The position numbers and the translations under genes were made by a program. 64,000 nucleotides of DNA from Auanema rhodensis (Eukaryota; Animalia; Nematoda): the NCBI GenBank assembly GCA_964057225.1, contig OZ059894.1, forward strand, positions 11,222,001 through 11,286,000, given 5' to 3'. This document shows, piece after piece, positions 1 to 64,000 of the stretch (positions are counted from its first letter, which is position 1; each line of letters begins with the position of its first letter). Under the pieces are notes generated by a model. It made no database searches. It had not been told where the DNA came from and saw nothing but the letters and a program-made list of their open reading frames with translations.

Positions 1-208
1 TTGTTAACCAAGACGTCTGAAAATAAAATTTTCTATTACAATAAATATGAAGTTCTATCATACATATGCATGTTATAAAGACTTTCTAGACGTATTTCAA
101 CGGGTTAGAACGAGTTTAAACCGAGTTATGAGGAAAAACAATGATATTTAAAAAAAAAACAACTATGTGTTGAAAAAATTTCTCTCTTGATTGGACTTTT
201 TACTGTTG

Positions 209-235
209 ATATATATATATATATATATATATATA
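209..235. repeat. (TA)n microsatellite ~145 bp upstream of the first 5S in every unit; variable length
   Basis: Also near 7910, 16856, 18990, 25741, 36058, 38534, 45021, 46713, 53182, 55681, 62223. Confidence 0.9.
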
Positions 236-380
236 AACGGATACATGGCTAACCTTTAGACACATAGGTGAAAAAAAAATTTTTTTTGTTATTGTTACTG
301 TTCCTGTTGTTTTCTTTGTGGTCGTATCTATTAACAACAAGATTTAGAGTGATATAACTGATAATGAAGAATATGACATT

Positions 381-499
381 GCTTACGACCATACCACGTT
401 GAAAGTACGCCATCCCGTCCGATCTGGCAAGTCAAGCAACGTTGGGCCCGGTTAGTACTTGGATCGGAGACGGCTTGGGAATCCCGGGTATCGTAAGCT
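381..499 (+). rRNA. 5S: 5S rRNA (G>A variant at 490)
   Basis: GCTTACGACC...GTAAGCT, internal control region AGTCAAGC/TTAGTACTTGGAT, followed by a T-run. Confidence 0.95.
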
Positions 500-740
500 T
501 TTATATTTTATTTGAAATTTTTTGAAGAAATAAAAAAGCTTTGATAACTAAAAAAAAGTTGTTGTTAATCGAATGTTTGCTCTAATAACACGACAGAGGT
601 AGTCTTAGATACTGTAAATAACTCGAACACTGTAAAGTTTGGGCATTTCATTTGTTACTGTTCCTGTTGTTTTCTTTGTGGTCCTAACTATTAACAACAA
701 GATTTAGAGTGATATAACTGATAATGAAGAATATAACATT

Positions 741-859
741 GCTTACGACCATACCACGTTGAAAGTACGCCATCCCGTCCGATCTGGCAAGTCAAGCAAC
801 GTTGGGCCCGGTTAGTACTTGGATCGGAGACGGCTTGGGAATCCCGGGTGTCGTAAGCT
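741..859 (+). rRNA. 5S: 5S rRNA
   Basis: 119 nt 5S with complementary ends and TTTT terminator. Confidence 0.96.
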
Positions 860-1238
860 TTTATATTTTATTTGAAATATCTTGAAGAAATAAAAAAGCT
901 TTGATAACTAGAAAAAGTTGTTGATTGATATGTGCTCTAATATTACAAGAGTGGTTGTTCTAGATACTGTAAGCAATACAAACACTGTAAAGTTGGGAGA
1001 TTTCATTGTATTAACCTTCTCCTAATTATTGTATAAAAATATATAAAATATTCGGAAACTTTGCAACCGTACATATAAAACTATATACAAGTATTTGAAT
1101 AAAAAGAATAGAAAAAAGTGCAGCGCTTCGAATAAGAAAAAAATAAGTCCAAAAGTTGAGTAAATCCACAGTTTATATGAGCCATTTATGACCTGTACAG
1201 TCAAGATTGTCAAACCACACTTTTATATTCAAATGAGA

Positions 1239-1261
1239 GAGTGCACTCGTAACAAGTACGA
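1239..1261 (+). promoter_or_regulatory. Candidate U2 proximal sequence element
   Basis: Position only (-63 to -41); contains palindrome GAGTGCACTC and TCGTA-N5-TACGA; no consensus match recognised. Confidence 0.3.
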
Positions 1262-1301
1262 TACATTTGCTTGATGTCTTTGATACTCATGGCTATGCTG
1301 T

Positions 1302-1397
1302 ATCGCTTCTCGGCCTTTTGGCTAAGATCAAAGTGTAGTAATCGTTCTTATCGAATTAACCTTCGATATGTGTTCCATTGGTTCACAATAAGGTTAA
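1302..1397 (+). pseudogene. U2: U2 nt 1-96 (element 5' leader / disrupted U2 5' part)
   Basis: Identical to U2 up to AAGGTTAA, then diverges before the Sm site. Also at 12745-12807(-, nt 34-96), 20588-20682, 27753-27848, 31558-31616 (nt 38-96), 60162-60257(-). Confidence 0.93.
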
Positions 1398-1449
1398 TGG
1401 CTAAATCGATATTGCAACTGTACTACGTAAGTCTTTAGATCTGCTAGAG

Positions 1450-4400
1450 ATGGAGCAAGGGCTTTACAAGCTAAAGGTGCCTCTTCAGAGCCCTTTTTCT
1501 TGTTCAATCTGCGCTCCTATTCCGCGATCCTACTCAGACCACAATGGTCTCGTCCGCCATCTTCGGAGAGAACATGAGGTCGGAGTAGAATTTGAGTGCC
1601 GTGCCTGTGGCCTCACCAGCAATCTGAAGGCCGTTAAAAGCCATCAGAAAAAAGCTGAAGGATGCCTCCGCATCATAGAGGAAACTGTGGTGATCTCACC
1701 TCTATCTCCGAGAGAGCCCAGTTCCCGCCCTATATTGCGGAGGATCAGGAACACCCGCCCACCAGGCACAAGGACGACCACCCCGCCCGTGGAGGAGCGT
1801 ACAATGGAGGAAACATCATCCAGTGGACAGGAACAAGGATCTCCATCAACGGTACGCTTATTTGAGGCCCCAATTCTGGACTTGTCCCCAGAGGCCGAAG
1901 TTTCCCCCCTTCCGCGAGAGAGTGAAATATTCAACGAGATCAGGGTTCCGAGTACAGAACCATCTTTTGCCGACCCTGATCCGAATAGAAACTCTGAAAA
2001 CATTTGGGTGGATAGAATTAAAAAGGTAGTGTGCAAAAGTGAGCTCGAGCAGGTCCTGGAAGAGTTGGTAGACACAATCAGAAAGTCTCTTGACATTATG
2101 ATCAAAGTTCCCAACTTCCGACAAAGGCGCCGACCACACACACAACCTGAGGAAGACCAAAAAACCCAGGCGATGAAGATCCAGAAGCTTTGGAGGGCCA
2201 ACAAGAAGAAAGCCTTTCGACAACTGCTCGGAGAACAAAGTGAAACCTGCACCATACCATCTGCAGATGTTGAAAAACACTTCCTTTCTGTTCACAGCAG
2301 TCAAGGCCCAGCCCTCCCCATCACAGTCACCAGACCGGATTTGCCAACTAGTACCGACCCATTAGAAGGTGTTTTCACCCCTTTGGAAGTCTGGGAACGC
2401 ATACGACGTTGCAGCGATACGGCTCCAGGAGCTGATGGACTTCGATACTCGCACTGGAAGAAATTTGACCAAGGAGGTCACATATTAGCAGCGATATTTA
2501 ACACCGTACACAAGCTAGGACACATCCCTTTTTCCTGGAAAGAGTCGACCACCGTCCTCATCCATAAGAAAGGTGATAAAGCTGACATTAACAACTGGCG
2601 ACCAATAGCACTTTCGTGCACAATTGGTAAGACGTACTCAGCTTGTCTTACGCATCGACTGCTAACATGGGCAAGAGCAGAAAAAAGACTTTCTCCCTCC
2701 CAAAAGGGCTTTGTGGCCAAAGCTGGATGCATGGAACACAACTTTTTGTTGCAAAGTACCATTGCAGACGCTAAACGTAAACGTGAGAAAATTGCAATTG
2801 CTTGGCTTGATCTCGCAAACGCTTTTGGATCGCTGCCACACGAAACTCTGCTAGACGTTCTAAGATGGTCAGGAATGGCTGAAGCCTCAATATCCCGAGT
2901 ACGAGCTCTATACACAGATGCCTCTACAAGAATCCAGACAGGCTCCGGACTCACTTCGACCATTCCAGTTCACGCAGGTGTGTTACAAGGATCCCCACTA
3001 TCTCCGATCCTGTTCAACCTTGCCATTGAACCTCTAATTAAAACCATCTTGGAAACCTCTACAGGCTATAAGCTACACAATCACAACATCGCTGTGCTAG
3101 CGTACGCCGATGACCTTGCCCTGGTCTCCTCATCATCAGAAGATCTACAGAAAATGTTGGACGCAGCATCAAATGCGGCTAATTTCACAGGCTTGACCTT
3201 CAAACCAGCGAAATGCGCCACTTTGACGATCGACAAAGGGAAAATATCAACAGCCTCATACATGCTTCAGAGCTGCTTTCTACCCGCTCTCAGCAAATTT
3301 GACAGCTACTCCCACCTGGGAATCCCTACTGGAATGCATTTACATAAGTCTGCGGTTCCAACAGTGAATATCATGAGTCAACACTTGGAAAAAATTGACA
3401 AATCCTTACTGGCTGAATGGCAGAAAGCTGACGCAGTACGCACCTTCCTGATGCCCTGCCTTAATTTTCATATGACGAATGGCCACGTCCCAAAGAGTAA
3501 ACTAGTCGCCTTTGACAAAGAACTCAAACGCTGTGCCCGTAGATGGATGCACTATCCTCCAAACGCCAGTGCTGAACCAATCTACCTGCCAACTAACTAC
3601 GGCGGACTTGGTCTCTCTCGACTCCAACACCTGTCAGACGTCTGTGAAGTCACTCATGCCTACCAACTTTTGAAGTCATCTGATCTTGTAGTAGCTGATA
3701 TTGCGCATCAAGACTCAATAAAAGTAGCATCAAAAAGGATTAAACGTCAAGCCAGTAACGATGAGACAGCTGCATATTACAACGGTTCCGTTGATGGCAT
3801 TTTCGACACCGAAACATCTGATGTTTCCTCCATCTGGACTAGAGTAAGAGTAGCGATGCGTCAACTCAAGAAACTCATCAACGCTAACTGGACATGCCTC
3901 GAAAGTGGTTTAGAACTCAATCTAAACAACCAACTGTTAACACCTTCACTATGCCACAGAAGCCTGCGACGTGCATTATGGCTGAAAGACCTTCGGATCC
4001 TTCTTCAAAAACCGGATCAAGGGAAAGTCTTTGATGTCACAATGCTCAACAAAGCGTCCAATCACTTTATGGCGAAGGGAGATTTCATACGGTTTGCTGA
4101 TTGGCGATTCATCCACAAGGCTCGACTTAATACTCTCCAGCTCAATGGCTGTAGAAGACACGGAGAAGGAAACAAACAGTGCCGCAGGTGTAGTTACCCC
4201 AACGAAACTGCTGCACATGTTCTTGGACACTGCCACTTTCACACGAGAGCAATCCAACTCCGCCACAACAACATCGTGGACCGTCTTATCAAAGCCCTGC
4301 CAGAGCCTAAAAACGGAGAAGTTTACACTAACCAGCCTCTTCCTGGCATTAATAGTACACTCCGACCTGACATAGTAGTGGTCGATCATGACGCAAAACA

Positions 4401-4728
4401 CTGTAGTATCGTTGATGTTACAGTGAGCTATGAAAACCGCCGACAAGCCATGATAGCCGCGCGTATGATAAAGGAGAGGAAATATGCTGACATAGCCAGC
4501 CAATACCAATGTCTTGGTTATAAGACTAGTGTAGAAGCGTATGTCGTAGGAATGCTTGGAACTATGGACCCGCTCAACGTACAAGCCCTCCGATCACTCA
4601 AGATCAGCAGCCACTACAACCGGCTAATGGAGAAGCTCGTCGTCGCCGATACCATCAAGTGGGCCAGGAATATCTACGTGGAACATGTTTCTGGTGTAAG
4701 GCAGTATGAAGAAGAAATTATCCATTGA
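1450..4728 (+). CDS. ZnF-RT-CCHC-RLE polyprotein, 1092 aa, intact
   Basis: C2H2 CSIC..H....H and CRAC..H..C fingers; RT motifs APGADG, WRPIAL, QKGF, WLDLANAFGS, GVLQGSPLSP, YADD; WRFIHKARLN; CRRC..ETAAHVLGHC knuckle; RHN and RPD..VDVT..E..K..KY endonuclease motifs. Confidence 0.97.
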   Translation: MEQGLYKLKVPLQSPFSCSICAPIPRSYSDHNGLVRHLRREHEVGVEFECRACGLTSNLKAVKSHQKKAEGCLRIIEETVVISPLSPREPSSRPILRRIRNTRPPGTRTTTPPVEERTMEETSSSGQEQGSPSTVRLFEAPILDLSPEAEVSPLPRESEIFNEIRVPSTEPSFADPDPNRNSENIWVDRIKKVVCKSELEQVLEELVDTIRKSLDIMIKVPNFRQRRRPHTQPEEDQKTQAMKIQKLWRANKKKAFRQLLGEQSETCTIPSADVEKHFLSVHSSQGPALPITVTRPDLPTSTDPLEGVFTPLEVWERIRRCSDTAPGADGLRYSHWKKFDQGGHILAAIFNTVHKLGHIPFSWKESTTVLIHKKGDKADINNWRPIALSCTIGKTYSACLTHRLLTWARAEKRLSPSQKGFVAKAGCMEHNFLLQSTIADAKRKREKIAIAWLDLANAFGSLPHETLLDVLRWSGMAEASISRVRALYTDASTRIQTGSGLTSTIPVHAGVLQGSPLSPILFNLAIEPLIKTILETSTGYKLHNHNIAVLAYADDLALVSSSSEDLQKMLDAASNAANFTGLTFKPAKCATLTIDKGKISTASYMLQSCFLPALSKFDSYSHLGIPTGMHLHKSAVPTVNIMSQHLEKIDKSLLAEWQKADAVRTFLMPCLNFHMTNGHVPKSKLVAFDKELKRCARRWMHYPPNASAEPIYLPTNYGGLGLSRLQHLSDVCEVTHAYQLLKSSDLVVADIAHQDSIKVASKRIKRQASNDETAAYYNGSVDGIFDTETSDVSSIWTRVRVAMRQLKKLINANWTCLESGLELNLNNQLLTPSLCHRSLRRALWLKDLRILLQKPDQGKVFDVTMLNKASNHFMAKGDFIRFADWRFIHKARLNTLQLNGCRRHGEGNKQCRRCSYPNETAAHVLGHCHFHTRAIQLRHNNIVDRLIKALPEPKNGEVYTNQPLPGINSTLRPDIVVVDHDAKHCSIVDVTVSYENRRQAMIAARMIKERKYADIASQYQCLGYKTSVEAYVVGMLGTMDPLNVQALRSLKISSHYNRLMEKLVVADTIKWARNIYVEHVSGVRQYEEEIIH

Positions 4729-5114
4729 CTTGTTTGTGATTTGATTGTAATATATTTTTTACTTTTTGTATTACTTATTTTTGTCTTTTTTCTTTCTCTC
4801 TTTCTGACCTTCATTGGTACATGTATTTTGTTGTTTATTTTTAACACCATTGCCGTAGGCACTCAAATTGTTTGATCATAGCGGCACTTGATATTTACTT
4901 TTCACTGTTCTGCTTTATTATTCATTTTTTTTGTTATTCATTACTTTTTTTAACCCACTCCCCCGACTCTTGAGTCGTTTTAGCCTCTGTTGGTAATGTG
5001 TTTTATTTTGTACTTTTTAATCACTTGCTGTTTTAAGTTGTACTGGTAATACCGTCTCCCCGATTCTGGGCTCTTTTTTATTGGTTATTTATTGTTTCAT
5101 AACATTAGTTATTC

Positions 5115-5120
5115 AATAAA
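5115..5120 (+). promoter_or_regulatory. AATAAA 4 nt before the element 3' end
   Basis: Present in all 11 copies; no poly(A) follows. Confidence 0.5.
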
Positions 5121-5124
5121 CCAT

Positions 5125-5271
5125 TAATCGTTCTTATCGAATTAACCTTCGATATGTGTTCCATTGGTTCACAATAAGGTTAACCGATTTTTGAGACTTG
5201 AGGTAGATGCTGGCTTGCTAGCTCCACCTCACGGGTCGACCCGCTCTTGCACTGCTGGCGGGAACGGCCCA
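5125..5271 (+). pseudogene. U2: U2 nt 38-184 downstream of insertion
   Basis: Begins TAATCGTTCTT directly after the element end. Confidence 0.93.
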
Positions 5272-5635
5272 ATTTATTTATTTTTATTTTTTATTTTTTT
5301 TTTTTATTAAGAACAATTTATTGACGTAGAGAATGTTTGTTCCGAAAAACTACAATATTAAACTATAAAAGTAACAAAAGCGTAGAGGCAGCAAAGACAT
5401 GAATAAACATAAATGTAAATACAGAATTACCAGGTAGTACATAAGTATGACAAAAAATTATAAGAAAGCCATGAAAATAGAAGGTTTGTGAACAAATGAG
5501 AGGTACATCTTTGATCGTATAGTCATTTCTAAACCGTTCGTATGCTGCAGCATCGTCATAAGCGTCACTCAAGTTGAATTTCCATGTGTACTACACGATT
5601 TTCATTCTTATTGTTACATTCTTTCCCTGAGGGAA

Positions 5636-5782
5636 TGGGCCGTTCCCGCCAGCAGTGCAAGAGCGGGTCGACCCGTGAGGTGGAGCTAGCAAGCCAGCAT
5701 CTACCTCAAGTCTCAAAAATCGGTTAACCTTATTGTGAACCAATGGAACACATATCGAAGGTTAATTCGATAAGAACGATTA
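5636..5782 (-). pseudogene. U2: U2 nt 38-184 downstream of insertion
   Basis: Same junction. Confidence 0.93.
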
Positions 5783-7270
5783 ATGGTTTATTGAATAACT
5801 AATGTTATGAAACAATAAATAACCAATAAAAAAGAGCCCAGAATCGGGGAGACGGTATTACCAGTACAACTTAAAACAGCAAGTGATTAAAAAGTACAAA
5901 ATAAAACACATTACCAACAGAGGCTAAAACGACTCAAGAGTCGGGGGAGTGGGTTAAAAAAAGTAATGAATAACAAAAAAAATGAATAATAAAGCAGAAC
6001 AGTGAAAAGTAAATATCAAGTGCCGCTATGATCAAACAATTTGAGTGCCTACGGCAATGGTGTTAAAAATAAACAACAAAATACATGTACCAATGAAGGT
6101 CAGAAAGAGAGAAAGAAAAAAGACAAAAATAAGTAATACAAAAAGTAAAAAATATATTACAATCAAATCACAAACAAGTCAATGGATAATTTCTTCTTCA
6201 TACTGCCTTACACCAGAAACATGTTCCACGTAGATATTCCTGGCCCACTTGATGGTATCGGCGACGACGAGCTTCTCCATTAGCCGGTTGTAGTGGCTGC
6301 TGATCTTGAGTGATCGGAGGGCTTGTACGTTGAGCGGGTCCATAGTTCCAAGCATTCCTACGACATACGCTTCTACACTAGTCTTATAACCAAGACATTG
6401 GTATTGGCTGGCTATGTCAGCATATTTCCTCTCCTTTATCATACGCGCGGCTATCATGGCTTGTCGGCGGTTTTCATAGCTCACTGTAACATCAACGATA
6501 CTACAGTGTTTTGCGTCATGATCGACCACTACTATGTCAGGTCGGAGTGTACTATTAATGCCAGGAAGAGGCTGGTTAGTGTAAACTTCTCCGTTTTTAG
6601 GCTCTGGCAGGGCTTTGATAAGACGGTCCACGATGTTGTTGTGGCGGAGTTGGATTGCTCTCGTGTGAAAGTGGCAGTGTCCAAGAACATGTGCAGCAGT
6701 TTCGTTGGGGTAACTACACCTGCGGCACTGTTTGTTTCCTTCTCCGTGTCTTCTACAGCCATTGAGCTGGAGAGTATTAAGTCGAGCCTTGTGGATGAAT
6801 CGCCAATCAGCAAACCGTATGAAATCTCCCTTCGCCATAAAGTGATTGGACGCTTTGTTGAGCATTGTGACATCAAAGACTTTCCCTTGATCCGGTTTTT
6901 GAAGAAGGATCCGAAGGTCTTTCAGCCATAATGCACGTCGCAGGCTTCTGTGGCATAGTGAAGGTGTTAACAGTTGGTTGTTTAGATTGAGTTCTAAACC
7001 ACTTTCGAGGCATGTCCAGTTAGCGTTGATGAGTTTCTTGAGTTGACGCATCGCTACTCTTACTCTAGTCCAGATGGAGGAAACATCAGATGTTTCGGTG
7101 TCGAAAATGCCATCAACGGAACCGTTGTAATATGCAGCTGTCTCATCGTTACTGGCTTGACGTTTAATCCTTTTTGATGCTACTTTTATTGAGTCTTGAT
7201 GCGCAATATCAGCTACTACAAGATCAGATGACTTCAAAAGTTGGTAGGCATGAGTGACTTCACAGACGTC
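5783..7270 (-). mobile_element. Copy 2: 5'-truncated element (last 1488 bp)
   Basis: Reverse complement of 3637-5124; standard 3' junction to U2 nt 38 at 5782; 5' end fused to opposite-strand spacer at 7270. Confidence 0.93.
6179..7270 (-). pseudogene. C-terminal ORF fragment (knuckle + RLE)
   Basis: DVCEVTHAY...YEEEIIH identical to copy 1; no native start. Confidence 0.9.
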
Positions 7271-7907
7271 CTTGTGTGAGAAAATGTTCAAAAAAAAGTT
7301 GTTTTTGTTTTCGTTTTGTTTTCATTTTTCAAAAATTTACAGTTTTTATAAAAATAATTCTTCTTTCTACAGTAGATTGTAAATTTCATGAAAAAAAATA
7401 TAGGGAATCAAAAGTTACATTAGGGTCCCGAATACGGGACATTTTTATATGTGTAAAAACGGTCCAGTTTTAACACAAGGGTTTTCCGGTCTATTATAAG
7501 GTAAAACACAGCTTTTTAAACCTCCGTAGCGTAATGAGAAATGATGATTTCGTGAATGTTAAAGTTTTCTATCATAGTTCTCTATAGTATCTACGTACAT
7601 ATGAAGAAAAAATAGAAAGAAATTTTTCTGGAAGCAAGTTTCATTGAGCGTTCCGTATAAGGAACATTATGATAAAAATTATAAGGGGGTAAAACATATC
7701 ATTGTTAACCAAGACGTCTGAAAATAAAATTTTCTATTACAATAAATATGAAGTTCTATCATACATATGCATGTTATAAAGACTTTCTAGACGTATTTCA
7801 ACGGGTTAGAACGAGTTTAAACCGAGTTATGAGGAAAAACAATGATATTTAAAAAAAAAACAACTATGTGTTGAAAAAATTTCTCTCTTGATTGGACTTT
7901 TTACTGT

Positions 7908-7957
<50 letters not shown>

Positions 7958-8099
7958 GGATACATGGCTAACCTTTAGACACATAGGTGAAAAAAAAATT
8001 TTTTTTGTTATTGTTACTGTTCCTGTTGTTTTCTTTGTGGTCGTATCTATTAACAACAAGATTTAGAGTGATATAACTGATAATGAAGAATATGACATT

Positions 8100-8218
8100 G
8101 CTTACGACCATACCACGTTGAAAGTACGCCATCCCGTCCGATCTGGCAAGTCAAGCAACGTTGGGCCCGGTTAGTACTTGGATCGGAGACGGCTTGGGAA
8201 TCCCGGGTGTCGTAAGCT
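8100..8218 (+). rRNA. 5S: 5S rRNA
   Basis: Same sequence as 741-859. Confidence 0.95.
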
Positions 8219-9396
8219 TTTATATTTTATTTGAAATTTTTTGAAGAAATAAAAAAGCTTTGATAACTAAAAAAAAGTTGTTGTTAATCGAATGTTTGCT
8301 CTAATAACACGACAGAGGTAGTCTTAGATACTGTAAATAACTCGAACACTGTAAAGTTTGGGCATTTCATTTGTTACTGTTCCTGTTGTTGATTTTATTT
8401 TCAGACGTCTTGGTTAACAATGATATGTTTTACCCCCTTATAATTTTTATCATAATGTTCCTTATACGGAACGCTCAATGAAACTTGCTTCCAGAAAAAT
8501 TTCTTTCTATTTTTTCTTCATATGTACGTAGATACTATAGAGAACTATGATAGAAAACTTTAACATTCACGAAATCATCATTTCTCATTACGCTACGGAG
8601 GTTTAAAAAGCTGTGTTTTACCTTATAATAGACCGGAAAACCCTTGTGTTAAAACTGGACCGTTTTTACACATATAAAAATGTCCCGTATTCGGGACCCT
8701 AATGTAACTTTTGATTCCCTATATTTTTTTTCATGAAATTTACAATCTACTGTAGAAAGAAGAATTATTTTTATAAAAACTGTAAATTTTTGAAAAATGA
8801 AAACAAAACGAAAACAAAAACAACTTTTTTTTGAACATTTTCTCACACAAGGGTCCCCCCTTACCTACTTTTTTTCTCATTACTCGTTTCAACCTCATCC
8901 GATCACTCTGCAAACATGTTTAATCGTTCTAACTTGTTGAAATACGTCTTAAAAGTCTAAACAACATGCATATGCATAATAGAAACCACCCGAATAGGCC
9001 CCCACGCACTAAACGAGATATATACATTACCAGTATAGTAATAGAACACATATTGAAGATTAATTCGATAAGAACAATTTATTGACGTAGAGAATGTTTG
9101 TTCCGAAAAACTACAATATTAAACTATAAAAGTAACAAAAGCGTAGAGGCAGCAAAGACATGAATAAACATAAATGTAAATACAGAATTACCAGGTAGTA
9201 CATAAGTATGACAAAAAATTATAAGAAAGCCATGAAAATAGAAGGTTTGTGAACAAATGAGAGGTACATCTTTGATCGTATAGTCATTTCTAAACCGTTC
9301 GTATGCTGCAGCATCGTCATAAGCGTCACTCAAGTTGAATTTCCATGTGTACTACACGATTTTCATTCTTATTGTTACATTCTTTCCCTGAGGGAA

Positions 9397-9543
9397 TGGG
9401 CCGTTCCCGCCAGCAGTGCAAGAGCGGGTCGACCCGTGAGGTGGAGCTAGCAAGCCAGCATCTACCTCAAGTCTCAAAAATCGGTTAACCTTATTGTGAA
9501 CCAATGGAACACATATCGAAGGTTAATTCGATAAGAACGATTA
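9397..9543 (-). pseudogene. U2: U2 nt 38-184 downstream of insertion
   Basis: Same junction. Confidence 0.93.
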
Positions 9544-12500
9544 ATGGTTTATTGAATAACTAATGTTATGATACAATAAATAACCAATAAAAAAGAGCCC
9601 AGAATCGGGGAGACGGTATTACCAGTACAACTTAAAACAGCAAGTGATTAAAAAGTACAAAATAAAACACATTACCAACAGAGGCTAAAACGACTCAAGA
9701 GTCGGGGGAGTGGGTTAAAAAAAGTAATGAATAACAAAAAAAATGAATAATAAAGCAGAACAGTGAAAAGTAAATATCAAGTGCCGCTATGATCAAACAA
9801 TTTGAGTGCCTACGGCAATAGTGTTAAAAATAAAAAACAAAATACATGTACCAATGAAGGTCAGAAAGAGAGAAAGAAAAAAGACAAAAATAAGTAATAC
9901 AAAAAGTAAAAAATATATTACAATCAAATCACAAACAAGTCAATGGATAATTTCTTCTTCATACTGCCTTACACCAGAAACATGTTCCACGTAGATATTC
10001 CTGGCCCACTTGATGGTATCGGCGACGACGAGCTTCTCCATTAGCCGGTTGTAGTGGCTGCTGATCTTGAGTGATCGGAGGGCTTGTACGTTGAGCGGGT
10101 CCATAGTTCCAAGCATTCCTACGACATACGCTTCTACACTAGTCTTATAACCAAGACATTGGTATTGGCTGGCTATGTCAGCATATTTCCTCTCCTTTAT
10201 CATACGCGCGGCTATCATGGCTTGTCGGCGGTTTTCATAGCTCACTGTAACATCAACGATACTACAGTGTTTTGCGTCATGATCGACCACTACTATGTCA
10301 GGTCGGAGTGTACTATTAATGCCAGGAAGAGGCTGGTTAGTGTAAACTTCTCCGTTTTTAGGCTCTGGCAGGGCTTTGATAAGACGGTCCACGATGTTGT
10401 TGTGGCGGAGTTGGATTGCTCTCGTGTGAAAGTGGCAGTGTCCAAGAACATGTGCAGCAGTTTCGTTGGGGTAACTACACCTGCGGCACTGTTTGTTTCC
10501 TTCTCCGTGTCTTCTACAGCCATTGAGCTGGAGAGTATTAAGTCGAGCCTTGTGGATGAATCGCCAATCAGCAAACCGTATGAAATCTCCCTTCGCCATA
10601 AAGTGATTGGACGCTTTGTTGAGCATTGTGACATCAAAGACTTTCCCTTTGGGACGTGGCCATTCGTCATATGAAAATTAAGGCAGGGCATCAGGAAGGT
10701 GCGTACTGCGTCAGCTTTCTGCCATTCAGCCAGTAAGGATTTGTCAATTTTTTCCAAGTGTTGACTCATGATATTCACTGTTGGAACCGCAGACTTATGT
10801 AAATGCATTCCAGTAGGGATTCCCAGGTGGGAGTAGCTGTCAAATTTGCTGAGAGCGGGTAGAAAGCAGCTCTGAAGCATGTATGAGGCTGTTGATATTT
10901 TCCCTTTGTCGATCGTCAAAGTGGCGCATTTCGCTGGTTTGAAGGTCAAGCCTGTGAAATTAGCCGCATTTGATGCTGCGTCCAACATTTTCTGTAGATC
11001 TTCTGATGATGAGGAGACCAGGGCAAGGTCATCGGCGTACGCTAGCACAGCGATGTTGTGATTGTGTAGCTTATAGCCTGTAGAGGTTTCCAAGATGGTT
11101 TTAATTAGAGGTTCAATGGCAAGGTTGAACAGGATCGGAGATAGTGGGGATCCTTGTAACACACCTGCGTGAACTGGAATGGTCGAAGTGAGTCCGGAGC
11201 CTGTCTGGATTCTTGTAGAGGCATCTGTGTATAGAGCTCGTACTCGGGATATTGAGGCTTCAGCCATTCCTGACCATCTTAGAACGTCTAGCAGAGTTTC
11301 GTGTGGCAGCGATCCAAAAGCGTTTGCGAGATCAAGCCAAGCAATTGCAATTTTCTCACGTTTACGTTTAGCGTCTGCAATGGTACTTTGCAACAAAAAG
11401 TTGTGTTCCATGCATCCAGCTTTGGCCACAAAGCCCTTTTGGGAGGGAGAAAGTCTTTTTTCTGCTCTTGCCCATGTTAGCAGTCGATGCGTAAGACAAG
11501 CTGAGTACGTCTTACCAATTGTGCACGAAAGTGCTATTGGTCGCCAGTTGTTAATGTCAGCTTTATCACCTTTCTTATGGATGAGGACGGTGGTCGACTC
11601 TTTCCAGGAAAAAGGGATGTGTCCTAGCTTGTGTACGGTGTTAAATATCGCTGCTAATATGTGACCTCCTTGGTCAAATTTCTTCCAGTGCGAGTATCGA
11701 AGTCCATCAGCTCCTGGAGCCGTATCGCTGCAACGTCGTATGCGTTCCCAGACTTCCAAAGGGGTGAAAACACCTTCTAATGGGTCGGTACTAGTTGGCA
11801 AATCCGGTCTGGTGACTGTGATGGGGAGGGCTGGGCCTTGACTGCTGTGAACAGAAAGGAAGTGTTTTTCAACATCTGCAGATGGTATGGTGCAGGTTTC
11901 ACTTTGTTCTCCGAGCAGTTGTCGAAAGGCTTTCTTCTTGTTGGCCCTCCAAAGCTTCTGGATCTTCATCGCCTGGGTTTTTTGGTCTTCCTCAGGTTGT
12001 GTGTGTGGTCGGCGCCTTTGTCGGAAGTTGGGAACTTTGATCATAATGTCAAGAGACTTTCTGATTGTGTCTATCAACTCTTCCAGGACCTGCTCGAGCT
12101 CACTTTTGCACACTACCTTTTTAATTCTATCCACCCAAATATTTTCAGAGTTTCTATTCGGATCAGGGTCGGCAAAAGATGGTTCTGTACTCGGAACCCT
12201 GATCTCGTTGAATATTTCACTCTCTCGCGGAAGGGGGGAAACTTCGGCCTCTGGGGACAAGTCCAGAATTGGGGCCTCAAACAAGCGTACCGTTGATGGA
12301 GATCCTTGTTCCTGTCCACTGGATGATGTTTCCTCCATTGTACGCTCCTCCACGGGCGGGGTGGTCGTCCTTGTGCCTGGTGGGCGGGTGTTCCTGATCC
12401 TCCGCAATATAGGGCGGGAACTGGGCTCTCTCGGAGATAGAGGTGAGATCACCACAGTTTCCTCTATGATGCGGAGGCATCCTTCAGCTTTTTTCTGATG

Positions 12501-12807
12501 GCTTTTAACGGCCTTCAGATTGCTGGTGAGGCCACAGGCACGGCACTCAAATTCTACTCCGACCTCATGTTCTCTCCGAAGATGGCGGACGAGACCATTG
12601 TGGTCTGAGTAGGATCGCGGAATAGGAGCGCAGATTGAACAAGAAAAAGGGCTCTGAAGAGGCACCTTTAGCTTGTAAAGCCCTTGCTCCATCTCTAGCA
12701 GATCTAAAGACTTACGTAGTACAGTTGCAATATCGATTTAGCCATTAACCTTATTGTGAACCAATGGAACACATATCGAAGGTTAATTCGATAAGAACGA
12801 TTACTAC
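9544..12807 (-). mobile_element. Copy 3: element with a 526 bp internal deletion and leader clipped to U2 nt 34-96
   Basis: ATG at 12692; deletion junction at 10647-10649 on AAG microhomology; leader 12745-12807. Confidence 0.93.
9940..12692 (-). pseudogene. Frameshifted ORF (RT core intact, RLE out of frame)
   Basis: 799 aa ORF leaves the native frame after NGHVPK; RLE remains as a separate frame 9940-10626. Confidence 0.9.
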
Positions 12808-15128
12808 GTTGCAGCGATACGGCTCCAGGAGCTGATGGACTTCGATACTCGCACTGGAAGAAATTTGACCAAGGAGGTCACATATTAGCAGCGATATTTA
12901 ACACCGTACACAAGCTAGGACACATCCCTTTTTCCTGGAAAGAGTCGACCACCGTCCTCATCCATAAGAAAGGTGATAAAGCTGACATTAACAACTGGCG
13001 ACCAATAGCACTTTCGTGCACAATTGGTAAGACGTACTCAGCTTGTCTTACGCATCGACTGCTAACATGGGCAAGAGCAGAAAAAAGACTTTCTCCCTCC
13101 CAAAAGGGCTTTGTGGCCAAAGCTGGATGCATGGAACACAACTTTTTGTTGCAAAGTACCATTGCAGACGCTAAACGTAAACGTGAGAAAATTGCAATTG
13201 CTTGGCTTGATCTCGCAAACGCTTTTGGATCGCTGCCACACGAAACTCTGCTAGACGTTCTAAGATGGTCAGGAATGGCTGAAGCCTCAATATCCCGAGT
13301 ACGAGCTCTATACACAGATGCCTCTACAAGAATCCAGACAGGCTCCGGACTCACTTCGACCATTCCAGTTCACGCAGGTGTGTTACAAGGATCCCCACTA
13401 TCTCCGATCCTGTTCAACCTTGCCATTGAACCTCTAATTAAAACCATCTTGGAAACCTCTACAGGCTATAAGCTACACAATCACAACATCGCTGTGCTAG
13501 CGTACGCCGATGACCTTGCCCTGGTCTCCTCATCATCAGAAGATCTACAGAAAATGTTGGACGCAGCATCAAATGCGGCTAATTTCACAGGCTTGACCTT
13601 CAAACCAGCGAAATGCGCCACTTTGACGATCGACAAAGGGAAAATATCAACAGCCTCATACATGCTTCAGAGCTGCTTTCTACCCGCTCTCAGCAAATTT
13701 GACAGCTACTCCCACCTGGGAATCCCTACTGGAATGCATTTACATAAGTCTGCGGTTCCAACAGTGAATATCATGAGTCAACACTTGGAAAAAATTGACA
13801 AATCCTTACTGGCTGAATGGCAGAAAGCTGACGCAGTACGCACCTTCCTGATGCCCTGCCTTAATTTTCATATGACGAATGGCCACGTCCCAAAGAGTAA
13901 ACTAGTCGCCTTTGACAAAGAACTCAAACGCTGTGCCCGTAGATGGATGCACTATCCTCCAAACGCCAGTGCTGAACCAATCTACCTGCCAACTAACTAC
14001 GGCGGACTTGGTCTCTCTCGACTCCAACACCTGTCAGACGTCTGTGAAGTCACTCATGCCTACCAACTTTTGAAGTCATCTGATCTTGTAGTAGCTGATA
14101 TTGCGCATCAAGACTCAATAAAAGTAGCATCAAAAAGGATTAAACGTCAAGCCAGTAACGATGAGACAGCTGCATATTACAACGGTTCCGTTGATGGCAT
14201 TTTCGACACCGAAACATCTGATGTTTCCTCCATCTGGACTAGAGTAAGAGTAGCGATGCGTCAACTCAAGAAACTCATCAACGCTAACTGGACATGCCTC
14301 GAAAGTGGTTTAGAACTCAATCTAAACAACCAACTGTTAACACCTTCACTATGCCACAGAAGCCTGCGACGTGCATTATGGCTGAAAGACCTTCGGATCC
14401 TTCTTCAAAAACCGGATCAAGGGAAAGTCTTTGATGTCACAATGCTCAACAAAGCGTCCAATCACTTTATGGCGAAGGGAGATTTCATACGGTTTGCTGA
14501 TTGGCGATTCATCCACAAGGCTCGACTTAATACTCTCCAGCTCAATGGCTGTAGAAGACACGGAGAAGGAAACAAACAGTGCCGCAGGTGTAGTTACCCC
14601 AACGAAACTGCTGCACATGTTCTTGGACACTGCCACTTTCACACGAGAGCAATCCAACTCCGCCACAACAACATCGTGGACCGTCTTATCAAAGCCCTGC
14701 CAGAGCCTAAAAACGGAGAAGTTTACACTAACCAGCCTCTTCCTGGCATTAATAGTACACTCCGACCTGACATAGTAGTGGTCGATCATGACGCAAAACA
14801 CTGTAGTATCGTTGATGTTACAGTGAGCTATGAAAACCGCCGACAAGCCATGATAGCCGCGCGTATGATAAAGGAGAGGAAATATGCTGACATAGCCAGC
14901 CAATACCAATGTCTTGGTTATAAGACTAGTGTAGAAGCGTATGTCGTAGGAATGCTTGGAACTATGGACCCGCTCAACGTACAAGCCCTCCGATCACTCA
15001 AGATCAGCAGCCACTACAACCGGCTAATGGAGAAGCTCGTCGTCGCCGATACCATCAAGTGGGCCAGGAATATCTACGTGGAACATGTTTCTGGTGTAAG
15101 GCAGTATGAAGAAGAAATTATCCATTGA
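12806..15128 (+). pseudogene. N-terminally truncated RT-RLE ORF
   Basis: Open frame from ..CSDTAPG to the native stop; lacks zinc fingers and start codon. Confidence 0.88.
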
Positions 15129-15524
15129 CTTGTTTGTGATTTGATTGTAATATATTTTTTACTTTTTGTATTACTTATTTTTGTCTTTTTTCTTTCTCTC
15201 TTTCTGACCTTCATTGGTACATGTATTTTGTTGTTTATTTTTAACACCATTGCCGTAGGCACTCAAATTGTTTGATCATAGCGGCACTTGATATTTACTT
15301 TTCACTGTTCTGCTTTATTATTCATTTTTTTTGTTATTCATTACTTTTTTTAACCCACTCCCCCGACTCTTGAGTCGTTTTAGCCTCTGTTGGTAATGTG
15401 TTTTATTTTGTACTTTTTAATCACTTGCTGTTTTAAGTTGTACTGGTAATACCGTCTCCCCGATTCTGGGCTCTTTTTTATTGGTTATTTATTGTTTCAT
15501 AACATTAGTTATTCAATAAACCAT
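12806..15524 (+). mobile_element. Copy 4: 5'-truncated element starting near the beginning of the RT domain
   Basis: Matches copy 1 2406-5124 (offset 10400); standard 3' junction at 15525. Confidence 0.93.
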
Positions 15525-15671
15525 TAATCGTTCTTATCGAATTAACCTTCGATATGTGTTCCATTGGTTCACAATAAGGTTAACCGATTTTTGAGACTTG
15601 AGGTAGATGCTGGCTTGCTAGCTCCACCTCACGGGTCGACCCGCTCTTGCACTGCTGGCGGGAACGGCCCA
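15525..15671 (+). pseudogene. U2: U2 nt 38-184 downstream of insertion
   Basis: Same junction. Confidence 0.93.
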
Positions 15672-16853
15672 TTCCCTCAGGGAAAGAATGTAACAATAAG
15701 AATGAAAATCGTGTAGTACACATGGAAATTCAACTTGAGTGACGCTTATGACGATGCTGCAGCATACGAACGGTTTAGAAATGACTATACGATCAAAGAT
15801 GTACCTCTCATTTGTTCACAAACCTTCTATTTTCATGGCTTTCTTATAATTTTTTGTCATACTTATGTACTACCTGGTAATTCTGTATTTACATTTATGT
15901 TTATTCATGTCTTTGCTGCCTCTACGCTTTTGTTACTTTTATAGTTTAATATTGTAGTTTTTCGGAACAAACATTCTCTACGTCAATAAATTGTTCTTAT
16001 CGAATTAATCTTCAATATGTGTTCTATTACTATACTGGTAATGTATATATCTCGTTTAGTGCGTGGGGGCCTATTCGGGTGGTTTCTATTATGCATATGC
16101 ATGTTGTTTAGACTTTTAAGACGTATTTCAACAAGTTAGAACGATTAAACATGTTTGCAGAGTGATCGGATGAGGTTGAAACGAGTAATGAGAAAAAAAG
16201 TAGGTAAGGGGGGACCCTTGTGTGAGAAAATGTTCAAAAAAAAGTTGTTTTTGTTTTCGTTTTGTTTTCATTTTTCAAAAATTTACAGTTTTTATAAAAA
16301 TAATTCTTCTTTCTACAGTAGATTGTAAATTTCATGAAAAAAAATATAGGGAATCAAAAGTTACATTAGGGTCCCGAATACGGGACATTTTTATATGTGT
16401 AAAAACGGTCCAGTTTTAACACAAGGGTTTTCCGGTCTATTATAAGGTAAAACACAGCTTTTTAAACCTCCGTAGCGTAATGAGAAATGATGATTTCGTG
16501 AATGTTAAAGTTTTCTATCATAGTTCTCTATAGTATCTACGTACATATGAAGAAAAAATAGAAAGAAATTTTTCTGGAAGCAAGTTTCATTGAGCGTTCC
16601 GTATAAGGAACATTATGATAAAAATTATAAGGGGGTAAAACATATCATTGTTAACCAAGACGTCTGAAAATAAAATTTTCTATTACAATAAATATGAAGT
16701 TCTATCATACATATGCATGTTATAAAGACTTTCTAGACGTATTTCAACGGGTTAGAACGAGTTTAAACCGAGTTATGAGGAAAAACAATGATATTTAAAA
16801 AAAAAACAACTATGTGTTGAAAAAATTTCTCTCTTGATTGGACTTTTTACTGT

Positions 16854-16917
<64 letters not shown>

Positions 16918-17059
16918 GGATACATGGCTAACCTTTAGACACATAGGTGAAAAAAAAATTTTTTTTGTTATTGTTACTGTTCCTGTTGTTTTCTTTGTGG
17001 TCGTATCTATTAACAACAAGATTTAGAGTGATATAACTGATAATGAAGAATATGACATT

Positions 17060-17178
17060 GCTTACGACCATACCACGTTGAAAGTACGCCATCCCGTCCG
17101 ATCTGGCAAGTCAAGCAACGTTGGGCCCGGTTAGTACTTGGATCGGAGACGGCTTGGGAATCCCGGGTGTCGTAAGCT
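17060..17178 (+). rRNA. 5S: 5S rRNA (single-copy unit)
   Basis: Same sequence; hybrid flanks. Confidence 0.95.
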
Positions 17179-17621
17179 TTTATATTTTATTTGAAATTTT
17201 TTGAAGAAATAAAAAAGCTTTGATAACTAAAAAAAAGTTGTTGATTGATATGTGCTCTAATATTACAAGAGTGGTTGTTCTAGATACTGTAAGCAATACA
17301 AACACTGTAAAGTTGGGAGATTTCATTGTATTAACCTTCTCCTAATTATTGTATAAAAATATATAAAATATTCGGAAACTTTGCAACCGTACATATAAAA
17401 CTATATACAAGTATTTGAATAAAAAGAATAGAAAAAAGTGCAGCGCTTCGAATAAGAAAAAAATAAGTCCAAAAGTTGAGTAAATCCACAGTTTATATGA
17501 GCCATTTATGACCTGTACAGTCAAGATTGTCAAACCACACTTTTATATTCAAATGAGAGAGTGCACTCGTAACAAGTACGATACATTTGCTTGATGTCTT
17601 TGATACTCATGGCTATGCTGT

Positions 17622-17805
17622 ATCGCTTCTCGGCCTTTTGGCTAAGATCAAAGTGTAGTAATCGTTCTTATCGAATTAACCTTCGATATGTGTTCCATTG
17701 GTTCACAATAAGGTTAACCGATTTTTGAGACTTGAGGTAGATGCTGGCTTGCTAGCTCCACCTCACGGGTCGACCCGCTCTTGCACTGCTGGCGGGAACG
17801 GCCCA
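17622..17805 (+). ncRNA. U2: U2 snRNA, intact (3' end approximate)
   Basis: ATCGCTTCTCGGCCTTTTGGCTAAGATC, branch-pairing GTAGTA, stem IIa TATCGAA/TTCGATA, IIc partner AAGGTTAA, Sm site GATTTTTGA, stem IV loop TTGCAC. Confidence 0.96.
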
Positions 17806-18126
17806 TTCCCTCAGGGAAAGAATGTAACAATAAGAATGAAAATCGTGTAGTACACATGGAAATTCAACTTGAGTGACGCTTATGACGATGCTGCAGCATA
17901 CGAACGGTTTAGAAATGACTATACGATCAAAGATGTACCTCTCATTTGTTCACAAACCTTCTATTTTCATGGCTTTCTTATAATTTTTTGTCATACTTAT
18001 GTACTACCTGGTAATTCTGTATTTACATTTATGTTTATTCATGTCTTTGCTGCCTCTACGCTTTTGTTACTTTTATAGTTTAATATTGTAGTTTTTCGGA
18101 ACAAACATTCTCTACGTCAATAAATT

Positions 18127-18162
18127 GTTCTTATCGAATTAATCTTCAATATGTGTTCTATT
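18127..18162 (+). pseudogene. Degenerate U2 fragment (nt 43-78) in the spacer of each unit, 505 bp after U2 +1
   Basis: GTTCTTATCGAATTAAtCTTCaATATGTGTTCtATT, 33/36 identical to U2; also at 15993, 24878, 27359, 35194, 37671, 40168 (cut), 44158 and in mirrored units. Confidence 0.85.
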
Positions 18163-18987
18163 ACTATACTGGTAATGTATATATCTCGTTTAGTGCGTGG
18201 GGGCCTATTCGGGTGGTTTCTATTATGCATATGCATGTTGTTTAGACTTTTAAGACGTATTTCAACAAGTTAGAACGATTAAACATGTTTGCAGAGTGAT
18301 CGGATGAGGTTGAAACGAGTAATGAGAAAAAAAGTAGGTAAGGGGGGACCCTTGTGTGAGAAAATGTTCAAAAAAAAGTTGTTTTTGTTTTCGTTTTGTT
18401 TTCATTTTTCAAAAATTTACAGTTTTTATAAAAATAATTCTTCTTTCTACAGTAGATTGTAAATTTCATGAAAAAAAATATAGGGAATCAAAAGTTACAT
18501 TAGGGTCCCGAATACGGGACATTTTTATATGTGTAAAAACGGTCCAGTTTTAACACAAGGGTTTTCCGGTCTATTATAAGGTAAAACACAGCTTTTTAAA
18601 CCTCCGTAGCGTAATGAGAAATGATGATTTCGTGAATGTTAAAGTTTTCTATCATAGTTCTCTATAGTATCTACGTACATATGAAGAAAAAATAGAAAGA
18701 AATTTTTCTGGAAGCAAGTTTCATTGAGCGTTCCGTATAAGGAACATTATGATAAAAATTATAAGGGGGTAAAACATATCATTGTTAACCAAGACGTCTG
18801 AAAATAAAATTTTCTATTACAATAAATATGAAGTTCTATCATACATATGCATGTTATAAAGACTTTCTAGACGTATTTCAACGGGTTAGAACGAGTTTAA
18901 ACCGAGTTATGAGGAAAAACAATGATATTTAAAAAAAAAACAACTATGTGTTGAAAAAATTTCTCTCTTGATTGGACTTTTTACTGT

Positions 18988-19039
<52 letters not shown>

Positions 19040-19182
19040 CGGATACATGGCTAACCTTTAGACACATAGGTGAAAAAAAAAATTTTTTTGTTATTGTTAC
19101 TGTTCCTGTTGTTTTCTTTGTGGTCGTATCTATTAACAACAAGATTTAGAGTGATATAACTGATAATGAAGAATATGACATT

Positions 19183-19301
19183 GCTTACGACCATACCACG
19201 TTGAAAGTACGCCATCCCGTCCGATCTGGCAAGTCAAGCAACGTTGGGCCCGGTTAGTACTTGGATCGGAGACGGCTTGGGAATCCCGGGTGTCGTAAGC
19301 T
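19183..19301 (+). rRNA. 5S: 5S rRNA
   Basis: Same sequence. Confidence 0.95.
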
Positions 19302-19542
19302 TTTATATTTTATTTGAAATTTTTTGAAGAAATAAAAAAGCTTTGATAACTAAAACAAAGTTGTTGTTAATCGAATGTTTGCTCTAATAACACGACAGAG
19401 GTAGTCTTAGATACTGTAAATAACTCGAACACTGTAAAGTTTGGGCATTTCATTTGTTACTGTTCCTGTTGTTTTCTTTGTGGTCCTAACTATTAACAAC
19501 AAGATTTAGAGTGATATAACTGATAATGAAGAATATAACATT

Positions 19543-19661
19543 GCTTACGACCATACCACGTTGAAAGTACGCCATCCCGTCCGATCTGGCAAGTCAAGCA
19601 ACGTTGGGCCCGGTTAGTACTTGGATCGGAGACGGCTTGGGAATCCCGGGTGTCGTAAGCT
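19543..19661 (+). rRNA. 5S: 5S rRNA
   Basis: Same sequence. Confidence 0.95.
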
Positions 19662-20103
19662 TTTATATTTTATTTGAAATATCTTGAAGAAATAAAAAAG
19701 CTTTGATAACTAGAAAAAGTTGTTGATTGATATGTGCTCTAATATTACAAGAGTGGTTGTTCTAGATACTGTAAGCAATACAAACACTGTAAAGTTGGGA
19801 GATTTCATTGTATTAACCTTCTCCTAATTATTGTATAAAAATATATAAAATATTCGGAAACTTTGCAACCGTACATATAAAACTATATACAAGTATTTGA
19901 ATAAAAAGAATAGAAAAAAGTGCAGCGCTTCGAATAAGAAAAAAATAAGTCCAAAAGTTGAGTAAATCCACAGTTTATATGAGCCATTTATGACCTGTAC
20001 AGTCAAGATTGTCAAACCACACTTTTATATTCAAATGAGAGAGTGCACTCGTAACAAGTACGATACATTTGCTTGATGTCTTTGATACTCATGGCTATGC
20101 TGT

Positions 20104-20287
20104 ATCGCTTCTCGGCCTTTTGGCTAAGATCAAAGTGTAGTAATCGTTCTTATCGAATTAACCTTCGATATGTGTTCCATTGGTTCACAATAAGGTTAAC
20201 CGATTTTTGAGACTTGAGGTAGATGCTGGCTTGCTAGCTCCACCTCACGGGTCGACCCGCTCTTGCACTGCTGGCGGGAACGGCCCA
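20104..20287 (+). ncRNA. U2: U2 snRNA, intact
   Basis: Same sequence, native upstream region. Confidence 0.95.
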
Positions 20288-20587
20288 TTCCCTCAGGGAA
20301 AGAATGTAACAATAAGAATGAAAATCGTGTAGTACACATGGAAATTCAACTTGAGTGACGCTTATGACGATGCTGCAGCATACGAACGGTTTAGAAATGA
20401 CTATACGATCAAAGATGTACCTCTCATTTGTTCACAAACCTTCTATTTTCATGGCTTTCTTATAATTTTTTGTCATACTTATGTACTACCTGGTAATTCT
20501 GTATTTACATTTATGTTTATTCATGTCTTTGCTGCCTCTACGCTTTTGTTACTTTTATAGTTTAATATTGTAGTTTTTTTTTTTTTT

Positions 20588-23500
20588 TCGCTTCTCGGCC
20601 TTTTGGCTAAGATCAAAGTGTAGTAATCGTTCTTATCGAATTAACCTTCGATATGTGTTCCATTGGTTCACAATAAGGTTAATGGCTAAATCGATATTGC
20701 AACTGTACTACGTAAGTCTTTAGATCTGCTAGAGATGGAGCAAGGGCTTTACAAGCTAAAGGTGCCTCTTCAGAGCCCTTTTTCTTGTTCAATCTGCGCT
20801 CCTATTCCGCGATCCTACTCAGACCACAATGGTCTCGTCCGCCATCTTCGGAGAGAACATGAGGTCGGAGTAGAATTTGAGTGCCGTGCCTGTGGCCTCA
20901 CCAGCAATCTGAAGGCCGTTAAAAGCCATCAGAAAAAAGCTGAAGGATGCCTCCGCATCATAGAGGAAACTGTGGTGATCTCACCTCTATCTCCGAGAGA
21001 GCCCAGTTCCCGCCCTATATTGCGGAGGATCAGGAACACCCGCCCACCAGGCACAAGGACGACCACCCCGCCCGTGGAGGAGCGTACAATGGAGGAAACA
21101 TCATCCAGTGGACAGGAACAAGGATCTCCATCAACGGTACGCTTGTTTGAGGCCCCAATTCTGGACTTGTCCCCAGAGGCCGAAGTTTCCCCCCTTCCGC
21201 GAGAGAGTGAAATATTCAACGAGATCAGGGTTCCGAGTACAGAACCATCTTTTGCCGACCCTGATCCGAATAGAAACTCTGAAAATATTTGGGTGGATAG
21301 AATTAAAAAGGTAGTGTGCAAAAGTGAGCTCGAGCAGGTCCTGGAAGAGTTGATAGACACAATCAGAAAGTCTCTTGACATTATGATCAAAGTTCCCAAC
21401 TTCCGACAAAGGCGCCGACCACACACACAACCTGAGGAAGACCAAAAAACCCAGGCGATGAAGATCCAGAAGCTTTGGAGGGCCAACAAGAAGAAAGCCT
21501 TTCGACAACTGCTCGGAGAACAAAGTGAAACCTGCACCATACCATCTGCAGATGTTGAAAAACACTTCCTTTCTGTTCACAGCAGTCAAGGCCCAGCCCT
21601 CCCCATCACAGTCACCAGACCGGATTTGCCAACTAGTACCGACCCATTAGAAGGTGTTTTCACCCCTTTGGAAGTCTGGGAACGCATACGACGTTGCAGC
21701 GATACGGCTCCAGGAGCTGATGGACTTCGATACTCGCACTGGAAGAAATTTGACCAAGGAGGTCACATATTAGCAGCGATATTTAACACCGTACACAAGC
21801 TAGGACACATCCCTTTTTCCTGGAAAGAGTCGACCACCGTCCTCATCCATAAGAAAGGTGATAAAGCTGACATTAACAACTGGCGACCAATAGCACTTTC
21901 GTGCACAATTGGTAAGACGTACTCAGCTTGTCTTACGCATCGACTGCTAACATGGGCAAGAGCAGAAAAAAGACTTTCTCCCTCCCAAAAGGGCTTTGTG
22001 GCCAAAGCTGGATGCATGGAACACAACTTTTTGTTGCAAAGTACCATTGCAGACGCTAAACGTAAACGTGAGAAAATTGCAATTGCTTGGCTTGATCTCG
22101 CAAACGCTTTTGGATCGCTGCCACACGAAACTCTGCTAGACGTTCTAAGATGGTCAGGAATGGCTGAAGCCTCAATATCCCGAGTACGAGCTCTATACAC
22201 AGATGCCTCTACAAGAATCCAGACAGGCTCCGGACTCACTTCGACCATTCCAGTTCACGCAGGTGTGTTACAAGGATCCCCACTATCTCCGATCCTGTTC
22301 AACCTTGCCATTGAACCTCTAATTAAAACCATCTTGGAAACCTCTACAGGCTATAAGCTACACAATCACAACATCGCTGTGCTAGCGTACGCCGATGACC
22401 TTGCCCTGGTCTCCTCATCATCAGAAGATCTACAGAAAATGTTGGACGCAGCATCAAATGCGGCTAATTTCACAGGCTTGACCTTCAAACCAGCGAAATG
22501 CGCCACTTTGACGATCGACAAAGGGAAAATATCAACAGCCTCATACATGCTTCAGAGCTGCTTTCTACCCGCTCTCAGCAAATTTGACAGCTACTCCCAC
22601 CTGGGAATCCCTACTGGAATGCATTTACATAAGTCTGCGGTTCCAACAGTGAATATCATGAGTCAACACTTGGAAAAAATTGACAAATCCTTACTGGCTG
22701 AATGGCAGAAAGCTGACGCAGTACGCACCTTCCTGATGCCCTGCCTTAATTTTCATATGACGAATGGCCACGTCCCAAAGAGTAAACTAGTCGCCTTTGA
22801 CAAAGAACTCAAACGCTGTGCCCGTAGATGGATGCACTATCCTCCAAACGCCAGTGCTGAACCAATCTACCTGCCAACTAACTACGGCGGACTTGGTCTC
22901 TCTCGACTCCAACACCTGTCAGACGTCTGTGAAGTCACTCATGCCTACCAACTTTTGAAGTCATCTGATCTTGTAGTAGCTGATATTGCGCATCAAGACT
23001 CAATAAAAGTAGCATCAAAAAGGATTAAACGTCAAGCCAGTAACGATGAGACAGCTGCATATTACAACGGTTCCGTTGATGGCATTTTCGACACCGAAAC
23101 ATCTGATGTTTCCTCCATCTGGACTAGAGTAAGAGTAGCGATGCGTCAACTCAAGAAACTCATCAACGCTAACTGGACATGCCTCGAAAGTGGTTTAGAA
23201 CTCAATCTAAACAACCAACTGTTAACACCTTCACTATGCCACAGAAGCCTGCGACGTGCATTATGGCTGAAAGACCTTCGGATCCTTCTTCAAAAACCGG
23301 ATCAAGGGAAAGTCTTTGATGTCACAATGCTCAACAAAGCGTCCAATCACTTTATGGCGAAGGGAGATTTCATACGGTTTGCTGATTGGCGATTCATCCA
23401 CAAGGCTCGACTTAATACTCTCCAGCTCAATGGCTGTAGAAGACACGGAGAAGGAAACAAACAGTGCCGCAGGTGTAGTTACTCCAACGAAACTGCTGCA

Positions 23501-24409
23501 CATGTTCTTGGACACTGCCACTCTCACACGAGAGCAATCCAACTCCGCCACAACAACATCGTGGACCGTCTTATCAAAGCCCTGCCAGAGCCTAAAAACG
23601 GAGAAGTTTACACTAACCAGCCTCTTCCTGGCATTAATAGTACACTCCGACCTGACATAGTAGTGGTCGATCATGACGCAAAACACTGTAGTATCGTTGA
23701 TGTTACAGTGAGCTATGAAAACCGCCGTCAAGCCATGATAGCCGCGCGTATGATAAAGGAGAGGAAATATGCTGACATAGCCAGCCAATACCAATGTCTT
23801 GGTTATAAGACTAGTGTAGAAGCATATGTCGTAGGAATGCTTGGAACTATGGACCCGCTCAACGTACAAGCCCTCCGATCACTCAAGATCAGCAGCCACT
23901 ACAACCGGCTAATGGAGAAGCTCGTCGTCGCCGATACCATCAAGTGGGCCAGGAATATCTACGTGGAACATGTTTCTGGTGTAAGGCAATATGAAGAAGA
24001 AATTATCCATTGACTTGTTTGTGATTTGATTGTAATATATTTTTTACTTTTTGTATTACTTATTTTTGTCTTTTTTCTTTCTCTCTTTCTGACCTTCATT
24101 GGTACATGTATTTTGTTTTTTATTTTTAACACTATTGCCGTAGGCACTCAAATTGTTTGATCATAGCGGCACTTGATATTTACTTTTCACTGTTCTGCTT
24201 TATTATTCATTTTTTTTGTTATTCATTACTTTTTTTAACCCACTCCCCCGACTCTTGAGTCGTTTTAGCCTCTGTTGGTAATGTGTTTTATTTTGTACTT
24301 TTTAATCACTTGCTGTTTTAAGTTGTACTGGTAATACCGTCTCCCCGATTCTGGGCTCTTTTTTATTGGTTATTTATTGTTTCATAACATTAGTTATTCA
24401 ATAAACCAT
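20588..24409 (+). mobile_element. Copy 5: full-length element with U2 nt 2-96 leader, not preceded by the U2 promoter region
   Basis: Spacer ...GTAG(T)15 then CGCTTCTCGG; element-specific sequence from 20683; U2 nt 38 at 24410. Confidence 0.95.
20735..24013 (+). CDS. ZnF-RT-CCHC-RLE polyprotein, 1092 aa, intact
   Basis: Same motifs as copy 1; 3 aa differences seen. Confidence 0.96.
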   Translation: MEQGLYKLKVPLQSPFSCSICAPIPRSYSDHNGLVRHLRREHEVGVEFECRACGLTSNLKAVKSHQKKAEGCLRIIEETVVISPLSPREPSSRPILRRIRNTRPPGTRTTTPPVEERTMEETSSSGQEQGSPSTVRLFEAPILDLSPEAEVSPLPRESEIFNEIRVPSTEPSFADPDPNRNSENIWVDRIKKVVCKSELEQVLEELIDTIRKSLDIMIKVPNFRQRRRPHTQPEEDQKTQAMKIQKLWRANKKKAFRQLLGEQSETCTIPSADVEKHFLSVHSSQGPALPITVTRPDLPTSTDPLEGVFTPLEVWERIRRCSDTAPGADGLRYSHWKKFDQGGHILAAIFNTVHKLGHIPFSWKESTTVLIHKKGDKADINNWRPIALSCTIGKTYSACLTHRLLTWARAEKRLSPSQKGFVAKAGCMEHNFLLQSTIADAKRKREKIAIAWLDLANAFGSLPHETLLDVLRWSGMAEASISRVRALYTDASTRIQTGSGLTSTIPVHAGVLQGSPLSPILFNLAIEPLIKTILETSTGYKLHNHNIAVLAYADDLALVSSSSEDLQKMLDAASNAANFTGLTFKPAKCATLTIDKGKISTASYMLQSCFLPALSKFDSYSHLGIPTGMHLHKSAVPTVNIMSQHLEKIDKSLLAEWQKADAVRTFLMPCLNFHMTNGHVPKSKLVAFDKELKRCARRWMHYPPNASAEPIYLPTNYGGLGLSRLQHLSDVCEVTHAYQLLKSSDLVVADIAHQDSIKVASKRIKRQASNDETAAYYNGSVDGIFDTETSDVSSIWTRVRVAMRQLKKLINANWTCLESGLELNLNNQLLTPSLCHRSLRRALWLKDLRILLQKPDQGKVFDVTMLNKASNHFMAKGDFIRFADWRFIHKARLNTLQLNGCRRHGEGNKQCRRCSYSNETAAHVLGHCHSHTRAIQLRHNNIVDRLIKALPEPKNGEVYTNQPLPGINSTLRPDIVVVDHDAKHCSIVDVTVSYENRRQAMIAARMIKERKYADIASQYQCLGYKTSVEAYVVGMLGTMDPLNVQALRSLKISSHYNRLMEKLVVADTIKWARNIYVEHVSGVRQYEEEIIH

Positions 24410-24556
24410 TAATCGTTCTTATCGAATTAACCTTCGATATGTGTTCCATTGGTTCACAATAAGGTTAACCGATTTTTGAGACTTGAGGTAGATGCTGGCT
24501 TGCTAGCTCCACCTCACGGGTCGACCCGCTCTTGCACTGCTGGCGGGAACGGCCCA
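24410..24556 (+). pseudogene. U2: U2 nt 38-184 downstream of insertion
   Basis: Same junction. Confidence 0.93.
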
Positions 24557-25738
24557 TTCCCTCAGGGAAAGAATGTAACAATAAGAATGAAAATCGTGTA
24601 GTACACATGGAAATTCAACTTGAGTGACGCTTATGACGATGCTGCAGCATACGAACGGTTTAGAAATGACTATACGATCAAAGATGTACCTCTCATTTGT
24701 TCACAAACCTTCTATTTTCATGGCTTTCTTATAATTTTTTGTCATACTTATGTACTACCTGGTAATTCTGTATTTACATTTATGTTTATTCATGTCTTTG
24801 CTGCCTCTACGCTTTTGTTACTTTTATAGTTTAATATTGTAGTTTTTCGGAACAAACATTCTCTACGTCAATAAATTGTTCTTATCGAATTAATCTTCAA
24901 TATGTGTTCTATTACTATACTGGTAATGTATATATCTCGTTTAGTGCGTGGGGGCCTATTCGGGTGGTTTCTATTATGCATATGCATGTTGTTTAGACTT
25001 TTAAGACGTATTTCAACAAGTTAGAACGATTAAACATGTTTGCAGAGTGATCGGATGAGGTTGAAACGAGTAATGAGAAAAAAAGTAGGTAAGGGGGGAC
25101 CCTTGTGTGAGAAAATGTTCAAAAAAAAGTTGTTTTTGTTTTCGTTTTGTTTTCATTTTTCAAAAATTTACAGTTTTTATAAAAATAATTCTTCTTTCTA
25201 CAGTAGATTGTAAATTTCATGAAAAAAAATATAGGGAATCAAAAGTTACATTAGGGTCCCGAATACGGGACATTTTTATATGTGTAAAAACGGTCCAGTT
25301 TTAACACAAGGGTTTTCCGGTCTATTATAAAGTAAAACACAGCTTTTTAAACCTCCGTAGCGTAATGAGAAATGATGATTTCGTGAATGTTAAAGTTTTC
25401 TATCATAGTTCTCTATAGTATCTACGTACATATGAAGAACAAATAGAAAGAAATTTTTCTGGAAGCAAGTTTCATTGAGCGTTCCGTATAAGGAACATTA
25501 TGATAAAAATTATAAGGGGGTAAAACATATCATTGTTAACCAAGACGTCTGAAAATAAAATTTTCTATTACAATAAATATGAAGTTCTATCATACATATG
25601 CATGTTATAAAGACTTTCTAGACGTATTTCAACGGGTTAGAACGAGTTTAAACCGAGTTATGAGGAAAAACAATGATATTTTAAAAAAAAACAACTATGT
25701 GTTGAAAAAATTTCTCTCTTGATTGGACTTTTTACTGT

Positions 25739-25790
<52 letters not shown>

Positions 25791-25932
25791 GGATACATGG
25801 CTAACCTTTAGACACATAGGTGAAAAAAAAATTTTTTTTGTTATTGTTACTGTTCCTGTTGTTTTCTTTGTGGTCGTATCTATTAACAACAAGATTTAGA
25901 GTGATATAACTGATAATGAAGAATATGACATT

Positions 25933-26051
25933 GCTTACGACCATACCACGTTGAAAGTACGCCATCCCGTCCGATCTGGCAAGTCAAGCAACGTTGGGCC
26001 CGGTTAGTACTTGGATCGGAGACGGCTTGGGAATCCCGGGTGTCGTAAGCT
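25933..26051 (+). rRNA. 5S: 5S rRNA
   Basis: Same sequence. Confidence 0.95.
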
Positions 26052-26292
26052 TTTATATTTTATTTGAAATTTTTTGAAGAAATAAAAAAGCTTTGATAAC
26101 TAAAAAAAAGTTGTTGTTAATCGAATGTTTGCTCTAATAACACGACAGAGGTAGTCTTAGATACTGTAAATAACTCGAACACTGTAAAGTTTGGGCATTT
26201 CATTTGTTACTGTTCCTGTTGTTTTCTTTGTGGTCCTAACTATTAACAACAAGATTTAGAGTGATATAACTGATAATGAAGAATATAACATT

Positions 26293-26411
26293 GCTTACGA
26301 CCATACCACGTTGAAAGTACGCCATCCCGTCCGATCTGGCAAGTCAAGCAACGTTGGGCCCGGTTAGTACTTGGATCGGAGACGGCTTGGGAATCCCGGG
26401 TGTCGTAAGCT
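26293..26411 (+). rRNA. 5S: 5S rRNA
   Basis: Same sequence. Confidence 0.95.
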
Positions 26412-26853
26412 TTTATATTTTATTTGAAATATCTTGAAGAAATAAAAAAGCTTTGATAACTAGAAAAAGTTGTTGATTGATATGTGCTCTAATATTACAA
26501 GAGTGGTTGTTCTAGATACTGTAAGCAATACAAACACTGTAAAGTTGGGAGATTTCATTGTATTAACCTTCTCCTAATTATTGTATAAAAATATATAAAA
26601 TATTCGGAAACTTTGCAACCGTACATATAAAACTATATACAAGTATTTGAATAAAAAGAATAGAAAAAAGTGCAGCGCTTCGAATAAGAAAAAAATAAGT
26701 CCAAAAGTTGAGTAAATCCACAGTTTATATGAGCCATTTATGACCTGTACAGTCAAGATTGTCAAACCACACTTTTATATTCAAATGAGAGAGTGCACTC
26801 GTAACAAGTACGATACATTTGCTTGATGTCTTTGATACTCATGGCTATGCTGT

Positions 26854-27037
26854 ATCGCTTCTCGGCCTTTTGGCTAAGATCAAAGTGTAGTAATCGTTCT
26901 TATCGAATTAACCTTCGATATGTGTTCCATTGGTTCACAATAAGGTTAACCGATTTTTGAGACTTGAGGTAGATGCTGGCTTGCTAGCTCCACCTCACGG
27001 GTCGACCCGCTCTTGCACTGCTGGCGGGAACGGCCCA
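26854..27037 (+). ncRNA. U2: U2 snRNA, intact
   Basis: Same sequence, native upstream region. Confidence 0.95.
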
Positions 27038-27752
27038 TTCCCTCAGGGAAAGAATGTAACAATAAGAATGAAAATCGTGTAGTACACATGGAAATTCAAC
27101 TTGAGTGACGCTTATGACGATGCTGCAGCATACGAACGGTTTAGAAATGACTATACGATCAAAGATGTACCTCTCATTTGTTCACAAACCTTCTATTTTC
27201 ATGGCTTTCTTATAATTTTTTGTCATACTTATGTACTACCTGGTAATTCTGTATTTACATTTATGTTTATTCATGTCTTTGCTGCCTCTACGCTTTTGTT
27301 ACTTTTATAGTTTAATATTGTAGTTTTTCGGAACAAACATTCTCTACGTCAATAAATTGTTCTTATCGAATTAATCTTCAATATGTGTTCTATTACTATA
27401 CTGGTAATGTATATATCTCGTTTAGTGCGTGGGGGCCTATTCGGGTGGTTTCTATTATGCATATGCATGTTGTTTAGACTTTTAAGACGTATTTCAACAA
27501 GTTAGAACGATTAAACATGTTTGCAGAGTGATCGGATGAGGTTGAAACGAGTAATGAGAAAAAAAGTAGGTAAGGGGGGACCCTTGTGTGAGAAAATGTT
27601 CAAACAAAAGTTGTTTTTGTTTTCGTTTTGTTTTCATTTTTCAAAAATTTACAGTTTTTATAAAAATAATTCTTCTTTCTACAGTAGATTGTAAATTTCA
27701 TGAAAAAAAATATAGGGAATCAAAAGTTACATTAGGGTCTCGAATACGGGAC

Positions 27753-30700
27753 ATCGCTTCTCGGCCTTTTGGCTAAGATCAAAGTGTAGTAATCGTTCTT
27801 ATCGAATTAACCTTCGATATGTGTTCCATTGGTTCACAATAAGGTTAATGGCTAAATCGATATTGCAACTGTACTACGTAAGTCTTTAGATCTGCTAGAG
27901 ATGGAGCAAGGGCTTTACAAGCTAAAGGTGCCTCTTCAGAGCCCTTTTTCTTGTTCAATCTGCGCTCCTATTCCGCGATCCTACTCAGACCACAATGGTC
28001 TCGTCCGCCATCTTCGGAGAGAACATGAGGTCGGAGTAGAATTTGAGTGCCGTGCCTGTGGCCTCACCAGCAATCTGAAGGCCGTTAAAAGCCATCAGAA
28101 AAAAGCTGAAGGATGCCTCCGCATCATAGAGGAAACTGTGGTGATCTCACCTCTATCTCCGAGAGAGCCCAGTTCCCGCCCTATATTGCGGAGGATCAGG
28201 AACACCCGCCCACCAGGCACAAGGACGACCACCCCGCCCGTGGAGGAGCGTACAATGGAGGAAACATCATCCAGTGGACAGGAACAAGGATCTCCATCAA
28301 CGGTACGCTTGTTTGAGGCCCCAATTCTGGACTTGTCCCCAGAGGCCGAAGTTTCCCCCCTTCCGCGAGAGAGTGAAATATTCAACGAGATCAGGGTTTC
28401 GAGTACAGAACCATTTTTTGCCGACCCTGATCCGAATAGAAACTCTGAAAATACTTGGGTGGATAGAATTAAAAAGGTTGTGTGCAAAAGTGAGCTCGAG
28501 CAGGTCCTGGAAGAGTTGGTAGACGCAATCAGAAAGTCTCTTGACATTATGATCAAAGTTCCCAACTTCCGACAAAGGCGCCGACCACACACACAACCTG
28601 AGGAAGACCAAAAAACCCAGGCGATGAAGCTCCAGAAGCTCTGGAGGGCCAACAAGAAGAAAGCCTTTCGACAACTGCTCGGAGAACAAAGTGAAACCTG
28701 CACCATACCATCTGCAGAGGTTGAAAAACATTTCCTTTCTGTTCACAGCAGTCAAGGCCCAGCCCTCCCCATCACAGTCACCAGACCGGATTTGCCAGCT
28801 AGTACCGACCCATTAGAAGGTGTTTTCACCCCTTTGGAAGTCTGGGAACGCATACGACGTTGCAGCGATACGGCTCCAGGAGCTGATGGACTTCGATACT
28901 CGCACTGGAAGAAATTTGACCAAGGAGGTCACATATTAGCAGCGATATTTAACACCGTACACAAGCTAGGACACATCCCTTTTTCCTGGAAAGAGTCGAC
29001 CACCGTCCTCATCCATAAGAAAGGTGATAAAGCTGACATTAACAACTGGCGACCAATAGCACTTTCGTGCACAATTGGTAAGACGTACTCAGCTTGTCTT
29101 ACGCATCGACTGCTAACATGGGCAAGAGCAGAAAAAAGACTTTCTCCCTCCCAAAAGGGCTTTGTGGCCAAAGCTGGATGCATGGAACACAACTTTATGT
29201 TGCAAAGTACCATTGCGGACGCTAAACGTAAACGTGAGAAAATTGCAATTGCTTGGCTTGATCTCGCAAACGCTTTTGGATCGCTGCCACACGAAACTCT
29301 GCTAGACGTTCTAAGATGGTCAGGAGTGGCTGAAGCCTCAATATCCCGAGTACGAGCTCTATACACAGATGCCTCTACAAGAATCCAGACAGGCTCCGGA
29401 CTCACATCGACCATTCCAGTTCATGCAGGTGTGTTACAAGGATCCCCACTATCTCCGATCCTGTTCAACCTTGCCATTGAACCTCTAATTAAAACCATCT
29501 TGGAATCCTCTACTGGCTATAAGCTACACAATCACAACATCGCTGTGCTAGCGTACGCCGATGACCTTGCCCTGGTCTCCTCATCATCAGAAGATCTACA
29601 GAAAATGTTGGACGCAGCATCAAATGCGGCTAATTTCACAGGCTTGACCTTCAAACCAGCGAAATGCGCCACCTTGACGATCGACAAAGGGAAAATATCA
29701 ACAGCCTCATACATGCTACAGAGCTCCTCTCTACCCGCTCTCAGCAAATTCGACAGCTACTCCCACCTGGGAATCCCTACTGGAATGCATTTACATAAGT
29801 CTGCGGTTCCAACAGTGAATATTATGAGTCAACACTTGGAAAAAATTGACAAATCCTTACTTGCTGAATGGCAGAAAGCTGACGCAGTACGCACCTTCCT
29901 GATGCCCTGCCTTAATTTTCATATGACGAATGGCCACGTCCCAAAGAGTAAACTAGTCGCCTTTGACAAAGAACTCAAACGCTGTGCCCGTAGATGGATG
30001 CACTATCCTCCAAACGCCAGTGCTGAACCAATCTACCTGCCAACTAACTACGGCGGACTTGGTCTCTCTCGACTCCAACACCTGTCAGACGTCTGTGAAG
30101 TCACTCATGCCTACCAACTTTTGAAGTCATCTGATCTTGTAGTAGCTGATATTGCGCATCAAGACTCAAAAAAAGTAGCATCAAAAAGGATTAAACGTCA
30201 AGCCAGTAACGATGAGACAGCTGCATATTACAACGGTTCCGTTGATGGCATTTTCGACACCGAAACATCTGATGTTTCCTCCATCTGGACTAGAGTAAGA
30301 GTAGCGATGCGTCAACTCAAGAAACTCATCAACGCTAACTGGACATGCCTCGAAAGTGGTTTAGAACTCAATCTAAACAACCAACTGTTAACACCTTCAC
30401 TATGCCACAGAAGCCTGCGACGGGCATTATGGCTGAAAGACCTTCGGATCCTTCTTCAAAAACCGGATCAAGGGAAAGTCTTTGATGTCACAATGCTCAA
30501 CAAAGCGTCCAATCACTTTATGGCGAAGGGAGATTTCATACGGTTTGCTGATTGGCGATTCATCCACAAGGCTCGACTCAATACTCTCCAGCTCAATGGC
30601 TGTAGAAGACACGGAGAAGGAAACAAACAGTGCCGCAGGTGTAGTTACTCCAACGAAACTGCTGCACATGTTCTTGGACACTGCCACTCTCACACGAGAG

Positions 30701-31557
30701 CAATCCAACTCCGCCACAACAACATCGTGGACCGTCTTATCAAAGCCCTGCCAGAGCCTAAAAACGGAGAAGTTTACACTAACCAGCCTCTTCCTGGCAT
30801 TAATAGTACACTCCGACCTGACATAGTAGTGGTCGATCATGACGCAAAACACTGTAGTATCGTTGATGTTACAGTGAGCTATGAAAACCGCCGTCAAGCC
30901 ATGATAGCCGCGCGTATGATAAAGGAGAGGAAATATGCTGACATAGCCAGCCAATACCAATGTCTTGGTTATAAGACTAGTGTAGAAGCATATGTCGTAG
31001 GAATGCTTGGAACTATGGACCCGCTCAACGGACAAGCCCTCCGATCACTCAAGATCAGCAGCCACTACAACCGGCTAATGGAGAAGCTCGTCGTCGCCGA
31101 TACCATCAAGTGGGCCAGGAATATCTACGTGGAACATGTTTCTGGTGTAAGGCAATATGAAGAAGAAATTATCAATTGACTTGTTTGTGATTTGATTGTA
31201 ATGTATTTACTTTTTGTATTACTTATTTTTGTCTTTTGTTTCTTTCTTTCTGACCTTCATTGGTACATGTATTTTGTTGTTTATTTTTAACATCATTGCC
31301 GTAGGCACTCAAATTGTTTGATCATAGCGGCACTTGATTTCTCATTGTTCTGCTTTAATATTCATTTTTTTGTTCATTTTTTTTAACCCACTCCCCCGAC
31401 TCTTGAGTCGTTTTAGCCTCTGTTGGCAATGTGTCTTATTATGTACTTTTTAATTACTTGCTGTTTTAAGTTGTACTGGTAATACCGTCTCCCCGATTCT
31501 GGGCTCTTTTTTATTGGTTATTTATTGTATCATAACATTAGTTATTCAATAAACCAT
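27753..31557 (+). mobile_element. Copy 6: full-length element (variant B) with U2 nt 1-96 leader joined to spacer
   Basis: Spacer CGGGAC[AT]CGCTTC junction; element-specific sequence from 27849; followed by U2 nt 38-96 and copy 7. Confidence 0.95.
27901..31179 (+). CDS. ZnF-RT-CCHC-RLE polyprotein, 1092 aa, intact (variant B)
   Basis: All catalytic motifs intact; substitutions such as VSSTEPFF, HNFM, EIIN. Confidence 0.96.
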   Translation: MEQGLYKLKVPLQSPFSCSICAPIPRSYSDHNGLVRHLRREHEVGVEFECRACGLTSNLKAVKSHQKKAEGCLRIIEETVVISPLSPREPSSRPILRRIRNTRPPGTRTTTPPVEERTMEETSSSGQEQGSPSTVRLFEAPILDLSPEAEVSPLPRESEIFNEIRVSSTEPFFADPDPNRNSENTWVDRIKKVVCKSELEQVLEELVDAIRKSLDIMIKVPNFRQRRRPHTQPEEDQKTQAMKLQKLWRANKKKAFRQLLGEQSETCTIPSAEVEKHFLSVHSSQGPALPITVTRPDLPASTDPLEGVFTPLEVWERIRRCSDTAPGADGLRYSHWKKFDQGGHILAAIFNTVHKLGHIPFSWKESTTVLIHKKGDKADINNWRPIALSCTIGKTYSACLTHRLLTWARAEKRLSPSQKGFVAKAGCMEHNFMLQSTIADAKRKREKIAIAWLDLANAFGSLPHETLLDVLRWSGVAEASISRVRALYTDASTRIQTGSGLTSTIPVHAGVLQGSPLSPILFNLAIEPLIKTILESSTGYKLHNHNIAVLAYADDLALVSSSSEDLQKMLDAASNAANFTGLTFKPAKCATLTIDKGKISTASYMLQSSSLPALSKFDSYSHLGIPTGMHLHKSAVPTVNIMSQHLEKIDKSLLAEWQKADAVRTFLMPCLNFHMTNGHVPKSKLVAFDKELKRCARRWMHYPPNASAEPIYLPTNYGGLGLSRLQHLSDVCEVTHAYQLLKSSDLVVADIAHQDSKKVASKRIKRQASNDETAAYYNGSVDGIFDTETSDVSSIWTRVRVAMRQLKKLINANWTCLESGLELNLNNQLLTPSLCHRSLRRALWLKDLRILLQKPDQGKVFDVTMLNKASNHFMAKGDFIRFADWRFIHKARLNTLQLNGCRRHGEGNKQCRRCSYSNETAAHVLGHCHSHTRAIQLRHNNIVDRLIKALPEPKNGEVYTNQPLPGINSTLRPDIVVVDHDAKHCSIVDVTVSYENRRQAMIAARMIKERKYADIASQYQCLGYKTSVEAYVVGMLGTMDPLNGQALRSLKISSHYNRLMEKLVVADTIKWARNIYVEHVSGVRQYEEEIIN

Positions 31558-34500
31558 TAATCGTTCTTATCGAATTAACCTTCGATATGTGTTCCATTGG
31601 TTCACAATAAGGTTAATGGCTAAATCGATATTGCAACTGTACTACGTAAGTCTTTAGATCTGCTAGAGATGGAGCAAGGGCTTTACAAGCTAAAGGTGCC
31701 TCTTCAGAGCCCTTTTTCTTGTTCAATCTGCGCTCCTATTCCGCGATCCTACTCAGACCACAATGGTCTCGTCCGCCATCTTCGGAGAGAACATGAGGTC
31801 GGAGTAGAATTTGAGTGCCGTGCCTGTGGCCTCACCAGCAATCTGAAGGCCGTTAAAAGCCATCAGAAAAAAGCTGAAGGATGCCTCCGCATCATAGAGG
31901 AAACTGTGGTGATCTCACCTCTATCTCCGAGAGAGCCCAGTTCCCGCCCTATATTGCGGAGGATCAGGAACACCCGCCCACCAGGCACAAGGACGACCAC
32001 CCCGCCCGTGGAGGAGCGTACAATGGAGGAAACATCATCCAGTGGACAGGAACAAGGATCTCCATCAACGGTACGCTTGTTTGAGGCCCCAATTCTGGAC
32101 TTGTCCCCAGAGGCCGAAGTTTCCCCCCTTCCGCGAGAGAGTGAAATATTCAACGAGATCAGGGTTTCGAGTACAGAACCATTTTTTGCCGACCCTGATC
32201 CGAATAGAAACTCTGAAAATACTTGGGTGGATAGAATTAAAAAGGTTGTGTGCAAAAGTGAGCTCGAGCAGGTCCTGGAAGAGTTGGTAGACGCAATCAG
32301 AAAGTCTCTTGACATTATGATCAAAGTTCCCAACTTCCGACAAAGGCGCCGACCACACACACAACCTGAGGAAGACCAAAAAACCCAGGCGATGAAGCTC
32401 CAGAAGCTCTGGAGGGCCAACAAGAAGAAAGCCTTTCGACAACTGCTCGGAGAACAAAGTGAAACCTGCACCATACCATCTGCAGAGGTTGAAAAACATT
32501 TCCTTTCTGTTCACAGCAGTCAAGGCCCAGCCCTCCCCATCACAGTCACCAGACCGGATTTGCCAGCTAGTACCGACCCATTAGAAGGTGTTTTCACCCC
32601 TTTGGAAGTCTGGGAACGCATACGACGTTGCAGCGATACGGCTCCAGGAGCTGATGGACTTCGATACTCGCACTGGAAGAAATTTGACCAAGGAGGTCAC
32701 ATATTAGCAGCGATATTTAACACCGTACACAAGCTAGGACACATCCCTTTTTCCTGGAAAGAGTCGACCACCGTCCTCATCCATAAGAAAGGTGATAAAG
32801 CTGACATTAACAACTGGCGACCAATAGCACTTTCGTGCACAATTGGTAAGACGTACTCAGCTTGTCTTACGCATCGACTGCTAACATGGGCAAGAGCAGA
32901 AAAAAGACTTTCTCCCTCCCAAAAGGGCTTTGTGGCCAAAGCTGGATGCATGGAACACAACTTTATGTTGCAAAGTACCATTGCGGACGCTAAACGTAAA
33001 CGTGAGAAAATTGCAATTGCTTGGCTTGATCTCGCAAACGCTTTTGGATCGCTGCCACACGAAACTCTGCTAGACGTTCTAAGATGGTCAGGAGTGGCTG
33101 AAGCCTCAATATCCCGAGTACGAGCTCTATACACAGATGCCTCTACAAGAATCCAGACAGGCTCCGGACTCACATCGACCATTCCAGTTCATGCAGGTGT
33201 GTTACAAGGATCCCCACTATCTCCGATCCTGTTCAACCTTGCCATTGAACCTCTAATTAAAACCATCTTGGAATCCTCTACTGGCTATAAGCTACACAAT
33301 CACAACATCGCTGTGCTAGCGTACGCCGATGACCTTGCCCTGGTCTCCTCATCATCAGAAGATCTACAGAAAATGTTGGACGCAGCATCAAATGCGGCTA
33401 ATTTCACAGGCTTGACCTTCAAACCAGCGAAATGCGCCACCTTGACGATCGACAAAGGGAAAATATCAACAGCCTCATACATGCTACAGAGCTCCTCTCT
33501 ACCCGCTCTCAGCAAATTCGACAGCTACTCCCACCTGGGAATCCCTACTGGAATGCATTTACATAAGTCTGCGGTTCCAACAGTGAATATTATGAGTCAA
33601 CACTTGGAAAAAATTGACAAATCCTTACTTGCTGAATGGCAGAAAGCTGACGCAGTACGCACCTTCCTGATGCCCTGCCTTAATTTTCATATGACGAATG
33701 GCCACGTCCCAAAGAGTAAACTAGTCGCCTTTGACAAAGAACTCAAACGCTGTGCCCGTAGATGGATGCACTATCCTCCAAACGCCAGTGCTGAACCAAT
33801 CTACCTGCCAACTAACTACGGCGGACTTGGTCTCTCTCGACTCCAACACCTGTCAGACGTCTGTGAAGTCACTCATGCCTACCAACTTTTGAAGTCATCT
33901 GATCTTGTAGTAGCTGATATTGCGCATCAAGACTCAAAAAAAGTAGCATCAAAAAGGATTAAACGTCAAGCCAGTAACGATGAGACAGCTGCATATTACA
34001 ACGGTTCCGTTGATGGCATTTTCGACACCGAAACATCTGATGTTTCCTCCATCTGGACTAGAGTAAGAGTAGCGATGCGTCAACTCAAGAAACTCATCAA
34101 CGCTAACTGGACATGCCTCGAAAGTGGTTTAGAACTCAATCTAAACAACCAACTGTTAACACCTTCACTATGCCACAGAAGCCTGCGACGGGCATTATGG
34201 CTGAAAGACCTTCGGATCCTTCTTCAAAAACCGGATCAAGGGAAAGTCTTTGATGTCACAATGCTCAACAAAGCGTCCAATCACTTTATGGCGAAGGGAG
34301 ATTTCATACGGTTTGCTGATTGGCGATTCATCCACAAGGCTCGACTTGTTTGTGATTTGATTGTAATATATTTTTTACTTTTTGTATTACTTATTTTTGT
34401 CTTTTGTTTCTTTCTTTCTGACCTTCATTGGTACATGTATTTTGTTGTTTATTTTTAACATCATTGCCGTAGGCACTCAAATTGTTTGATCATAGCGGCA

Positions 34501-34725
34501 CTTGATTTCTCATTGTTCTGCTTTAATATTCATTTTTTTGTTCATTTTTTTTAACCCACTCCCCCGACTCTTGAGTCGTTTTAGCCTCTGTTGGCAATGT
34601 GTCTTATTATGTACTTTTTAATTACTTGCTGTTTTAAGTTGTACTGGTAATACCGTCTCCCCGATTCTGGGCTCTTTTTTATTGGTTATTTATTGTATCA
34701 TAACATTAGTTATTCAATAAACCAT
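31558..34725 (+). mobile_element. Copy 7: tandem variant-B element lacking the endonuclease (603 bp deletion)
   Basis: U2 nt 38-96 at 31558-31616; deletion at GACTT 34343-34347; standard 3' junction at 34726. Confidence 0.94.
31669..34458 (+). CDS. ZnF-RT protein without knuckle/RLE, 929 aa, tail read from the 3'UTR (possibly non-functional)
   Basis: Open from native ATG to FIHKARL, then VCDLIVIYFLLFVLL... Confidence 0.75.
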   Translation: MEQGLYKLKVPLQSPFSCSICAPIPRSYSDHNGLVRHLRREHEVGVEFECRACGLTSNLKAVKSHQKKAEGCLRIIEETVVISPLSPREPSSRPILRRIRNTRPPGTRTTTPPVEERTMEETSSSGQEQGSPSTVRLFEAPILDLSPEAEVSPLPRESEIFNEIRVSSTEPFFADPDPNRNSENTWVDRIKKVVCKSELEQVLEELVDAIRKSLDIMIKVPNFRQRRRPHTQPEEDQKTQAMKLQKLWRANKKKAFRQLLGEQSETCTIPSAEVEKHFLSVHSSQGPALPITVTRPDLPASTDPLEGVFTPLEVWERIRRCSDTAPGADGLRYSHWKKFDQGGHILAAIFNTVHKLGHIPFSWKESTTVLIHKKGDKADINNWRPIALSCTIGKTYSACLTHRLLTWARAEKRLSPSQKGFVAKAGCMEHNFMLQSTIADAKRKREKIAIAWLDLANAFGSLPHETLLDVLRWSGVAEASISRVRALYTDASTRIQTGSGLTSTIPVHAGVLQGSPLSPILFNLAIEPLIKTILESSTGYKLHNHNIAVLAYADDLALVSSSSEDLQKMLDAASNAANFTGLTFKPAKCATLTIDKGKISTASYMLQSSSLPALSKFDSYSHLGIPTGMHLHKSAVPTVNIMSQHLEKIDKSLLAEWQKADAVRTFLMPCLNFHMTNGHVPKSKLVAFDKELKRCARRWMHYPPNASAEPIYLPTNYGGLGLSRLQHLSDVCEVTHAYQLLKSSDLVVADIAHQDSKKVASKRIKRQASNDETAAYYNGSVDGIFDTETSDVSSIWTRVRVAMRQLKKLINANWTCLESGLELNLNNQLLTPSLCHRSLRRALWLKDLRILLQKPDQGKVFDVTMLNKASNHFMAKGDFIRFADWRFIHKARLVCDLIVIYFLLFVLLIFVFCFFLSDLHWYMYFVVYF

Positions 34726-34872
34726 TAATCGTTCTTATCGAATTAACCTTCGATATGTGTTCCATTGGTTCACAATAAGGTTAACCGATTTTTGAGACTT
34801 GAGGTAGATGCTGGCTTGCTAGCTCCACCTCACGGGTCGACCCGCTCTTGCACTGCTGGCGGGAACGGCCCA
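34726..34872 (+). pseudogene. U2: U2 nt 38-184 downstream of insertion
   Basis: Same junction. Confidence 0.93.
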
Positions 34873-36054
34873 TTCCCTCAGGGAAAGAATGTAACAATAA
34901 GAATGAAAATCGTGTAGTACACATGGAAATTCAACTTGAGTGACGCTTATGACGATGCTGCAGCATACGAACGGTTTAGAAATGACTATACGATCAAAGA
35001 TGTACCTCTCATTTGTTCACAAACCTTCTATTTTCATGGCTTTCTTATAATTTTTTGTCATACTTATGTACTACCTGGTAATTCTGTATTTACATTTATG
35101 TTTATTCATGTCTTTGCTGCCTCTACGCTTTTGTTACTTTTATAGTTTAATATTGTAGTTTTTCGGAACAAACATTCTCTACGTCAATAAATTGTTCTTA
35201 TCGAATTAATCTTCAATATGTGTTCTATTACTATACTGGTAATGTATATATCTCGTTTAGTGCGTGGGGGCCTATTCGGGTGGTTTCTATTATGCATATG
35301 CATGTTGTTTAGACTTTTAAGACGTATTTCAACAAGTTAGAACGATTAAACATGTTTGCAGAGTGATCGGATGAGGTTGAAACGAGTAATGAGAAAAAAA
35401 GTAGGTAAGGGGGGACCCTTGTGTGAGAAAATGTTCAAACAAAAGTTGTTTTTGTTTTCGTTTTGTTTTCATTTTTCAAAAATTTACAGTTTTTATAAAA
35501 ATAATTCTTCTTTCTACAGTAGATTGTAAATTTCATGAAAAAAAATATAGGGAATCAAAAGTTACATTAGGGTCTCGAATACGGGACATTTTTATATGTG
35601 TAAAAACGGTCCAGTTTTAACACAAGGGTTTTCCGGTCTATTATAAGGTAAAACACAGCTTTTTAAACCTCCGTAGCGTAATGAGAAATGATGATTTCGT
35701 GAATGTTAAAGTTTTCTATCATAGTTCTCTATAGTATCTACGTACATATGAAGAAAAAATAGAAAGAAATTTTTCTGGAAGCAAGTTTCATTGAGCGTTC
35801 CGTATAAGGAACATTATGATAAAAATTATAAGGGGGTAAAACATATCATTGTTAACCAAGACGTCTGAAAATAAAATTTTCTATTACAATAAATATGAAG
35901 TTCTATCATACATATGCATGTTATGAAGACTTTCTAGACGTATTTCAACGGGTTAGAACGAGTTTAAACCGAGTTATGAGGAAAAACAATGATATTTAAA
36001 AAAAAAACAACTATGTGTTGAAAAAATTTCTCTCTTGATTGGACTTTTTACTGT

Positions 36055-36100
<46 letters not shown>

Positions 36101-36244
36101 ACGGATACATGGCTAACCTTTAGACACATAGGTGAAAAAAAAATTTTTTTTGTTATTGTTACTGTTCCTGTTGTTTTCTTTGTGGTCGTATCTATTAACA
36201 ACAAGATTTAGAGTGATATAACTGATAATGAAGAATATGACATT

Positions 36245-36363
36245 GCTTACGACCATACCACGTTGAAAGTACGCCATCCCGTCCGATCTGGCAAGTCAAG
36301 CAACGTTGGGCCCGGTTAGTACTTGGATCGGAGACGGCTTGGGAATCCCGGGTGTCGTAAGCT
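36245..36363 (+). rRNA. 5S: 5S rRNA
   Basis: Same sequence. Confidence 0.95.
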
Positions 36364-36604
36364 TTTATATTTTATTTGAAATTTTTTGAAGAAATAAAAA
36401 AGCTTTGATAACTAAAAAAAAGTTGTTGTTAATCGAATGTTTGCTCTAATAACACGACAGAGGTAGTCTTAGATACTGTAAATAACTCGAACACTGTAAA
36501 GTTTGGGCATTTCATTTGTTACTGTTCCTGTTGTTTTCTTTGTGGTCCTAACTATTAACAACAAGATTTAGAGTGATATAACTGATAATGAAGAATATAA
36601 CATT

Positions 36605-36723
36605 GCTTACGACCATACCACGTTGAAAGTACGCCATCCCGTCCGATCTGGCAAGTCAAGCAACGTTGGGCCCGGTTAGTACTTGGATCGGAGACGGCTT
36701 GGGAATCCCGGGTGTCGTAAGCT
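36605..36723 (+). rRNA. 5S: 5S rRNA
   Basis: Same sequence. Confidence 0.95.
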
Positions 36724-37165
36724 TTTATATTTTATTTGAAATATCTTGAAGAAATAAAAAAGCTTTGATAACTAGAAAAAGTTGTTGATTGATATGTGCT
36801 CTAATATTACAAGAGTGGTTGTTCTAGATACTGTAAGCAATACAAACACTGTAAAGTTGGGAGATTTCATTGTATTAACCTTCTCCTAATTATTGTATAA
36901 AAATATATAAAATATTCGGAAACTTTGCAACCGTACATATAAAACTATATACAAGTATTTGAATAAAAAGAATAGAAAAAAGTGCAGCGCTTCGAATAAG
37001 AAAAAAATAAGTCCAAAAGTTGAGTAAATCCACAGTTTATATGAGCCATTTATGACCTGTACAGTCAAGATTGTCAAACCACACTTTTATATTCAAATGA
37101 GAGAGTGCACTCGTAACAAGTACGATACATTTGCTTGATGTCTTTGATACTCATGGCTATGCTGT

Positions 37166-37349
37166 ATCGCTTCTCGGCCTTTTGGCTAAGATCAAAGTGT
37201 AGTAATCGTTCTTATCGAATTAACCTTCGATATGTGTTCCATTGGTTCACAATAAGGTTAACCGATTTTTGAGACTTGAGGTAGATGCTGGCTTGCTAGC
37301 TCCACCTCACGGGTCGACCCGCTCTTGCACTGCTGGCGGGAACGGCCCA
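37166..37349 (+). ncRNA. U2: U2 snRNA, intact
   Basis: Same sequence, native upstream region. Confidence 0.95.
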
Positions 37350-38531
37350 TTCCCTCAGGGAAAGAATGTAACAATAAGAATGAAAATCGTGTAGTACACA
37401 TGGAAATTCAACTTGAGTGACGCTTATGACGATGCTGCAGCATACGAACGGTTTAGAAATGACTATACGATCAAAGATGTACCTCTCATTTGTTCACAAA
37501 CCTTCTATTTTCATGGCTTTCTTATAATTTTTTGTCATACTTATGTACTACCTGGTAATTCTGTATTTACATTTATGTTTATTCATGTCTTTGCTGCCTC
37601 TACGCTTTTGTTACTTTTATAGTTTAATATTGTAGTTTTTCGGAACAAACATTCTCTACGTCAATAAATTGTTCTTATCGAATTAATCTTCAATATGTGT
37701 TCTATTACTATACTGGTAATGTATATATCTCGTTTAGTGCGTGGGGGCCTATTCGGGTGGTTTCTATTATGCATATGCATGTTGTTTAGACTTTTAAGAC
37801 GTATTTCAACAAGTTAGAACGATTAAACATGTTTGCAGAGTGATCGGATGAGGTTGAAACGAGTAATGAGAAAAAAAGTAGGTAAGGGGGGACCCTTGTG
37901 TGAGAAAATGTTCAAAAAAAAGTTGTTTTTGTTTTCGTTTTGTTTTCATTTTTCAAAAATTTACAGTTTTTATAAAAATAATTCTTCTTTCTACAGTAGA
38001 TTGTAAATTTCATGAAAAAAAATATAGGGAATCAAAAGTTACATTAGGGTCCCGAATACGGGACATTTTTATATGTGTAAAAACGGTCCAGTTTTAACAC
38101 AAGGGTTTTCCGGTCTATTATAACGTAAAACACAGCTTTTTAAACCTCCGTAGCGTAATGAGAAATGATGATTTCGTGAATGTTAAAGTTTTCTATCATA
38201 GTTCTCTATAGTATCTACGTACATATGAAGAAAAAATAGAAAGAAATTTTTCTGGAAGCAAGTTTCATTGAGCGTTCCGTATAAGGAACATTATGATAAA
38301 AATTATAAGGGGGTAAAACATATCATTGTTAACCAAGACGTCTGAAAATAAAATTTTCTATTACAATAAATATGAAGTTCTATCATACATATGCATGTTA
38401 TAAAGACTTTCTAGACGTATTTCAACGGGTTAGAACGAGTTTAAACCGAGTTATGAGGAAAAACAATGATATTTAAAAAAAAAACAACTATGTGTTGAAA
38501 AAATTTCTCTCTTGATTGGACTTTTTACTGT

Positions 38532-38599
<68 letters not shown>

Positions 38600-38741
38600 G
38601 GATACATGGCTAACCTTTAGACACATAGGTGAAAAAAAAATTTTTTTTGTTATTGTTACTGTTCCTGTTGTTTTCTTTGTGGTCGTATCTATTAACAACA
38701 AGATTTAGAGTGATATAACTGATAATGAAGAATATGACATT

Positions 38742-38860
38742 GCTTACGACCATACCACGTTGAAAGTACGCCATCCCGTCCGATCTGGCAAGTCAAGCAA
38801 CGTTGGGCCCGGTTAGTACTTGGATCGGAGACGGCTTGGGAATCCCGGGTGTCGTAAGCT
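38742..38860 (+). rRNA. 5S: 5S rRNA
   Basis: Same sequence. Confidence 0.95.
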
Positions 38861-39101
38861 TTTATATTTTATTTGAAATTTTTTGAAGAAATAAAAAAGC
38901 TTTGATAACTAAAAAAAAGTTGTTGTTAATCGAATGTTTGCTCTAATAACACGACAGAGGTAGTCTTAGATACTGTAAATAACTCGAACACTGTAAAGTT
39001 TGGGCATTTCATTTGTTACTGTTCCTGTTGTTTTCTTTGTGGTCCTAACTATTAACAACAAGATTTAGAGTGATATAACTGATAATGAAGAATATAACAT
39101 T

Positions 39102-39220
39102 GCTTACGACCATACCACGTTGAAAGTACGCCATCCCGTCCGATCTGGCAAGTCAAGCAACGTTGGGCCCGGTTAGTACTTGGATCGGAGACGGCTTGGG
39201 AATCCCGGGTGTCGTAAGCT
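39102..39220 (+). rRNA. 5S: 5S rRNA
   Basis: Same sequence. Confidence 0.95.
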
Positions 39221-39662
39221 TTTATATTTTATTTGAAATATCTTGAAGAAATAAAAAAGCTTTGATAACTAGAAAAAGTTGTTGATTGATATGTGCTCTA
39301 ATATTACAAGAGTGGTTGTTCTAGATACTGTAAGCAATACAAACACTGTAAAGTTGGGAGATTTCATTGTATTAACCTTCTCCTAATTATTGTATAAAAA
39401 TATATAAAATATTCGGAAACTTTGCAACCGTACATATAAAACTATATACAAGTATTTGAATAAAAAGAATAGAAAAAAGTGCAGCGCTTCGAATAAGAAA
39501 AAAATAAGTCCAAAAGTTGAGTAAATCCACAGTTTATATGAGCCATTTATGACCTGTACAGTCAAGATTGTCAAACCACACTTTTATATTCAAATGAGAG
39601 AGTGCACTCGTAACAAGTACGATACATTTGCTTGATGTCTTTGATACTCATGGCTATGCTGT

Positions 39663-39846
39663 ATCGCTTCTCGGCCTTTTGGCTAAGATCAAAGTGTAGT
39701 AATCGTTCTTATCGAATTAACCTTCGATATGTGTTCCATTGGTTCACAATAAGGTTAACCGATTTTTGAGACTTGAGGTAGATGCTGGCTTGCTAGCTCC
39801 ACCTCACGGGTCGACCCGCTCTTGCACTGCTGGCGGGAACGGCCCA
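39663..39846 (+). ncRNA. U2: U2 snRNA, intact
   Basis: Same sequence, native upstream region. Confidence 0.95.
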
Positions 39847-40187
39847 TTCCCTCAGGGAAAGAATGTAACAATAAGAATGAAAATCGTGTAGTACACATGG
39901 AAATTCAACTTGAGTGACGCTTATGACGATGCTGCAGCATACGAACGGTTTAGAAATGACTATACGATCAAAGATGTACCTCTCATTTGTTCACAAACCT
40001 TCTATTTTCATGGCTTTCTTATAATTTTTTGTCATACTTATGTACTACCTGGTAATTCTGTATTTACATTTATGTTTATTCATGTCTTTGCTGCCTCTAC
40101 GCTTTTGTTACTTTTATAGTTTAATATTGTAGTTTTTCGGAACAAACATTCTCTACGTCAATAAATTGTTCTTATCGAATTAATCTT

Positions 40188-43100
40188 CAATCTGAAGGCC
40201 GTTAAAAGCCATCAGAAAAAAGCTGAAGGATGCCTCCGCATCATAGAGGAAACTGTGGTGATCTCACCTCTATCTCCGAGAGAGCCCAGTTCCCGCCCTA
40301 TATTGCGGAGGATCAGGAACACCCGCCCACCAGGCACAAGGACGACCACCCCGCCCGTGGAGGAGCGTACAATGGAGGAAACATCATCCAGTGGACAGGA
40401 ACAAGGATCTCCATCAACGGTACGCTTGTTTGAGGCCCCAATTCTGGACTTGTCCCCAGAGGCCGAAGTTTCCCCCCTTCCGCGAGAGAGTGAAATATTC
40501 AACGAGATCAGGGTTCCGAGTACAGAACCATCTTTTGCCGACCCTGATCCGAATAGAAACTCTGAAAATATTTGGGTGGATAGAATTAAAAAGGTAGTAT
40601 GCGAAAGTGAGCTCGAGCAGGTCCTGGAAGAGTTGGTAGACACAATCAGAAAGTCTCTTGACATTATGATCAAAGTTCCCAACTTCCGACAAAGGCGCCG
40701 ACCACACACACAACCTGAGGAAGACCAAAAAACCCAGGCGATGAAGCTCCAGAAGCTTTGGAGGGCCAACAAGAAGAAAGCCTTTCGACAACTGCTCAGA
40801 GAACAAAGTGAAACCTGCACCATACCATCTGCAGAGGTTGAAAAACACTTCCTTTCTGTTCACAGCAGTCAAGGCCCAGCCCTCCCCATCACAGTCACCA
40901 GACCGGATTTGCCAGCTAGTACCGACCCATTAGAAGGTGTTTTCACCCCTTTGGAAGTCTGGGAACGCATACGACGTTGCAGCGATACGGCTCCAGGAGC
41001 TGATGGACTTCGATACTCGCACTGGAAGAAATTTGACCAAGGAGGTCACATATTAGCAGCGATTTTTAACACCGTACACAAGCTAGGACACATCCCTTTT
41101 TCCTGGAAAGAGTCGACCACCGTCCTCATCCATAAGAAAGGTGATAAAGCTGACATTAACAACTGGCGACCAATAGCACTTTCGTGCACAATTGGTAAGA
41201 CGTACTCAGCTTGTCTTACGCATCGACTGCTAACATGGGCAAGAGCAGAAAAAAGACTTTCTCCCTCCCAAAAGGGCTTTGTGGCCAAAGCTGGATGCAT
41301 GGAACACAACTTTTTGTTGCAAAGTACCATTGCAGACGCTAAACGTAAACGTGAGAAAATTGCAATTGCTTGGCTTGATCTCGCAAACGCTTTTGGATCG
41401 CTGCCACACGAAACTCTGCTAGACGTTCTAAGATGGTCAGGAATGGCTGAAGCCTCAATATCCCGAGTACGAGCTCTATACACAGATGCCTCTACAAGAA
41501 TCCAGACAGGATCCGGACTCACTTCGACCATCCCAGTTCACGCAGGTGTGTTACAAGGATCCCCACTATCTCCAATCCTGTTCAACCTTGCCATTGAACC
41601 TCTAATTAAAACCATCTTGGAAACTTCTACAGGCTATAAGCTACACAACCACAACATCGCTGTGCTAGCGTACGCCGATGACCTTGCCCTGGTCTCCTCA
41701 TCATCAGAAGATCTACAGAAAATGTTGGACGCAGCATCAAATGCGGCTAATTTCACAGGCTTAACCTTCAAACCAGCGAAATGCGCCACTTTGACGATCG
41801 ACAAAGGGAAAATATCAACAGCTTCATACATGCTTCAGAGCTGCTCTCTACCCGCTCTTAGCAAATTTGACAGCTACTCCCACCTGGGAATCCCTACTGG
41901 AATGCATTTACATAAGTCTGCGGTTCCAACAGTGAATATTATGAGACAACACTTGGAAAAAATTGACAAATCCTTACTTGCTGAATGGCAGAAAGCTGAC
42001 GCAGTACGCACCTTCCTGATGCCCTGCCTTAATTTTCATATGACGAATGGCCACGTCCCAAAGAGTAAACTAGTCGCCTTTGACAAAGAACTCAAACGTT
42101 GTGCCCGTAGATGGATGCACTATCCTCCAAACGCCAGTGCTGAACCAATCTACCTGCCAACTAACTACGGCGGACTTGGTCTCTCTCGACTCCAACACCT
42201 GTCAGACGTCTGTGAAGTCACTCATGCCTACCAACTTTTGAAGTCATCTGATCTTGTAGTAGCTGATATTGCGCATCAAGACTCAAAAAAAGTAGCATCA
42301 AAAAGGATTAAACGTCAAGCCAGTAACGATGAGACAGCTGCATATTACAACGGTTCCGTTGATGGCATTTTCGACACCGAAACATCTGATGTTTCCTCCA
42401 TCTGGACTAGAGTAAGAGTAGCAATGCGTCAACTAAAGAAACTCATCAACGCTAACTGGACATGCCTCGAAAGTGGTTTAGAACTCAATCTAAACAACCA
42501 ACTGTTAACACCTTCACTATGCCACAGAAGCCTGCGACGTGCATTATGGCTGAAAGACCTTCGGATCCTTCTTCAAAAACCGGATCAAGGGAAAGTCTTT
42601 GATGTCACAATGCTCAACAAAGCGTCCAATCACTTTATGGCGAAGGGAGATTTCATACGGTTTGCTGATTGGCGATTCATCCACAAGGCTCGACTCAATA
42701 CTCTCCAGCTCAATGGCTGTAGAAGACACGGAGAAGGAAACAAACAGTGCCGCAGGTGTAGTTACTCCAACGAAACTGCTGCACATGTTCTTGGACACTG
42801 CCACTCTCACACGAGAGCAATCCAACTCCGCCACAACAACATCGTGGACCGTCTTATCAAAGCACTGCCAGAGCCTAAAAACGGAGAAGTTTACACTAAC
42901 CAGCCTCTTCCTGGCATTAATAGTACACTCCGACCCGACATAGTAGTGGTCAATCATGACGCAAAACACTGTAGTATCGTTGATGTTACAGTGAGCTATG
43001 AAAACCGCCGACAAGCCATGATAGCCGCGCGTATGATAAAGGAGAGGAAATATGCTGACATAGCCAGCCAATACCAATGTCTTGGTTATAAGACTAGTGT

Positions 43101-43296
43101 AGAAGCGTATGTCGTAGGAATGCTTGGAACTATGGACCCGCTCAACGGACAAGCCCTTCGATCACTCAAGATCAGCAGCCACTACAACCGGCTAATGGAG
43201 AAGCTCGTCGTCGCCGATACCATCAAGTGGGCCAGGAATATCTACGTGGAACATGTTTCTGGTGTAAGCCAGTATGAAGAAGAAATTATCCATTGA
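40188..43296 (+). pseudogene. ORF lacking ATG and zinc fingers; RT and RLE in frame (first in-frame ATG 40372)
   Basis: 1013 aa open frame in ORF track. Confidence 0.85.
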
Positions 43297-43689
43297 CTTG
43301 TTTGTGATTCGATTGTAATGTATTTACTTTTTGTATTACTTATTTTTGTCTTTTTTTCTTTCTTTCTGACCTTCATTGGTACATGTATTTTGTTGTTTAT
43401 TTTTAACACCATTGCCGTAGGCACTCAAATTGTCTGATCATAGCGGTACTTGATATTTAATTTTCATTGTTCTGCTTTAGTATTCATTTTTTTTTTTTGT
43501 TATTCATTACTTTTTTAACCCACTCCCCCGACTCTTGAGTTGTTTTAGCCCCTGTTGGTAATCTGTCTTATTATGTACTTTTTAATCACTTGCTGTTTGA
43601 AGTTGTACTGGTAAGACCGTCTCCCCGGTTCTGGGCTCTTTCTTATTGGTTAGTTATTGTATCATAACATTAGTTATTCAATAAACCAT
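40188..43689 (+). mobile_element. Copy 8: slightly 5'-truncated element (variant C)
   Basis: Starts at copy-1 position 1620 via CAAT microhomology inside the degenerate U2 fragment; U2 nt 38 at 43690. Confidence 0.94.
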
Positions 43690-43836
43690 TAATCGTTCTT
43701 ATCGAATTAACCTTCGATATGTGTTCCATTGGTTCACAATAAGGTTAACCGATTTTTGAGACTTGAGGTAGATGCTGGCTTGCTAGCTCCACCTCACGGG
43801 TCGACCCGCTCTTGCACTGCTGGCGGGAACGGCCCA
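43690..43836 (+). pseudogene. U2: U2 nt 38-184 downstream of insertion
   Basis: Same junction. Confidence 0.93.
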
Positions 43837-45018
43837 TTCCCTCAGGGAAAGAATGTAACAATAAGAATGAAAATCGTGTAGTACACATGGAAATTCAACT
43901 TGAGTGACGCTTATGACGATGCTGCAGCATACGAACGGTTTAGAAATGACTATACGATCAAAGATGTACCTCTCATTTGTTCACAAACCTTCTATTTTCA
44001 TGGCTTTCTTATAATTTTTTGTCATACTTATGTACTACCTGGTAATTCTGTATTTACATTTATGTTTATTCATGTCTTTGCTGCCTCTACGCTTTTGTTA
44101 CTTTTATAGTTTAATATTGTAGTTTTTCGGAACAAACATTCTCTACGTCAATAAATTGTTCTTATCGAATTAATCTTCAATATGTGTTCTATTACTATAC
44201 TGGTAATGTATATATCTCGTTTAGTGCGTGGGGGCCTATTCGGGTGGTTTCTATTATGCATATGCATGTTGTTTAGACTTTTAAGACGTATTTCAACAAG
44301 TTAGAACGATTAAACATGTTTGCAGAGTGATCGGATGAGGTTGAAACGAGTAATGAGAAAAAAAGTAGGTAAGGGGGGACCCTTGTGTGAGAAAATGTTC
44401 AAAAAAAAGTTGTTTTTGTTTTCGTTTTGTTTTCATTTTTCAAAAATTTACAGTTTTTATAAAAATAATTCTTCTTTCTACAGTAGATTGTAAATTTCAT
44501 GAAAAAAAATATAGGGAATCAAAAGTTACATTAGGGTCCCGAATACGGGACATTTTTATATGTGTAAAAACGGTCCAGTTTTAACACAAGGGTTTTCCGG
44601 TCTATTATAAGGTAAAACACAGCTTTTTAAACCTCCGTAGCGTAATGAGAAATGATGATTTCGTGAATGTTAAAGTTTTCTATCATAGTTCTCTATAGTA
44701 TCTACGTACATATGAAGAAAAAATAGAAAGAAATTTTTCTGGAAGCAAGTTTCATTGAGCGTTCCGTATAAGGAACATTATGATAAAAATTATAAGGGGG
44801 TAAAACATATCATTGTTAACCAAGACGTCTGAAAATAAAATTTTCTATTACAATAAATATGAAGTTCTATCATACATATGCATGTTATAAAGACTTTCTA
44901 GACGTATTTCAACGGGTTAGAACGAGTTTAAACCGAGTTATGAGGAAAAACAATGATATTTAAAAAAAAAAAAACTATGTGTTGAAAAAATTTCTCTCTT
45001 GATTGGACTTTTTACTGT

Positions 45019-45066
<48 letters not shown>

Positions 45067-45208
45067 GGATACATGGCTAACCTTTAGACACATAGGTGAA
45101 AAAAAAATTTTTTTTGTTATTGTTACTGTTCCTGTTGTTTTCTTTGTGGTCGTATCTATTAACAACAAGATTTAGAGTGATATAACTGATAATGAAGAAT
45201 ATGACATT

Positions 45209-45327
45209 GCTTACGACCATACCACGTTGAAAGTACGCCATCCCGTCCGATCTGGCAAGTCAAGCAACGTTGGGCCCGGTTAGTACTTGGATCGGAGACG
45301 GCTTGGGAATCCCGGGTGTCGTAAGCT
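45209..45327 (+). rRNA. 5S: 5S rRNA
   Basis: Same sequence. Confidence 0.95.
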
Positions 45328-45568
45328 TTTATATTTTATTTGAAATTTTTTGAAGAAATAAAAAAGCTTTGATAACTAAAAAAAAGTTGTTGTTAATCGA
45401 ATGTTTGCTCTAATAACACGACAGAGGTAGTCTTAGATACTGTAAATAACTCGAACACTGTAAAGTTTGGGCATTTCATTTGTTACTGTTCCTGTTGTTT
45501 TCTTTGTGGTCCTAACTATTAACAACAAGATTTAGAGTGATATAACTGATAATGAAGAATATAACATT

Positions 45569-45687
45569 GCTTACGACCATACCACGTTGAAAGTACGCCA
45601 TCCCGTCCGATCTGGCAAGTCAAGCAACGTTGGGCCCGGTTAGTACTTGGATCGGAGACGGCTTGGGAATCCCGGGTGTCGTAAGCT
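45569..45687 (+). rRNA. 5S: 5S rRNA
   Basis: Same sequence. Confidence 0.95.
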
Positions 45688-46088
45688 TTTATATTTTATT
45701 TGAAATATCTTGAAGAAATAAAAAAGCTTTGATAACTAGAAAAAGTTGTTGATTGATATGTGCTCTAATATTACAAGAGTGGTTGTTCTAGATACTGTAA
45801 GCAATACAAACACTGTAAAGTTGGGAGATTTCATTGTATTAACCTTCTCCTAATTATTGTATAAAAATATATAAAATATTCGGAAACTTTGCAACCGTAC
45901 ATATAAAACTATATACAAGTATTTGAATAAAAAGAATAGAAAAAAGTGCAGCGCTTCGAATAAGAAAAAAATAAGTCCAAAAGTTGAGTAAATCCACAGT
46001 TTATATGAGCCATTTATGACCTGTACAGTCAAGATTGTTTTTTTTAAAGCTTTTTTATTTCTTCAAGATATTTCAAATAAAATATAAA

Positions 46089-46207
46089 AGCTTACGACAC
46101 CCGGGATTCCCAAGCCGTCTCCGATCCAAGTACTAACCGGGCCCAACGTTGCTTGACTTGCCAGATCGGACGGGATGGCGTACTTTCAACGTGGTATGGT
46201 CGTAAGC
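46089..46207 (-). rRNA. 5S: 5S rRNA
   Basis: Reverse complement of the same sequence. Confidence 0.95.
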
Positions 46208-46448
46208 AATGTTATATTCTTCATTATCAGTTATATCACTCTAAATCTTGTTGTTAATAGTTAGGACCACAAAGAAAACAACAGGAACAGTAACAAATGA
46301 AATGCCCAAACTTTACAGTGTTCGAGTTATTTACAGTATCTAAGACTACCTCTGTCGTGTTATTAGAGCAAACATTCGATTAACAACAACTTTTTTTTAG
46401 TTATCAAAGCTTTTTTATTTCTTCAAAAAATTTCAAATAAAATATAAA

Positions 46449-46567
46449 AGCTTACGACACCCGGGATTCCCAAGCCGTCTCCGATCCAAGTACTAACCGG
46501 GCCCAACGTTGCTTGACTTGCCAGATCGGACGGGATGGCGTACTTTCAACGTGGTATGGTCGTAAGC
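46449..46567 (-). rRNA. 5S: 5S rRNA
   Basis: Reverse complement. Confidence 0.95.
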
Positions 46568-46709
46568 AATGTCATATTCTTCATTATCAGTTATATCACT
46601 CTAAATCTTGTTGTTAATAGATACGACCACAAAGAAAACAACAGGAACAGTAACAATAACAAAAAAAATTTTTTTTTCACCTATGTGTCTAAAGGTTAGC
46701 CATGTATCC

Positions 46710-46759
<50 letters not shown>

Positions 46760-47941
46760 ACAGTAAAAAGTCCAATCAAGAGAGAAATTTTTTCAACACA
46801 TAGTTTTTTTTTTTTTAAATATCATTGTTTTTCCTCATAACTCGGTTTAAACTCGTTCTAACCCGTTGAAATACGTCTAGAAAGTCTTTATAACATGCAT
46901 ATGTATGATAGAACTTCATATTTATTGTAATAGAAAATTTTATTTTCAGACGTCTTGGTTAACAATGATATGTTTTACCCCCTTATAATTTTTATCATAA
47001 TGTTCCTTATACGGAACGCTCAATGAAACTTGCTTCCAGAAAAATTTCTTTCTATTTTTTCTTCATATGTACGTAGATACTATAGAGAACTATGATAGAA
47101 AACTTTAACATTCACGAAATCATCATTTCTCATTACGCTACGGAGGTTTAAAAAGCTGTGTTTTACCTTATAATAGACCGGAAAACCCTTGTGTTAAAAC
47201 TGGACCGTTTTTACACATATAAAAATGTCCCGTATTCGGGACCCTAATGTAACTTTTGATTCCCTATATTTTTTTTCATGAAATTTACAATCTACTGTAG
47301 AAAGAAGAATTATTTTTATAAAAACTGTAAATTTTTGAAAAATGAAAACAAAACGAAAACAAAAACAACTTTTTTTTGAACATTTTCTCACACAAGGGTC
47401 CCCCCTTACCTACTTTTTTTCTCATTACTCGTTTCAACCTCATCCGATCACTCTGCAAACATGTTTAATCGTTCTAACTTGTTGAAATACGTCTTAAAAG
47501 TCTAAACAACATGCATATGCATAATAGAAACCACCCGAATAGGCCCCCACGCACTAAACGAGATATATACATTACCAGTATAGTAATAGAACACATATTG
47601 AAGATTAATTCGATAAGAACAATTTATTGACGTAGAGAATGTTTGTTCCGAAAAACTACAATATTAAACTATAAAAGTAACAAAAGCGTAGAGGCAGCAA
47701 AGACATGAATAAACATAAATGTAAATACAGAATTACCAGGTAGTACATAAGTATGACAAAAAATTATAAGAAAGCCATGAAAATAGAAGGTTTGTGAACA
47801 AATGAGAGGTACATCTTTGATCGTATAGTCATTTCTAAACCGTTCGTATGCTGCAGCATCGTCATAAGCGTCACTCAAGTTGAATTTCCATGTGTACTAC
47901 ACGATTTTCATTCTTATTGTTACATTCTTTCCCTGAGGGAA

Positions 47942-48088
47942 TGGGCCGTTCCCGCCAGCAGTGCAAGAGCGGGTCGACCCGTGAGGTGGAGCTAGCAAGC
48001 CAGCATCTACCTCAAGTCTCAAAAATCGGTTAACCTTATTGTGAACCAATGGAACACATATCGAAGGTTAATTCGATAAGAACGATTA
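47942..48088 (-). pseudogene. U2: U2 nt 38-184 downstream of insertion
   Basis: Same junction. Confidence 0.93.
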
Positions 48089-51000
48089 ATGGTTTATTGA
48101 ATAACTAATGTTATGATACAATAACTAACCAATAAGAAAGAGCCCAGAACCGGGGAGACGGTCTTACCAGTACAACTTCAAACAGCAAGTGATTAAAAAG
48201 TACATAATAAGACAGATTACCAACAGGGGCTAAAACAACTCAAGAGTCGGGGGAGTGGGTTAAAAAAGTAATGAATAACAAAAAAAAAAAATGAATACTA
48301 AAGCAGAACAATGAAAATTAAATATCAAGTACCGCTATGATCAGACAATTTGAGTGCCTACGGCAATGGTGTTAAAAATAAACAACAAAATACATGTACC
48401 AATGAAGGTCAGAAAGAAAGAAAAAAAGACAAAAATAAGTAATACAAAAAGTAAATACATTACAATCGAATCACAAACAAGTCAATGGATAATTTCTTCT
48501 TCATACTGGCTTACACCAGAAACATGTTCCACGTAGATATTCCTGGCCCACTTGATGGTATCGGCGACGACGAGCTTCTCCATTAGCCGGTTGTAGTGGC
48601 TGCTGATCTTGAGTGATCGAAGGGCTTGTCCGTTGAGCGGGTCCATAGTTCCAAGCATTCCTACGACATACGCTTCTACACTAGTCTTATAACCAAGACA
48701 TTGGTATTGGCTGGCTATGTCAGCATATTTCCTCTCCTTTATCATACGCGCGGCTATCATGGCTTGTCGGCGGTTTTCATAGCTCACTGTAACATCAACG
48801 ATACTACAGTGTTTTGCGTCATGATTGACCACTACTATGTCAGGTCGGAGTGTACTATTAATGCCAGGAAGAGGCTGGTTAGTGTAAACTTCTCCGTTTT
48901 TAGGCTCTGGCAGTGCTTTGATAAGACGGTCCACGATGTTGTTGTGGCGGAGTTGGATTGCTCTCGTGTGAGAGTGGCAGTGTCCAAGAACATGTGCAGC
49001 AGTTTCGTTGGAGTAACTACACCTGCGGCACTGTTTGTTTCCTTCTCCGTGTCTTCTACAGCCATTGAGCTGGAGAGTATTGAGTCGAGCCTTGTGGATG
49101 AATCGCCAATCAGCAAACCGTATGAAATCTCCCTTCGCCATAAAGTGATTGGACGCTTTGTTGAGCATTGTGACATCAAAGACTTTCCCTTGATCCGGTT
49201 TTTGAAGAAGGATCCGAAGGTCTTTCAGCCATAATGCACGTCGCAGGCTTCTGTGGCATAGTGAAGGTGTTAACAGTTGGTTGTTTAGATTGAGTTCTAA
49301 ACCACTTTCGAGGCATGTCCAGTTAGCGTTGATGAGTTTCTTTAGTTGACGCATTGCTACTCTTACTCTAGTCCAGATGGAGGAAACATCAGATGTTTCG
49401 GTGTCGAAAATGCCATCAACGGAACCGTTGTAATATGCAGCTGTCTCATCGTTACTGGCTTGACGTTTAATCCTTTTTGATGCTACTTTTTTTGAGTCTT
49501 GATGCGCAATATCAGCTACTACAAGATCAGATGACTTCAAAAGTTGGTAGGCATGAGTGACTTCACAGACGTCTGACAGGTGTTGGAGTCGAGAGAGACC
49601 AAGTCCGCCGTAGTTAGTTGGCAGGTAGATTGGTTCAGCACTGGCGTTTGGAGGATAGTGCATCCATCTACGGGCACAACGTTTGAGTTCTTTGTCAAAG
49701 GCGACTAGTTTACTCTTTGGGACGTGGCCATTCGTCATATGAAAATTAAGGCAGGGCATCAGGAAGGTGCGTACTGCGTCAGCTTTCTGCCATTCAGCAA
49801 GTAAGGATTTGTCAATTTTTTCCAAGTGTTGTCTCATAATATTCACTGTTGGAACCGCAGACTTATGTAAATGCATTCCAGTAGGGATTCCCAGGTGGGA
49901 GTAGCTGTCAAATTTGCTAAGAGCGGGTAGAGAGCAGCTCTGAAGCATGTATGAAGCTGTTGATATTTTCCCTTTGTCGATCGTCAAAGTGGCGCATTTC
50001 GCTGGTTTGAAGGTTAAGCCTGTGAAATTAGCCGCATTTGATGCTGCGTCCAACATTTTCTGTAGATCTTCTGATGATGAGGAGACCAGGGCAAGGTCAT
50101 CGGCGTACGCTAGCACAGCGATGTTGTGGTTGTGTAGCTTATAGCCTGTAGAAGTTTCCAAGATGGTTTTAATTAGAGGTTCAATGGCAAGGTTGAACAG
50201 GATTGGAGATAGTGGGGATCCTTGTAACACACCTGCGTGAACTGGGATGGTCGAAGTGAGTCCGGATCCTGTCTGGATTCTTGTAGAGGCATCTGTGTAT
50301 AGAGCTCGTACTCGGGATATTGAGGCTTCAGCCATTCCTGACCATCTTAGAACGTCTAGCAGAGTTTCGTGTGGCAGCGATCCAAAAGCGTTTGCGAGAT
50401 CAAGCCAAGCAATTGCAATTTTCTCACGTTTACGTTTAGCGTCTGCAATGGTACTTTGCAACAAAAAGTTGTGTTCCATGCATCCAGCTTTGGCCACAAA
50501 GCCCTTTTGGGAGGGAGAAAGTCTTTTTTCTGCTCTTGCCCATGTTAGCAGTCGATGCGTAAGACAAGCTGAGTACGTCTTACCAATTGTGCACGAAAGT
50601 GCTATTGGTCGCCAGTTGTTAATGTCAGCTTTATCACCTTTCTTATGGATGAGGACGGTGGTCGACTCTTTCCAGGAAAAAGGGATGTGTCCTAGCTTGT
50701 GTACGGTGTTAAAAATCGCTGCTAATATGTGACCTCCTTGGTCAAATTTCTTCCAGTGCGAGTATCGAAGTCCATCAGCTCCTGGAGCCGTATCGCTGCA
50801 ACGTCGTATGCGTTCCCAGACTTCCAAAGGGGTGAAAACACCTTCTAATGGGTCGGTACTAGCTGGCAAATCCGGTCTGGTGACTGTGATGGGGAGGGCT
50901 GGGCCTTGACTGCTGTGAACAGAAAGGAAGTGTTTTTCAACCTCTGCAGATGGTATGGTGCAGGTTTCACTTTGTTCTCTGAGCAGTTGTCGAAAGGCTT

Positions 51001-51590
51001 TCTTCTTGTTGGCCCTCCAAAGCTTCTGGAGCTTCATCGCCTGGGTTTTTTGGTCTTCCTCAGGTTGTGTGTGTGGTCGGCGCCTTTGTCGGAAGTTGGG
51101 AACTTTGATCATAATGTCAAGAGACTTTCTGATTGTGTCTACCAACTCTTCCAGGACCTGCTCGAGCTCACTTTCGCATACTACCTTTTTAATTCTATCC
51201 ACCCAAATATTTTCAGAGTTTCTATTCGGATCAGGGTCGGCAAAAGATGGTTCTGTACTCGGAACCCTGATCTCGTTGAATATTTCACTCTCTCGCGGAA
51301 GGGGGGAAACTTCGGCCTCTGGGGACAAGTCCAGAATTGGGGCCTCAAACAAGCGTACCGTTGATGGAGATCCTTGTTCCTGTCCACTGGATGATGTTTC
51401 CTCCATTGTACGCTCCTCCACGGGCGGGGTGGTCGTCCTTGTGCCTGGTGGGCGGGTGTTCCTGATCCTCCGCAATATAGGGCGGGAACTGGGCTCTCTC
51501 GGAGATAGAGGTGAGATCACCACAGTTTCCTCTATGATGCGGAGGCATCCTTCAGCTTTTTTCTGATGGCTTTTAACGGCCTTCAGATTG
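48089..51590 (-). mobile_element. Copy 9: mirror image of copy 8
   Basis: Same 5' junction (ATTG 51587-51590) and same variant-C SNPs. Confidence 0.94.
48482..51590 (-). pseudogene. ORF lacking ATG and zinc fingers
   Basis: Translation identical to copy 8. Confidence 0.85.
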
Positions 51591-51931
51591 AAGATTAATT
51601 CGATAAGAACAATTTATTGACGTAGAGAATGTTTGTTCCGAAAAACTACAATATTAAACTATAAAAGTAACAAAAGCGTAGAGGCAGCAAAGACATGAAT
51701 AAACATAAATGTAAATACAGAATTACCAGGTAGTACATAAGTATGACAAAAAATTATAAGAAAGCCATGAAAATAGAAGGTTTGTGAACAAATGAGAGGT
51801 ACATCTTTGATCGTATAGTCATTTCTAAACCGTTCGTATGCTGCAGCATCGTCATAAGCGTCACTCAAGTTGAATTTCCATGTGTACTACACGATTTTCA
51901 TTCTTATTGTTACATTCTTTCCCTGAGGGAA

Positions 51932-52115
51932 TGGGCCGTTCCCGCCAGCAGTGCAAGAGCGGGTCGACCCGTGAGGTGGAGCTAGCAAGCCAGCATCTAC
52001 CTCAAGTCTCAAAAATCGGTTAACCTTATTGTGAACCAATGGAACACATATCGAAGGTTAATTCGATAAGAACGATTACTACACTTTGATCTTAGCCAAA
52101 AGGCCGAGAAGCGAT
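51932..52115 (-). ncRNA. U2: U2 snRNA, intact
   Basis: Reverse complement; mirror of 39663. Confidence 0.95.
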
Positions 52116-52557
52116 ACAGCATAGCCATGAGTATCAAAGACATCAAGCAAATGTATCGTACTTGTTACGAGTGCACTCTCTCATTTGAATATAAAAGTGT
52201 GGTTTGACAATCTTGACTGTACAGGTCATAAATGGCTCATATAAACTGTGGATTTACTCAACTTTTGGACTTATTTTTTTCTTATTCGAAGCGCTGCACT
52301 TTTTTCTATTCTTTTTATTCAAATACTTGTATATAGTTTTATATGTACGGTTGCAAAGTTTCCGAATATTTTATATATTTTTATACAATAATTAGGAGAA
52401 GGTTAATACAATGAAATCTCCCAACTTTACAGTGTTTGTATTGCTTACAGTATCTAGAACAACCACTCTTGTAATATTAGAGCACATATCAATCAACAAC
52501 TTTTTCTAGTTATCAAAGCTTTTTTATTTCTTCAAGATATTTCAAATAAAATATAAA

Positions 52558-52676
52558 AGCTTACGACACCCGGGATTCCCAAGCCGTCTCCGATCCAAGT
52601 ACTAACCGGGCCCAACGTTGCTTGACTTGCCAGATCGGACGGGATGGCGTACTTTCAACGTGGTATGGTCGTAAGC
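52558..52676 (-). rRNA. 5S: 5S rRNA
   Basis: Reverse complement. Confidence 0.95.
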
Positions 52677-52917
52677 AATGTTATATTCTTCATTATCAGT
52701 TATATCACTCTAAATCTTGTTGTTAATAGTTAGGACCACAAAGAAAACAACAGGAACAGTAACAAATGAAATGCCCAAACTTTACAGTGTTCGAGTTATT
52801 TACAGTATCTAAGACTACCTCTGTCGTGTTATTAGAGCAAACATTCGATTAACAACAACTTTTTTTTAGTTATCAAAGCTTTTTTATTTCTTCAAAAAAT
52901 TTCAAATAAAATATAAA

Positions 52918-53036
52918 AGCTTACGACACCCGGGATTCCCAAGCCGTCTCCGATCCAAGTACTAACCGGGCCCAACGTTGCTTGACTTGCCAGATCGGAC
53001 GGGATGGCGTACTTTCAACGTGGTATGGTCGTAAGC
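52918..53036 (-). rRNA. 5S: 5S rRNA
   Basis: Reverse complement. Confidence 0.95.
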
Positions 53037-53178
53037 AATGTCATATTCTTCATTATCAGTTATATCACTCTAAATCTTGTTGTTAATAGATACGACCACA
53101 AAGAAAACAACAGGAACAGTAACAATAACAAAAAAAATTTTTTTTTCACCTATGTGTCTAAAGGTTAGCCATGTATCC

Positions 53179-53248
<70 letters not shown>

Positions 53249-54430
53249 ACAGTAAAAAGTCCAATCAAGAGAGAAATTTTTTCAACACATAGTTGTTTTT
53301 TTTTTAAATATCATTGTTTTTCCTCATAACTCGGTTTAAACTCGTTCTAACCCGTTGAAATACGTCTAGAAAGTCTTTATAACATGCATATGTATGATAG
53401 AACTTCATATTTATTGTAATAGAAAATTTTATTTTCAGACGTCTTGGTTAACAATGATATGTTTTACCCCCTTATAATTTTTATCATAATGTTCCTTATA
53501 CGGAACGCTCAATGAAACTTGCTTCCAGAAAAATTTCTTTCTATTTTTTCTTCATATGTACGTAGATACTATAGAGAACTATGATAGAAAACTTTAACAT
53601 TCACGAAATCATCATTTCTCATTACGCTACGGAGGTTTAAAAAGCTGTGTTTTACGTTATAATAGACCGGAAAACCCTTGTGTTAAAACTGGACCGTTTT
53701 TACACATATAAAAATGTCCCGTATTCGGGACCCTAATGTAACTTTTGATTCCCTATATTTTTTTTCATGAAATTTACAATCTACTGTAGAAAGAAGAATT
53801 ATTTTTATAAAAACTGTAAATTTTTGAAAAATGAAAACAAAACGAAAACAAAAACAACTTTTTTTTGAACATTTTCTCACACAAGGGTCCCCCCTTACCT
53901 ACTTTTTTTCTCATTACTCGTTTCAACCTCATCCGATCACTCTGCAAACATGTTTAATCGTTCTAACTTGTTGAAATACGTCTTAAAAGTCTAAACAACA
54001 TGCATATGCATAATAGAAACCACCCGAATAGGCCCCCACGCACTAAACGAGATATATACATTACCAGTATAGTAATAGAACACATATTGAAGATTAATTC
54101 GATAAGAACAATTTATTGACGTAGAGAATGTTTGTTCCGAAAAACTACAATATTAAACTATAAAAGTAACAAAAGCGTAGAGGCAGCAAAGACATGAATA
54201 AACATAAATGTAAATACAGAATTACCAGGTAGTACATAAGTATGACAAAAAATTATAAGAAAGCCATGAAAATAGAAGGTTTGTGAACAAATGAGAGGTA
54301 CATCTTTGATCGTATAGTCATTTCTAAACCGTTCGTATGCTGCAGCATCGTCATAAGCGTCACTCAAGTTGAATTTCCATGTGTACTACACGATTTTCAT
54401 TCTTATTGTTACATTCTTTCCCTGAGGGAA

Positions 54431-54614
54431 TGGGCCGTTCCCGCCAGCAGTGCAAGAGCGGGTCGACCCGTGAGGTGGAGCTAGCAAGCCAGCATCTACC
54501 TCAAGTCTCAAAAATCGGTTAACCTTATTGTGAACCAATGGAACACATATCGAAGGTTAATTCGATAAGAACGATTACTACACTTTGATCTTAGCCAAAA
54601 GGCCGAGAAGCGAT
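54431..54614 (-). ncRNA. U2: U2 snRNA, intact
   Basis: Reverse complement; mirror of 37166. Confidence 0.95.
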
Positions 54615-55056
54615 ACAGCATAGCCATGAGTATCAAAGACATCAAGCAAATGTATCGTACTTGTTACGAGTGCACTCTCTCATTTGAATATAAAAGTGTG
54701 GTTTGACAATCTTGACTGTACAGGTCATAAATGGCTCATATAAACTGTGGATTTACTCAACTTTTGGACTTATTTTTTTCTTATTCGAAGCGCTGCACTT
54801 TTTTCTATTCTTTTTATTCAAATACTTGTATATAGTTTTATATGTACGGTTGCAAAGTTTCCGAATATTTTATATATTTTTATACAATAATTAGGAGAAG
54901 GTTAATACAATGAAATCTCCCAACTTTACAGTGTTTGTATTGCTTACAGTATCTAGAACAACCACTCTTGTAATATTAGAGCACATATCAATCAACAACT
55001 TTTTCTAGTTATCAAAGCTTTTTTATTTCTTCAAGATATTTCAAATAAAATATAAA

Positions 55057-55175
55057 AGCTTACGACACCCGGGATTCCCAAGCCGTCTCCGATCCAAGTA
55101 CTAACCGGGCCCAACGTTGCTTGACTTGCCAGATCGGACGGGATGGCGTACTTTCAACGTGGTATGGTCGTAAGC
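55057..55175 (-). rRNA. 5S: 5S rRNA
   Basis: Reverse complement. Confidence 0.95.
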
Positions 55176-55416
55176 AATGTTATATTCTTCATTATCAGTT
55201 ATATCACTCTAAATCTTGTTGTTAATAGTTAGGACCACAAAGAAAACAACAGGAACAGTAACAAATGAAATGCCCAAACTTTACAGTGTTCGAGTTATTT
55301 ACAGTATCTAAGACTACCTCTGTCGTGTTATTAGAGCAAACATTCGATTAACAACAACTTTTTTTTAGTTATCAAAGCTTTTTTATTTCTTCAAAAAATT
55401 TCAAATAAAATATAAA

Positions 55417-55535
55417 AGCTTACGACACCCGGGATTCCCAAGCCGTCTCCGATCCAAGTACTAACCGGGCCCAACGTTGCTTGACTTGCCAGATCGGACG
55501 GGATGGCGTACTTTCAACGTGGTATGGTCGTAAGC
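55417..55535 (-). rRNA. 5S: 5S rRNA
   Basis: Reverse complement. Confidence 0.95.
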
Positions 55536-55679
55536 AATGTCATATTCTTCATTATCAGTTATATCACTCTAAATCTTGTTGTTAATAGATACGACCACAA
55601 AGAAAACAACAGGAACAGTAACAATAACAAAAAAAATTTTTTTTTCACCTATGTGTCTAAAGGTTAGCCATGTATCCGT

Positions 55680-55723
<44 letters not shown>

Positions 55724-56905
55724 ACAGTAAAAAGTCCAATCAAGAGAGAAATTTTTTCAACACATAGTTGTTTTTTTTTTAAATATCATTGTTTTTCCTC
55801 ATAACTCGGTTTAAACTCGTTCTAACCCGTTGAAATACGTCTAGAAAGTCTTCATAACATGCATATGTATGATAGAACTTCATATTTATTGTAATAGAAA
55901 ATTTTATTTTCAGACGTCTTGGTTAACAATGATATGTTTTACCCCCTTATAATTTTTATCATAATGTTCCTTATACGGAACGCTCAATGAAACTTGCTTC
56001 CAGAAAAATTTCTTTCTATTTTTTCTTCATATGTACGTAGATACTATAGAGAACTATGATAGAAAACTTTAACATTCACGAAATCATCATTTCTCATTAC
56101 GCTACGGAGGTTTAAAAAGCTGTGTTTTACCTTATAATAGACCGGAAAACCCTTGTGTTAAAACTGGACCGTTTTTACACATATAAAAATGTCCCGTATT
56201 CGAGACCCTAATGTAACTTTTGATTCCCTATATTTTTTTTCATGAAATTTACAATCTACTGTAGAAAGAAGAATTATTTTTATAAAAACTGTAAATTTTT
56301 GAAAAATGAAAACAAAACGAAAACAAAAACAACTTTTGTTTGAACATTTTCTCACACAAGGGTCCCCCCTTACCTACTTTTTTTCTCATTACTCGTTTCA
56401 ACCTCATCCGATCACTCTGCAAACATGTTTAATCGTTCTAACTTGTTGAAATACGTCTTAAAAGTCTAAACAACATGCATATGCATAATAGAAACCACCC
56501 GAATAGGCCCCCACGCACTAAACGAGATATATACATTACCAGTATAGTAATAGAACACATATTGAAGATTAATTCGATAAGAACAATTTATTGACGTAGA
56601 GAATGTTTGTTCCGAAAAACTACAATATTAAACTATAAAAGTAACAAAAGCGTAGAGGCAGCAAAGACATGAATAAACATAAATGTAAATACAGAATTAC
56701 CAGGTAGTACATAAGTATGACAAAAAATTATAAGAAAGCCATGAAAATAGAAGGTTTGTGAACAAATGAGAGGTACATCTTTGATCGTATAGTCATTTCT
56801 AAACCGTTCGTATGCTGCAGCATCGTCATAAGCGTCACTCAAGTTGAATTTCCATGTGTACTACACGATTTTCATTCTTATTGTTACATTCTTTCCCTGA
56901 GGGAA

Positions 56906-57052
56906 TGGGCCGTTCCCGCCAGCAGTGCAAGAGCGGGTCGACCCGTGAGGTGGAGCTAGCAAGCCAGCATCTACCTCAAGTCTCAAAAATCGGTTAACCT
57001 TATTGTGAACCAATGGAACACATATCGAAGGTTAATTCGATAAGAACGATTA
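56906..57052 (-). pseudogene. U2: U2 nt 38-184 downstream of insertion
   Basis: Same junction. Confidence 0.93.
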
Positions 57053-60000
57053 ATGGTTTATTGAATAACTAATGTTATGATACAATAAATAACCAATAAA
57101 AAAGAGCCCAGAATCGGGGAGACGGTATTACCAGTACAACTTAAAACAGCAAGTAATTAAAAAGTACATAATAAGACACATTGCCAACAGAGGCTAAAAC
57201 GACTCAAGAGTCGGGGGAGTGGGTTAAAAAAAATGAACAAAAAAATGAATATTAAAGCAGAACAATGAGAAATCAAGTGCCGCTATGATCAAACAATTTG
57301 AGTGCCTACGGCAATGATGTTAAAAATAAACAACAAAATACATGTACCAATGAAGGTCAGAAAGAAAGAAACAAAAGACAAAAATAAGTAATACAAAAAG
57401 TAAAAAATATATTACAATCAAATCACAAACAAGTCGAGCCTTGTGGATGAATCGCCAATCAGCAAACCGTATGAAATCTCCCTTCGCCATAAAGTGATTG
57501 GACGCTTTGTTGAGCATTGTGACATCAAAGACTTTCCCTTGATCCGGTTTTTGAAGAAGGATCCGAAGGTCTTTCAGCCATAATGCCCGTCGCAGGCTTC
57601 TGTGGCATAGTGAAGGTGTTAACAGTTGGTTGTTTAGATTGAGTTCTAAACCACTTTCGAGGCATGTCCAGTTAGCGTTGATGAGTTTCTTGAGTTGACG
57701 CATCGCTACTCTTACTCTAGTCCAGATGGAGGAAACATCAGATGTTTCGGTGTCGAAAATGCCATCAACGGAACCGTTGTAATATGCAGCTGTCTCATCG
57801 TTACTGGCTTGACGTTTAATCCTTTTTGATGCTACTTTTTTTGAGTCTTGATGCGCAATATCAGCTACTACAAGATCAGATGACTTCAAAAGTTGGTAGG
57901 CATGAGTGACTTCACAGACGTCTGACAGGTGTTGGAGTCGAGAGAGACCAAGTCCGCCGTAGTTAGTTGGCAGGTAGATTGGTTCAGCACTGGCGTTTGG
58001 AGGATAGTGCATCCATCTACGGGCACAGCGTTTGAGTTCTTTGTCAAAGGCGACTAGTTTACTCTTTGGGACGTGGCCATTCGTCATATGAAAATTAAGG
58101 CAGGGCATCAGGAAGGTGCGTACTGCGTCAGCTTTCTGCCATTCAGCAAGTAAGGATTTGTCAATTTTTTCCAAGTGTTGACTCATAATATTCACTGTTG
58201 GAACCGCAGACTTATGTAAATGCATTCCAGTAGGGATTCCCAGGTGGGAGTAGCTGTCGAATTTGCTGAGAGCGGGTAGAGAGGAGCTCTGTAGCATGTA
58301 TGAGGCTGTTGATATTTTCCCTTTGTCGATCGTCAAGGTGGCGCATTTCGCTGGTTTGAAGGTCAAGCCTGTGAAATTAGCCGCATTTGATGCTGCGTCC
58401 AACATTTTCTGTAGATCTTCTGATGATGAGGAGACCAGGGCAAGGTCATCGGCGTACGCTAGCACAGCGATGTTGTGATTGTGTAGCTTATAGCCAGTAG
58501 AGGATTCCAAGATGGTTTTAATTAGAGGTTCAATGGCAAGGTTGAACAGGATCGGAGATAGTGGGGATCCTTGTAACACACCTGCATGAACTGGAATGGT
58601 CGATGTGAGTCCGGAGCCTGTCTGGATTCTTGTAGAGGCATCTGTGTATAGAGCTCGTACTCGGGATATTGAGGCTTCAGCCACTCCTGACCATCTTAGA
58701 ACGTCTAGCAGAGTTTCGTGTGGCAGCGATCCAAAAGCGTTTGCGAGATCAAGCCAAGCAATTGCAATTTTCTCACGTTTACGTTTAGCGTCCGCAATGG
58801 TACTTTGCAACATAAAGTTGTGTTCCATGCATCCAGCTTTGGCCACAAAGCCCTTTTGGGAGGGAGAAAGTCTTTTTTCTGCTCTTGCCCATGTTAGCAG
58901 TCGATGCGTAAGACAAGCTGAGTACGTCTTACCAATTGTGCACGAAAGTGCTATTGGTCGCCAGTTGTTAATGTCAGCTTTATCACCTTTCTTATGGATG
59001 AGGACGGTGGTCGACTCTTTCCAGGAAAAAGGGATGTGTCCTAGCTTGTGTACGGTGTTAAATATCGCTGCTAATATGTGACCTCCTTGGTCAAATTTCT
59101 TCCAGTGCGAGTATCGAAGTCCATCAGCTCCTGGAGCCGTATCGCTGCAACGTCGTATGCGTTCCCAGACTTCCAAAGGGGTGAAAACACCTTCTAATGG
59201 GTCGGTACTAGCTGGCAAATCCGGTCTGGTGACTGTGATGGGGAGGGCTGGGCCTTGACTGCTGTGAACAGAAAGGAAATGTTTTTCAACCTCTGCAGAT
59301 GGTATGGTGCAGGTTTCACTTTGTTCTCCGAGCAGTTGTCGAAAGGCTTTCTTCTTGTTGGCCCTCCAGAGCTTCTGGAGCTTCATCGCCTGGGTTTTTT
59401 GGTCTTCCTCAGGTTGTGTGTGTGGTCGGCGCCTTTGTCGGAAGTTGGGAACTTTGATCATAATGTCAAGAGACTTTCTGATTGCGTCTACCAACTCTTC
59501 CAGGACCTGCTCGAGCTCACTTTTGCACACAACCTTTTTAATTCTATCCACCCAAGTATTTTCAGAGTTTCTATTCGGATCAGGGTCGGCAAAAAATGGT
59601 TCTGTACTCGAAACCCTGATCTCGTTGAATATTTCACTCTCTCGCGGAAGGGGGGAAACTTCGGCCTCTGGGGACAAGTCCAGAATTGGGGCCTCAAACA
59701 AGCGTACCGTTGATGGAGATCCTTGTTCCTGTCCACTGGATGATGTTTCCTCCATTGTACGCTCCTCCACGGGCGGGGTGGTCGTCCTTGTGCCTGGTGG
59801 GCGGGTGTTCCTGATCCTCCGCAATATAGGGCGGGAACTGGGCTCTCTCGGAGATAGAGGTGAGATCACCACAGTTTCCTCTATGATGCGGAGGCATCCT
59901 TCAGCTTTTTTCTGATGGCTTTTAACGGCCTTCAGATTGCTGGTGAGGCCACAGGCACGGCACTCAAATTCTACTCCGACCTCATGTTCTCTCCGAAGAT

Positions 60001-60257
60001 GGCGGACGAGACCATTGTGGTCTGAGTAGGATCGCGGAATAGGAGCGCAGATTGAACAAGAAAAAGGGCTCTGAAGAGGCACCTTTAGCTTGTAAAGCCC
60101 TTGCTCCATCTCTAGCAGATCTAAAGACTTACGTAGTACAGTTGCAATATCGATTTAGCCATTAACCTTATTGTGAACCAATGGAACACATATCGAAGGT
60201 TAATTCGATAAGAACGATTACTACACTTTGATCTTAGCCAAAAGGCCGAGAAGCGAT
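57053..60257 (-). mobile_element. Copy 10: mirror of copy 7 (endonuclease deleted) with full U2 nt 1-96 leader and no tandem partner
   Basis: Leader 60162-60257 joined to spacer at the same junction as 27753. Confidence 0.94.
57320..60109 (-). CDS. ZnF-RT protein without knuckle/RLE, 929 aa
   Basis: Identical translation to 31669-34458. Confidence 0.75.
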   Translation of the reverse strand: MEQGLYKLKVPLQSPFSCSICAPIPRSYSDHNGLVRHLRREHEVGVEFECRACGLTSNLKAVKSHQKKAEGCLRIIEETVVISPLSPREPSSRPILRRIRNTRPPGTRTTTPPVEERTMEETSSSGQEQGSPSTVRLFEAPILDLSPEAEVSPLPRESEIFNEIRVSSTEPFFADPDPNRNSENTWVDRIKKVVCKSELEQVLEELVDAIRKSLDIMIKVPNFRQRRRPHTQPEEDQKTQAMKLQKLWRANKKKAFRQLLGEQSETCTIPSAEVEKHFLSVHSSQGPALPITVTRPDLPASTDPLEGVFTPLEVWERIRRCSDTAPGADGLRYSHWKKFDQGGHILAAIFNTVHKLGHIPFSWKESTTVLIHKKGDKADINNWRPIALSCTIGKTYSACLTHRLLTWARAEKRLSPSQKGFVAKAGCMEHNFMLQSTIADAKRKREKIAIAWLDLANAFGSLPHETLLDVLRWSGVAEASISRVRALYTDASTRIQTGSGLTSTIPVHAGVLQGSPLSPILFNLAIEPLIKTILESSTGYKLHNHNIAVLAYADDLALVSSSSEDLQKMLDAASNAANFTGLTFKPAKCATLTIDKGKISTASYMLQSSSLPALSKFDSYSHLGIPTGMHLHKSAVPTVNIMSQHLEKIDKSLLAEWQKADAVRTFLMPCLNFHMTNGHVPKSKLVAFDKELKRCARRWMHYPPNASAEPIYLPTNYGGLGLSRLQHLSDVCEVTHAYQLLKSSDLVVADIAHQDSKKVASKRIKRQASNDETAAYYNGSVDGIFDTETSDVSSIWTRVRVAMRQLKKLINANWTCLESGLELNLNNQLLTPSLCHRSLRRALWLKDLRILLQKPDQGKVFDVTMLNKASNHFMAKGDFIRFADWRFIHKARLVCDLIVIYFLLFVLLIFVFCFFLSDLHWYMYFVVYF

Positions 60258-60972
60258 GTCCCGTATTCGAGACCCTAATGTAACTTTTGATTCCCTATAT
60301 TTTTTTTCATGAAATTTACAATCTACTGTAGAAAGAAGAATTATTTTTATAAAAACTGTAAATTTTTGAAAAATGAAAACAAAACGAAAACAAAAACAAC
60401 TTTTGTTTGAACATTTTCTCACACAAGGGTCCCCCCTTACCTACTTTTTTTCTCATTACTCGTTTCAACCTCATCCGATCACTCTGCAAACATGTTTAAT
60501 CGTTCTAACTTGTTGAAATACGTCTTAAAAGTCTAAACAACATGCATATGCATAATAGAAACCACCCGAATAGGCCCCCACGCACTAAACGAGATATATA
60601 CATTACCAGTATAGTAATAGAACACATATTGAAGATTAATTCGATAAGAACAATTTATTGACGTAGAGAATGTTTGTTCCGAAAAACTACAATATTAAAC
60701 TATAAAAGTAACAAAAGCGTAGAGGCAGCAAAGACATGAATAAACATAAATGTAAATACAGAATTACCAGGTAGTACATAAGTATGACAAAAAATTATAA
60801 GAAAGCCATGAAAATAGAAGGTTTGTGAACAAATGAGAGGTACATCTTTGATCGTATAGTCATTTCTAAACCGTTCGTATGCTGCAGCATCGTCATAAGC
60901 GTCACTCAAGTTGAATTTCCATGTGTACTACACGATTTTCATTCTTATTGTTACATTCTTTCCCTGAGGGAA

Positions 60973-61156
60973 TGGGCCGTTCCCGCCAGCAGTGCAAGAG
61001 CGGGTCGACCCGTGAGGTGGAGCTAGCAAGCCAGCATCTACCTCAAGTCTCAAAAATCGGTTAACCTTATTGTGAACCAATGGAACACATATCGAAGGTT
61101 AATTCGATAAGAACGATTACTACACTTTGATCTTAGCCAAAAGGCCGAGAAGCGAT
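60973..61156 (-). ncRNA. U2: U2 snRNA, intact
   Basis: Reverse complement; mirror of 26854. Confidence 0.95.
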
Positions 61157-61598
61157 ACAGCATAGCCATGAGTATCAAAGACATCAAGCAAATGTATCGT
61201 ACTTGTTACGAGTGCACTCTCTCATTTGAATATAAAAGTGTGGTTTGACAATCTTGACTGTACAGGTCATAAATGGCTCATATAAACTGTGGATTTACTC
61301 AACTTTTGGACTTATTTTTTTCTTATTCGAAGCGCTGCACTTTTTTCTATTCTTTTTATTCAAATACTTGTATATAGTTTTATATGTACGGTTGCAAAGT
61401 TTCCGAATATTTTATATATTTTTATACAATAATTAGGAGAAGGTTAATACAATGAAATCTCCCAACTTTACAGTGTTTGTATTGCTTACAGTATCTAGAA
61501 CAACCACTCTTGTAATATTAGAGCACATATCAATCAACAACTTTTTCTAGTTATCAAAGCTTTTTTATTTCTTCAAGATATTTCAAATAAAATATAAA

Positions 61599-61717
61599 AG
61601 CTTACGACACCCGGGATTCCCAAGCCGTCTCCGATCCAAGTACTAACCGGGCCCAACGTTGCTTGACTTGCCAGATCGGACGGGATGGCGTACTTTCAAC
61701 GTGGTATGGTCGTAAGC
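61599..61717 (-). rRNA. 5S: 5S rRNA
   Basis: Reverse complement. Confidence 0.95.
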
Positions 61718-61958
61718 AATGTTATATTCTTCATTATCAGTTATATCACTCTAAATCTTGTTGTTAATAGTTAGGACCACAAAGAAAACAACAGGAACAG
61801 TAACAAATGAAATGCCCAAACTTTACAGTGTTCGAGTTATTTACAGTATCTAAGACTACCTCTGTCGTGTTATTAGAGCAAACATTCGATTAACAACAAC
61901 TTTTTTTTAGTTATCAAAGCTTTTTTATTTCTTCAAAAAATTTCAAATAAAATATAAA

Positions 61959-62077
61959 AGCTTACGACACCCGGGATTCCCAAGCCGTCTCCGATCCAAG
62001 TACTAACCGGGCCCAACGTTGCTTGACTTGCCAGATCGGACGGGATGGCGTACTTTCAACGTGGTATGGTCGTAAGC
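61959..62077 (-). rRNA. 5S: 5S rRNA
   Basis: Reverse complement. Confidence 0.95.
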
Positions 62078-62219
62078 AATGTCATATTCTTCATTATCAG
62101 TTATATCACTCTAAATCTTGTTGTTAATAGATACGACCACAAAGAAAACAACAGGAACAGTAACAATAACAAAAAAAATTTTTTTTTCACCTATGTGTCT
62201 AAAGGTTAGCCATGTATCC

Positions 62220-62275
<56 letters not shown>

Positions 62276-63457
62276 ACAGTAAAAAGTCCAATCAAGAGAG
62301 AAATTTTTTCAACACATAGTTGTTTTTTTTTAAAATATCATTGTTTTTCCTCATAACTCGGTTTAAACTCGTTCTAACCCGTTGAAATACGTCTAGAAAG
62401 TCTTTATAACATGCATATGTATGATAGAACTTCATATTTATTGTAATAGAAAATTTTATTTTCAGACGTCTTGGTTAACAATGATATGTTTTACCCCCTT
62501 ATAATTTTTATCATAATGTTCCTTATACGGAACGCTCAATGAAACTTGCTTCCAGAAAAATTTCTTTCTATTTGTTCTTCATATGTACGTAGATACTATA
62601 GAGAACTATGATAGAAAACTTTAACATTCACGAAATCATCATTTCTCATTACGCTACGGAGGTTTAAAAAGCTGTGTTTTACTTTATAATAGACCGGAAA
62701 ACCCTTGTGTTAAAACTGGACCGTTTTTACACATATAAAAATGTCCCGTATTCGGGACCCTAATGTAACTTTTGATTCCCTATATTTTTTTTCATGAAAT
62801 TTACAATCTACTGTAGAAAGAAGAATTATTTTTATAAAAACTGTAAATTTTTGAAAAATGAAAACAAAACGAAAACAAAAACAACTTTTTTTTGAACATT
62901 TTCTCACACAAGGGTCCCCCCTTACCTACTTTTTTTCTCATTACTCGTTTCAACCTCATCCGATCACTCTGCAAACATGTTTAATCGTTCTAACTTGTTG
63001 AAATACGTCTTAAAAGTCTAAACAACATGCATATGCATAATAGAAACCACCCGAATAGGCCCCCACGCACTAAACGAGATATATACATTACCAGTATAGT
63101 AATAGAACACATATTGAAGATTAATTCGATAAGAACAATTTATTGACGTAGAGAATGTTTGTTCCGAAAAACTACAATATTAAACTATAAAAGTAACAAA
63201 AGCGTAGAGGCAGCAAAGACATGAATAAACATAAATGTAAATACAGAATTACCAGGTAGTACATAAGTATGACAAAAAATTATAAGAAAGCCATGAAAAT
63301 AGAAGGTTTGTGAACAAATGAGAGGTACATCTTTGATCGTATAGTCATTTCTAAACCGTTCGTATGCTGCAGCATCGTCATAAGCGTCACTCAAGTTGAA
63401 TTTCCATGTGTACTACACGATTTTCATTCTTATTGTTACATTCTTTCCCTGAGGGAA

Positions 63458-63604
63458 TGGGCCGTTCCCGCCAGCAGTGCAAGAGCGGGTCGACCCGTGA
63501 GGTGGAGCTAGCAAGCCAGCATCTACCTCAAGTCTCAAAAATCGGTTAACCTTATTGTGAACCAATGGAACACATATCGAAGGTTAATTCGATAAGAACG
63601 ATTA
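63458..63604 (-). pseudogene. U2: U2 nt 38-184 downstream of insertion
   Basis: Same junction. Confidence 0.93.
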
Positions 63605-64000
63605 ATGGTTTATTGAATAACTAATGTTATGAAACAATAAATAACCAATAAAAAAGAGCCCAGAATCGGGGAGACGGTATTACCAGTACAACTTAAAACA
63701 GCAAGTGATTAAAAAGTACAAAATAAAACACATTACCAACAGAGGCTAAAACGACTCAAGAGTCGGGGGAGTGGGTTAAAAAAAGTAATGAATAACAAAA
63801 AAAATGAATAATAAAGCAGAACAGTGAAAAGTAAATATCAAGTGCCGCTATGATCAAACAATTTGAGTGCCTACGGCAATAGTGTTAAAAATAAAAAACA
63901 AAATACATGTACCAATGAAGGTCAGAAAGAGAGAAAGAAAAAAGACAAAAATAAGTAATACAAAAAGTAAAAAATATATTACAATCAAATCACAAACAAG
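63605..64000 (-). mobile_element. Copy 11: 3'UTR of an element cut by the window edge (mirror of copy 5)
   Basis: Reverse complement of 24014-24409, including copy-5 variants. Confidence 0.92.

What the first reader, a model, noticed from the sequence alone, without database searches (positions are those of the whole stretch)
1302..1449. Element has adopted U2 nt 1-96 as its 5' leader, cut just before the Sm site
Seen: what looks like a 59 bp TSD (U2 nt 38-96) is invariant. Copies 5, 6 and 10 begin at U2 nt 1-2 although they are joined to unrelated spacer, so the U2 piece travels with the element and the template began at U2 +1. The leader keeps stem I, the branch-pairing region and IIa/IIb/IIc, ends on the last base of the IIc strand (AAGGTTAA), and omits GATTTTTGA. 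Inference: promoter-linked copies (only copy 1 here) are transcribed from the U2 promoter as a capped U2-chimeric RNA that avoids Sm assembly and cap hypermethylation, so no internal promoter or 5' ribozyme is needed.
Basis: partly seen in the sequence, partly recalled or inferred. Interest (0 to 1): 0.85.

Follow-up and report, generated by a model that had tools for sequence, protein, structure and literature searches.

The report
U2-headed Utopia retrotransposon transcript footprint
A jumping gene that lives inside U2 snRNA genes carries the first 96 bases of U2 on its own RNA, which shows that it is copied from a transcript started by the host U2 promoter; this is a neat variant of a strategy already known from R2 and SLACS elements.

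Summary
The window is a 5S-5S-U2 tandem array carrying about ten copies of a 3727-bp Utopia-type retrotransposon with a restriction-like endonuclease (RLE). Every 3' end abuts U2 nt 38. Every copy that reaches element nt 1 is preceded by U2 ending at nt 96. Two independent copies, from two subfamilies, start at U2 nt 1-3 but are fused to array spacer, one through an oligo-T filler and one through 2-nt microhomology.

Best reading: the transposition template starts at the U2 transcription start and is not trimmed. U2 1-96 is therefore part of the RNA. The invariant 59-bp duplication is probably a frozen junction propagated by homology-guided 5' joining, as proposed for R2 elements whose RNA keeps upstream 28S sequence. 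No ribozyme was detected, and the 5' UTR is only 52 nt.

The Sm-avoidance and cap claims are untested, and I could not test them. Relatives end their U2 part near nt 54-59, so the endpoint does not look tuned to the Sm site.

Other windows of this genome carry similar unchecked first-reader notes. Verdict: new variant of a known kind.

The parts
1..1301 (+). Normal array sequence upstream of a U2 gene: spacer, two 5S rRNA genes (381-499, 741-859) and the U2 promoter region
   Evidence: 98.2% match to unit positions 1161-2482; the last 80 nt are identical to those upstream of the intact U2 at 17622; 5S hits
1302..1397 (+). U2 nt 1-96: promoter-linked leader of copy 1. It holds stem I, the branch-point recognition region and stems IIa/IIb/IIc, and ends 2 nt before the Sm site
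   Evidence: 100% identity to intact U2; Rfam U2, 84 bits
1398..1449 (+). 52-nt element 5' UTR. An AUG straddles the junction at 1397. Also present: UACUAC at 1421, GUAAGU at 1427, and CUUUAG ending at 1438
1450..4728 (+). Intact ORF of 1092 aa: two N-terminal zinc fingers, reverse transcriptase, CCHC finger and a PD..D..K restriction-like endonuclease
   Evidence: closest solved structures are R2 proteins, E 3.6e-67
4729..5124 (+). 3' UTR with AATAAA at 5115-5120, 4 nt before the 3' junction
5125..5271 (+). Downstream target remnant, U2 nt 38-184, including the Sm site
20579..20587 (+). Nine extra T between spacer (unit position 475) and the U2 nt 2 start of copy 5: untemplated filler
   Evidence: compared with the canonical unit
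20588..24409 (+). Copy 5: U2 nt 2-96 leader (to 20682) plus a full-length element with an intact 1092-aa ORF, lying 295 bp downstream of an intact U2
27753..31557 (+). Copy 6: U2 nt 1-96 leader (to 27848) fused to spacer position 899-901 by 2-nt microhomology, plus a full-length element with an intact ORF
31558..31616 (+). U2 nt 38-96 linker between two head-to-tail elements
31617..34725 (+). Second element of the tandem, with an internal deletion of nt 2732-3329
   Evidence: 99.97% identical to copy 6
60162..60257 (-). Mirror copy of the 27753 leader on the other arm of the inverted duplication; not an independent event
12745..12807 (-). Leader truncated at U2 nt 34 (nt 34-96), joined head-to-head to a 5'-truncated element
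40188..43689 (+). 5'-truncated copy (from element nt 223) joined to spacer position 532 by 7-nt overlap, not to U2 nt 96

Best explanation
This is a young, active family of Utopia, the RLE non-LTR retrotransposons that target U2 snRNA genes. It has no promoter of its own.

Transcription (inferred from genomic footprints). A copy inserted canonically, as promoter-U2(1-96)-element-U2(38-190), is transcribed by the host U2 promoter from U2 +1. The 5' end of that RNA is not trimmed, so U2 nt 1-96 is a fixed leader of the transposition template.

First strand (inferred by analogy with R2). Target-primed reverse transcription starts at a bottom-strand nick between U2 nt 37 and 38.

5' joining at a U2 target (inferred). 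When the cDNA reaches the RNA 5' end, its terminal complement of U2 1-96 anneals to the same sequence in the target. This gives the uniform promoter-U2(1-96)-element junction. On this view the 59-bp duplication (38-96) is a junction variant frozen in the RNA and propagated. It need not be made afresh by a staggered cut at each insertion.

5' joining when annealing fails (shown by the junction anatomy). The cDNA end is joined by microhomology or untemplated bases to a top-strand end several hundred bp downstream. This leaves a complete U2(1-96) head on unrelated spacer and a 438-864-bp target duplication.
For: - 3' junction fixed at U2 nt 38 in 11/11 copies; 5' junction U2 nt 96 | element nt 1 in 6/6.
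- Two independent copies, from subfamilies about 1.3% apart, begin at U2 nt 2 and nt 1-3 on spacer, with a T9 filler and a 2-nt microhomology. Chance is about 1e-5.
- Both flanks of the 27753-34725 insertion share the only two SNPs seen in unit positions 38-901 among 17 copies. This fits an 864-bp target duplication.
- All three junctions made without leader homology (20588, 27753, and the 5'-truncated 40188) use spacer ends at unit positions 475, 901 and 532, never U2 nt 96.
- No ribozyme or other Rfam family at E<=5 in 1150-5450; the 5' UTR is only 52 nt.
- The protein is R2-like with RT, CCHC and PD..D..K motifs. Loci of its relatives have U2 from about nt 38 at their 3' ends.
- Precedents: SLACS transcription starts at +1 of the interrupted SL RNA gene (PMC3447711). 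R2 templates that keep upstream 28S sequence give uniform 5' junctions and propagate aberrant junctions, including a 22-bp downstream-28S duplication in earwig (PMC3774820).
Against: - There is no RNA evidence.
- Only two independent +1 junctions were verified here.
- Related families L003 and L004, both only distantly related to this element (43% and 42% protein identity to it), share the same upstream endpoint near U2 nt 58-59. This looks more like a real, conserved staggered cut, so a true cut at 96/97 in this family cannot be excluded.
- From general knowledge of vertebrate snRNA genes, snRNA-type promoters are poor at making long or polyadenylated RNAs.
- The leader adds two upstream ORFs before the main AUG.
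- The array contains several inverted junctions that may be assembly artefacts.
Confidence: 0.7

Rival explanations
1. Real 59-bp target-site duplication. The endonuclease nicks the top strand between U2 nt 96 and 97 at every insertion. The RNA still starts at U2 +1, but the leader merely matches what the staggered cut would produce anyway.
For: Kojima and Jurka read the 20-bp duplications of reptile Utopia as staggered cleavage (PMC4640811). Relatives L003 and L004, each only 42-43% identical to this element in protein, share one endpoint near nt 58-59.
Against: The three junctions formed without leader homology use spacer positions 475, 532 and 901, never nt 96. The one simple 5'-truncated copy is not flanked by U2 1-96. 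An unchecked note reports a different endpoint (nt 79) for another family in the same genome.
Confidence: 0.3
2. The leader endpoint was selected to fall just before the Sm site, so that the chimeric RNA keeps an m7G cap, escapes snRNP assembly and behaves as an mRNA.
For: The leader ends 2 nt before the Sm site. No known family's upstream U2 includes the Sm site. A conserved AATAAA 4-11 nt before the 3' junction, in this and related families, could end the RNA before the downstream Sm site.
Against: Endpoints differ among families (about nt 37, 54-59, 96), so any junction upstream of nt 99 satisfies the condition trivially. Nothing about cap state or Sm binding was measured. If the host is a nematode, as gene names in other notes hint, trimethylguanosine-capped mRNAs are translated normally there (general knowledge), which removes the need.
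Confidence: 0.2
3. The upstream U2 is only target DNA. The RNA starts at or near element nt 1 from an internal promoter, and the U2(+1)-spacer junctions are later deletions or rearrangements of canonical insertions.
For: The array is heavily rearranged, with inversions, an internal deletion and a large inverted duplication.
Against: This needs two independent rearrangements ending within 3 nt of U2 +1, about 1e-5 by chance. The T9 filler and microhomology are typical of reverse-transcriptase 5' joining. No copy starts at element nt 1 without U2.
Confidence: 0.07
4. Template-switch chimeras. [quoted passage not shown]
For: U2 snRNA is abundant, and snRNA-headed retrocopies exist (SINEU, PMC4494074).
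Against: A jump would enter U2 at its 3' end and give variable joints. Here the joint is always U2 nt 96 | element nt 1, and the promoter-linked copy 1 has the same joint.
Confidence: 0.03

Closest known systems
Utopia (U2 snRNA gene-specific RLE non-LTR retrotransposons; Kojima and Jurka 2015, PMC4640811)
   Same: Single ORF with zinc fingers, RT and a restriction-like endonuclease. The 3' junction is precise at U2 nt 38/39. Elements occur in tandem. Upstream of some insertions lies an intact U2 rather than a U2 5' fragment, as reported for Phytophthora.
   Different: The U2 duplication is 59 bp, against none in arthropod families and 20 bp in reptile families. The host array is 5S-U2. That paper does not discuss promoters, transcription or the template 5' end. 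The U2 +1 footprints are new for this clade.
SLACS/CZAR/CRE elements in trypanosomatid spliced-leader RNA genes
   Same: RLE non-LTR elements inside a Pol II small-RNA gene, with transcription reported to initiate at +1 of the interrupted host gene (PMC3447711). From memory, SLACS also has a long (49-bp) target duplication.
   Different: A different clade and a different target. They carry poly-A tails (PMC12278014). Only 11 nt of host RNA precede the element (from memory). The evidence there is transcript mapping; here it is genomic footprints.
R2 elements whose ribozyme cleaves upstream in 28S rRNA (Eickbush et al. 2013, PMC3774820)
   Same: The element is co-transcribed with the host gene and host sequence is retained on the template 5' end. 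Uniform 5' junctions arise by cDNA/target heteroduplex. Aberrant junctions are propagated, including a 22-bp duplication of downstream 28S in earwig. Rare junctions carry duplicated upstream host sequence of a length that marks the RNA 5' end.
   Different: R2 is transcribed by Pol I, and its 5' end is set by an HDV-like ribozyme. Here the 5' end is the host gene's own Pol II start site, no ribozyme is detected, and the host leader is 96 nt long.
SINEU, crocodilian SINEs with U1- or U2-derived heads (Kojima 2015, PMC4494074)
   Same: A retroposon whose 5' head is snRNA sequence that lacks an internal promoter. Dependence on upstream promoters is discussed there.
   Different: SINEU is short and non-coding, is mobilised in trans, does not target U2, and its head is thought to come from template switching or from retroposed snRNA.

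Membership tests
Utopia | Non-LTR element encoding RT plus a C-terminal CCHC finger and a PD-(D/E)xK restriction-like endonuclease, with no APE domain | tested here: met
   Pfam RVT_1, E 5e-28, and no endonuclease/exonuclease/phosphatase domain. The CRRC...H...C finger and the RPDIVV...DVTV...K motif were read in the C-terminus. Best solved relatives are R2 proteins.
Utopia | 3' end joined to U2 snRNA genes at the conserved site (U2 resumes at nt 38/39) | tested here: met
   11 of 11 3' junctions are at U2 nt 38.
Utopia | RT groups with Utopia families in a phylogeny | not tested
Indirect support: the closest proteins (40-56% identity) include loci flanked by U2 at the same site (L003-L005) and taxa listed for Utopia (turtles, Daphnia, insects, sponges).
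Utopia | No R2-type Myb domain (criterion used in PMC13188248) | tested here: met
   No Myb family in the Pfam scan at E<=0.01. This is a weak test, because short Myb domains can be missed.
R2-type co-transcribed element | 5' HDV-like self-cleaving ribozyme that frees the element from the host transcript | tested here: not met
   No Rfam family other than U2 at E<=5 in 1150-5450. The 52-nt 5' UTR is too short for one.
R2-type co-transcribed element | Host sequence on the template 5' end guides a uniform 5' junction | tested here: inconclusive
   The junction is uniform (6/6) and the leader is clearly template-borne. The annealing step itself is inferred.
Host-promoter-driven small-RNA-gene retrotransposon (SLACS-like behaviour) | Transcripts start at +1 of the interrupted host gene | not testable with these tools
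   Only genomic footprints are available.

The most novel reading that the evidence does not exclude
An snRNA-type Pol II promoter (U2) drives a 3.8-kb protein-coding chimeric RNA that leaves the snRNP pathway. The Sm site is excluded from the 5' leader. A conserved AAUAAA just before the 3' junction ends the RNA before the downstream Sm site. The same molecule would then serve as both mRNA and transposition template. This would be a natural exception to the view that snRNA promoters do not make mRNAs.
Probability: 0.2. Interest if true: 0.75.

Novelty: new variant of a known kind. Interest (0 to 1): 0.55.

Why it matters
How Utopia elements are expressed has not been described. These junctions give a sequence-level footprint of the template's 5' end, the U2 start site. 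They place Utopia with R2 and SLACS as elements that borrow the host gene's promoter.

They also suggest that the long target duplications of some site-specific elements are inherited parts of the RNA rather than products of each integration. This affects how cleavage sites are inferred from genome data, and it is relevant to engineering R2-like proteins for targeted insertion.

Finally, the system offers a natural case for asking whether an snRNA promoter can support a long coding transcript.

Tried and rejected
RNA evidence:
- The look-up of sequencing runs gave only three 20-million-letter runs holding 6-7% of the element's words.
No reads were laid.

Ribozyme or other structured RNA in the leader and UTR: none at E<=5. 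Folding of 1302-1460 is only modestly better than shuffles, z = -2.2.

Relatives:
- The closest relative's contig, L001 (55% identity), has no U2 at either end and its 3' end is incomplete.
- L002 has no U2.
- Two other contigs had no retrievable DNA.
- In the scorpion locus L003 I looked for an analogous U2 +1 junction. The locus is too rearranged and too short to judge.

Other attempts:
- A findings search for 5'-truncated copies found nothing.
- Template switching and post-insertion deletion were considered and rejected on junction anatomy.
- Deletion versus duplication for the aberrant insertions cannot be settled in a periodic array. Shared private SNPs favour duplication for one of them.

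Full report
What is there

The window is a tandem array with a 2482-bp unit. Each unit holds one 190-nt U2 snRNA gene and two 5S rRNA genes (Rfam; unit mapping). Into it are inserted about ten copies of a 3727-bp element.

The element has one 1092-aa ORF (1450-4728 in copy 1). The ORF encodes two N-terminal zinc fingers, a reverse transcriptase (Pfam RVT_1), a CCHC finger and a PD..D..K restriction-like endonuclease motif. Its nearest solved relatives are R2 proteins (E 3.6e-67).

Its nearest database relatives are 40-56% identical, from soil metagenomes, nematodes, a scorpion, turtles, Daphnia and insects. The loci of three of them carry U2 sequence resuming at about nt 38 at the element's 3' end.

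This is a Utopia-type element as defined by Kojima and Jurka (PMC4640811). Three copies in the window have intact ORFs. Copies fall into three subfamilies 1.3-1.9% apart. The family is therefore young and probably active.

Checking the observation

- 1302-1397 is identical to U2 nt 1-96 and is preceded by the genuine upstream unit.
- All 11 3' junctions are element end | U2 nt 38.
- All six occurrences of element nt 1 are preceded by U2 ending at nt 96.
- One junction (31558-31616) is a bare U2 38-96 linker between two head-to-tail elements.
- The leader ends in AAGGTTAA (nt 89-96), the exact complement of nt 55-62. It is followed by CC and then the Sm site GATTTTTGA.

The copy at 20588 begins at U2 nt 2. 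It follows spacer position 475 of the preceding unit plus nine extra T. The copy at 27753 begins at U2 nt 1, after spacer position 899-901, with a 2-nt overlap.

The copy at 60257(-) has the same junction, but it lies on the other arm of a 99.9% identical inverted duplication. It is the same event.

With six non-canonical 5' ends in the non-mirrored part of the window, two landing within 3 nt of the first base of a 3823-nt template has a chance of about 1e-5.

What it means

The simplest account is that the RNA used for retrotransposition begins at the U2 transcription start, so it carries U2 1-96. The oligo-T filler and the microhomology are the usual marks of a reverse transcriptase reaching the end of its template, with the cDNA then joined without homology.

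Post-insertion deletions would have to end at U2 +1 twice. Template switching onto mature U2 snRNA would give variable joints and would enter at the U2 3' end. Neither fits the data.

The two aberrant insertions, and the one simple 5'-truncated copy (40188, from element nt 223), all follow an intact U2 plus 285-711 bp of spacer. In a periodic array this can be read as a 1.6-2.0-kb upstream deletion or as a 438-864-bp target duplication.

For the 27753 insertion, both flanks share the only two SNPs found in that stretch among 17 unit copies. This favours duplication. Earlier first-reader notes on this window made the same reading. I tested it for this one case.

Is the 59-bp repeat made at each insertion?

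All three junctions formed without leader homology use spacer ends at unit positions 475, 532 and 901, and none uses U2 nt 96. This gives no support to a regular top-strand nick at 96/97.

The R2 literature provides the model. When the template keeps upstream host sequence, the cDNA end anneals to the target and gives uniform junctions. Any aberrant junction then becomes part of the RNA and is propagated, including a 22-bp duplication of downstream 28S in all earwig R2 copies (PMC3774820). I think the 59 bp here is such a frozen junction, with roughly 60% confidence.

Against this, two relatives that are each only 42-43% identical to this element (the scorpion locus L003 and contig L004) share one endpoint near U2 nt 58-59, and L005 ends near nt 54. 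A conserved endpoint across such distant families looks like a conserved staggered cut. Kojima and Jurka read the reptile 20-bp duplications that way. The two views predict different flanks for 5'-truncated copies, and a genome-wide census would settle it.

A U2-promoter origin is supported, but only by genomic footprints. The absence of a ribozyme is consistent with a null Rfam scan at E<=5 and a 52-nt 5' UTR.

The claim that the endpoint is placed to avoid Sm assembly and cap hypermethylation is untested, and the data do not need it:
- Endpoints differ among families, and any endpoint upstream of nt 99 excludes the Sm site.
- The co-transcript could continue into the downstream U2 38-190, which has an Sm site.
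- The leader adds two short upstream ORFs, with AUGs at 1368 and 1397.

It recurs 8-11 nt before the junction in the related families. If it acts as a poly(A) signal, the RNA would end a few tens of nt into the downstream U2, before its Sm site. This is inference only.

RNA evidence

Only three very small runs hold any of the element.

Comparison with what is known

- Utopia is known, but its 2015 description does not discuss transcription or promoters. It reports 0-bp or 20-bp duplications, not 59 bp.
- Transcription from +1 of the interrupted host gene is reported for SLACS in the trypanosome SL RNA gene (PMC3447711).
- Host-sequence-guided 5' joining is the R2 model.

The finding is therefore a new variant of a known kind. 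The host gene's own start site, rather than a ribozyme, sets the template's 5' end, and the evidence for this is unusually clean at the DNA level.

Other first-reader notes report further U2 +1 junctions and a second family ending at nt 79 elsewhere in this genome. I could not check them, and they are not counted as support.

Noticed in passing
window 24014-45730 versus 64000-46046; junction at 46038-46046: There is a large inverted duplication, 99.94-99.95% identical over 14.2 and 6.6 kb. The arms meet asymmetrically (unit position 2391 against 2083) through a T8 filler. The right arm lacks one element of the tandem pair. It may be a real palindrome or an assembly fold-back.
   Followed up: partly
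window 18123-18185 and the same place in every unit (unit positions 502-564): Every spacer carries a degenerate copy of U2 nt 39-96, followed by a few bases resembling the element's 5' start (58 of 68 positions match, one 5-nt gap). It looks like a fossil of an old 38-96 linker or leader junction that has been homogenised through the array.
   Followed up: partly
window 26891-27754 and 34726-35589: The only two SNPs in unit positions 38-901 among 17 copies are shared by the two flanks of one insertion. This fits an 864-bp target duplication that leaves an intact U2 upstream.
   Followed up: yes
window 5115-5120; L003 about 3142, 9852, 14294; L004 about 5118; L005 about 4553: AATAAA lies 4-11 nt before the 3' junction in this family and in three related families. 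It may be a poly(A) signal or an RT-recognition feature.
   Followed up: partly
window 1421-1438: The 5' UTR holds UACUAC (complementary to the U2 branch-point recognition sequence), GUAAGU, and CUUUAG ending 11 nt before the AUG. The arrangement resembles a branch point plus 3' splice or trans-splice acceptor. If the host trans-splices, this could remove the leader and its upstream ORFs from the translated RNA.
   Followed up: no
window 5272-5307, 7270, 8390-8392, 12795-12807: Several inverted junctions lie inside the array. One is a head-to-head pair in which a leader truncated at U2 nt 34 overlaps by 13 nt an opposite-strand element starting at nt 998. Another has an AT-rich 36-bp filler.
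   Followed up: partly
window 31617-34725 (and mirror 60161-57053): This copy has an internal deletion of element nt 2732-3329. Its last 398 nt are only 93% identical to copy 1, although it is 99.97% identical to its tandem partner over the aligned part.
   Followed up: no
L003 3159-3178, 5589-5647, 14310-14329: In the scorpion Centruroides sculpturatus, related elements sit in tandem, separated by U2 nt 40-59. One copy is preceded by U2 nt 1-59. This is the same architecture with a 20-bp repeat.
   Followed up: partly
window 1398-1404: The first seven bases of the element repeat a heptamer from U2 stem-loop I. This may be a trace of an older U2-derived head.
   Followed up: no
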